From: Octopus sinensis
Lineage: Eukaryota
Length of the DNA: 64,000 nt
Assembly (NCBI RefSeq): GCF_006345805.1
Contig: NC_043007.1
Location: 74,710,001 to 74,774,000 of the forward strand
Reading direction: 5' to 3'
This document shows, one piece after another, positions 1-64,000 of this stretch. The notes under the pieces are model-generated. The model worked only from the letters and a program-made list of their open reading frames with translations, made no database searches and was not told the DNA's origin. Each line of letters starts with the position of its first letter. Within the stretch, counting starts at the first letter, position 1. The position numbers were made by a program, and so were the translations under genes.

Positions 1-10
1 CACACACACA

Positions 11-44
<34 letters not shown>

Positions 45-306
45 TGTATGTATGTATATATGTATGTATGTATGTATATATATATGTATGTATGTATTTG
101 TGTGTCTGTGTTTGTCTTCCCACCATCGCCTGGCAACCGATGTGGGTGTGTTTATATCCTCATCACTTAGCGGGTCAGCCAAAGGGTCCGATTAAATAAG
201 TACTAGGCTTATAAAGAATAAGTCCCGAGGGCGATTTGTTCGACTAAAGGTGATGCTTCAGCTTGGCCGCAGTCAAATGACTGAAACAAGTAAAAGAATT
301 AAAAGA
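1..306 (+). mobile_element. SINE family A, 3' half
   Basis: Matches the 3' half of 4315-4761. Confidence 0.8.
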
Positions 307-1384
307 TATACATATATATATGTGTGTGAGTGGATGGGTGTATGTAAGTATATGTATTATATATGTGTGCGTGTGCGCGCGAGTGTGTGTGTGTGTGCGT
401 GTATGTGTGTGTGTGTGTGTGTGCAAGTCATCGTGTGCAAATACACAAAACCTGAATACAAACGTTATTCCTTTTATTTTATTTTAAACCCACACTGTTC
501 ATAGACAGATGTTGCCCTGCCAAGTAGTTTTATGCCGGCTAATGATGCCAATCATACACAGAACTACTTAGCCTACAATCTCTCTCTACACAAAACCTAT
601 CCATCTGCTAACAGAAATACCAGATGCTCGTGTTCTATGTTTAGTCACTGAGCAGCGATCAAATTCTCCGCTCTCTTCCAAAAGTGCTCTTACCAACCCT
701 AGAAGCGTGTGATGATGCAAATTATTTGTGTTGCATTTTTTAGCTTTAGTGCGCATCGTGAAAATCAGTCTCTTGCTTATAGCAATATTTACAGTAAAAC
801 ACTTCTGATAAAAATGAAATAGTCTCCTTCACCTTCTAGCTTCACGAAAGGCTGTTATCTACTATTCTAAAATCAGTATTGATCTAACTAGGGTGTTGCA
901 CTAGCGGTTGTTTGTTTGCACTAGGTGCAAGCATGGCTGCGTAGTTAAGAAACTCGTTTTGCGTCTACGTGTTTACGAGTTCACTCCCACCGCGCGGTAG
1001 TCAACCAATGCCCTGTGAGTGAATTTGGTCTTCGAAATTCTTTCGTTGATACATTCGTCGGCCTGGCGGTCTAAAAAAAGCAGAGGAATTCTTGGTTTGA
1101 AATCATTTAGATTCTATTTTTTTTTAATGTTTTATGTTTACAATATTTCCAGCAAATTCTGAAGTGATATGTTCATTATGTTATTTTATATAATGGCGAT
1201 TGCAATGATATTTGCGTCCCCCAAAATAGTTCCAGCAACACCAATTAACGGAAAATATTCAGTCAATCCCTTTTTATTTTTCTCTCATTTCCGTGTCTCC
1301 GAGAGATCGACCTCGCAGTCTGGGTTACTTTTCTTTCCATTTAGCAGTTTGAGAATGTTTCCTGGGTAGTTTTTTGAGATAACT

Positions 1385-1790
1385 GTTTCTTCTTCTTCTT
1401 CTGCTTCTCTTCTTCTTCTTCTTCTTCTTTCTTCTTCTTCTTCTTCTTCTTCTCCTCCTCCTCCTTCTTATTGTTATTCTCCTCCTCCTCCCCTTCTTCT
1501 TCAGTTCCCCTCCTCCTCCTCTTTCTCCCCTTCATCTCCTCTCCTTTTTCTTCTTCTTCACTTCCCCCTCCTCTTTCCTCTTATCTTTCTCCTTCTCCTT
1601 CTCCCCTTCTTCTTCTTCACTTCCCCTCCTCCTCCTCTTTCCCCTTCATCTCCTCCCCTTCTTCTTCACTTCCCCTCCTCATCTTTCCCCTTCATCTCCT
1701 CCCCTTCTTCTTCTTCACTTCCCCTCCTCCTCCTCTTTCCCCTTATCCACTTTATCATCCTCCCCCTCCTCCTCCTCCTCTTCTCCCTCA
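1385..1790. repeat. Polypyrimidine (CTT/CCT) tract with about 50-bp internal reiterations
   Basis: Almost purine-free on the + strand. The block TTCTTCTTCACTTCCCCTCCTC recurs four times. Confidence 0.85.
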
Positions 1791-3291
1791 TATCGTTAAT
1801 CCTTTGTGATTTCCATTTTATTCTTTTTCTGACCAGCCAATTTTTCACTTCAAGAGAACTGGTCAAAATTTCCTTCCTGTAATTTCAGCGCTTTATCCGA
1901 TATTCAGTCAGATCTGTTTACCTTTGTTTGATTTTTGTAACCCAATCCTTTGCCTTAGCGCATTTCTTAATATCAAAATACCACAGCAATAACACCACGG
2001 AGAAGATGAGAAGTATCGATATACAGACCATGTTGGAGATAACGTATAATCACTTAAAATTGATTTGACGGTCGTTTTGATTTATCAGCCAACTTTGTTC
2101 TATCAATGTTCTAGATTTATCGCTAATCAACATTTTTCGATATCTCACTGGCCAACCTTGAGAATTGTCATTATTATTTGTGTATTTATTGTGTTTGTTT
2201 TATGTCAGTATTTTTTTTTGTGAAAGTTTTGATATTTATCGATAGAAAGAAGTAACCTGAATGCTTGTGTCAATAATAGCAAGAACACAATCAGCGATAT
2301 CAATGCCGATAAGGATGTCTCGACTTGCTGGAAATAGCAACTAAATCTCCTCTCAAATCACGGCCTCTGTTAAAATAAGGACAATACATATTGGATAAAT
2401 TAGTCTTAAAAACTCAAAAAAAAAAAACAAGAAAGAAAAAGACTGTATGGTCACAAACTAGAAAGCCTCATAGTTTAGCCCCGGGTCAGCCTTGATTTAC
2501 ACGTTCAATGCTGACCTGAAGCTAAATTGCAGCAGCAGCAGCAGCAGCCGTTCAAGAATTTGGACCTGGAGATCTCCATTTCCAGCAACCTCGAGGGCCA
2601 CCTCCCAGTGGTGTTGGGCGTCAACGAAGAGCCCTCGACTACAAGACGACCAAATTTTTTTTTCAAGTTCTGGGTTCTCCTGCCCCTAAGCCCTAGACCA
2701 TCACCTAATCACCCTTACCCGTCTTGTTGCTTAACAACAACAACAACAACAACAGCAGCAGCAGCAGCAGCAGCTAATGGATAGTATTTAAATTATGTGT
2801 ATTTCAAATATGAAGCAGTTGGAGGTATTCAGCTTACGATCGTAAGGTCGTGAACTCGGCTCCCGGCGGCACGTTGTGTCCTTGAGCAAGACACTTTATT
2901 TCACGTTGCTCCGATTCACTCAGCTGGTAAAAATGAGTAGTATCTGTAATTTAAAGGGTCAGCCTTGTCACATTCTGTGTCACGCTGAATTTTCCTGAGA
3001 ACTACGTCTGTCCTTCTCCGTACATCGGTCAAACGGGACGCCACTTCGCTGACCGGGAATACTCAGCCACTAATTTCTCGAGCAGGCTGTTCTGTTGATC
3101 AGATCAACTGGAACATACGTCGTAGAAGCCGACGGAGTACCAGTATTTACATATGAAATGAATTGTTTTATTCAAGAATACAACACGCCGCCCAGTCCGG
3201 GAATCGAACCCACGATCGTCAGAGCAGCACCCTAACCACTAGCCTTCATAATATGGGATTATAAACAAAAAGTCATAATAATTCATTAATG

Positions 3292-3399
3292 ACAATTGCA
3301 GCGTGAAAGGTGTTTATAAGCCATTTAAGAAACACACAAAAACCGCGGGTTTTGCGTGTTTCTTAAATGGCTTATAAACGCCTTCCACGCTGCAATTGT
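3292..3399. repeat. 108-bp foldback palindrome
   Basis: ACAATTGCAGCGTGAAAGGTGTTTATAAGCCATTTAAGAAACACACAAAAACC-GCG-reverse complement, with 3 substitutions and 1 indel. Confidence 0.95.
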
Positions 3400-3876
3400 T
3401 TTCGTTCAAGCACACGCTCTCAGATCAGGTCACTTGCTATGCAAGTACATCTCCGTAATTCATAAATGGTTTCAAACTGAAAACAGTATGGTCAGACATC
3501 ACCATACTGTTTTCAGTTAGATACAGAAGAAATGAGTCAGGAACACTTAATGAATATCTCAGCTTTCATGCCCACCGATCAACTTAAACGCTTTGGCTTT
3601 CCTACTGAGCGATATTTAGTAGCGTAACTGGGAGTGAGAGCGAACGGATAGAGGGGACAGTTCGTATCGGGTGATGCTTTTATGAGGGCGGCGCTTTTGG
3701 GTTCACCTGTATAAGTTTTGGGGGTCCGGAGTAAGGCAGCACACTGAAAGACTAGCCCAGGCGGCACACACTCTAACTATGCTACTGTCGATAGTCAATC
3801 TTATTTACAACCGGCAAATTTCAATGGGACTTTATATGGGAGAAATGAAGATAACTGAGATTGATGTACCCGAAGT

Positions 3877-4246
3877 GGTGGAGGCGCAATGGCCCAGTGG
3901 TTAGGGCAGCGGACTCGCGGTTTCGATTCCCAGACCGGGCGTTGTGAGTGTTTATTGAGCGAAAACACCTAAAGCTCCACGAGGCTCCGGCAGGGGATGG
4001 TGGTGATCCCTGCTGTACTCTTTCACCACAACTTTCTCTCACTCTTACTTCCTGTTTCTGTTGTACCTGTATTTCAAAGGGCCGGCCTTGTCACTCTCTG
4101 TGTCACGCTGAATATCGCCGAGAACTACATTAAGGGTACACGTGTCTGTGGAGTGCTCAGCCACTTACACGTTAATTTCACGTGCAGGCTGTTCCGTTGA
4201 TCGGATCAACCGGAACCCTCATCGTCGTAACCGACGGAGTGCTTCC
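3877..4246 (+). mobile_element. SINE family C (tRNA-like head GGCGCAATGGCCCAGTGGTTAGGGCAGCGG)
   Basis: A-box- and B-box-like head. Related copies at 2820-3140(+), 25960-26270(+), 41000-41220(+) and 53740-54050(-). Some carry the CORE-like TGTGTCCTTGAGCAAGACACTT. Confidence 0.75.
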
Positions 4247-4314
4247 ATGTACCCGAAGTGAGATGGTGGCGGACATGGTTTTCTTCTTCTTGGAATTATT
4301 TCATGTTACATATA

Positions 4315-4479
4315 GGTGTAGGAGTGGATGTGTGGTAAGTAGCTTGCTTACCAACTACATGCTTCCGGGTTCAGTCCCACTGCATGGTACTTTGGGCAAG
4401 TGTCTTCTACTATAGCCTCGAGCCGACCAAAGCCTTGCGAGTGGATTTGGTAGATGGAAACTGAAAGAAGCCCGTCGTA

Positions 4480-4561
<82 letters not shown>

Positions 4562-4761
4562 TGTGTGTGTGTTTGTCCCCCCAACATCGCTTGACAACCG
4601 ATGCTGGTGTGTTTACGTCCCCGTCACTTAGCGGTTCGGCAAAAGAGACCGCTAGAATAAATACTAGGCTTACAAAGAATAAGTCCTGGGGTCGATTTGC
4701 TCGACTAAAGGCTGTGCTCCAGCATGGCCGCAGTCACATGACTGAAACAAGTAAAAGAGTA
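4315..4761 (+). mobile_element. SINE family A, full length (tRNA-like head, CORE-like CCTTGGGCAAGT, internal microsatellite)
   Basis: Head GGTGTAGGAGTGG.TGTGTGGTAAG with B-box-like GGTTCAGTCCC, internal (TA)n(TG)n, tail ATGACTGAAACAAGTAAAAG. About 20 copies in the window. Confidence 0.85.
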
Positions 4762-5231
4762 TGGAAAGGTTTATAAATATGACGTAGAATGCTGGTTGTC
4801 CTTCCTAGCAGAAGTCAAACATTCTTGGTTTCGCAGAGAAAGAAAATCCACACCCAGAATCTGAATTCCGCAGTGTTTAACTTACGTTAATATTAACGAT
4901 TTCTTTTGTAGAGGAAGTGTGTAGTCGATCGCATCGATCCAGTATATTATTGATACACATTTTATCAGCGAATAGCAAAATTGATCCCAGCGAAGTTGAA
5001 ATACAAATGCTCCAAAGTAGTCTATCGTTTGTTCCAGAAGTTTCTCTGTTACTTATTTATTTATTTATTTATTATTTGATTTGATTTATTTATTTATCTA
5101 TTTATTTTTTTGTGTTTGAGATCAAGCTGATAAATAGCTTCTTTTATAAAAGTTAAAGCAGGAGGGTGTTATGGGTTAACTTCGATTTGGGAGGGAGCCA
5201 TCATCATTACCAGTAGAAGAAGGTTAATGGA

Positions 5232-5578
5232 ATGAGGCAATTGGGCGCAGGCGTTTGGGCGCTGGAGATTTGGCACGGCTGATTGGACGTTCGGACTGTT
5301 TTGCTAACAATACGTGGAGACAAATACATGTAGGCACATGCGCTCGAGTAGAGATATGCGCATACTGAGACAAGGGAAAAAGAGAAAGGCATTACAGTTT
5401 ATTAATTGGGTGTGATTGGCATAAACACGTTCCCTTTCTTCAGAGGCATCTATACGTAGTACAGAGAGTGGGTGGAAAGAGAACGAGAGAAACATTAAAA
5501 CGTCTGATGTCAAATAAGTCAGTGTTGAATCAACAACGCCAAACAGATGGCACCGAAACGGCTGTGTCAAAACGTCTC
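5232..5578. mobile_element. Degenerate MITE with GC-rich imperfect TIRs
   Basis: Left end TGAGGCAATTGGGCGCAGGCGTTTGGGCGC vs reverse complement of the right end TGAGACGTTTTGACACAGCCGTTTCGGTGC. No TSD found. Confidence 0.35.
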
Positions 5579-5667
5579 AATATCAGAGATTAAATGATTA
5601 AGGTGTGATCAGAAGCGCAACAAAAAGGCATTGACTTTTCACCAGAAAAGACTGTTTAGTTGCACTA

Positions 5668-6592
5668 GTGGCTGTGTGGTAAGAAGCTTGCTTCCCAACA
5701 ACATGGTTCTGAGTTCAGTCCCATTCCGTGACAAATTGGGAGGATGACTTCTACTATATCCTCAGGTCGACCAAAGCCTTGTGAGAGGATTTGGTAGACA
5801 GAAACTGAAAGAAGTCTGTCGTGTATACATACATACATACATACATACATACATACATACATACATACATACTTCATACATGCATACAAAGGACAGAATT
5901 GTGACAGGACATGATCACCTATGTCCTACATTATGGACATGACACCTAAAAAGAAAAGGAATATATATGTAGACGAGCAAAACGCGTCCCCCCACGTCCA
6001 GAGGACGGTGCTGAGTTGTCAAACATTTAAACCAAATTTTCTCTAAACAACTTGTCCGACCGTCCCATAGGCCTCCCCTTTGAGAAACACTGATTTAACC
6101 TAAATTTGAGACACCTGCAAAAGAAGAAATAAAGATAGACTTTTTTTCTATTCCAAAGAAAGACGATTTTCCACGGCTTTATCGATCGCATTCTCACCTG
6201 GAATCGATTTTCGTAATTTTTTCAAGACTTATACACGCCCTGATACCGTTGGTATCTACATATCAAATTTGAGCGCAATTGGATGGAGGATGCCCGAGAT
6301 CCTAGAAGCCACACACACAGACACAGACAAAACGGATTTTATATAAGAGATATGGGCGTGCATCCGTGTGTGAGTTTCTTCCCTACCACAGCTTGATGAC
6401 GGCGTTGGTTTGTTTACGTCCCCATAACAGCGTTCGGCAAAAGAGACCAATAGAATAAGTACCAAGCTTAAAATAATAATTTTAAAAAAAATTTAAGTCC
6501 TGGAGTCGATAAGTTCAATTAAAACTCTCCAAGGCAGTGCCCCAGCATGGCCGCAGTCAAATGCCTGAAACACGTAAAAGACAAGAGATACA
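5668..6592 (+). mobile_element. SINE family A, split by a HINE-like insertion
   Basis: Head at 5668-5885, tail at 6352-6592. Confidence 0.7.
5967..6351 (+). mobile_element. HINE/Lep1-like element
   Basis: 3' end CACACAGACACAGACAAAACGGATTTTATATAAGAGAT has the same architecture as the 7033 element. It interrupts a family-A SINE. Confidence 0.55.
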
Positions 6593-7002
6593 ACCTGAAC
6601 AGGAACAGCAGAAGGAAAACTCAACAGTGAATTGGATTCGGTACATAATACATCTTGCTGATGTCTATCAGACATTGCTTAGCTATTTTAATGACGTAAA
6701 CAAGCTAGTTATAATAACATGAGGATCGCTGGCTTAATTACACCGCACATTTTCTTGGCTGACGTTACAAAGATTTGTTTTTTAACCTTCTTACTGAACT
6801 ATTACTAAGTTAAATGGCCGTGCATGGCTGTGTGGTTAAGAACTTACTTTGCAACAGTATGGTTTTGGTTCAGCTCCACTGTGCGGCACCATGGTCAAGA
6901 GTGTCTTCTATAGCTCCCGACAGACAAAATGCCTTGTGAGTATATTTGGTAGATGGAAAGGAAAGTGTGGGGAAGCCGGTCGCACGCGCACGCGTGTATA
7001 TA

Positions 7003-7032
<30 letters not shown>

Positions 7033-7034
<2 letters not shown>

Positions 7035-7374
7035 CTAGCAGTATCGCCCGGCGTTGCTCGGGTTTGTAAGGGAAATAACTAAAACATTTTTAGAGAGTTA
7101 TAGCCAAAAAATGGGAAAAAATGATGGTAAATTTTTTTTTAAGTTAAAGGTCGAGTTGCGTCCCCTAGACAGTCTGTGGTTTGTGTTTCTGATTCTCGAC
7201 CCCATGTCGAATTTATCGATTTTTTTCAGACAACTTTTCAAAATTTTCGCTGCGTTAGTTTTTGAATTATGACTTGGGCTATGTGTGTGTCAAGTTTCAA
7301 GAATCGTGAAAGCCGTGGTCAGGGTGAGGGTACAACTAACAGACACCAAGACAAACTGCCGTTATTATATAGAT
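7033..7374 (+). mobile_element. Non-autonomous Helitron/Helentron-type (HINE/Lep1-like) element
   Basis: 5' end TACTAGCAGTATCGCCCGGCGTTGCTCGGG and 3' end ACAGAC...TATATAGAT. Inserted in a (TA)n tract. The 5' end is shared with the copies at 33785 and 35056. Confidence 0.7.
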
Positions 7375-7409
7375 ATATATATATATTATATATATATATA
7401 GTATATATA

Positions 7410-7610
7410 GGGAGAGTTCACGAAAAAAAAACAAAAGACGAAGACGGTTGGTGTACAAAACAAACAGATGTATTATTATAACGCTCAGGAATTGAAAAAG
7501 TCTTTTACGTTTCGAGCCTACGCTCTTCTACAGAAAGGGACACGGGAAAAACAAGGAGAAAAACAAGGAGAGAAAAAAAATGTGTGTAGTGGCTACCGAT
7601 CTATCATGGC
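7410..7610 (-). mobile_element. Penelope-like terminal fragment, copy 1
   Basis: Dispersed repeat shared with 61990-62190. The minus strand carries CTGTAGAAGAGCGTAGGCTCGAAACGT. Flanked by (TA)n. Confidence 0.5.
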
Positions 7611-7629
7611 GAATATATATATATATGTA

Positions 7630-8885
7630 TATTCTTTTACTTGTTTCTGTAATTTGACTGCGGCCATGCTGGAGCACCCCCTTGAAGGGTTTTAAACGAA
7701 CAAATCGACCCCAAGACTTATTTTTTAAAACCTAGTACAGGGTGTCTCAAAAATCACCATACACTTTCTTTTCCCCTATTTCGTTTCAAGTATCATTCGA
7801 AGATACGTGGGGCCATCAGCATTTGACACCTTCAACTTTGCAGTTTTTGTAAGTGTATCATTCCCTTGCTCATGGCTCACCATATCACCAGCTTCGGAGA
7901 GTCTCGTTCAAGTTCGAGAATTTCTGCTGGTTTTGATTAACCCCAAATTCGACAATTGTATCGGTTTACCTGATCAGAGAGATGAAAGATATGCTCATCG
8001 CTGAGCCATAAGTTTTCTAAGAACAGAGAGTCGTTTTGGTAACGGTGGAGAGGGATTCAAATATTTCCACACGAGCATCATATTCTTTCGCTTGAAGCCT
8101 TTGAAAAACCTGAAGTCAGTACGGGTAGAGTTTTATCACTCTTCGAAGCATCCGCTGAATTGAGCTTTTGTTGATGCTAAGTTCCAGCGCAGTCCTCAGA
8201 ATGGACTTCCTCTGACTTTTCGCGAACGCCTGCTTCAGTGGTGGTAATAGCAGGCCTTCCACTGTGTGGTTTGTCAAGAACAGATTTTGCTTCGAGAAAT
8301 TTGCTATGGATACCATAAATTGTGCTACACGTTGGAGCAGTGTGACGGCCATAAACCATCTCAAACTTGCGATTAACTTCAGTAGGGGACTGAAAAACTT
8401 CTTACCAGGCGGCAATTGGCGAGTCATGTGCAAGGGAATGATACACTTATAAAAACTGCAAAGTCTAAGGTGTCAAATGCTGATGGCCTTTCGTTTCCCC
8501 GAATGATACCCGAAACGAAATAGAGAAAAGAAAGTGCATAGTGACTTTTGGGACACCCTGTATTTAATCTATTGGTCTCTTTTACCGAACCGTTAAGTTA
8601 CAGGGACGTAAACAATCCAACACCGGTTGCCAAGCAGTGATGAGGAACAAGCACAGACACACACACGCATATACGATGAGCTGCTTTCAGTTTCTGTATA
8701 CCAAATCCACTCACAAGGCTTTGGTTGGCCCGAGGCTATAGTAGAGAAGACATTTGCCCAAGGTACCACGCAGTGGGACTGAACCCGGAACCATGTGGTT
8801 GGGAAGCAATGTTCTCATTTCTTTATTGGCCACAAGGGGCTAAACGTAGAGAGGAAAAATAAGCTTTTTACCACACAGCCACAGG
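7630..8885 (-). mobile_element. SINE family A, split by the mariner element
   Basis: Halves 7630-7737 and 8561-8885 rejoin into the family consensus. Confidence 0.8.
7738..8560 (-). mobile_element. Internally deleted Tc1/mariner (maT/DD37D-like) DNA transposon
   Basis: About 130-bp TIRs beginning CAGGGTGT, with TA at 7736-7737 and 8561-8562. Minus-strand transposase relics: SKFLEAKSVLDKPHSGRP, KSILRTALELSINKSSIQRMLRRVIKLYPY, LWLSDEHIFHLSDQVNRYNCRIWG, ERDSPKLVIW. It splits a SINE at cctagTA. Confidence 0.9.
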
Positions 8886-9080
8886 AATAAGGAATTAACA
8901 CCCGGTTATGAGTATCATTGTACCTGAGTGAAGAATGAAATATTAAAATACAAAATCTCACATCCGGAAGAGTATATATTTGTGTGTGTATGTGTGTGTT
9001 GTGTGTGTGTGTGTGTGTGTTATGGATGAGGAACTAGCAGGCGCAAGCAATTCACCTAGCATCGAATAGTTTTTGTCAAA

Positions 9081-9620
9081 GAACTCGTGACAAATTATGA
9101 AGAATTACAAGGCTCCTTCCAGAATGGAACTCATGTCATTGAAGATCAAGCAGGCTGGAGAGATGATATGAAGTTTCTATTCAACTTAACCCGTACCTTC
9201 AGGTTCTTCCATGAAAACGAAGACCTACCTTTCATCAGGTTTCAGGAAATTCCGAACATCGGTAATGCCACATGGAATTCGTGAGCGATCTTACCCTTTC
9301 TTGCATTTTTCCTCATGCCACATGTGAGAAAAAAAAGATTGCAGATGACCTGTCAGTTCATCTCATGTGACTCGGCGGACCATTGGTTCAGTGACCAAAT
9401 GTATAGAGCTGAAGATCATGCAGAGCTATCGCAAGCGTTGCTATCCTACAAGACTACTTTGAAATGCTTGACAAATCACTGGAAACAAAAAAGCCCTGAA
9501 AACTAAACATCTGCAGAAGCAATCAATCCTGTGAGCAAGCAATTAAGATCATGCAAGAACTACACACCACATGCAAGAAAATAGCCAACTTACCATTGCG
9601 TTTCATTCTCGCTAATGACC
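9081..9620 (+). mobile_element. Degenerate hAT-related transposase C-terminal fragment
   Basis: GWRDDMKFL...NATWNS*AIL...CQFI...HWF...NHW...RSNQSCEQAIKIMQEL across stops and frameshifts. This resembles the RDD / ARW..KAI / N..AER.VK motif order of hAT-like transposases. Confidence 0.55.
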
Positions 9621-9896
9621 TGTCGCAACTTGACTATTGACTAATTTGACTTTATATGACTTACCTTCTTTCTATTGTTATGGAATGCAGGATACAGTTC
9701 TTTTAACAGTTATGGATTAAAGATTTTGGATCTCTTTCCTTTTTTTTTTTTGGACTTGTGCCTTTCTAGTTGCAATCCCGTGGTCAGTCATGATCGACGG
9801 GAGTCTTACCCTTTTATATAACATATATATATATATATATATAGATATTATAGATAGATAGATAGATATACGCATACACACACACACACACCACAC

Positions 9897-9935
<39 letters not shown>

Positions 9936-10123
9936 GCATACACACATATATATATATACATACATATATACGTATATATATATATATATATTATATATAT
10001 ATGTATATATATACACATACACATATATATATACATATATATATATATATATGTATGCATATATATGTATGTAATATATATGTATGTATATATGTATGTA
10101 TGTAAGTATGTATGTATATGTAT

Positions 10124-10182
<59 letters not shown>

Positions 10183-10430
10183 TATTATATATATATATAC
10201 TTAAACTTACCATGAATTGGTCTTTTACATGCCGAATCCTACTTGGTGAATTACTGATTACTCTTCTTATTTAATTTCACCCTTTGTTATTATTGATATA
10301 TATATATACATACATATATATTATATATATATACATACATATATATATATTATATATATATATATATATGTATAAATATACATATATATATATGTATATA
10401 TATATGTATATATGCATACACACACACACA

Positions 10431-10481
<51 letters not shown>

Positions 10482-11168
10482 TGCGAAAGCTTCACTGTGT
10501 GGTAAGAAGTTTGTTTTCCAATGCATTGAAGTGGAATAAAGTGAGGGTTCTAATTTAATTTGAAATCTTACTAGGCAAGCAGATTTGATACTTTACGTTA
10601 TCCTATGTTCAACACCTCACTATTATAGTTTCGTTAGAAAAATTCGCAACCGACACCAAGTTAATCATGTCAAGTGATTTGATAACACTCTTTCTGATCC
10701 CTTCACAGTTTGTTTTCAAAGAGAATCATTAATTACTCTCCTGGTCTTTCAATCGATTCCGATAATCAGTGGCTGCAAATGTTTGGAAAGATGGAATGTT
10801 TTCTTTCCTTGAACATGTAGCGAACGCTAGAGAAAGACTTTACAAAGAAATGTATTCAGAAATCGATATGTTTTTAGAAGAATCGACGGCAACATTCTGC
10901 AGAAAAACAGTCCTTTACTTGTATTGGTGTACAGTGGATTTGGCTTTATATAATACGATACAGTCCTAAACATCAATGTTCATACACGCACGCACACTCA
11001 CACACATTCATATATCTTTATCTTTTGTCTTTTGCTAGTTTTAGGCATTAGACTGTGGCCATGCTGGGACACCGCCTTGAAGAATTTTGGTCGAACGAAT
11101 TGACCCTAGTACTTATTTATTATTATTATTGTTATTAATTATTATTATTATTATCATTATTATTATTA

Positions 11169-11202
<34 letters not shown>

Positions 11203-11219
11203 CATTATTATTATTATTA

Positions 11220-11270
<51 letters not shown>

Positions 11271-11272
<2 letters not shown>

Positions 11273-11616
11273 TAGTTTTATTTCTATATCGTGATTTCAC
11301 TTCACTACCGAGCGCAGCTCTGTGTGCCTTGGGTATGTGATGTGGTTTGTTGTGATGCTCTTATGGTTACTGTATTGAAAGTGTTTTGCGTAGGATGTGT
11401 GCAGTGCCCAGTAGTGCAATTTTCTGTATGTTGTATATATTTGTAAGTCCTGGTGTCTGAATATTTTTTATCATACCTAATGCGTCTACTATGATAGGAA
11501 TTGCTTCTGTTTTTAGATTTCACATTCGAGTTACCTCTATTTCTAGGTCTTTGTATTTTGAAAGTTTGTCCATTTGTTTTAGAGACACGTTGTCATCTGC
11601 TGGTATTGATACATCA

Positions 11617-11618
<2 letters not shown>
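11271..11618 (-). mobile_element. 3' end of R4/Dong-clade non-LTR retrotransposon (restriction-like endonuclease)
   Basis: IDVSIPADDNVSLKQMDKLSKYKDLEIEVTRM*NLKTEAIPIIVDALGMIKK, then in another frame IALLGTAHILRKTLSIQ, a short 3' UTR and a (TAA)n tail. (ATT)n arrays lie on both sides. Confidence 0.85.
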
Positions 11619-11667
<49 letters not shown>

Positions 11668-12175
11668 GAGTGAGAGAGCAGTGCATGCCATCAAAGTGAC
11701 ACTGGGGTAAAATATACGAAGCCCAGTATACCCATCATGACTACCCGTCTGATAAGGGTACATTAGGCACATGCATCACAACCATATGTGTGCAACATGG
11801 TGATCTCATATCAAGATAAACAGCGCATGACCTGGGGCCCAGTTAGAATTTTCTTCTGGTCGGGTAACCCATCCCGCTCAAAAGGTCCCTGAATAAGGGT
11901 TGTTTAAGGATGTTGAACGAAACACCCATGTTTCTAGAGGTGAATTATTCAAACCCCAAAGAATCCCTCTCAGCACATGGCTATGATGCTCCCCCACTAC
12001 TTCTGCTCGTGATCAGAGATGCACATATCGTCAGCCACTAAGGGACATGCTCAACTGGTTAAAGTCAAACAATTGACAAGCAAATCTGTGGTATTGAGCA
12101 GAATATTTGCTGTAGCCCATCTTTTATACCAAGACGGAACAATGTACATAATAACACGTCCAATCAGTTAAGATC
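11668..12175 (-). mobile_element. Retroposon family E with an (AAT)n tail, copy 1
   Basis: About 450 bp homologous to 43633-44087. Both abut ATT/GTT arrays at the same breakpoint GAGTGAGAGAGC. Confidence 0.75.
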
Positions 12176-12194
12176 AGAAACCTGCTACGTATTC

Positions 12195-12615
12195 TGTCGG
12201 CCTCTTTTGCAGAACCACTAAGTTACGGTGATGTAAACGCAACAACGCCGGTTGTCAAGCGGTTGTAGGGGACAAACAGAGACACAAAGACAGACATATA
12301 CATACACGTGTATGCGTGTGTGTATGCATATACATACACACACACATATGTATATACAAATATATACATATATATGCACATATGTATACATATATGTATA
12401 TACATATATATACATATACATATAGATATATACATGTATACATATACACATAGATATATACATGTATACATATACACATATACTTATATATATACATATA
12501 CATACATATACTTATATATATACACACACACACACATATATATATACACACACACACACACATATATATATATACATATATATACATATAAATATATACA
12601 TATTTATATATCTAT

Positions 12616-12646
<31 letters not shown>

Positions 12647-12655
12647 CATATACAT

Positions 12656-12698
<43 letters not shown>

Positions 12699-12792
12699 TA
12701 GATAGATAGATAGATACGACGGACTTCTTTCAGTTTCCGTCTACGAAATCCACGCACAGGACTTTAGCCGGCCCGATGCTATGGTGAAAGAC
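12195..12792 (-). mobile_element. SINE family A with an expanded internal microsatellite
   Basis: Family segments on both sides of a roughly 420-bp TA/CA tract. Confidence 0.75.
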
Positions 12793-13184
12793 ATAGTTAC
12801 TACGCCGGACTAAATGCTCAGCGGCATTTGGTCTGGCTCTTTACGTTCTGAGTTCAAATTCTACTGAGGTCTAGACTTTGTCTTTCGTTCCTTTTTACGG
12901 TCAATAATATATAATAGCAGCTTGATATTGGAAGTTCGTTTCATACACGCGCGTGCGTGCGTGTGTTTGACAACACGTGTTGGTTTGTTCACGTCCCCGT
13001 AATTTAACGGTTCGGCAAAAATAACCGATAGAATAAGTACCAAGCTTTTAAAAATATAAGTACTGGGGTCGATACATTGAACTAAAAATTCTTCAAGGCA
13101 GTGCCCCAGCATGACCACGGTCAAGTGATTGAAGCAAGTAAAAGATAAAAGTTAGAAAATGGAGTGACTGAGTTTCAGTTCATG

Positions 13185-13377
13185 GGTGTAGGAGTGGCTG
13201 TGTGGTAAGTAGCTTGCTTACCAACCACATGGTTCCGAGTTCAGTCCCACTGCGTCGCACTTTGAGCAAGTGTCTTCTACTATAGCCTCGGGCCAAACAA
13301 AGCCTTCTGAGTGGATTTCGTAGACGGAAGCTGAAAAAAGCCCGTCGTATATATGTGTGTGTGTATATATATATATA

Positions 13378-13413
<36 letters not shown>

Positions 13414-13620
13414 TGTGTCTGTGTTTGTCCGCCTAGCATTGCTTGACAAGTGATGGTGGTGTGTTTACGTTCCCGTGACTTAGCGGTTCGGCAAAAGAGA
13501 CTGATAGAATAAGTACTAGGCTTACAAAGAATAAGTCTTGGGGGTCGATTTGCTCGACTTAAGGCGGTGCTCCAGCATGGCCAAAGTCGAATGGCTTAAA
13601 CAAGTAAAAGAGTAAAAGAG
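13185..13620 (+). mobile_element. SINE family A, full length (extra 3' fragments at 12960-13155 and 13835-14010)
   Basis: High similarity to 4315-4761. Confidence 0.85.
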
Positions 13621-15059
13621 TTCAAATCACCAATGATCACAGCAGTCAGCCTTTGCGGAAGAAGAAAAAACTTACAGTTCTCGATAAAGTATTGCTGATC
13701 AGGTGTTCTTAAATCGTATGCCAGCCTTAACTGGGCAAACCCTAGCTAGCTAGGGGATGGAGCGGCCAGTCCCGGGCGACGCTCTGATGGTGGGAACAGC
13801 ACTTTGGGATCTTTTGGGCCCCCCATCACCGATTGACAATCGACGTTGGTGTGTTTACGTCCCCGTGACTTGGCGGTTTGGCAAAAGTGACCGATAAAAT
13901 AAGTACCAGGTTTAAAAAGAAATTAAGTACTGGAGCCGATTCGTTCAACTAAAATTCTTCATGGCGGTACCCCAGCATGGCCGCAGTCTAATGACCGAAA
14001 CAAATAAAAGTAGTTAAATAGAGAATTGCTCGTTGACGATTTTTATGTCATGTAATCTTTTTTTTTTTTCTTATTTTGGTTTTCAGCAGAAAGAAAACCA
14101 ATTCTATTAGAATCTGTTGAAGATATTTAGCAATGGCGTTGAATGCATTAGAAAAAAAAATTCTGAATCGGAAATATTTTAACGTACGCCACATTAGGAG
14201 CATTATTTGTGTTTATAATGGCTGTGGTTAGTTGCAGCAGTAGATACATTTTTATTCGCTATATCTTCATATTAAGGGTCGTAACTGAATGAAGATCCAA
14301 GCTTAAATAATAATTCCATGAGTTGAAGACAATAATATAAAGACTAAAAGACTAAGAATACTGAAAATATTGGCCGATCTAACATTTGATTTAAAAGCTG
14401 TACTACAAAACAGTAAATATACGTGTGTGTTCGCGCGAGTAAATCGATTTCAAATTTTGACAGATTCGGAGGAGAGGTTAGTCGATTGCATTGACCTCAG
14501 TGTTCAATTGGTACTGATTTTATCGACCTCGAAAGGGTGAAAGGTAATGTCGACCTCGGCGGAATTTGAACTCAGAACACAAATGAACTGTCGCTAAGCA
14601 TTTTTTTTCCTACGTGCTAACGATTCTGCCATCTCGCCGCCCTTGAATGAATAAATATTTATGTTGATGTAGCTTTTTTATTTGGCTCCAAAAACTCTTG
14701 ACCGCAGTATCTGTACAAATGCAATATGCTATTTATCCTTTACATGGAGTATTTTTCGCAAAGGAAGAAAGGACACGTAAAAAAAAAACGGACTTAGTAG
14801 TAAAACCCAATGAAATAATAAGCCATCAATAATTTAAAGCTAAATAATTCTTAAACATTTCAAAATAATATACTATTTCTATAAACTGTTTTTTAACGAA
14901 TATAACAAATTTTTATCACTTTTAAATAATTTCCAAGTAATATATTCAGTGTCTTTCTTTAATTTGGTTTAATATGAAAGAATAAATAAATATAATATTT
15001 TACTGTTTTCATTTAACGAAATCATGTGAAGTTTCGGCATTTTTATCAATATAAAAAAA

Positions 15060-16450
15060 AAAAACAACGCGTCTTTCAGAAAACAACCTCAACTTTTCGT
15101 TTAGGCAACTAACAGAGTTCGTTGTTAAAAGGCGACGTGTTGTCTGGAATAATTACAGTTGTTATATTGTCCGTCGAATTCGTGGATAAACTGTGATAAC
15201 AAGTTACACAATTTTTTAATTCACAGATTGCAGCGGATAGAACTGGTAAAGGTGTTAAGAGAGCGTCGTTAAGTTGCAGGGTTTTAATAAAAAAAAAATG
15301 TTACTTAGAAAGGTGAGTGAGGAATCGTGTTGAGGATGGATTTGGTGTTGGAGGGTGATTGAGAGATCGTGCCGAGAATGAATTAGGTGCATGAAGCAGA
15401 TAGAGAGAAGAATGAAAGAAGGAATAAAATATAACTTGGCTCGGTGAGAATAAGAAATCGAGAGATTGCGTTAAGAAATGAGTGAAAGAAAGAGAATGTT
15501 GTAAGTGCTTAAACAGTAGCAACAAAGATAGTAAAAGGATGCGTTGATGATGGGGTATTATATAGTAGAGAGGAGAGAGAGAGAGAGAGAAGGGATGATT
15601 TACTCGTCAGAAGAAATAGGTATTTTAGGAATAAACGAAATGAGTGTTAAAGAAAAGTGAATGGTGTTCACGTAACGGGTGAGGCTAGCAGACTTACTAC
15701 CTACCTACCTATCTGCTAGTCAGTGCATATAATTAGAAATAACCAAGTAAATAACCAAACAAATTTCAAAATATAGAAAAATGAGCCAAATCAGCCTAGC
15801 ACCAAAATAAACCGTTCCCATCTTCTCAAACACCATCACTGACAGAGTCTGCTATGCCACCAAGCAGACGTACTATTTAATCTTTCGTCATTGCTGCTGT
15901 TGCTGCCCCGTTTCCTCGAGCTGTAGCAATAGTGGTAGTAGTAAAAAAAAAACCTGTGCAAGTCTATAAGTAGTCGTTGCCCAGCAGACGACTATAGAGA
16001 AAATATATTTATATATATATATAATACTAGTATTATTATCACGGCCTTAAAAAAAAAACTTTTTCGGATAATACCTGAAAGATTTACTGGCTCTGCCTTC
16101 GAAAGAAGAAGCGTCGTGTACGAGTCCATAATATATATATATATATAAACATGTATATATAGATGGACATACATGTATAAACACTGGCACGGCAATGATT
16201 TGAAGAGAATAGAAGTAAGAAAGTAACGGGAACTTTTGAAGAATCTTTTTATCTTAATCCATCACTAACGACGCGTTTAAACAACACCGTTCTGACTCCT
16301 GCGACTACACACATTGCTACTACCATTTCTACTATTGCCACTACCTGCGTGGAGGTGAAGTACGGAGGCTGTCAGGTTCGGCCTGCTACTAAAAGCAGAG
16401 GAGGAGTGCACTGTTGCTTCACTCTGAGTCGATAAATCTTCATCAACAAC
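15060..16450 (+). promoter_or_regulatory. Putative RyR promoter / 5' UTR region
   Basis: Unique, transposon-free, CpG-retaining sequence directly upstream of the ATG. Strong donor-like site AAAG|GTGAGT at 15309-15318. The TSS cannot be located from sequence alone. Confidence 0.45.
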
Positions 16451-16510
16451 ATGGCGGATTCGGCTGAGCCAGGCGGGGGAGAGCAGGACGACATTTCGTT
16501 TCTTAGAACG
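16451..16510 (+). CDS. RyR: Ryanodine receptor, first coding exon (MADSAEPGGGEQDDISFLRT)
   Basis: Translation matches the RyR N-terminus (Drosophila MAEAEGGSEQDDVSFLRT; human RYR2 MADGGEGEDEIQFLRT). Start context is CAACAAC-ATG-G, with an in-frame upstream stop TAA at 16433-16435. A phase-0 donor ACG|GTAAGA follows FLRT, the position where vertebrate RYR exon 1 ends. Confidence 0.92.
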
Positions 16511-17351
16511 GTAAGATACGACCTCCACTATATTTTAGACCAGTCTCCGCTCTAACAACATCTCTAGACTTCCATTAGATATTTTCACCACTTACCATTC
16601 TTAAAACTATCAAACTCATGTTCTTAATTATTTCCATCACGAAGCTTATTTTCATTGCAGCTTTTTCTATTTTCCTTGACAAGGTTTCGATCTTTGCTAC
16701 TTATAGATTTCCAATATGACTACATAAAACTAAGCGGTGTTTGTTTGGATTTTTTTCCCTTCATGCTGTAAATTTATGTCTATTTAATACCCTTTTTTCC
16801 TCCGTTAATGACACAAAACGCATTTGTCTTTCTTCTACTCTGAATGTCACCCCTTCTCACGTAAGAGGTTATTTTAGGTGCGTTCGCTCTTCTGTTTAGT
16901 AATACAAATAAACAAATGTTTCGTATTATCATTATTATTACTATCATTATTATTATTAATATACCAAACAGTTAATAAAACATACGATCTGAGCATATCA
17001 GTTGTAAGTTTGTATCAGATCACCTTCTGATGTGTGCAGATTATATTTGTGGATATAAATAGTTTTCTTTTCTTTCGTTAAACCTAAGATTCGAACCTAA
17101 TTTGGAAGTCAGCGCTGTCATGTCTGTTCGACCAAATTAACATGTTTGCAAATAAGTGTCACAGCAGATATGCCAACTCGGGTTGTCATACGAAAGAGAA
17201 AATGAAAGTAGCGACTGGTCATAGACAGCTGTCCACTGTCGTGTGCATACACATCTAAAAACTTGACAGAAAGCAACGGTTGCGTGAATGCGAGCTGCTG
17301 CGGCAGAAGCAGATAGATCAAGCAGTCGAGAAAGTTTCACATATCTGTTGA

Positions 17352-17392
<41 letters not shown>

Positions 17393-18417
17393 ACAGTAAC
17401 GATAACAACAGTGACTGCTATAGCAGCAACAGACTGCATGGAAACTTACACTATTCTTCATTCAACATACAAAAAGATGTTTCGAACGAAATCGATTTTA
17501 TTTTATCGTGTTTTCGTTTTTAAATCTATCAAGCAGAGAAAGGGGAAAAAAAAAAAAAAAACATGGACAGACATTTAAAATAATTACGTTTCCAGGCTCC
17601 GAATAATAATAAACACAGCAATAATAAATAGTCTGATCTTTTCTTTCGTTTATATTTTTCTATATGTATACAAGCAGTAGAAGTAAGGTGTTTAATTAAC
17701 ACAAAAGATATATCGCTTTACGGTTTACAAATATTTACATTAAGAATACATTTTACAAATGGTAATATTTATACTGATGTATTTTATGTGTAGCTTATTT
17801 CTTGTTGAAAAACAAATTTCCGTTATTGAAAACGTTTTATTTATTCTTCGCTACACAATTATGTTAAATTGATTTGAGAAAAAAAAATATTGTATCAACA
17901 AAGAGTTTCTGAAATTCATCGCTTCTTTTATTGTCATTTTATTATCATTATAAAAATTAAAGCAGTCACTTTTCTCTCCTCATCACCGCATTTTTTAATT
18001 CTTGGGCCACGCTACATACCACCTAAAAACATTTGTGTGTGTGTGTGTGTGTGTGTGTATACATGTGCATATATATGTGTATATATGTGCGTGTGTGTAT
18101 GTCTGTAAACATATATATACGTGTATATATAAATGTATAGGTATATATGTGTGTATATATATATATGTATACATATGTATGTATGTTTATGTGTGTATGT
18201 TTATGTGTGTATGTTTATGTGTGTATGTTTATGTGTGTATGTTTATGTGTGTATGTTTATGTGTGTATGTATATGTATGTATGTATATGTATGTATGTAT
18301 ATATATGTATGTATAAATATACATATAAATGTATATATATGTATATATATATATACATATAAATGTATATAGATATGTATATATATCTATATATATGTAT
18401 GAATATATAACTATGCA

Positions 18418-18453
<36 letters not shown>

Positions 18454-18536
18454 TGTATATATATGTGTATATATATATATGTATGCATGTATATATACGC
18501 ATATATATATGTATAATTGCATGTATATATTTATGT

Positions 18537-18669
18537 ATATTCTGTTTTGTCAGGGGAGAGTCATTCTCCTTTGGTGCCTTATAATTTAACACACTCACCG
18601 GTAAAATTTCCACTTATTTCTTTTTTATTTTTCTAAAATTTTCGTTGCATCTTGCAACCTTTTCAATAG
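18537..18669 (+). repeat. Solo copy of the 48399 repeat family
   Basis: ATATTCTGTTTTGTCAGGGGAGAGTCATT...CTTTTCAATAGT. Confidence 0.8.
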
Positions 18670-18714
18670 TTGTTGAATCTGTCAGTTAATGTGAATCTCC
18701 ACAGACATAACAGA

Positions 18715-18794
18715 ATATGTATATATAAATGTATGTATTTATATATCTATGTATGTATATATATATATGTGTATATGTATGTATATATATATTG

Positions 18795-18857
<63 letters not shown>

Positions 18858-19244
18858 GCATGTATATATGTATGTGTGTATATATATGTGTATGCATATA
18901 TATATATGTATGTGTGTATATATATGTGTATGCATATATATATATGTATATATATGTATATATATGTATATATAGTATATATATGTATATGTATGTATAT
19001 GAATGTATATATATGTATGTATATGTATGTATATGTATGTATATATATATGTATGTATATTTAAGTATATGTATACGTTTGTATATATCTATATGCATAT
19101 ATATATATATGTATCTATCTCTATATACATATGTTTGTGTGTATATATATGTGTATATATGCGTGTGTATATATGTATATGTTTGTATGTATATATGTGT
19201 ATATATATATGTATGTATATGTATGTATGTTTGTATTATGTATG

Positions 19245-19276
<32 letters not shown>

Positions 19277-20001
19277 TATATGTATGTATATATATGTGTA
19301 TATGTATGTATGTATATATATGTGTATATATATGTATGTATATATATGTGTATATATATGTATGTATATATATGTGTATATATATGTATGTATATATATG
19401 TGTATATATATGTATGTATATATATGTGTATATATATGTATGTATATATATGTGTATATATATGTATGTATATATATGTGTATATATATGTATGTATATA
19501 TATATATATATATATATCTGTATGTATGTATATATGTATATATGTATGTATATATATGTGTATATATAATGTATGTATATATATGTGTTATATATATGTA
19601 TATATATATGTGTATATATATATGTGTATGTATATATGTGTATATATGTATGTATATGTAGTATATATATATATATACATGTATGTATATATATAATATA
19701 TTCTGTATGTATATATATATGTGTATATATAATATATATATATATGTGTATGTATATATATATATCTGTACGTATATATATATATATCTGTATGTATATA
19801 TATATATATATCTGTATGTATGTATATATATATATATCTGTATTATGTATATATATATATCTGTATGTATAGATATATATATATATATCTGTATGTATAT
19901 ATATATATATATTATATATATATATCTGTATGTATGTATATATATATATCTGTATGTATATATATATATATATATCTGTATGTATGTATATATTATATAT
20001 A

Positions 20002-20043
<42 letters not shown>

Positions 20044-20825
20044 GTATGTATGTATATATATATATTAGTATGTATATGTATATATGTGTGTATGTATATC
20101 TGTATGTATGTATATATATATATTAGTATGTATATGTATATATGTGTGTATGTATATCTGTATGTATGTATATATATATTAGTATGTATATGTATGTATG
20201 TATGTGTATGTATATCTGTATGTATGTATATATATATTAGTTTGTATATGTATGTATGTATATGTATGTATGTGTATGTATATCTGTATGTATGTATATA
20301 TATATTAGTATGTATATGTATGTATGTATATGTATGTATGTGTATGTATATATGTATGTATGTATATATATATTAGTATGTGTATGTATATATGTATGTA
20401 TGTATATATATATTAGTATGTATATGTATGTATGTGTATGTATATATATATTTATATGTATATATATATTTGTATGTATGTATATGTATATATATATTTG
20501 TATGTATATGTATGTATATATATATTTGTATGTATATATATGGATATATATGTATGTATGTGTATATATATATATTAGTATGTATATGTATGTCTATATA
20601 TGTGTGTGAATATATATGTATGTATATGTATATATATATATATATATATGTATACACAAATGTGTTACATACACACATGCATGCATGTATGCATGTATGT
20701 ATGTATGTATGTATGTATGTATGTATGTATGTATGTATGTATGTATGTATGTATGTATGTATGTATGTATGTATGTATGTATGTATGTGTGTGTGTATGT
20801 ATGTATGTGCATACGTATGTATGTT
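18715..20825. repeat. About 2.1-kb compound (TA)/(TATG) microsatellite with higher-order units
   Basis: A roughly 26-bp unit is reiterated near 19290-19500, followed by TCTGTATG- and TTAGTATG-tagged variants and a pure (TATG)n tract. Similar arrays at 9817-10200, 18030-18540, 32900-33365, 36320-36880, 48895-49240, 56395-56890 and 61145-61445. Confidence 0.95.
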
Positions 20826-22744
20826 ACTTGATGTTTTAGCCATAAATTTGTTCTGGTCTGACAAAGCAACAGTGTTTTATTGAAAAACATCGGACTTGCC
20901 AATGTTTATAGGACTAGCTAAGAGTACGTTTTCTTATATGTCATCTCTTTTGTTTTTAAGACGATGAGATCTGATTAGAGGGAAATCTGGCTGTTGTTTC
21001 AAGCAGGTCGAGCGTCCACGAAGAGACGTCCTTGTCGGCTGTCTCTTACTTGTGTAACTGAATATAATAATGAACACACACTGTAGAATTCTACACGCTA
21101 ATTTGCAATTTATCTTGGCCAAACCATTTGTGAAGCATCTTAACTCACTTAGAAATAAAATGAAATAAAAGCAGTTAATACATTTTAAGTTAGCATCAAT
21201 TATATTTCGTTGCAGAAATTCATTATCGATAAATTCTACTATTAATTTTGTTTTCTTTGAGAAGAAATATCTTAAACCTATGATTAGAATATTTCGAGAG
21301 ATTTTTATTCTATATAAGTAACTATAATACATTCCTTGCTATTGTTTCTGAACGAGAATTCTTACTTAGCAATCAATGTAAACGAGAAGAATAACAATTT
21401 GACAATAACAATTGTTCCAATGCCATTTGGTGCCAAAAATAGTATTATCTTCATTACTTTCACCTGCATGGAATTTCTGTAATTCAGCTTGGTTAGTGTA
21501 ACAGTTGGTGATTCAAAATTTCGTATCGGAGACGAAGAAAAGGGATATGTTTTAGGTACATTAATCAACATTCTCCTTCCTTTTATTATATTATATTATA
21601 TAATTAAACTTTCAAATTCGTAGAAGCACGTGTGTATGCGGGTGTATGTGTGTGTGTGTGAGCGTTTTACGGTCTCTTAATCAGTAAATGCTGCATTTGC
21701 TGCTAATATTAATTTGTAAATCAGAACACGATTGTCAGAACATATTAAGTATTTCTTGTAATTGTAACCATTCTACTTGAAAAAAAAATATTCTATCACA
21801 AACTCTTGAAAGCTGAATAAAGCTAATAACTTGGTCTACTTCTCACCTTCCCCACTTCATTAAATCCCTCTCCTCGTGTTTTTATTTTTACTGTTGAATT
21901 TTTTCCCCTTTTATTTGGAAATGCTATAGTAATTCTTTCCCTCAATCGATGTTGTCTTGTCTGGCACCAGTATATTTACTGACGTGACTGCTTGAATAAT
22001 TAGCAAATTACTTTCGTCTCTGAGCCATTCTTAACCGAAAATAGCGAATATACATACAAAAATCTTTCTCTCTTACATTAATCTAAAATGTCAGAGTGTG
22101 TTATTTTATTCGGAGAGAACGCCTGATCGTGACGAAGAAAACCTGTGCCACCAATATTCGAAATAAATAGATTCCGTGAACAAAACACTCCTACGTACAA
22201 GTAACGAGTTAGCATTCATTTGACTGTGTATGAAGCTAGTTCAAATGTTACGAAACAAAGAACAGATATTCATGTATTTCTTACCTGTGTAGCTACTTAA
22301 CACTCTTCCCTTGAATGTGCGTCTTAGAATTTTCACAGGTGATACTTTTCGTTAAATAAATGTTTAGCTGGCTATCGACAGACGTAGTATTAATTTGCAT
22401 TGATGTTGTGTAGGAGGACAACATTTCCATTCACATAAACCAACAAAATATACGATTTTCTGTCATACAGTCATACATATTTTCTTCTCACTATCACAAG
22501 ACACTTAAACATTTTGGGAAAATTTTTGATTTGTTCTTTAAAACTGAGCCCTTCGTCCATTTTTTAAAAATCTATTTTTCCTGAGTCCAGACAATCTTTG
22601 TTCACAACTGATTAAAATGTACAGAGGAATTCTAGGATTGAATCTTAGCTTATTATTACCAAATAATTTAATTATTTCTTGTCGATATGCAGTTTATTTT
22701 GCACGACAGTAATAACAATGAGTTTAAATTTTGGCACAACGGTA

Positions 22745-23105
22745 AGGGGGCTAGTCTACTCGATTACATGGACCCTAGAGCTCAACTGGTACTTATTTAA
22801 TCGAACCCGAAAGTATGAAAGGCAAAGTCGACCTCGGTAGAACTTGAACTCAGAACATAAAGACAGACGAAATACCTATTTTTTTACTACCCACAAGGAG
22901 CTAAACACAGAGGGGACAAACAAGGACAGACAAACGGATTAAGTCGATTATATCGACCCCAGTGCGTAACTGGTACTTAATTTATTGACCCCGAAAGGAT
23001 GAAAAGCAAAATCGACCTCGGCGGAATTTGAACTCAGAACGTAGCGGCAGACGAAATATCGTTAAGTATTTCGCCCGGCGTGCTAACGTTTCTGCCAGCT
23101 CCCCC
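22745..23105 (-). mobile_element. SINE family B, dimeric
   Basis: A full unit followed by a second, headless unit starting at TATTTCGTC. Confidence 0.8.
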
Positions 23106-23332
23106 GCTTCATAATAATGATAATAATGAGTTTTAGCATATGTGCATGGACACACATTTTGGAGGACATCGCAGTTGGTCGTATCGATTATATTGATTTC
23201 AGTACTTAATTGGAACTTCGATCATTGCGTGTGTCCAAAACTCACACACACACACACACACACCAATACTCACGCCAATAATAATGTATGTATATGTATG
23301 TATATATATATTTGTATGTATGTATATATATA

Positions 23333-23412
<80 letters not shown>

Positions 23413-23814
23413 ATACACATATACACAAATGTATTACATACACACATGCATGCATGTAGGTATGTGCGTACGTATGTATGTATCTACGTACGTACGTAGG
23501 TATGTTACTTGTTTTAGCCATTCCACGCCAAAAATCAAAGACATTTCAGCTATTACAATACCTTGGGTATTTATCATCATATGAGAGGGTAGAGTAGCGA
23601 AGCATACTTAATTGCTGACAGAGCGACTAGATGGAGGTCCGCTTGTTGGATCATATGAGAGATATTAGGAATATTGGAATGGAAAGAAAGAGATTATGTT
23701 GATGCAGCGATTTAAAATAGTCGTCGTTTTTAATGTTTGTTATCGGTTCGAGTAACATCCATGATACACAAGGAATTATTTAGCTAGGAATATAATAAAT
23801 ATATAATGTCAAAA

Positions 23815-24040
23815 GGCGGCGTGCTGGAAGAAACGTTAGCGCGAAATGTTTAGCGGTATTTCATCTGTCGTTACGTTCTGAGTTCAAATTCCGCCGAGGT
23901 CGACTTTGCCTTTCATCCTTTCGGGATCGATAAATAAAGTACCAGTTTCGCACTGGGGTCGATGTAATCGACTTAATCCCTTTGTCTGTCCTTGTTTGTC
24001 CCCTCTATGTTTAACCCTTTGTGGGCAGTAAAGAAACATA
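23815..24040 (+). mobile_element. SINE family B
   Basis: Full-length match. Confidence 0.85.
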
Positions 24041-24923
24041 TAATAAATATATAATGTCAAAGGTATTATGAGAGTTAGACCGCAAATAAATAAGTCACAA
24101 TGTGTGTGTGTGCGTATGTGTGTGTGTGTGCGTGCGTAATGCACGTATGAGCTTGTATGCATGTATTATACATATAAGTGTGTGTGTATATATATCTTAT
24201 TTAATAAACACAATATATATTTTTATGAGCAACTAATAGCTTCATGCGATGAAAAACGAACTCAGCATTTTATAACACATCTGGTGCCTTCATGCAATTC
24301 TCAGGTTCTGCCTATGGACAGGGCCGTCAATACGTATAAAAGAAATTAATGTTAAACTGAAGAATTACTCAATACTTGTGAACAGAGTATACATTTCTTA
24401 TGCTTTTACAAGAAAAAGGTTGACAGTGACCGCAAAGCGTTGGTCGACTCGCTTTCTTCATACACACATGCATGCATACATACATACATACATACATACA
24501 TACATACACTCACACACATGCACACATGCATGTATACATACATACACTCACACACATGCACACATGCATACATACATACATACATACACACATACATACA
24601 TACATACATACATACATACATACATACATACATACATACATACATACATACATACATACATACATACATACATACATACATACATGCATGCATACATACA
24701 TACATACATACACACACATACATACATACATACATACAAACGAGAGACTGGATAAATTTTTGATGTACTTTAGTCACCATTACACGTATTTCATTTGCTA
24801 ATAGGAGCAACAAAATTGTACACGTAGAAAACATGTAAGATATCTCTTATTAAAAATTCTTCAGGCAGAGAATCAAATAAGAGGACACAGTTTGGATTCT
24901 AACCACACACACACATATATATA

Positions 24924-25135
24924 TTCTTTTATTCTTTTACTTGTTTCATTCATTTGACTGCGACCATGCTGGAGCACTGCATTTTAGTCGAAGAAATCGA
25001 CCCCAGGACTTATTCTTATAAGCTTATTCTATCAAACGCTTTTGCCGAACCGCTACGTTACAGGGATGTAAATACACTAACATCAGTTGTCGAGTGATGG
25101 TGTGGGGAGAGAAACAGAGACACCAAGACACAAAC

Positions 25136-25233
<98 letters not shown>

Positions 25234-25385
25234 CAGGCTTCTATCAGTTTCAGTTTACCAAATCCTCTCACAAGGCTTTGGTCGCCCGAGGCTATAGTAG
25301 AAGACACTTGCCCAAGGTGTCACACAGTGGGACTGAACTCGAAACCATGTGGTTGGGAAGCAAGCTTCTTACTACACAGCCATGG
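24924..25385 (-). mobile_element. SINE family A
   Basis: Reverse-complement match to the family. Confidence 0.85.
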
Positions 25386-27365
25386 TTGCGACACCCCCCC
25401 TACATACACACACATATAAACGTACCTTTTACTCTGAAAAGAAGTTAGTGCATAAGCAGAGATGCGGAGTCTCGTGAGGTCACTTTAGTGCTGGTGCGAC
25501 GAAAATCGCATCCAGCACACTCTGTAATGTTGTTAGTGCCAGCAAAAACATCCAGCCTTAAAGACAAAGCCGAAAATTAAACGCGTGAGTGAAGTGATAT
25601 TCCGGCCCATATGGATGGCTACTAACCCCAACAGTAGTATCACACTGAACTCATTTCTCAGCACGAATCGCAGAGTTTGAGCCAAGCAGAATCGAATTGC
25701 ACTTCAGGTTTTTCTTTATACGATTTTATCTTGTTCAAGAAGGAAGTTCTGGCATGAACTAGGGGTTCTTCACTCCCTGTGGTTTACATACTAGTTAACC
25801 CAGAGATTCGGACTGTCACACGTCCTACTTTTCCGGCTCAGAGTAAACCTGGAAACAATAGTAGCTAAGGGGTGGTTATGAGTTAAAACTACATCCGGTA
25901 GTGGGGGGCTTGTCACGGGATTCCAGGGTTTTGAGGAGCACATACATAAATCTGTAAAGGCCCATGGCCCAGTGGTTAGAGCGTTAGGCTCACAATCGTG
26001 GACCAGGTAGCATGTTGTGTTATTTAGCAAGACATTTTATTTCATGTTGTCCAGTTCATTCATCTGTAGAAATGGTGGTGCCAAGTTGTACTGGCCTTTG
26101 CCTTTCCCTTGGATAACATCTGTGACGTGGAGTGGGAAGGCTGGTATGCATAGGTGACTGCTGGTCTTCCATAAACAACCTTGCTAGGACATGTGCCTAG
26201 AATCGGAACTTTCTAGGCGCAATTCCATAGTCATTCATGGCCGAATGGGGTCTTTACCCTTTACCCTTTTACCGTACCCTGTACGGTAATTTAAATTACA
26301 TTTCTTGTTTTCTACATTACCAATGTAACACGAATTAAAATGAGTTTCACTTAGTCAAATAACCTTTCTTTTTAAATATCTTTTTTTCTAAAAATGTTCT
26401 TCTTTTATAACGTAAATAATGTCATATAAGTAATAGGCACTTATTTACTGCATACTGAAGAGACTCACTTAAATCGAAATACCAGCCTGAAATGAGAAAA
26501 ACGACAAATTAAACAAATATTAAAAAATTAGATGATGTACTCCACTCCAGTTATTTTACATCACTAACTAGATAGAAAACAGAGAATTGATTTCTTTGCA
26601 AGAAAGTCTTTCCCTTTCAATTAAAAGAAAACCAATGAAATAAGAGTTTATAAGGCTATTTAAATTTTAATTGGAGAATTATGACCTTCCCTCAGAAAAT
26701 GCACAATGTTAATTGTGCGGAAGTAGTCCGTTGCTCAGCCATGCACGTAGGAGGAGGAGGAGGAGAAGAAGAAGAAGAAGAAGAAGAAGAAAAAGAAAGA
26801 AAGAAAGAAAGGAAGAAAGAATTTCAGGAAAAAAAAAGCCATATATAATAATGATGATAATAATAGTAATAACAACAACAATAATAATAATAATAATAAT
26901 ATTGACAAGGGCAATGTTAATAATGATGATGCTGATAATGATGTGCAGGTTGAGGATGATGGTGGTAGTGTAAAGGAAGAAAGGGAAAGAGAACACCAAC
27001 CTGATAATGATGATGACGAGGAGGAGGAGGAGGAGGAGGAGGAAGTCTCAGTAAAAATTGTTCAAATTGAATGTCTTCTTAGCAACAGCAACACGGAGAG
27101 TCGACCTGCTAAAATAGCAAACAAAAAACTTCTCCAGTAGGGGAAGAAAATAAACTGGAACAGTTTCAACCAATCCTTACATCTTGCTTTTACACAACTA
27201 ATGAACAACAAATCTATTAGTCAGACATTTCCAACAAACGTCTTGGTTACTAACTCTCTTGTCATCCAACCCCAATGGAGTGTCTATGTTTATATTATAA
27301 CATCTAGAAGGTTAGCTTTTTTTCACCTGCTTCAGTTATTGGAATGTGACAATAAAGGGTTAGAT

Positions 27366-27916
27366 CAGTGGTTCCCAAGCTTTTTCGGGCTACCCCCTCC
27401 ACTTGGCACCCAGGCCACATTCCTAGCGCCCTCACCTCAACTAACCTATTTCTTTACTACCCACAAGGGGCTAAACATAGAGGGGACAAACAAGGACAGA
27501 CAAACGGATTAAGTCGATTATATCGACCCCAGTGCGTAACTGGTACTTATTTAATCGACTCCGAAAGGATGAAAAGCAAAGTCGACCTCGGTGGAATTTG
27601 AACTCAGAACGTAGGGCAGACAAAATACCGCAAAGCACTTCACCCGGTGTGCTAACATTTCTGCCAGCTCGTCGCCCTGACTAACCATCACAAACAGACC
27701 TCTTTCTGAAGCAAATTCAAAGCAATTGTATTTCACAAATAAAACTTAACCTAATGAACCCATTATTTTGTTGTTTTTACATGAATCACTACCCCATTAT
27801 TACCCACGCGTTTTACATGAATCGCTACTCCATCATCGCCCCACTTTTCTTCAACGCCCCCTCGGAACTTTCCACCGCCCCCAAGGACACAATACCGCCC
27901 ACTTTGGGAACCACTT
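27366..27916. mobile_element. hAT-Charlie-type MITE with a nested SINE
   Basis: TIRs CAGTGGTTCCCAA / TTGGGAACCACTT. Imperfect 8-bp TSD GGTTAGAT / GTTTAGAC. A family-B SINE is inserted at 27448-27672. Confidence 0.75.
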
Positions 27917-28349
27917 GTTTAGACGAACAAATCGCCACCTGCTTCAGTCATTGGAATGCGACAATGCTGGGGTACCGCCTTGGAGGGTTTAGGCGAACAA
28001 ATCGCCCCTAGGACTTATTTTAAAGTCTGATCGTATTCTTGATTTATTATAGCTATCTCCACATCTAAAGGATGTGTCACTATTACCAAATGGCAATTAA
28101 GACCAGCCCCACTTAAAAAAGGAGAGCTAATCTCAGAATTCGAGAATTTTCTCCAAAGTTGAGATGTCATTAAAGAAAAGGACAGGTTTATTATTTGGAG
28201 ATAAGAGGGCAGTCTTGGACATGTGTTTCTGACTCAATACACCAGCCCAATTTTTTATTTTTTGTATAAGTCTAATTCATTGGTTACTGGAGATAAGGCC
28301 GGACAATTATCGTGCTAAGTCTTCCCTATAACCATCAAGCACTACCATT

Positions 28350-29000
28350 ACAAATCTTTCAACTTTCGTTCTTCGTTGAAAAAAAATGGGTTCTGAAAGT
28401 ACTCCAAAGCACAGTTTATTTCACTAAGGCTTTTAGATAAATCCACTTGTAGAGGCGTCTCTTTATCGATATAGTAACCCGATACTTGCGGTTCGTTGGT
28501 GAAGTTCTCATTAACAAATATTATTTGCATCAGCTTCTTTAAAACCTGCTTCCGGCGCCATTTGTACAAGACCATTGCTCATCGAGATTGTTTCATTCTC
28601 TGTCTTAGGAACTTCCTTGATTACATTTGGACACAAATACGTTCAAAACTCCAATGTTGAACTAGCTTCTTCCCACATATCTTTCATATATTTTTTGACT
28701 CCTTGCATAATGTTATAATTTTTCCAGAATTCTTTGGCAAACTGCAGTTTATCGTCCATCGCAACAATCAGCCGACATCTAAGATAATATTCTTTGAATT
28801 TGGAAATAATTTTATGAGCTTTACGCTGTAGTTGAGTGTGCTAGGAGGAATTAAAACGATTGTAAAAGATATTTCGAACTTTTGGAGAGAATCAAGATGG
28901 AACGTTGTCCAAAAACAGATGTATTATCTTGGGTTCAAAATTATTCTTAGCGTCGTAACATTTGACTGCACAGAAGAAATGTTCTGGGATTTTTTTAGAT
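28350..29000 (-). mobile_element. pogo/Tigger-like transposase relic
   Basis: AVKCYDAKNNFEPKIIHLFLDNVPS ... SKFKEYYLR ... EFWKNYNIMQGVK..KDMWEE ... MAPEAGFKEAD, with several stops and frameshifts. This is the typical TIGD/Tigger DDE C-terminal pattern. Confidence 0.75.
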
Positions 29001-29089
29001 TATAAAACCTATACTCCAATTTTTTTTCGGACATGTGAACAACTGTAAGAAAATTATCCAATGACACCAATCAAACAGGGTCCAATTCA

Positions 29090-29256
29090 CAGTAGCGTGG
29101 CTAGAGTGTTTGCTGTCCGGGGCAGTCCCAGACTTTATTACCTCCATCTGAGGGTGGGGAGAGACAAAGCTTATACAGGCTTATGGATTAGACCCACAAG
29201 TAAAGGTATCGCCTAGGGTGGACTGTTCCCTGCGACCCTGCTCATCTACGCTACTG
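29090..29256. mobile_element. Small MITE with CAGTAGCGT ends
   Basis: Terminal inverted repeat CAGTAGCGT...ACGCTACTG around a GC-rich interior. No clear TSD. Confidence 0.45.
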
Positions 29257-30184
29257 CCGAAACTCTCATATACAATAAGTATATCTTCAGCTTTGATGCT
29301 TTCCACTCCTCTCACTTCTTACCTCGGTACCTGTTCTCCCAACTTCTAATATTACTGGCTGACTGAAGGTAGCGAGCTGGCAGAATCATAGCACGCGAGG
29401 CAAAATGCTTAGTGGCACTTCGTTCGTCTTTACGTTCTGAGTTCAAATTCCGCCAAGGTCAACTTTGCCTTTCATCCTTTCGGGGTCGATGTAACCGACA
29501 TAACGCCACACACGCCCCAACGAAATTGCTGGCCTTGAGCCAAAATTTGAAATCAATATTACTGGCTGACTGATCACCCCCTTTAATTTTTGCTGTTTTG
29601 GGGTCACCACAATTTGACGTCCGTCAACTCCTGGTCGTCATCCCTCAACCAAACCTACAAATATCAAGATGAAATCGAATGTGACGGATTTACTTGACTA
29701 TCACCAACATCAACAGTCAAACGCACTGCAGTGCTTAGTCTACTCCAAGGCTCGATGTTGTAAAAAGAATTATCATCTTTAAAATCTTCAAATATTCTGT
29801 CGAATATATATTATTAACATGCATTCAGAGTTGGAGTCCAATTAGAGGCACGACTAGAACCAATTCCGTTTAGTCAGATCAGTGTTCCTAAGGAAATCTA
29901 TTTCCACCAACGAAAAGGAAGCATATCAAGCAACCACACCATAAAAGGTGTGGTTTGTTTCTCTTTCACTTTGTCTCTATGGGAGTTCTTTGTACAAATT
30001 TACGAACGTGTTCGTCCGAATGGATTCCATTGATATAAACAGTACAGAAAGGGATTGCAATTGAAACAGAGTAATCTTTCTATCGCTTATTGGTCTTTTC
30101 TAGAAATCTAAGCATTCATTTGAACAGATACCTACCTCCTTTCTCATTCTAAGTACTCTTACTTAATGGAACCACACACACACA

Positions 30185-30217
<33 letters not shown>

Positions 30218-30721
30218 GATTGATATGCACATACCTTGTAGATGAGTTTTATCCATACATCTATGCACACACCCTGCTAACATCTCATGTTCTTCTCTTT
30301 CTTAATTCTTAATAAAGTTGTTATAAAGTCTATCCCAACCCGTCCACTTTTATCAATTTACTTTTAACTACATTAAGAATAGAAATAACTAGAAATAATT
30401 GCACAGGTCTGAAAAAAAAAACGTGGTAGCCATAACCGCTTTGGTCCTCCTCTCCGATTTCCAAGTTTGGTGTAACTTGATCTTTCTGAGGTTAAGGAAA
30501 CGTCAACGTGGAGGAAATGACAAAGTATTTAGGGTGGAATTTGTCAGTAAATAGATGTGGTAGGTAGTCAGTCGTTCAGATCAGACAAGGAGGAGCAGTT
30601 GTAGTAGTCACAGAAAGGGAATATGACAAACGTGACAATTAACCATCAGCTGTAGCATGTTGGTGACTGACAGCTTACCTTTCAGTCATCTGGTCTTTCT
30701 GGATGCAGTCCAACAGGATAA

Positions 30722-30940
30722 GGCAGCGAGCTGGCAGAAACGTTAGCACTCCGGGCGAAATGCTTAGCCGTATTTCGTCTGCCGTTACGTTCTGAGTTCA
30801 AATTCCGCCGAGGTCGACTTTGCCTTTCATCCTTTCGGGGCCGATTAAATAAGTACCAGTTACGCACTGGGGTCGATGTAATCGACTTAATCCGTTTGTC
30901 TGTCCTTGTTTGTCCTCTCTGTGTTTAGCCCCTTGTGGGT
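30722..30940 (+). mobile_element. SINE family B (tRNA-like head GAGCTGGCAGAAACGTTAGC, B-box GAGTTCAAATTCC)
   Basis: About 13 copies in the window, including 14455-14640(-), 27448-27672(-), 29368-29555(+), 44090-44275(+) and 52225-52410(-). Confidence 0.85.
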
Positions 30941-31150
30941 ACTCTTTTACTCTTTTACTTGTTTCAGTCATTTGACTGCGGCCATGCTGGAGCACCGCCT
31001 TTAGTCGAGGAAATCGACCCCAGAACTTATTCTTTGTAAGCCCAGTACTTATTCTATCGGTCTCTTTTGCCGAACCGCTAGGTGACGGGGACGTAAACAC
31101 ACCAGCATCGGTTGTCAGGCGATGTTAGGGGGACAAACACAGACACACAA

Positions 31151-31181
<31 letters not shown>

Positions 31182-31343
31182 CATATATATACGACAGGCT
31201 TCTTTCAGTTTCCGTCTACCAAATCCACTCACAAGGCATTGGTCGGCCCGGGGCTATAGCAGAAGACACTTGCCCAAGATGCCACGCAGTGGGACTGAAC
31301 CCGGAACCATGTGGCTGGTTAGCAAGCTACTTACCACACAGCC
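30941..31343 (-). mobile_element. SINE family A, young copy
   Basis: Reverse-complement match, CpGs intact. Confidence 0.85.
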
Positions 31344-32120
31344 AAGAAATAGATATATACATTGTCGTCGTTGTCATTATTCCGAATATGTTTGCGTTAT
31401 TTTAATGTGAAGTGAGTACTTGTGATTTATAAATCTTCAGAATCGTTAAGAGATTAAATTTTTTTTTTCTGAAGAGAAAGCTCAGCATTATGTATAGACA
31501 GTAGTTTGGATTTCTTCCATCATATTTGATGTATTGAAGCAGAGAGAATTGTCCATTAATCAGCAAATTCAGAAAGGTTGCTTTTCTCACTGATGGGGTT
31601 TACTACTGCATGTTACAATAGTTACTTGTAAAGAGAAAATGATGGGAGACATTGTTTTTGAGAACACACTCCAAAGAGTGAATTGATTGCGGGGCGATAC
31701 ATGGAATACTTCTCTGGTCTGATCACTGATTTTTCTGTTTCAAATAATCAATATTTGAAACTGATGAAACACTTAGCTCCTGAATTGACGAGTATCTCTG
31801 TTCCCTAGTTGCCGATTGTTGAAAGCAGTCAACAATTCAAACAATTCTGCAAACGTCTAATCAAGTAATTCCTAATTCCATATGGAAAAGAAAATCTCCG
31901 TAAAACTGCTTTGTTGAATTAATCTATATTTTGTGATGACACTGAGTGAATGTTAAGATTAGAGAATATATTATGGAAGCTGGTTCAACTATCAATTCTG
32001 TTTTGTAATCTATTGTACTTTAGCAAATTCTTGTCGGCATTGGCATTAATTCAACAACGTAAATTATATCAACGTGTATCACGAAGTATCAGCTAAATTT
32101 TTTATATTTCATTTATCATT

Positions 32121-32375
32121 ATCTTTTGTTTTTACTTCTTTCAGTCATTAGACTGCAGTCATACTGGGACACTACCTTGAAGTGTTTTAGTCGAACAAAT
32201 CGACCCCCCAGTACTTATTTTTTGTTGTTGCTTTTATAAAGCCTGTCATACCGATTTAGTCGGTCTCTTTTATCGAACCGCTAAGCTACGGGAACGTAAA
32301 TGCACTAACAGCGGTTGTGAAGTGGTGCTGGGAGACAAACACAGATACAAAGACACATACACATGAATATATATA

Positions 32376-32411
<36 letters not shown>

Positions 32412-32592
32412 TGTATGTATGTATGTATATATATACACGACGGACTTCTTTCAGCGTTTGTCTACCAAATCCACTCACAAGGCTTTGGTCGGCCCGGGAC
32501 TTATTGTTGAAGACATTTTTTTCACGAACCACGCTGTGGGACTGAACCCGGAAACATGCGGTTGGAAAGCAAGCTTTTTCCCACACAGCCAT
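32121..32592 (-). mobile_element. SINE family A
   Basis: Reverse-complement match. Confidence 0.8.
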
Positions 32593-33008
32593 AAACCTAT
32601 ATTTCATATTATGCAATAGACGAATAATATACCACTTTCAAAAATTGATTTTTTCCTACATAAAGCGAGGAGCGCTCCTACAAGTATAAGTCCTGATGCT
32701 TATGGTATTTTGTTACTTCTAGTAATCAGTCACGGAGAGCAACTATTTTGATAATACCAGCTGTTACTAATAGTAGTCACATCCACTCAGATAATCCTTA
32801 CCGTCCTAAATAATAAAAAAGACATATAAAATAAAGTAGTTTGGCATACCTGAAAATGCTTTTTAAAATGTTTTGTTGTTTTTTGACGCAGTGCACTTTG
32901 TATGTATGTATGTATGCATATATATATATGTATGTATATGTGTGTATATATACATATGTATATATATATACATATATATGTGTGTATATACATACATATG
33001 TATGTATG

Positions 33009-33043
<35 letters not shown>

Positions 33044-33174
33044 ATGTATATATATATATATGTGTGTGTGTGTGTATGTATGTATATATATATATGTGTG
33101 TGTGTGTGTGTATGTATGTATATATATATATATATGTGTGTGTGTGTATGTATATATGTATGTATGTATATATA

Positions 33175-33205
<31 letters not shown>

Positions 33206-33367
33206 ATATATATATATGTGTGTGTGTATGTATATATGTATATGTATGTATGTATATATATATATATATATACACACATACATATGTATATATATGTATA
33301 TATACATATATATATATGTACATACCTACATATATATGTATATATATATATATATATATGCATATAT

Positions 33368-33517
33368 GGGTACAGGACATCAAAAAAATAAAAAGGTTAA
33401 GCACAATGAGAAACGAAAACATAGAAAACGAACTTTTTTACGAACAATGAAAAAAAAAACACAGAGAAACGAGACATGTAACATAAAGAATATCCCCCCT
33501 TCATCAGTTGTCCCTGC
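33368..33517 (-). mobile_element. Possible Penelope-like terminal fragment of another family
   Basis: Minus strand reads GGGACAACTGATGAAGGGGG (CTGATGA at 33501-33507). Abuts a TA/TG microsatellite. Confidence 0.3.
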
Positions 33518-33784
33518 TAATGATCAGCTATGGAGTACAGAAGATGAGTACAAAAGACAATTCTGGATATGTTTTGGTCGTATTAGCCCTTCTCTCTTAT
33601 TCCTTGTGTATTTAGATTTAAACACATTCTTATTCTGAATTCTCCCCGAATGCAAAACTCAAGTTCTTAGTACAACAAAGAGACAATATCACCGGGCATT
33701 TTATTTGTCATATCAACGAATCTCAGTTTAATTAGTTATAACAAAGGACTGAAAACGATGACTTATTGCACTCTACTTATTACA

Positions 33785-34185
33785 TACTAGCAGTATCGCT
33801 CGGCGTTGCTCGGAGTTGTTTCGACCCTTTAGAATTGGAATTTTTGAAAAGTAAAAATGTTGCATTATGTAGCTTGTTATTCTCTTTAAGTGAACATTTT
33901 TCTGGTTGAAATACACCGAAAAATGGCGACACATTAGTCAGAAAATCGTAAAAAAATAGGGATTTTCATAGAAAAAAAAGGACCTTTTTTATGTAAATAA
34001 TTTTTGGTCTTAACATGGTCCGATTTGAATATTATCTTCTACGGAATGAAGAGCAAGCCTTCTTCTATCACACTCTCAATTTTGGTCAACTTGCGCCGCA
34101 GGGTCTCGGAGGAGATAGTGTTAGTTGAAGACTACCAAACCTGCCACACAAACACAGACAACTTCAGCCTTGTATATAGAGAGAT
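33785..34185 (+). mobile_element. HINE/Lep1-like element, copy 1 of a pair
   Basis: Starts TACTAGCAGTATCGCTCGGCGTTGCTCGG and ends ACAGACAACTTCAGC...ATAGAGAGAT. Highly similar to 35056-35450. Confidence 0.75.
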
Positions 34186-34620
34186 TTACCATATAGAAAA
34201 CAGTGGCGTCAATTAGTTTTATAACCTTTAGTTTTTTTCCGAACTAAATCGCCGGGTTATTATTGTTGTTGTTCAGCCCCAGGTCAGTTCTTGTCGAATA
34301 AACCGTGATTCAAAGCATTTCGTAACTATCCCATCTTTCTTTTTCCTAAGCTCACTGAACAATGACTGGATTATCTAAAACAGTAAAGTATAGATTGAGA
34401 GAAATTTTGCTTCTATTTCTAGTACAGTGAATGCGGCACAAAATCTCTCTTGTTGACTCTGAACCGCTCAATTTACGACAGACTTTTTTTCAAGACATTC
34501 AAAAGGTTGTTGGAAAGTCATTCTTTCGTACGTTTATTAACTCCACAATCTTCTTTCCAGATAAGTTTGTAGAAAATGGTTCATTAGCAATATTATTTAC
34601 CAAAGAACACTTCCAAACAG

Positions 34621-34710
34621 TTGATGTTGCTTAAGGGAAGCAATCTTTTGTTGATGTTGCTCAAGAGAAACATTCTTTTGTTGATTTTGCTAAAGAGAAA
34701 TATCCTGTTG
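34621..34710. repeat. 3 x 30-bp minisatellite
   Basis: TTGATGTTGCT.AAG.GAA.CA.TCTTTTG repeated at an exact 30-nt period. Confidence 0.85.
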
Positions 34711-35055
34711 TTATTTAAGAATCCTTGTAATCTCATTGTAAGTCGGTTCTCATTGTGAGTTATAAGTGAGTTATCCTTGACGACATCGTAGAAACGATAT
34801 TTGGTAAATCGGTATTTAACTAATTGAGTTTACAGACACAATAGAAGTCTAATAATGAATCGGAAATATTACATTATCTTCTTCATTGAACTGCGAATAT
34901 CGTCTTTGCTATTTTACTGTATATTTTTTCAAAGCAAAATGGTGCAAAAGATTTACTTTCAAGTCTGTTATGAAATCATTTCTTTTGAGTTGAAGAATAC
35001 ATCTCTGAAGCAATGTTCTCTGAGCAATGTTCTTCGACAGTGAAATTTATACATA

Positions 35056-35450
35056 TTCTAGCAGTCTCGCCCGGCGTTGCTCGGGTTTGTTTCGACAGCT
35101 TTAGAATTGGAATTTTTGAAAAGTAAAAATGTTGCATTATGTAGCTTGTTATTCTCTTTAAGTAAACATTTTTCTGGTTGAAATACACCGAAAAATGACG
35201 ACACGGCAGTCAAAAAATCGTAAAAAAATAGGGATTTTCATAGAAAAAAAGCACCTTTTTGATGTAAAGAATTTTTGATCTTAACATGGTTCGATTTGAA
35301 TTTTATCTCCTACGGAATGAAGAGCAGGCCTTCTTCTATCATACTCTCAATTTTGGTCAACTTGCGCCGCAGGGTCTCGGAGGAGATAGTGTTAGTTGAA
35401 GGCTACCAAACCTGCCACACACAGACAACTTCAGCTTTATATATAGAGAT
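35056..35450 (+). mobile_element. HINE/Lep1-like element, copy 2 of a pair
   Basis: Direct repeat of 33785-34185. Confidence 0.75.
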
Positions 35451-35635
35451 TTGAGAAAATTCGGGAACACTCATTAAATGGTAAAAAGAGATAAACTTGT
35501 AGAATCGCGAAGGCATCGGAAAGAAATGTCTGAAATTTCTAATTATGGTTCTTTATGTTTTTATTTTAAATTCCGCAAGGCCAACTTGGCTTCCCAATCT
35601 TAACATACACACACACACGCGCACCATATATATAT

Positions 35636-35862
35636 TTCTTTACTACCCACAAGGGGCTAAACACAGAGGGGACAAACAAGAACAGACAAACGGATTAAGT
35701 CGATTACATCGACCCCAGTGCGTAACTGGTACTTAATTTATCGACCCCTAAAGGATGAAAGGCAAAGTCGACCTCGGCGGGATTTGAACCCAGAACGTAG
35801 CGGCAGACGAAATACGGCTACACATTTCGCCCGGCGTGCTAACGTTTCTGCCAGCTCGCCGC
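35636..35862 (-). mobile_element. SINE family B
   Basis: Full-length match. Confidence 0.85.
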
Positions 35863-36341
35863 CTGTACGCGCACCATATATATGCGTATATTTTTCACTT
35901 ATGTACATCATTGATGGGAGTAACCATCGTTGGGGAGACTAAATGAACCAGTTCTTCACAGACGATACCTCTTTTTCATATTTGTTCTGCAACTCGGCCA
36001 TTCTTCCTTTGTCTTCGTCGGGGATGCAATAAGCTAACGACCGGTCTTTGGAAACCTGGAATCAATGATTCTGTTCTTCACAAACTATGATATCAAAATA
36101 AAAAAATAAGAAGTACCAGATTCACTTAATATTTCCTTAAGGCATCCTAGATATTAATAAAATTATAATAGCCGTCAGAATCTGAAACTTTGTGAAGTGG
36201 CTTCCATTTTCATCTACCTGCTCACTTTTATTTATTTCCTCTTCAATATGCCGCTGTTTTGTTTTTACTATACCTTTGTGTTTATAGAGATTTCAACTGT
36301 ATACCTCTCTACCCATCCCCATATATATATATATATTATAT

Positions 36342-36395
<54 letters not shown>

Positions 36396-36698
36396 ATATG
36401 TGTGTGTGTATATATGTATGTATGTATATGTATGTATGTATTATATATATATATATATATATATGTGTATATATGTATATATGTGTATATATGTATATAT
36501 GTATATGTGTATATATGTGTATATATGTGTATGTATATATATATGTATATATATGTATATGTATATATGTATATATGTATATATGTGTATATATATGTAT
36601 GTATATATGTATGTATATGTATATATATATGTATGTATATATGTATATATATATGTATGTATGTATGTATATATATTATATATATATATATATGTATG

Positions 36699-36747
<49 letters not shown>

Positions 36748-36812
36748 ATATGTATGTATATATATATATATATATGTATGTATATATGTATATATGTATG
36801 TATATATGTATA

Positions 36813-36848
<36 letters not shown>

Positions 36849-38165
36849 TGTATGTATGTATGTATGTGTGTGTGTGCATGCCTGCGGGTGTGTGGCGTTC
36901 AAAAACAAAGAGTTAGATGCACACATGCTTGCATTTATTTTCTGATGACTTCTACATCTGATTAACAGCAAGTGCACAGACCAGCCTGGAAGCTAATAGT
37001 TTATTGAATACGTAAATCCATAGCCTTTATTTGCACATTTAGAAGCCATGGTTGAGTACAATCTGGAATGCATCCAAATATTGCTGTTAGCAACGGTGTG
37101 CTGCAAATACGATGCTTGTGTTTTTCATGGCTGTTTTCAGCTGCGCATCATCCGCAATTTAGTTAACTGCACAAGGTCTCACAACATCTTTTTTTTTTCT
37201 TTACGCAAGTAAAAAAAAACCTTATAGTTTTATTACGAAGAGAATATTGATAAGTACACTCTCACGATGACTATCTTCTGGTGTATATTTGTCAATATTT
37301 CGAGTTGCTTCACCTGCCTCTGGCAATTTGCCAAAACAACATATTATGTTAGAATTTCAAACGCTATAAAGCAATGGCATCCACGATGATTATTGCTATT
37401 TTTTGTGTTGCTTTATTCCGTTAATAAGTGAGTGATCTTGTTTCAAAAGAACATATGTTGTGTGTATAACATCAGGTATGCTCCAGTTCACTGTGACTTC
37501 TTTGCCTCACGCAACAAATCTTAGCATCAAATACCTCTGCATAGAGGTGAACAATGCAAGAATTATCGCGATCCTTTATGTTAGTTTATGAAAAGCATAA
37601 CGTATATAGTACAACCAGCTGCCGCTCATGAGCGAGTATGGTTTGGTAACATGTAGTAGCAAACGTTTGCTAGTTATTTTAGCTGTCTACACTGTCCCAA
37701 ACAGATGTAGACACCTTGTCGTATCACTTCACCAAGACCCAGTAGAATATCCAGATTGTGAAAATTGAGGAGAGGAAAGCGGGGGTAAATGTATCAGTAC
37801 CCAACTGGGACTGCGTTTACAACTGAGAAGACTGGAGTAACATAAACTGTAGGGGCTTGCTCAAGGACACAATACGTTAACTGGACCAAGAACTGAACAC
37901 ACGACATCAGGTTATTGAGTTGAACACACTAACCACTTGGCCACGTGCCTTTTATGAAGGCACATCATAAGGAGGTACAATCCAATTGTACCTCCTTTAT
38001 CAGATTAAAATTTGACTGATGTATAGCTATTTAAAAGGCAATAAAATATCTCTAGTATTCTATCTTTTATTTCAGCAAATTTCCCTCCCAATTTCTGTCT
38101 ATCAGTCTGACTGTGTATTTGTCTGTCTGTGCGTCTCTTTCTCTCGTATATTTGTATTACACATA

Positions 38166-38570
38166 AGGCGTTAGCACGCCGGGCGAAATGCTAAGCGGTG
38201 TTTCGTCTGCCGCTACGTTCTGAGTTCAAATTCCGCCGAGGTCGACTTTGCTTTTCATCCTTTCGGGGTCGATAAATTAAGTACCAGTTACGCACTGGAG
38301 TCAATATAATCGACTTAATCCGTTTGTCTGTCCTTGTTTGTCCTCTCTGTGTTTAGCCCCTTGTGGGTAGTAAAGAAATAGGTATTTCGTCTGGCGCTAC
38401 GTTCTGAGTTCGAATTCCACCAAGGTTAACTTTGCCTTTCATCCTTTTGGGGTCGATTAAATAAGTATCAGTTACGCACTGGGGTCGATGTCATCGACTT
38501 AATCCATTTGTCTGTCCTTGTTTGTCCCCCTCTATGTTTAGTCCCTTGTGGACATTAAAGAATTAAATAT
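38166..38570 (+). mobile_element. SINE family B, dimeric
   Basis: Same junction (GAAATAGGTATTTCGTC) as the 22745 dimer. Confidence 0.8.
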
Positions 38571-40080
38571 ATGTATTACACACACACACATTTATTTTTT
38601 ACCAATGATTTGATGAATCCAAAGGCTGCATCATGCACCAGTGTCTGCTTGCACATGGTTTCTACAGCTGGATATCCTTTCTAATGCCATCCACTTTACA
38701 GCTTTGCTGGGTGCTTTTTGTTTTTCATGACACCAGTGTTATTGAGATCACTACGCAGCTTGCAAAGTGTACGAACCCCGTGGAAGGTGAGGCGGCTTTA
38801 TGTTACGGGCTGAGAATGGAGGGCGGAGCAGGTTCTTGTAGAAGAGCTGCATGGTTCCTCACACATTTACTCAGGAAGAAAAAGAACGATCAGAATGAGT
38901 GGTGAAGAGATAGACGGAAGTGATAAGGTGTCCATGTGGTCCCTTAGGGCACGAAGTGAGCAGAGGTAGTTGGATGAGGACAGCCAGCAACTGTAACATG
39001 TCGGGTAAAGTTTAAGGGTAAATATCAATGAGTCATGAGTTGGGAAGGAGAGAGGGATACAAAAGAGAGTATATGTGTGTGTGTGTGTGTGTATGTATAT
39101 TCTTTTATATGCTTCAGCCCAATGCCTGTGTTTATGCTAGAGCACCGCCAGTGTAATCACCTTTACAATGGCCATTCTTATGCAATTGGCTTTTAGGAAA
39201 GGGGAGAGTTTGACACTATTGCCCTCTATATATCATCATCACCATCATCATTTGTGTGTGTGTGCGTGTGTGTGTGTATGTTTATGTGTGTGTGTGTATT
39301 AATTTTTACAAAAAATAGATTGGGAATGATTGTGAAGTTTCAACTTACCAGGCAAGCTGAATCTTCGGGGTTTCAGCTTACAAGACCCCATCCCCACCCC
39401 ACCTCACCCACACATACTAAACTTAGCATCTTCAAACTGTAGGTGTACACAGATGTATGCTAGTCAATTTTGGAACCGTAATTTACGAAACATAATAACC
39501 ATAATTGCTGTTATGAATAATATATTCCAAAAACCAGACAGTGGAATCAGTTTGTGGACATATTTTCAACCATTCTATTATTGATCTGTGTTTGTTTTTT
39601 ATGTCCAAACTATTCTAGAAAAAATGAAGATGAAAGCTATTTTTCATTGTGAAAGGAATCCAGTTGATTTGTTTTCCATCTTCCTTTGCAGATGACAGAT
39701 AAAGAACGACAACATATTTATAGTATAATAATAGAGTATTTACAGGCTTAGAGAAAGTTAATCAGTTTACATGTGTCTTCTATTACTTTAACCTTTTGCA
39801 TGTCCTGTGTATCACATGCAATAGAAAATATTTCCCTGATGTCCATGCATCATGTGTGATAAACAGTGTCCCTTTCTCTTTTTTTTTGTGTGTGTGTTTT
39901 TTGAGGGTTTTTTTTTTCTTTCAACCACCAGATGAACTTGGGACTTCTAAAAGAAAAAAAATTATAATACCCAGAGTGTATGAAATAAGGAGTCACTAAA
40001 ATTTTGAAGACAAGCATGAGCTTTTAGCATGGGTTTATGAAAAAGCTTTGGATAGGCAAAGGGTTAACTGTTAGCAAAAA

Positions 40081-40468
40081 GGCGTAAGAGTGGCTGTGTG
40101 GTAAGTAGCTTGCTTACCAACCACATGGTTCCGGGTTCAGTCCCACGGCATGGCACCTTGGGCAAGTGTCTTCTACAATAGCCTCGGGCCGACCAAAGCC
40201 TTCTGAGTGGATCTGGTAGACGGAAACTGAAAGAAGCCCATCATATATATGTTTATATATATGTATGTGTGTATATGTTTGTCCCCCCAACATCGCTTGA
40301 CAACTGATGCTGGTGTGTTTACGTCCTCGTAACTTAGCGGTTTGGCAAAAGACTGATAGAATAAGTACTAGCTTACAAAGAATAAGTCTTGGGGGCGATT
40401 TGCTCGACTAAAGGCGGTGCTCCAGCATGGCCACAGTCACATGACGGAAACAAGTAAAAGAATAAAAC
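40081..40468 (+). mobile_element. SINE family A
   Basis: Full-length match. Confidence 0.85.
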
Positions 40469-41257
40469 CTTTGACTTTATCTGGAATAAGAATTTTCAGT
40501 TAGAACTCCTTATTCTTTGGCACCATCCAGAAGTTTTCTGTCAATGAATTCTTTTATTCTTCTGCTGGTTTCAGTCCTTAGACTGTGGCCATGCTGGGGT
40601 ACCACCTTCAAGGTTTATAGTTGGTCATATTAACACTAATATTTATTGCAGTCTAGCACTTATTTTATCAACTCTATTTGTTGATAAAATACAGGACATA
40701 AAAGAACATAAATTATAAGCATAGACACACAGACACACACATGTGTGTATGTGCACGTGTGTGCATACTGTGTGTGTGTATTTGTGTGTGTGTGTGTGTG
40801 TGTTAGCTGAGTGTCAGTGATTCAATCTGATCAACTGAGACCAACATTGATGAAACCAGACAGTTTGCTTGTGCAATTTAATTATAAATGATTTAATTTG
40901 AAATGCAGTGAAGAGTGAATCTGTTCTTTCATGTGATATGTCCTCTGTCACTTCAACCATTCCTGTGCTGATTAAATTTTGGCTGAAAAAGTGAAGGTGT
41001 ATGGCTTAGTGGTTTGAGTGTTGCACTCATAATCACAAGATCACAGTTTCAATTCCTGGACCAGATAGTGTATTGTGTTTTTGAGTAAAACACTTCAATT
41101 CATGTTGCTCCAGTTCACTCAGCTGTGAATAATTCTGTGATGAAGTGGCATCCCATTCAAGGAGAGTATTGTAATCTCAGTCCCTTATACCCCATGGAAA
41201 TCAAGTAACTGACCCTATGGCTTCTAGAACTTGAGATGGTAACTTAAAAAATGGCAG

Positions 41258-41690
41258 AATTGCTGTGTGGTAAGTAGCTTGCTTACCAACCACATAGTTC
41301 CAGGTTCAGTCCCACTGCATAGCACCTTGGGCAAGTGTCTTCTACTATAGCCTCAGGCTGACCAAAACCTTGTGAGTGGATTTGGTTGATGGAAACTGAA
41401 AGAAGCCTGTCCTATGTGTGTATATATATATATATATATACACACACGCACACACATTTATGTGTGTGTTTATATCTGTGTTTGTCCCCCCGCCTCACAC
41501 ACACATCACTTGACAACCAATGTTGGTGTGTTTATGTGCCCATAACTTAGCGGTACATCAGAAGAGACCGATAGAATAAGCACTAGGCTTACAAAGAATA
41601 AGCCCAGGGGTCAATTTCTTCAACTAAAAGGTAGTGCTCCAGCATGACCACAGTCAATTGACCGAAGTAAAAAAATAAAAGAATATAAGA
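41258..41690 (+). mobile_element. SINE family A, CpG-decayed
   Basis: Full-length match with most CG changed to TG or CA. Confidence 0.85.
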
Positions 41691-41691
41691 T

Positions 41692-41945
41692 TAGTGGTTC
41701 TCAACCAGTGTCTGTATGACCCTTGCGGTCCATATAAGATTTTGTTGTTAAAATTTACATGCAATAAACTGGTTATATAATTACAATACAAAAAGTGTTT
41801 TAACAATTTTTTATATACAATTCCTAATAATATTTAATTATAAAAATATAATAGGATTTTTTAAGACATTGAATGGTTATGGGGTTCCAGGGGAGTAAAA
41901 CAGAAATCAGAGGGGTCCTAAGGCAAAAAATAGTTAAGAATCATT
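41692..41945. mobile_element. Decayed hAT-Charlie-type MITE
   Basis: TIR-like ends TAGTGGTTCTCAACC / AGTTAAGAATCATTA around an AT-rich interior. Confidence 0.55.
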
Positions 41946-42129
41946 AGTATAGATATTATTTTCTATAGTTGTTAGATATAGTTATTGTCTAATATAATTA
42001 GACAATAATATGGTTATTGTCTAAAACGATTTCTTGTCTATAATTTACATGAGTTAATGGGGGAGACTCTGTGTGGTCGTTCAGCTTACTAGAAATAGCA
42101 CCCACCCAAACCACTTTTATCTCTTATCT

Positions 42130-42510
42130 ATACTTGTTTCAATTTACTGTGGCCATGCTGGAGCATTGTTTTGAAGGGTTTTAGTCAAACGAATCTACCC
42201 CAGTACTTATTTTTATGTCTGGCACTTATGCTATTGGTCTCTTTTGTTGAACTACCTAGTTATAGGGACATAAACAAACCAACACTGGTTGTCAAGCTGC
42301 TAGTGGGGGACAAACGCAGACACAAAGATGCACACAAGTATACAACAGGATTCCATACAGTTTCTATCTGCCAAATTCATTCACAAGACATTGGTTGGCC
42401 TAAAGCTACAACTGATGGCACATGCCCAAGGGGCCATGCAATGGGACTAAACCCAGAACTATTTGGTTACAAAATGAACTTCTGAACCACACAGTCATGC
42501 CTGTACCTAG
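42130..42510 (-). mobile_element. SINE family A, decayed
   Basis: Reverse-complement match. Confidence 0.75.
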
Positions 42511-43632
42511 CTATTTTACTTGGAAAAGAGGGAAACATTGAATAATGTAGTAAAGATTATTTGCCAACATAACATGGCAGTCCTGGTTTAGGACGAATGT
42601 TGCTGTAATTTAGCCCCATGAGACATCGTCCCCAACTGGCTATTTGACATGATCTGTGTCCATACATTTTTTTTCTTTTCTTTTTTGAATAATGTAATCT
42701 GAGATATGATTGATTGATTTTAGTTTCAGCTCATGAGCTGTGGCCATGCTGGGGCACCGCCATATGGCTGGGGCACCGCCATATACTATGTCTGAAAAAA
42801 AAAAAGAAAAACGAAAGACAGGACAGTCATAACTGGAACACTTCTGATCATAGATCTCTCTTTGATTTGGATTGACTCAAGGTTAATCAGCAATAACAAC
42901 AACTACAACAAGTATTACATTTCATAATTGGCACAAATTCACCAGCTAATGCTTTTAAAAAGTCTAGACAATCAGACAGTCAAATAACTTTGTAATTTGA
43001 TCTTTGAAGAAACCAGTAACTCAATGTCAAAGCTTTCTAGGCAAAATAGTTTATTTTATTTAAAAATTAAAAATAATAAGAAAAACGTTTTAAAACCATC
43101 TAGATGGTATTTAATGAAGTGAGATATAAAAATCATAGAATAAAAATAATGTAAAGGATTAATAGTATCAAAAGTAATCAAACTGCAATAATTATTTGCA
43201 TCTCTTCACTATTTTCCTCATTTGCTGCCAACTTATTTTCTCATGAAAAGCTAATCTTTTATGATGCTCTTTCTGTATTCTATGAATAAAAAAATATCAA
43301 ATGGTTGCTGTGTGGATTTTTTTTCCCTTTAATGTAATAAAGATAGCTTTAAAAGTCAAGGGAGTGGTTGAAATTAATCCACATTCATTGATTATATTTT
43401 TAGATTCTAAACTAGAAATATAATTAAAAAAAAACTAAGAAAAGATAGGATTACAATTATTTGAAAACATGAATGCTGTGATTTTCTTCATAAGAAGTAC
43501 AATATAATGGGATTTCTAGAGAATGGTATTTACTGATGTATAAAAATGCAAAAGATCTCATTTCATTAATTAGGTTCATTAGTGTACATTATTATTATTA
43601 TTATTATTATTGTTGTTGTTGTTGTTGTTATT

Positions 43633-44087
43633 GAGTGAGAGAGCCGTGCATGCCATCAAAGTGACACTGGAGTGAAATATATGAAGCTCGAAGCCCGGTA
43701 TACCCATCATGATTACCTGTCTAAGGCACATCACACCAGGCACATCACAGCCATATGTGTGCGACATGTTGATCTCATATTAAGATTAACAGCACGTGAC
43801 CTTGCAGGTGGGGCCCAGTTAGAATTTTCTCCAGGTCAAGAATCCCACCCTGCTCAAAAGGTCCTGGAATAAGGGTTGTTTAAGGATGTTGAACGAAACA
43901 CCTATGTTTTCAGAAGTGAATTATCCAAACCCCAAAGAATCCCTCTCAACACATGACTATGATGCTCCCCCACTACTTCTGCTCGTGGTCAGAGATGCAC
44001 ATATCATCAGCCACTAAGGAACATACTAAACTGGTTATGGTCAAACAACTGACAAGCAAATCTGTGGTACTGAGCAGAATATTTGCT
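43633..44087 (-). mobile_element. Retroposon family E, copy 2
   Basis: Homologous to 11668-12175. Confidence 0.75.
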
Positions 44088-44277
44088 TGCTAGCAGAATT
44101 GTAAGCATACTGGGCAGCATTTTATCTGTTTTTATGCTCTGAGTTCAAATTCCACCTAAGTTGATTTTGCCTTTCACCTTTCAGGGTCAATAAAATAAGT
44201 ACCATTTGAGCACTAGGGTTGATATAATCAGCTTAGACCTCCCCCAAAATTGCTGGCTTTATACCAAAATTTGACAC

Positions 44278-44324
<47 letters not shown>

Positions 44325-44399
44325 GTAATATTGTTGCTGTTAAAAATGATATTAATATTATTATTGTTATTATTATTATAAGTAATATTGTTGTTGTTA

Positions 44400-44680
44400 A
44401 AAATACTATAGACATGTCTTGAGGTTTGGTGACACAAAGTCTCTTCCAGTCTCGAGAACATTTCTGAGGATTCTTGCATAATACAGAAATGCACTTTTCT
44501 ATAGGTTGACAATGTAATTTTTCACTTCCAATATCTTTCAGCCTCATAGGTAGTAGTTTGGGTGTTGTGCCAAGTGCACTGATTACCACAAGAATAATTG
44601 TCATCCGAGATTGTAGAAACAATCTCTTCTTCTCTCTGGCTATGTCCTCAATTTATTAAATATCTTTGGCATTCACTATT
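44400..44680 (-). mobile_element. Second, older R4/Dong-like LINE 3' fragment
   Basis: IEDIAREKR...IILVVISALGTTPKLLPMRLKDIG, then after a frameshift KSAFLYYARILRNVLE. Flanked by (ATT)n at about 44278-44325 and (CTT)(ATT)(GTT)n at about 44680-44745. Confidence 0.75.
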
Positions 44681-44743
44681 CTTCTTCTTCTTCTTCTTAT
44701 TATTATTATTATTATTATTATTATTGTTGTTGTTGTTGTTGTT

Positions 44744-45510
44744 GTTACAAAATGCTTAGCAGCATTTTATCTTGTAAGTTCAAATTCCACTGAGGTTGAC
44801 TTTTTCTTTCATCCTTTCGGGGTCAATGAAATAAGTACAGGTTGAGTACTGGGGTCAGTGTAATCGATTAGCCATCTCTCCACTAATTTCAGTCCTTATT
44901 CCTAAGTAAAAAGGATTATTATTGTTATTACAAAAAAAAAATTAGCAGCATTTTGTTTGTCTTTACATTCTGAGTTCAAATTCTGCTGAGATGACTTTGC
45001 CTTTTTATCCTTCTGGGGTCGATAAAATAAGGATCATTAAGCACTGGGGTCAATGTAATTAATTAGCCATCTCTCCTCAAATTTGAGTCCTTGTGCCTAA
45101 AGTAGAAAGGATTATTATTGTTATTACAAAAAAACTTAGCAGCATTTTGTTTGTCTTTACATTCTGAGTTCAAATTCTGCTGAGATGACTTTGCCTTTTT
45201 ATCCTTCTGGGGTCGATAAAATAAGGATCATTAAGCACTGGGGTCAATGTAATTAATTAGCCATCTCTCCTCAAATTTGAGTCCTTGTGCCTAAAGTAGA
45301 AAGGATTATTATTGTTATTACAAAAAAACTTAGCAGCATTTTGTTTGTCTTTACATTCTGAGTTCAAATTCTGCTGAGATGACTTTGCATTTTTATCCTT
45401 CTGGGGTCGATGAAATAAGGATCATTAAGCACTGGGGTCAATGTAATTGACTAACCATCTCCCAATAAGTTTCATGTCTTGTACCTGTCATAGAAAGAAT
45501 TATTATAATT
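44744..45510 (+). repeat. Tandem array of about 195-bp units derived from SINE family B
   Basis: Units start near 44744, 44927, 45123 and 45317. The last three are near-identical. Confidence 0.9.
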
Positions 45511-45511
45511 A

Positions 45512-45720
45512 TAATTACTTCCACCTTAGGAAAGGTGGAAGTATTGTTTTCAGTCGTGTTTGTTTGTTTGTCTGTGGACAAGATATCTCAAGAACCACTG
45601 GATAGATTTGAATGAAACTTTCAGGGATGTTTGGCTCCATGACTGGCACAAACTGGTTAGATTTTGGGATCGATCCAGTACCAGACACAGATTCTGGATT
45701 ATTTGTTATATTTACTTTAC
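45512..45720 (+). mobile_element. Helentron-associated element, 5' part
   Basis: Terminal hairpin TACTTCCACC-TTAGGAAA-GGTGGAAGTA followed by (GTTT)n. A related 3' part occurs at about 46235-46447. Confidence 0.55.
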
Positions 45721-46774
45721 ATGATTATGATCTTACGTAGATGTTCAAGTCTTTCTCAATTATCACCCTTAAGGATGTTTCCAAAGTTTTATTTTCTTTT
45801 CCCTATTATCAATTTTACCTGTGTCTCTATTTTAGTAGAAACTGATGGATAAAAAAATCAAGCTACATAAACAAACGGCAGCAGAATCACTCAGAAATTA
45901 AATAACATAAAACATATTTATGATATGTATATATATATTATATAATATACATAATTATTAACATTTTACAATATACTTATATACAAACATCTATACATTG
46001 ATCTAAAACAACAAGAATACTAAAGGAAGTCTGGAATTTAAGAGAAGAGAAAACCAAAAGGTCTCATGCTATTCATTTAAAAATACCTGAGTAGAACTTA
46101 TTATTATTATTATCTCTGCCTTTGAAACTATTTTGAATAGTGAATTTGTTAACTTTGGCTTGTATTAGATAAGGATAAACTATTTATTGTTGTTACTAAA
46201 TTTTCTACAGCCACCTTCACATTCCATGACTACCATTGGGATCGATCAGGTACCAAACAAGGATTCTGGGTTATTTTTCTGGGTTTTTTTTTACTTAATT
46301 TTTGAGAGTTCATTTTTAGTATTCTCGTCTGTGAGAGCAGTCAAGTTTATTTCAGATATTCTCATTTTAAAAATCATCCCTGACTAATCATTGAGAGGAC
46401 GTTGGCGTTAACTTGTCAGAGGTTTGCACTCTCTGAGTACTCTTGTTATTATTGTTATTATCTTTATTATTATAAATATAGTCATCCCATTCTTGTAGAG
46501 TATATTTCTGATGTTATATTGAAAGTGTAATTACTTCAAAAGTGTAGAACATGGAGAAATGATGTACTGATTTACTCTATACTAAGTATTGGGTGAAGAC
46601 ATAGCTGACTGGTTAAGGAGTTCATACTGAGAATATTGGGTCATGGGTTCAATTCTACTGTGTGAAATTTTCTACAGGTGTTTTCTACAATAATCTCAGT
46701 GGTTAGTGAACTTTAGTATATGGAAACTATGTAGACGCCCATACATAATGCACACACTCGTACACATACATACT

Positions 46775-47101
46775 TTTCTTTTATCTTTTACTTGTTTCAG
46801 TCATTAGATTGCAGTCATGCTGAGGCACCACCTTGAAGAATTTTAGTCAAATGCACTTTATTTTGTTGGTCACTTTTTGCTGAACTGCTAAGCTACAAAG
46901 ATGCAAGTACACCAATACTTGGTGTCATGTGGTGTGAGAGATAAACACACACATACACACAAAATGGGATTCTTTCAATTTTCTTCTACCAAATGCACTC
47001 ACAAGGCTTTGGTCAGCTTGAGGCTATAGTAGGTGCCACACAGTGGGACTGAACCTAGAGCCATGTGGCTGGAAAGCAAACATCTTACCACATAGCCATG
47101 C
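46775..47101 (-). mobile_element. SINE family A, decayed
   Basis: Reverse-complement match. Confidence 0.75.
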
Positions 47102-47397
47102 CACCTACATATATATGTTTATCCTGGTGTCATGAAAAAAAAAAGGCACCCAATATACTCTGGGAGGGTATATGGCTGTAGAAATCAAGCCAAAAGTGAC
47201 ATTTGGGCTCAGTGCAGCTCTCTGGTGTATCAATACCTATCAAACTGTTTGTGGTTGATTCTGCTTGTACACCCAAAACACCCCTAGTAGTCACTAACAA
47301 TACTTAGCCACCCAGAATACACTGATATTCACTTGTGTTTATATGATTACATGAACCAACAATATATCATCACATGAACACACACACCCATATATAT

Positions 47398-47435
<38 letters not shown>

Positions 47436-47553
47436 TCAGGCACACATACATTTGCACATGTACATATATGTATTTTTATATCTATATGTACCCTCACATA
47501 TACATGCATATATATATGTATATACATGCACATACATATATAATACCATACAG

Positions 47554-47594
<41 letters not shown>

Positions 47595-48289
47595 CATGCA
47601 TACATGACAATTCAGTGCATCATGTTTATGTGTATATAAAGTTTAATTTCATTTATTTTATCTTGGATCATTCTTCTCGAGACATCATCAGATGCACCAG
47701 TAATCAAATAGTGTACTCAGATGAATAGTAAAAAATGGTTTCTGGACTATTAAAAATTTTAAATGCTACCTCTTATTCAATGGTTGTTAGTGTTAACAAT
47801 CTAAAACATTACTACTTATTCATTGGTATCTTTTACTATTAACATTCTCAAAACCTAAACATTTTTTCAGTGGTTGTTGAGATACCAGCAAGCTTGTAAT
47901 GACAAAGCTGAAAAGTTTAGAAATTTTGAAAACAAAATAAATGAAATTAAGTTTCATATACACATAAACACGATGTCTTTGGGAAGAATTTTCCTTGCAC
48001 TGAATTGTCAAGCACAGGATTGTTAGGACATCATATGATCATACAGCAAGGCTGTATATTAACTGGTACAGAGTTTTGCTCTTGCCTCCGTCAGCATTGG
48101 ACCAGAAAACAGGAGAAAAATAGGAAGGTATCTAATGATGCAGATGTGTGCATTCTGTTCAAGAAAACATAGAGATGATCAAGAAAATACATGGCAGTGA
48201 CAGTTTTGCTGCTGAGGGCCATGAGTTTAGTGCCAGTGATGGTTACATTTAGAAAGTGTGCAGAGATGATTCATTTAACACTGTAATTT

Positions 48290-48646
48290 TCAGAACCAAA
48301 CCCCTGTAATAAACAAGAACAGACGATTAAAACAATATAAAAATTTCGTTTTTGGATTTGGTTTGCAAGATTCTTTATATGAGTTCGTGTGTTGAATCAT
48401 ATTCTGTTGTGTCTGGGGAGAGTCATTTTCTTTTTGTGCCTTATAATATAACACACTCACCCGTAAAATTTCCACTTATTTCTTATTTTTATTTTCCTAA
48501 AATAGTATTGACTATTGAAAAAGTTGCCAGACGCAACAAAAATTTTAAGAAAATAAAAATAAGAAACAAGGGGAAATTTTACCGGTGAGTGTGTAATATT
48601 ATAAGGCACAAAAAGAAAATAACTCTCCCCAGACACAACAGAATAT
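48290..48646. repeat. Tail-to-tail inverted pair of a dispersed repeat
   Basis: Arms 48399-48503 and 48542-48646, 6 mismatches in 105 bp by my count. A solo copy lies at 18537-18669. Confidence 0.9.
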
Positions 48647-48922
48647 AAAAATTGATTAACAAATACTGAAGATTTAACAAAATTATTATGACAAGAGATT
48701 ACATCAAATAACATCAGAATTGAAATAAAAAATCTATTGTGAAGATTTATTTCTTTATTGCATATGTATTTCCTTCAGGGTTGTGTCTTAACTTTGCTTC
48801 CAAGATGTAAATGAGAAAAGATAGTGGAAGAGCATATAGTTCCAAGAAACTTAAGGAAAGCAAAATGATAATGAGCAAGGCTATAAATGTCATGCATATA
48901 TATATATATATATTGTATGTGT

Positions 48923-48973
<51 letters not shown>

Positions 48974-49074
48974 AATATATGTATAGTATGTATGTATGTA
49001 TGTATGTATGTATGTATGTATGTATGTATGTATATATATATACATATGTATATATATATATATGTATATGTATA

Positions 49075-49105
<31 letters not shown>

Positions 49106-49177
49106 GAATGTATGTAAGTATACATATATATGTTTGTTTATGTGTGTGTATGTACATGCATATATGTATGTATATTC

Positions 49178-49220
<43 letters not shown>

Positions 49221-49527
49221 CATATATATATACATGTATGTGTAACATGTCTAGCTCCCAACACATGTCCAAATTCCTACACCTGAACTTTAAGACAGGC
49301 TTATCCGAATGAATATTACATGCCAATTGACGTCAGAGACCATGTGACCCTCTGGAAATATGCCTAGTACAGTTTAGAACATTTAAAACCATTATCAGTT
49401 ACTTCATCTCAGTTTGCTGATGGTGGCAACCAACTGAAAGGCCAACTGGACTAAACATACAGTTGGACCCAGATAAATAATACTTCTTGTTTGTTAAACA
49501 CCCATACACACCCACACCCACCCACCC

Positions 49528-49558
<31 letters not shown>

Positions 49559-50519
49559 CACACACACATATATATATATATATACTCTCAGGCACACACA
49601 TACATTTACACATGTACATATATGTATATGTTTTTTTATATCTATATTGTACCCTCACATACACATGCATATATATGTATATACATGGATATACATATAT
49701 AATAGCATACAGATATATATATAGATAAGTTGACATAATATAATGTCTAAAAGTTGATGAACCACCTATTGATTCCCTCCATTTTCTTATTGCTCTCTCT
49801 TTCTCTCTCTCTCTCTCTCTAGATAGGCACAGAGAGAGTGAGAGAGAGAAGAACAGAGAGAGAATGGCAGAGAGAGATAAATGCTTGCATACATGACAAC
49901 TCTTCTTGCCAAACTCTTGAAGGGAAAACTTATTACTTTAAGGCATGAATTCAGAATGCTAAGTGAAAACCATTATCAGAGAAAAATATCTACCCAGGCC
50001 AGAATAAATCACAAGTTTGCTTCCAATCCACAGGCATGATTTGTTGCCATTAAAAAAGCCCTTTCTTAGGAAAATCTTCAATCATTCTGGTCTAAGATCT
50101 GGATTGATAAGAGAGATAGATGTTAACCAGAAAACATCATGACTAAATACAGTTAGGAACGAATACCATACCAACATCAACAGCAAAACATGTACAATCA
50201 ACCCCGGGTCTTTCACCATAACAGTAGGCAAACTACAAAATGGGAAGGTACCTGCAAGAGGCCTAATAATTGGATACTAGTACAAGATGCTGACCTTCTA
50301 TAGAAACTACTTGTACTTGTAGCGACATTCACCCTGGGCGGGTTGAGTCGGCTTCTTCCTTGGAAGAAGTTTCGTGGGAATATGTGAACCCAGAACCATG
50401 TGGTTGGTAAGCAAGCTACTTACCACACGGCCACTCCTCTGCCTATATAGTGAGAAAATGCTGAAGAAACCTTTTAACGTTCGACTTTATTCCTCACTCA
50501 TGGGTGCTGATGTGTCTAC

Positions 50520-51060
50520 ACCAGAGTTTTTAGTCAAATAAATCAACTCCAGATACTTATTCTATTGACCTATTTTGCCGAACTGCTAAGTTATGAGGAT
50601 GTAAACATACCAACACCAGTTGTCAAGCAGACGTGAGGAACAAGCAGACATAAAGACACACATACATAGTTATATACATACATATGATGGGCTTTTTTCA
50701 GTAGTTTCTGTCTAGTAAATCCACTCACAATGCTTTGTTCAGCCTGAGGCAATAATATATTTCTTTATTGCCCACAAGAGGCTAAACATAGAGGGGACAA
50801 ACAAGGACAGATAAAGGGATTAAGTCGATTACATTGGCTCCAGGGTAAAACTGGTACTTTATTTATCGACCCCGAAAGGATGAAAGACAAAGTCGACCGC
50901 GGCGTAATTTGAACTCAGAATGTAACGACAGACGAAATACCGCTAAGCATTTTGTCCGGCACACTAACGTGTCTGCCGACATTTACCCAACGTGCTATGC
51001 AGTGGGACTGAACTCAGAACCATGTGGTTGGGAAGGAAGCTTGTTATCACACAGCTACAC
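50520..51060 (-). mobile_element. SINE family A with a nested family-B SINE (50758-50980)
   Basis: A-family halves flank a minus-strand B copy. Confidence 0.7.
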
Positions 51061-51802
51061 TTGCATTTTGATTAAATTATCTTTTTGTCTTACAACATCC
51101 AGTGTCTTACAATCTCCTTTATCATTAAGTTTTCACAAAATATATGTCCCTGAGTAATTTTTTCTCTAATCATTCTTCCATAAAATATGGTACAAGATGC
51201 CGATCAGCAGCCAGCTGGTCATCAAATGTCTAGCACCATAAGTAACCATGTCACCAACTGTCATCCACTTCGTTTCCTTGCTCATCTCTCACTATTTGTC
51301 CTATTTCTATTTTTTCCACAGATTTTGTCTTCTTTTCATTATTTCTTATCATTTACTATCATTTCTGAATGATTCAATGCAGGCTTACATAATAACATTT
51401 GTTAAAGACAACACACTTGATAATAAACACTATTACCTCCTCTCTTTGATGTTACACATTAGTGTAATTCTTAACTATACTGATCTTTCTTAGCCAGCGC
51501 CAGATTCCACATGCACACACACGTGTATGTGTGTAAGTATGTATATATATATGTTTGTGTATGTATACTGTTTTTAGTTTCGTAAACAAGAGCAAGAGTA
51601 CTCCATACATGCTGTAGTGTATATTTTCTTATATGAAAATGGTGATTCATTCTGTCTTTATTCTTAGTTTCTTATTGCAGACAACAATGGACATGAGTAG
51701 CACTAGAATGAGTCACCAGCTATGAACACACACACACACACACACATGCATATATATATATATATGTATGTATATATATATATACACACACATACATACT
51801 TC

Positions 51803-51842
<40 letters not shown>

Positions 51843-52590
51843 CACGCACATACATACTTCTATATACACACACACATATATGTATATATACGTCTATGTG
51901 GGTGTATGTGTCTATATATACATATATATAAACACATACACCCACATAAAGACACATATACCTGTATGTGCACCCACATACCAGCACACATCTTTATGAT
52001 GTCCACAAATACACAAGACACACCATTGCTTTCTTCTTTAAATAATCATCTGTTAACATTAGGGAGAATCATAGCAGACAGAGGAAGAATTTTAACTTTT
52101 TGACATGGAAAAATTTTTTAATTCTACTATATCAGAAATATCAGAGTCATCACAGTAATAGTACCTACTGGACATGTCCATTACCTGACAGACAAAATAT
52201 TGATTTTAAATTTTGATACGAGGTCAGCAACATCAGGGGAGAAGGCTAGTTTATTGCATCAACCCTAGTGCTCAACTGGTACTTATTTATCAACCCCCAA
52301 AATAGATGAAATGTAAAGTTGACCTTGATGGAATTTGAACTCAAAATATCAAGATGGATGAAATGTCACTAAGCATTTTGTCTAGCATGCTAACAGTTCT
52401 GCCAGTTTGATGTCTTCTGGCTGGCAAGATACAAAGATCTAATGGGTGGTGGATGAAAAAGTTGATTAAAAAATCTTGTTAAGTACCAATACACGAAACT
52501 CTCAGCCTTTGAGGCCCTCTATAACTTCTGCCAATTAAATAATAAAATATAAACTTATATATAAAATATATATATATAGTATATATATAT

Positions 52591-52982
52591 AATGTGGCAT
52601 GTAAAAAGCACCATCTGTACATGGTCGATGCCAGGTCCACCTAATTGGCTCCCATGCTGGTGGCACGTAAAAAGCACCATCCGAAAATGGCTGATGCCAG
52701 TGCCCTCTGACTGGCTCCCATGCCAGTGGTATGTAAAAGGCACTATTTGAACATGATCAATGCCAGGACTGCCTGATTGGCTCCTATATTAGTGGCACGT
52801 AAAAAGCCAACACTACACTCTTAGAGTGGTTCGTGTTAGGGAGGGCATCCAGCTGTAGAAACATTGCCAGATCAGATTGGAGCCTGGTGCAGCCGCTGGC
52901 TTTCCAGACCTCAGTCAAACTGTCCAACCCATGCCAGCATGGAAAACAGAAGTTAAACGATGATGTTGATGATGATGATAAT
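52591..52982 (+). mobile_element. Retroposon family D, (GAT)n-tailed with internal subrepeats
   Basis: Conserved AGGGCATCCAGCTGTAGAAA...CCAACCCATGC.AGCATGGAAA...GATGATGAT. Copies at 55096-55540(-), 58340-58750(+) and 62207-62360(-). Confidence 0.75.
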
Positions 52983-54129
52983 ATTCATATTTTGAGTTCT
53001 GGTTTCCTTTTTGTATCGCCAAACTTAGATTAAAACAATTAGATTATATATAACTTGTTTTCTAATTATATTTATTTAACACTAAAGGAGTATAAACAAG
53101 TCATTTACTGAAAGGCAACATGTAAAAATACAAATTTACAAGAACCCTGATGTAGTTGCACCACATATACTATTGGTTGAAAACCCTTGGGAACTCAGAG
53201 CTTCCTTTCCTTGAATCACATTTTACAACCATCTCTTCTTATTTAGAAAGAAAACAGAGCAGGTTATTGTAATCAAGCAGAAGCTAATTTTGTGCAGCAG
53301 TTATCAGCAGTTATGTTTCTGTTTACTGATAACACAAAGTCTTTTTTTATAATCTTATCCTGACAAAGATTTTCGTCTTAGTTTTTAATGTTTAAAATAA
53401 AAGTATTTCACTGTATTGTACTTGATGTCGAGCTGCTTCTGAGTGATAACAGCTGAATGCTTCTAAGCTGGGACTCTAGCTGAACCGGAGTTGTTTTCTG
53501 AAAGTATCTCAGTCACAGAATGCTGGTCTTAGTTTGCTGCATGCTGCCTGCACACCATTTTCATGTGATAAGCAGCACCAGCACCAATCTGGATAGAATT
53601 TATCTTGTTTAAAGAGATAAAAGTGAAAGCATTAGTTGTATAAAGTGCGCATTTATTTTGTGTTAATCTACGCCTGTACAAATGCATAAATGCATGTATG
53701 GGTGCGTGTCTGTATCAATACCCACACACACACATATACATATATCACCGTGATCACCGTGACCGACCAGGTTATTAGATGTTGTTACACATCACTGGTC
53801 AATGCACTTCCCATTGTTTTAGCCTTCAAATGACGCCACCCCGCTGGCTAAGCGAGCAGGCCAAGAGAAAAAAAGTTGTGGCGAAAGAGTACAGCAGGGA
53901 TCGCTACAACCCCCTGCTGGAGCCTCGTGGAGCTTTAGGTGTTTTCGCTCAATAAACACTTACAACGCCCAGTCTGGGAATCGAAACCGCGATCCTACAA
54001 CCGCAAGTTTGCTGCCCTAACCACTGGGCCATTGCACCTCCACATATACATATATATGTATATATATATATGGGTGTGCAATATGTATATATATGCATAT
54101 ATACATATATGGGAGTGTGTATATGTTTG

Positions 54130-54490
54130 GGCAACCATCTTCTATTAGAACCTCAGGCCAACCAATGTCCTAATGAGTGAATCTAGTTGTTGGAAATTGT
54201 ATAGCAGTCCACCATGTATTGTGTCTGTGTGTGTATGTATGTGTGTGTGTGTGCATGTATCTGTGTGAGTGTTTGTGTCTTTGCATCGTGCACGTTTCCC
54301 CCTTCACTTGACAACTGGTGTTGGTTTATTTACATTCTATAACTTTGCAGTTTGGCAAAAGAAGCCAATAGAATAAGCATCAGCCTTCAAAACAATAAAC
54401 ACTGGGGTTGATCTGTTTGACTAAACTCTTTGAGTTGGTGCCCCAGCATGGCCACAGTCTAATGACTGAGACAAATAAAAGATAAAAGAT
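54130..54490 (+). mobile_element. SINE family A, decayed
   Basis: Match to the family from the middle region to the tail. Confidence 0.7.
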
Positions 54491-54902
54491 ACAATATACG
54501 AGCATTTTGTGGACAAAAAAAGGGGGAATCAACCTGGCTGGTTTCACTCCCGCATAGGGACTTCATTGCTGAGCAACCTTTGTCATAGTCCAAGGATATA
54601 TTGCTTAAAAACCCAGTATTACAAAGAGCATAAGTACAGTTTTGACACAGGCATGTGTGTGTGTGTGAGTGAGTGTGTATGTGTGTGTGCGTGTGTGTGT
54701 GTGCATATTGTCATATGTTGATGAGCCTACGTATGCATGTGTTGGCCCATATTTGCAGAGGTAGAAGTTTGTCTCATGTTTAAGACAAAGTGGTCAGCAG
54801 TGACATTGGATTTAGTACCTGGCAGTAATTAGTAAGCAACAGTATTTCTGGCAGTCACAATTACTTTTAGCTGTTCCAATGTTCTTGATAAACTGACTGA
54901 CT

Positions 54903-54954
<52 letters not shown>

Positions 54955-56982
54955 CACAGGGTTTATATTCTTGGGTTCCTCTATATCTCAAATCACAGAA
55001 ATGGCACAAAACCACACTCTCTTCAATACTACTTCCTCCACTCCCAGTTGAGGATCTTCTGTCTTGCAAGGTACTTGGTGACCTTGGTGCTAGTCATCAT
55101 CATCATCATCATCATCGTTTAACGTCCGTTCTCCATGCTAGCATGGGTTGGACAGTTTGACTGGGGATCTGGGAAGCCAGAAGGCTGCACCAGGCTCCAG
55201 TCTTATCTGGCAGTGTTTCTACAGCTGGATGCCCTTCCTAACTCCAACCACTCCGTGAGTGTAGTGGGTGCTTTTTACGTGCCACCTCCACAGGTGCCAG
55301 GCGAGGCTGGCAACGGCCACGGTCAGATTGGTGCATTTTACGTGCCACCGGCACATAAAATTCACTGGTGCTGATGCTACATAAAACGCATTGGTGATGG
55401 TGCCAGATAAAAAGCACTGGTGCCTCATAAAATGCACTGGTGCTAGTGTTATATAAAAAGCATTGATGATGTGCCATATGAATAGCACTGGTGATGATGC
55501 CACATAAAATTCACTATTGATGGTGCCTCATAAAAAGCACTCAATACACACAACATGCACACACATGTATACATGCACAAACATACACACACACACACAC
55601 ATGCACACCCAACCACCCACATACTTCTCACTCACACAAAAAATGCACATATAAGATCTTGGCTTCCTTTTCTCTCATTTTCCCTTTCATTCATTTGTTT
55701 CCTCCCCCTGCTCTCTCTCTCTCTTTCTGTGTGTGTGTATGTGTGTGTATGTAAAAGTCATATGCATTTAAGTAGCTTATAAGCATGTGTACATTTTGTG
55801 TACATCTATGTCTGCTTGTTTAGTGTGTGTGTGTGTGTGTGTGCACATATTTCTATCTGTATGGGTACATGTATGCTGCTTTGACATACATGTACCCATA
55901 CATGTAACTTCTATTGATTAATAATAAGAATATATACATATACTCATATTTTCATTTCTATTTTCCTGGTTGTATCACCAAACCTATATATACATGTATG
56001 CATGCATGTATGTATGTTTGTATGTATGTATGCATGTATGTATGTATGTACATGCTGTGGCATATATATATCATCATCATCATCTTCCTTTAATGTCCAT
56101 TTTCCATGCTACCATGGGTTGGATATGTATATATATATATATATATATATAAATATATTGTGTTCTTTTACTGATTCCACTTATTTTTACACAACAGTGT
56201 TGGAGTACCATCTTTTAATCAATTATGTTGACTTCAAGACATAATCTGGCACCATTTTATCAATTTCTATTGAATGGTAGAGTCTTGCCTTCAATTATGG
56301 CCCTTTTGGGGCTGAAGGGAATGGATTCTTCTTATGATATAAATTAGTTTCAGAATTTATGCTGGTTTATGCTGGTATACACAAACATAGAAATATTTGT
56401 GTACACACACAAATGCACATACATACACACATGCATACATGTATGCACACACATATACACAAACATATACATACATGCATACACATGCATGTCTTCAGCC
56501 ATATATGCATGTATGCACACACACATACACACATGTGCACATACACACATGCACACTCAGACATATCTACATACATGCACACACACATACATAGACACAT
56601 ACACACACACAAGCATACACATGAACATGTCTCCATCCATACATGCATGTATGCACGCAAACACACACATGAGCACATGCACACCCAGACATATACACAC
56701 ACATGCATGCACACATACACACCCACACATCTGCACACACATGTACATGCCTCCAGTTACATATACAAATATGCACACATCTCACATACACACACTTGCA
56801 CACATACATTCCAACAAATACACACATAAATGCATACACACATACACACACCCACAGTCATACATACATGCATACGCAAGTACATATACACAGAATTACC
56901 TACACTAAACCATATTTTAAAAAACTAATGAAACCATTAAAAATTCCATGCTTTTTCAATTTTTCACTTTAATACATTAAGG

Positions 56983-57152
56983 TATGGAGTGGCTGTGTGG
57001 TAAGTAGCTTGCTTGCCAGCCACATGGTTCTGGGTTCATTCCCACTGCGTGGAACCTTGGGCAAGTGTCTTCTACTATAGCTTCGGGTTGACCAAAGCCT
57101 TGTGAGTGGATTTGGTAACGGAAGCTGAAAGAAGCCCGTCGTATATATATAT

Positions 57153-57218
<66 letters not shown>

Positions 57219-57568
57219 GGTATGTGTGTGTATATGTTTTTGTGCCTTTGTTTGTCCCCCCAACATAGCTTGACAACCGATAGTGGTGTGTTTATGTCCC
57301 GTTTTATATATGTATATATGTGTGTGTGTGTGTGTGTGCGTGCATGTGTGTGTGTGTATGTTTGTGTGTCTGTTTGTCCCCCCAACATCGCTTGACAACT
57401 TATGCTGGTGTGTTTGCATCCCCATAACTTAGTGGTTCAGCTAAAGACAACCGATAGAATAAGTAGTAGGCTTACAAAGAATAAGTCCTGGGGTCGATTT
57501 GCCCGACTAAAGGCAGTGCTCCAGCATGGCCACAGTCAAATGACTGAAACAAAAAAAAGAGTAAAAGA
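56983..57568 (+). mobile_element. SINE family A with an internal duplication
   Basis: The segment TTTGTCCCCCCAACAT.GCTTGACAAC occurs twice (about 57250 and 57375). Confidence 0.8.
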
Positions 57569-59033
57569 TATATAAATTAACATAAATTAACATATGCCCA
57601 GGTGTAGGTTAACATATTCACAGGTAGGACTTAACACATGCACAAATATGTTTTAACATATGCACAAATATCATACATCTCTATGATGTTTGATTTAGCC
57701 TTTCAATGGAGATCTTTTAATATTTGTATTCAAACATGAAATGCATAGCAAAAAAAATAATAAATAAATAAATGCTAGTAATACTGTTTTATCTTTGAAT
57801 AAACAGTGCCAATAAAATTCAAAATTTATTGATACATGAGAAAATTAATGAAGTACTTATTGATTTGCATCTGTGGTATTTCTGGATGAAACTAAAGGAT
57901 AAACTTACATATTGATTAGTTGGTTCCAGTACCACATTCTGTAGCAGAACAGTTTTTCAAAGAACTAACGTGTTAGCGTGAAAAGTTGAAAAATTATATA
58001 AATGTTTATATTAGGGAACTCATGGGGATTAGATAATTTGAAGCTAATTTCATCGTTAAAAGTCAAATTTATTAGAATCGGTTATGACGGGAATTGGTAT
58101 ATGATATGTTACAAATAAGAATAGTTCTCTCTTTCTTACTCTGTCTCTTTCTCTCATATATCTCATGTGTGTGTGTGTGTGAGTGTGATGTGTGAATATA
58201 TATATAACTACATGTATAAACAAATATGTGTATGTATATATATATATATATATATATTAATATATATAATGGCGGTGCTTCAGCATGGCCGCAGCTCTGA
58301 GCTGAAACTAGAGAGAAAAGAAAATATATATATATATAGGTCACCTTACTGGCACTTGAGCCCCATGTAGTAGGGTGCTAAGAGCATCATCTGAGTGTGA
58401 TCGTTGCCAGAGCGGCTAACTGGCCTCCGTGCCGGTAGCACGTAAAAGACACCATTCGAGCGTGATCGTTACCAGCATCGCCTTACTAGCACCTGTGCCG
58501 GTGGCATGTCTAAAAAGATTCGAGCAAGGTCGTTGCCAGTACCGCCTGACTGGCCCCTGTGCTGGTGGCACATAAAAGCTCCCACTACACTCTCGGAGTG
58601 GTTGGCGTTAAGAAGGGCATCCAGCTGTAGAAACTCTGCCAGATCAAGATTGAAGCCTGGTGCAGCCATCTGGTTCACCAGCCATCAGTCAAATCGTCCA
58701 ACCCATGCTAGCATGGAAAGCAGACGTTAAACAATGATGATGATGATGATGTGACATATGTGTATGTATGTATTATTCTTGGAGAAGAATATTATTGAAA
58801 TGTCTTTGAAGTTTCAGTCAGATATGCCATCATTGGACTGCTGTCTGATAATGGCTAAACTGACCAAAACTTCAGAGTCACTGTCAGCAACATTCTTATT
58901 TAAGAATAAAAAACTTGTACTCTGTAAAAGTATAGAGTAACCCATCAGATTAATGTAAAAATGTTTTTATTATAACTGAACATAGAAACAAACACTGATA
59001 TATTATATATATATAATAGATATATATATATAC

Positions 59034-59097
<64 letters not shown>

Positions 59098-59099
59098 AG

Positions 59100-59497
59100 A
59101 GCGTAGGAGTGGCTGTGTGGTAAGTAGCTTGCTAACAACCACATGGTTCCGGGTTCAGTCCCACTGCGTGGCACCTTGGGCAAGTGTCTTCTGCTATAGC
59201 CCCGGGCTGACCAATGCCATGTGAGTGAATTTGGTAGACGGAAACTGAAAGAAGCCTGTCGTATATATGTATATATGTGTATATGTGTGTTTGTGTGTCT
59301 GTGTTTGTCCCCCTAGCATTGCTTGACAACCGATGCTGGTGTGTTTACGTCCCTGTCACTTAGCGGTTCGGCAAAAGTGCCGATAGAATAAGTACTGGGC
59401 TTACAAAGAATAAGTCCTGGGGTCGATTTGCTCGACTAAAGGCGGTGCTCCAGCATGGCCGCAGTCAAATGACTGAAACAGTAAAAGGTAAAAGTAA
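59100..59497 (+). mobile_element. SINE family A, young copy
   Basis: Full-length match. Confidence 0.85.
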
Positions 59498-59512
59498 AAA
59501 GTTATATATATG

Positions 59513-59562
<50 letters not shown>

Positions 59563-59690
59563 GTGTATATATATATATATATTGTATATATATATATATA
59601 TGTATTATATATATATATATGGATATATATATATATATATTATGTATATATATATATACATATATATATAGTATATATATAATATATATA

Positions 59691-59932
59691 TAACAATTTA
59701 GGAGTGACCCTAACAGGTCATTCGTCCACCAGAAAGAGCAGCCATAACTCACACACACACGCCAATAGTAGTAATTCAGAAATTAGGTGAAAATTTAAAA
59801 ACTTTACCCCAATTCAATTGGGGTAAATGTTTTTAAATTTTCACCTATTTCTGAATTTACGACTATTGGCGGTGTGAGTTATGGCTGCTCTTTCTGGTGG
59901 ACGCAACCTGTTAGGGTCACTCCTAATTGTTA
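59691..59932. repeat. 242-bp foldback palindrome in a (TA)n tract
   Basis: Centre CCCCAATT-C-AATTGGGG at 59815. The arms match end to end with a few indels. Confidence 0.95.
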
Positions 59933-60143
59933 TATATATATATCTAGTCGTTGACTATTTTCTCTTTTCCACCAGGCCGCTGGTAGCGATAAATTTCTAT
60001 TGAATTTTTTGCTACCCTAAATTGACTAATATATATATATATATTATATAATATAACACTCACACACACAGAGACATACACTCATATACATGTGTGTGTG
60101 TGTGAGCATATTTGTGTGTTTGTTTAAGTGTCTGTGTGAGTGT

Positions 60144-60174
<31 letters not shown>

Positions 60175-60303
60175 GTCATCATCATCATTATTGTCATCAT
60201 TGGACAGCTAACTAGTCAACCAACTCACTACATATATAGATGCATATATACACTCACCCACCACCACCACCACCACCACCACACATACACTCACACACAC
60301 TCA

Positions 60304-60351
<48 letters not shown>

Positions 60352-61158
60352 TGCACACACACACCTATGCATACACACACTAAAACATGTTCATTTACTG
60401 CTTTCGGTCCCTGAATTCATCCGAATGCCTTGAAGGGTTTCTGTTAATTTGAACACATCTAGCACTTAGTTCTTGCAGTCATCTTATCAAACGCTATTTG
60501 TGAATGGCAAAATTTACCAAAATTACATCACTTCATTTTATAGAATTAACATTTCATAGAATTAACGTTTTTTTTAGAATTAAATGCCAAGGTTTTTCAT
60601 ATAGGTATACACAAGCACACACACACAAGCACACACACACAAGCACACACACACAAGCACACACACACATGCACACACACACATGCACACACACATGCAC
60701 ATCCTCATATAGATTTACACCACATGTTTTTCTTTGAGTACAAACAAACTGAGAAAATGTCAGGATATAAAAGGAACCAGATGCAGCACGCAAGAGAGAA
60801 AACTACACTAGTAGCTGATTAACAAAGCACCAAGTAATCCAAATAGATCCAAGTAGTAGGAAGACATAAGATGTAGTGAAAGCCGATCCCCAAAAGCTAA
60901 ACTCTCTTTAGAGATGATAAAAGAGGGAAGCAAATGGTGAGACACTGAACTTGCTGAACTACAGAAGACTCAGATAACCCATGCAAGCATGGAAAAGTGG
61001 ACATGAAACAATGATAATTATGATGATTATGTTGATATGTACATATTTATGTGTGTGTGTATATGTACACATGTATGAATATATATATATATATATCATT
61101 ATCATCATTTAACGTCCATGTTTCATGCTAGCATAGGTGGGACATTAAATATATATAT

Positions 61159-61225
<67 letters not shown>

Positions 61226-61323
61226 TATATAATATATATATATATATATACACATACATATATACATACATACATACATACATATATATACACACACACA
61301 CACATATACATACATATATATAC

Positions 61324-61377
<54 letters not shown>

Positions 61378-61989
61378 ATAGATAGGTAGATGGAATGATA
61401 GATAAATAGATAGATAGAATGATAGATAGATAGATATAGATATATATACACATTTATGAATTTGTGTTGCAAGACTCCTAATGTGAAATCATATGTCGAA
61501 GCAGATATAATGTTGTATTTCGGGATGCTCGTATTGAAATAAGTGAAGCAAGAGCACACACAAAGATTGAAAGTGTCACTGAAGAGATCACAGATGTGTG
61601 ATGAAAGATTTCTGGACATTGGACATGAGTTAGAATAAGAACAGTAACAAATGAGTGAAGAACGAGTATGTAACAGTATAAATTTGTAATGGGAGAGGTT
61701 GATTTGTAAACAATAATATGATAAACAATAGTTGATACACAGTAGGATGGAGGTAATCCGTTTGTCAGGATTGGTTCTTCGTTAATTGCCATTATGTAAA
61801 GATGAAAGAACAGTGTTTGAAGTTGTAAAGATAATATTTATTTTTTACCGTTACTTTGCATAATACCTTGCCTCAATGGGCAGGTGATAAAATCTAAAAG
61901 CAAGCAAAGCATTTGATGTAATTACCCAGATCTAGATTATATAAAATCCCTATTCCTTTATGATGTATGTATATTCATATATATATAAA

Positions 61990-62190
61990 GGGAAAGTTTA
62001 TGAAAATAAACAAAAGACGAGGGCAGGTGGTGTAGAAACAAACAAATGTATTAGTATAGCACTCAGGAATAGAAAAAGTCTTTTACGTTTCGAGCCTACG
62101 CTCTTCTACAGAAAGATACACAGAAAAAAACAAGGAGAGAAACAAGGAGAGAAAAAAAATGTGTGTAGTAGCTATTGATCTATCATGGCG
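61990..62190 (-). mobile_element. Penelope-like terminal fragment, copy 2
   Basis: Homologous to 7410-7610, with an identical 44-nt core at 62072-62115. Confidence 0.5.
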
Positions 62191-64000
62191 TATACATCCT
62201 CATTATCATCATCATCATCAATTTTTAACATCCGTTTTAAATGGACGGTTTGATAGGAGCCGACCAGCTGCAGAGCTGTCCAAACTCCTGTAATTTTCTA
62301 TTTTGGCATGGTTTCTATGGCTGGATGCCTTTCCTAACACCAACAACTTTGCAGAGTGGTATATAGTTATATGTTGTTGTTCAAATAACGATGAAAACCA
62401 CGATTTAAACTGAAGAACTCGGTGCATTGAATTATTAATACAGAGCAGACAAATTTATTCTCAAAAAACAATGTCTTACAAGATTAGTTTTATTTCCTTC
62501 TATAGAATATTTCACAATGTTATGCACTCGCACGTGTGTGTGTGTGTGTGTGTGTGATATAAATGATGTCAGCTTGACGAAGGCAAGGAAGCCACCGTCA
62601 ACCTTGTACTCAACTAAAAATATTGAGTAATCCATCAGATTTATGTTAAAATTCTATACATAAAGTGACTTAAAAACATCACATACACACACACACACAC
62701 ACACGCACACATATTCACATACACAAACACACACTTGTAAACTTATGTATATGTACGTGTGAATGTATGTATATATGTAGTACAGAAGTACAAACTACCT
62801 TTCCATCGCTACTAACAAAAATTCATTTAAGTATACAATCTTCGTAGTGTCGTTTTTAATCTCCAAACATTTCATTTGGAATGAAGCTTTCCAAGATGTT
62901 CTAATCTTTTAAGAATTCTGTCTTCACTTCTTGCCATATATTTTTTATTTTACTTCTTTGAGTTCTTCTTTAATTATATGCGTTTTTATACATTATTTTA
63001 TAAGCGTCTAACATTTTTTCCAATGTAATACTATTTTTCCACGATTGAGAATTTTCCATCACCCATAAATAAATAAAAATTTGTATATATATATATATAT
63101 ATGTATATGTATATATGTATGTGTGTATATGTATGTATATATGTATGTGTGTATATGTATGTATATATGTGTGTATATATATATATGTATATATAGATGC
63201 TTATTTTGATGTCAAGTTATACATAAAAGCAATTTGACATTAAACTGAGAAATTACTAAATACTTTTTGCAAGGTTGATGAAACATTTACAAGAAAAGGG
63301 GTGACAGTAACTTCGAAGTTTTATTCTGTTATATGTTAACTCAAAAATTATTTCATTTCTCTTTCTATAATGTATTTAATTCCAAATTTGATTACAAATA
63401 TAGTAGTAGTAGTGGTTGTGGTGGTGGTGGTGGTGATGGTGGTGGTGGTGGTTTAGTCTGCCACATCCCAGGTTAGGCTTAACAGTGCAGATAAAACAAT
63501 GGACAAAAGCATTTTCGTAATTAATTTTGTTCAGTCTCTCTACATAACAACTTCATAATCCAATATTTTCTACATCTTCTAAGACAGAAGAATGTAATTT
63601 GAGAGAAATTTGTTTGCTATTTCTAGTATATTTCTAGTATCAAACAATCATATAGAAAGCTCGTTTATTCTTTGGTTGTTGATATCTTCATACAATGTTA
63701 GATATCTTCCCACAGCAGAAGATGGATAACAAATATATTTATCCCAGTGAGACCAACCACTGATGTTTGAATTATCTGCTCCAGCTCTCTTGCTGGTTGT
63801 TTCTTGTTTTACATGAAAACACTTCAGAAGTGAAATATGGACCAAAATGGAAGCATTACAACTCGTTAATAGATTTCTTTGGTTTCTGTAAATGCTATGT
63901 GTTTGGTTTGTGTGTATGTGTTTCTAAGTGTTTCTAGAATAACATATACATCTTGGAATTACATTTGAAAGAAGAATCATGTAGGTTTCTTGAAGCAATC

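What the first reader, a model, noticed from the sequence alone, without database searches (positions are those of the whole stretch)
16451..16516. Hidden 20-codon first exon of the ryanodine receptor, with the vertebrate intron position
The only host exon I can identify in 64 kb is below the ORF-track threshold and is masked by an antisense ORF. Seen: MADSAEPGGGEQDDISFLRT|GTAAGA, an upstream in-frame stop and a strong start context. Established: insect RyR starts with EQDDVSFLRT, and human RYR1/RYR2 exon 1 ends right after FLRT. Inference: an ancient bilaterian intron, here >47 kb, which automated annotations may truncate at the 5' end.
Basis: partly seen in the sequence, partly recalled or inferred. 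Interest (0 to 1): 0.7.

Follow-up and report, generated by a model that had tools for sequence, protein, structure and literature searches.

The report
First coding exon of a ryanodine receptor gene
The 60-base stretch is almost certainly the real first coding exon of this animal's ryanodine receptor (a muscle and nerve calcium-release channel), cut off from the rest of the gene by a first intron of at least 47 kb; it is a correct but ordinary piece of gene annotation.

Summary
ATG 16451 opens 20 codons (MADSAEPGGGEQDDISFLRT) that end at 16510. GTAAGA follows, an in-frame TAA lies six codons upstream, and the start context is AACAACATGG. The peptide matches the N-terminus of ryanodine receptors. 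GEQDDISFLRT is identical in nematode RyRs, and arthropods have EQDDVSFLRT. The chance expectation for EQDD[IV]SFLRT in this window is about 9e-9. A relative from sea-water DNA over a cold-seep mussel and crab bed has 18 of 20 residues identical. It differs by 9 synonymous and 2 non-synonymous codons, has the same donor position, and has unalignable flanks, so the exon is under coding selection. DNA from a nematode, a shrimp and a third arthropod-like contig shows a phase-0 intron right after FLRT. Vertebrate RyR fragments lose similarity at exactly that point. No other RyR exon lies anywhere in the window, by tblastn with full-length RyRs and by a profile search. Intron 1 is therefore at least 47,490 bp; the shrimp orthologue has about 91 kb. 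The antisense ORF has no homologue or Pfam match. The rest of the gene, its transcription and the claimed annotation truncation could not be tested. The finding is ordinary: a known gene and a known kind of conserved intron.

The parts
16176..16181 (+). TATAAA hexamer, a possible core-promoter TATA box (speculative)
   Evidence: Read from the sequence. It lies about 20 nt before the start of the ATG-free leader. There is no transcript evidence.
16195..16450 (+). ATG-free leader of 256 nt, the likely 5' UTR or part of it (inferred)
   Evidence: The previous + strand ATG is at 16195. A gap this long is in the top 0.9% of ATG-to-ATG gaps in the window. The region lies in a 13.5-18.5 kb stretch with CpG observed/expected of 0.9-1.36, against a window median of 0.68.
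16433..16435 (+). In-frame TAA stop, six codons upstream of the start codon
16451..16510 (+). First coding exon of a ryanodine receptor gene: ATG plus 19 codons, MADSAEPGGGEQDDISFLRT
   Evidence: The exon is 18/20 identical to P0231, shares GEQDDISFLRT exactly with nematode RyRs, and differs from L003 by 9 synonymous and 2 non-synonymous codons with unalignable flanks.
16511..16516 (+). 5' splice donor GTAAGA of intron 1, phase 0
   Evidence: GT(A) aligns with the donors of four other species. The PWM score is in the top 0.5% of GT sites.
16511..64000 (+). Intron 1, at least 47,490 bp, running off the window; full of SINE-like copies and microsatellites
   Evidence: No RyR exon was found by motif scan, by tblastn with 120 N-terminal fragments, by tblastn with full-length RyRs or by a profile HMM of exons 2-4 at maximum sensitivity, best E = 5.5. 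Repeats are described.
16277..16528 (-). Antisense 83-aa ORF, judged a chance ORF and not a gene
   Evidence: No database protein shares even three 5-residue words with it. There is no Pfam match, and no such gene product is on record. Dozens of stop-free stretches of this length occur in the window.

Best explanation
Window 16451-16510 (+) is the first coding exon of the host animal's ryanodine receptor gene. The host is probably a mollusc. Translation starts at ATG 16451. The 20 residues form the short N-terminal tail that leads into the first beta-trefoil domain (Pfam Ins145_P3_rec), which starts in exon 2. The exon is spliced from the GTAAGA donor at 16511, across a phase-0 intron of at least 47.5 kb, to an exon 2 that lies beyond the window. 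By homology that exon should begin [GED]D.V.L.C and carry AEGFGNR. What is shown: the sequence features, the homology, coding-type conservation, and conservation of the intron position in a nematode and in arthropods. What is inferred: that the exon is transcribed and spliced, that the rest of the gene follows downstream, that the promoter lies within a few hundred bases upstream, and that the host is a mollusc.
For: 1. Anatomy: ATG in an A(-3)/G(+4) context, an in-frame TAA six codons upstream, 20 codons, then GTAAGA.
2. Homology: arthropod RyRs read M..(E/S)EGxSEQDDVSFLRT|EDMV. Nematode RyRs (Onchocerca P0102, Trichuris P0125, Toxocara P0215) read ..GEQDDISFLRT|GD[IV]V. All named hits are RyR.
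3. Chance: the expected number of matches in the window is 9e-9.
4. Selection: the relative P0231/L003 has MADSAEIGGSEQDDISFLRT followed by a GTAGGA donor. It differs by 9 synonymous and 2 non-synonymous codons, with 10 of the 15 nucleotide differences at third positions. Its flanks are 53-55% identical, the same as the shuffled control at 54%.
5. Intron position: the same phase-0 site is seen in DNA of Onchocerca (145-bp intron), Penaeus indicus (about 91 kb) and contig L009 (67 bp). Read-through ORFs and vertebrate fragments break at the same residue.
6. Donor strength: top 0.5% of GT sites.
7. Leader: a 256-nt ATG-free stretch and a CpG-undepleted neighbourhood.
8. Uniqueness: the exon region has no self-similar copy in the window, so it is not part of a repeat.
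Against: No other RyR exon is in the 64 kb, so linkage to a complete gene is unproven. There are no transcript data. The source genome and its annotation are hidden, and no molluscan full-length RyR with this N-terminus was retrieved. The peptide is only 20 residues, so domain-level tests such as Pfam cannot be applied to it alone. The vertebrate boundary is supported only indirectly.
Confidence: 0.9

Rival explanations
1. It is an orphan or duplicated copy of RyR exon 1. A segmental duplication or rearrangement left this copy no longer joined to a working RyR gene, and the functional exon 1 lies elsewhere.
For: No exon 2 or later exon lies within 47.5 kb downstream. Linkage to the rest of the gene was not observed.
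Against: The ATG, the reading frame, the Kozak-type context and a strong donor are all intact. Against a distant relative, substitutions are 9 synonymous to 2 non-synonymous. This shows long-term constraint on the lineage, although a recent duplicate would look the same. A first intron of about 91 kb in the shrimp orthologue shows that such distances are normal for this gene. The region is single-copy within the window.
Confidence: 0.06
2. It is a chance ORF that happens to resemble the RyR N-terminus, or the real gene here is the antisense 83-aa ORF.
For: The sense ORF is only 34 aa and lies below usual ORF thresholds. The antisense ORF is longer.
Against: The expected chance occurrence is 9e-9. 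The match starts at the orthologous ATG and stops at the orthologous intron. It is conserved in another species with a synonymous pattern. The antisense ORF has no homologue and no domain.
Confidence: 0.01
3. It is a processed pseudogene or a fragment derived from cDNA of RyR.
For: None beyond the fact that only a short piece of RyR is present.
Against: Similarity ends exactly at the exon 1 / intron 1 boundary, with a GT donor. A retrocopy would continue into exon 2 sequence ([GED]D.V.L.C...AEGFGNR), and that sequence is absent.
Confidence: 0.01
4. It is one of several alternative first coding exons or promoters of the RyR gene, used only in some tissues.
For: A very long first intron leaves room for alternative promoters. 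Nothing in the window tests this.
Against: The peptide is the canonical N-terminus shared with other phyla. No second copy of the motif is in the window.
Confidence: 0.02

Closest known systems
Invertebrate ryanodine receptor genes (Drosophila RyR, nematode unc-68-type RyR of Onchocerca/Trichuris, Penaeus RyR)
   Same: The N-terminus has the form M-x(5-9)-EQDD(V/I)SFLRT. The start codon sits at the same aligned position. A phase-0 intron falls directly after the T codon. In Penaeus the first intron is also very long, about 91 kb.
   Different: The window has I where arthropods have V, which is the nematode state. It also has a species-specific SAEPGGG linker. Only exon 1 is visible here.
Vertebrate RYR1, RYR2 and RYR3
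   Same: The exon ends in ..(V/I)QFLRT. Similarity in fragmentary vertebrate models breaks exactly before DDEVVLQC. RYR2 exon 3 starts at c.169 (PMC4526874), which is consistent with exon 1 ending after FLRT.
   Different: Vertebrates have GEDE(V/I)QFLRT in place of EQDDISFLRT. The vertebrate boundary was not read from DNA here.
Inositol 1,4,5-trisphosphate receptor genes, the sister family that shares the Ins145_P3_rec/MIR/RIH domains
   Same: The N-terminal domain superfamily is the same once exon 2 is reached.
   Different: To my knowledge the IP3R N-terminus lacks the EQDD.SFLRT motif. No IP3R appeared among the named hits.

Membership tests
Ryanodine receptor gene, first coding exon | N-terminal peptide motif [ED][QED]D[DE][VI][SQ]FLRT within about 20 residues of the initiator Met | tested here: met
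   MADSAEPGGGEQDDISFLRT. The 11-mer GEQDDISFLRT is identical in nematode RyRs, and 18 of 20 residues match P0231. Chance expectation is 9e-9.
Ryanodine receptor gene, first coding exon | Start codon at the position of the orthologues' start, with an upstream in-frame stop | tested here: met
   ATG aligns in all five species, A at -3 is invariant, and TAA lies six codons upstream.
Ryanodine receptor gene, first coding exon | Phase-0 intron immediately after the T codon of FLRT, with a GT donor | tested here: met
   ACG|GTAAGA in the window. The same site is seen in Onchocerca, Penaeus, L003 and L009. The donor is in the top 0.5% of GT sites.
Ryanodine receptor gene, first coding exon | Coding-type conservation between species | tested here: met
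   9 synonymous and 2 non-synonymous codon differences against L003. Flanks are at the shuffled-control level of identity.
Ryanodine receptor gene, first coding exon | Downstream exons on the same strand that encode Ins145_P3_rec, MIR, RIH, SPRY and the channel domain | not testable with these tools
   None lies within the window. The sequence beyond 64000 is not available, and the source assembly is hidden.
Ryanodine receptor gene, first coding exon | Transcription and splicing from 16510 to exon 2 | not testable with these tools
   No RNA-seq data are available.
Intron shared with vertebrate RYR genes | Vertebrate exon 1 ends after FLRT, in phase 0 | tested here: inconclusive
   The evidence is indirect. 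Fourteen vertebrate-type fragments diverge exactly before [DE][DE][EQ]VVLQC, six of them with Q just before it. One lizard model diverges right after FLRT. RYR2 exon 3 starts at c.169. No vertebrate DNA was read.

The most novel reading that the evidence does not exclude
The public gene model of this species' RyR lacks this exon, because the first intron is at least 47 kb and the exon is only 60 nt and shadowed by an antisense ORF. The annotated protein would then start at a false downstream Met. Alternatively, the giant repeat-filled first intron carries alternative promoters or enhancers for tissue-specific RyR expression.
Probability: 0.25. Interest if true: 0.2.

Novelty: already known. 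Interest (0 to 1): 0.12.

Why it matters
The practical value is for annotation. A 60-nt first coding exon, at least 47 kb from the next exon, is easily missed by gene finders, and a truncated RyR model would mislead work on its N-terminal domain. The finding also adds one more lineage to a phase-0 intron position that is shared by nematodes and arthropods and, on indirect evidence, by vertebrates. That is expected for an old metazoan gene. Nothing here opens a new question.

Tried and rejected
- **Molluscan RyR:** the representative search with an N-terminal profile gave insect, fish and nematode RyRs, but no identifiable molluscan full-length RyR among the best 150.
- **Exact look-ups:** the sense 34-aa ORF and the antisense 83-aa ORF are not on record.
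- **Antisense ORF as a handle:** I tried it as a way to reach orthologous loci, and it has no homologue.
- **Exon 2 in the window:** I looked with a motif scan, tblastn with 120 fragments, tblastn with full-length RyRs and a profile HMM at maximum sensitivity. All were negative.
- **Other genes and RNAs:** Rfam and tRNA scans found nothing. Pfam on ten of the more complex ORFs found nothing. This includes ORF pieces at 8.1-8.5 kb that look mariner-like by eye.
- **Literature:** a search for splice-variant names that would fix the human RYR2 exon 1/2 boundary found none. A search for the SINE sequence string found none. Two searches for molluscan RyR gene structure found nothing useful.
- **Rejected readings:** chance ORF, retro-pseudogene and IP3R.

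Full report
**Observation**

- ATG is at 16451.
- Twenty codons read MADSAEPGGGEQDDISFLRT and end at 16510.
- GTAAGA follows at 16511-16516.
- The nearest upstream in-frame stop is TAA at 16433, six codons before the ATG.
- The start context is AACAACATGG.
- The sense ORF runs only 34 aa before an intronic stop.
- An 83-aa antisense ORF at 16277-16528 overlaps it.

**Identity**

The tool refuses queries under 40 aa.

Every named hit was a ryanodine receptor. The N-termini that were recovered read as follows:
- insects: MAEAEGGSEQDDVSFLRT|EDMVCLSC
- shrimps: MADSEGSSEQDDVSFLRT|EDMV
- Onchocerca: MTDKDGTGDGEQDDISFLRT|GDIV

A profile search of 1.84 billion representatives added three more:
- Trichuris muris: MADSQENSAGEQDDISFLRT
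- Toxocara
- vertebrate RYR1/2/3 fragments: ..GEDE(V/I)QFLRT|DDEVVLQC

With the window's own six-frame amino-acid frequencies, EQDD[IV]SFLRT is expected 9e-9 times. The match begins at the orthologues' initiator Met and ends at their exon boundary.

**Conservation**

The last protein search used exon 1 plus its intron read-through. It found one protein, P0231: MADSAEIGGSEQDDISFLRT followed by intron read-through. It is carried on six short contigs.

Two of those contigs come from sea water sampled just above mussel and galatheid-crab beds at a South China Sea cold seep (PMC9357000). The donor organism is therefore probably a deep-sea invertebrate, plausibly a mussel. This is an inference.

Only window 16448-16517 aligns to these contigs, at 75.7% identity. 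Within the exon, 9 codons differ synonymously and 2 non-synonymously, and 10 of the 15 nucleotide differences are at third positions. The 150-nt flanks are 53-55% identical, the same as the shuffled control at 54%. This is the signature of a protein-coding exon under purifying selection. The donor (GTAGGA) sits at the same place.

**Intron position**

DNA read here shows a phase-0 intron directly after the T codon in three further sources:
- Onchocerca flexuosa: acg|gtactat, 145 bp, then ag|GGCGATATC.
- Penaeus indicus: exon 1 at L002 2001-2054 and exon 2 near 93.3 kb, so intron 1 is about 91 kb.
- Metagenomic contig L009: MADEGSEQDDISFLRT|gtatttg, 67 bp, then ag|DDMVCLQ.

Insect ORF calls read FLRT-V.. 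into the intron, or start ..Q|EDMVCLSC.

For vertebrates I have only indirect evidence:
- Fourteen vertebrate-type fragments lose similarity exactly before [DE][DE][EQ]VVLQC, six of them with a Q (CAG) immediately before it.
- One lizard model diverges right after FLRT.
- RYR2 exon 3 is c.169-273, Asn57-Gly91 (PMC4526874). That fits exon 1 ending at Thr16 if exon 2 is 120 nt, a length I know only from memory.

The five-species DNA alignment shows an invariant ATG, an invariant A at -3 and an invariant GTA donor, with wobble-type variation in between.

**The rest of the gene**

No other RyR exon is in the window on either strand. Four searches were negative:
- a motif scan for AEGFGN, GFGNR, LSVRAL and related motifs
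- tblastn with 120 N-terminal fragments
- tblastn with full-length insect, fish and other RyRs
- a profile HMM of the region after FLRT from 19 diverse RyRs, run with all filters off, best E = 5.5

If the exon is in use, intron 1 is at least 47,490 bp. The 91-kb shrimp intron shows that this is not unusual for this gene.

**Surroundings**

- The exon region is single-copy within the window, while 24% of the window is self-similar.
- The 256 nt before the ATG contain no ATG. A gap that long is in the top 0.9% of ATG gaps.
- A TATAAA hexamer lies at 16176-16181.
- The stretch 13.5-18.5 kb has CpG observed/expected of 0.9-1.36, against a window median of 0.68. This is compatible with an unmethylated promoter region but does not prove one.
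- An upstream non-coding exon cannot be excluded, so 'first coding exon' is the safe wording.
- The antisense ORF has no homologue, no Pfam match and no record. Stop-free stretches of that length are common in the window. I treat it as chance.

**Host**

The window is 35.5% G+C. It is rich in (TA)n and (TATG)n microsatellites and holds 19 copies or fragments of a ~200-bp SINE-like element. From memory that element resembles tRNA-derived SINEs of octopus. I could not verify this.

The closest exon-1 relative probably comes from a cold-seep invertebrate.

**Verdict**

This is the first coding exon of a ryanodine receptor gene, at an intron position shared with nematodes and arthropods and, on indirect evidence, with vertebrates.

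Three things remain untested: splicing, the presence of the rest of the gene beyond 64000, and whether public annotations miss the exon.

The result is ordinary biology and of interest mainly for annotation quality. Confidence in the exon assignment is about 0.9, and interest is about 0.12.

Noticed in passing
window 22872-23077(-), 23841-24036(+), 27444-27646(-), 30752-30941(+), 35633-35833(-), 38180-38565(+), 50758-50958(-) and 12 further fragments: A ~200-bp SINE-like interspersed element is present as 19 copies or fragments on both strands, at 80-94% identity. ARAGORN and Rfam see no tRNA in it. From memory it resembles tRNA-derived SINEs of octopus; this is unverified.
   Followed up: partly
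window 44777-45461: A 194-bp unit related to that SINE is tandemly repeated 3.5 times at 92% identity.
   Followed up: no
window 4307-4761, 13188-13619, 24918-25383, 30721-31344, 40082-40467, 56982-57577, 59093-59494: A second interspersed repeat family, up to 26 self-hits deep, is regularly joined to a (CA)/(TA)/(TATG) microsatellite.
   Followed up: no
window 18064-20824: A microsatellite block of (TATG)n/(TA)n, of which the 18716-20824 array alone is 2.1 kb at 19% G+C with strong GC skew, starts 1.5 kb into the intron. Similar blocks lie at 32.9-33.4 kb, 36.3-36.9 kb and 48.9-49.2 kb.
   Followed up: no
window 13500-18500, 22000-24500, 34700-36700: These stretches have CpG observed/expected of 0.9-1.36, in a window whose median is 0.68. 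The first surrounds the RyR exon and may mark an unmethylated promoter region.
   Followed up: partly
window 1-2000, especially 1584-1744: The + strand is strongly pyrimidine-rich (GC skew -0.24, AT skew -0.26) and carries a 52-bp CT-rich tandem repeat.
   Followed up: no
window 8119-8472 (-): ORF pieces here look by eye like the helix-turn-helix N-terminus of a mariner/Tc1 transposase (..HSGRPAITTTE....LSINKSSIQRML..), but Pfam finds nothing at E <= 0.1.
   Followed up: partly
window 52594-52807 and 55354-55493: Short tandem arrays with 66-bp and 72-bp units of unknown nature.
   Followed up: no
L002 (Penaeus indicus JAGYIC010000030.1) 2055-93330: The shrimp RyR orthologue has a first intron of about 91 kb at the same position. 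Its annotated 'ryanodine receptor-like' model is only 108 aa and ends in a proline-rich read-through. This is an example of RyR 5' ends being badly modelled in public annotation.
   Followed up: partly
Homologous-protein output: An 80-aa query returned only proteins of 53-138 aa, even though full-length RyRs with identical N-termini exist in the representative library. The word-index search seems to restrict targets by length.
   Followed up: no
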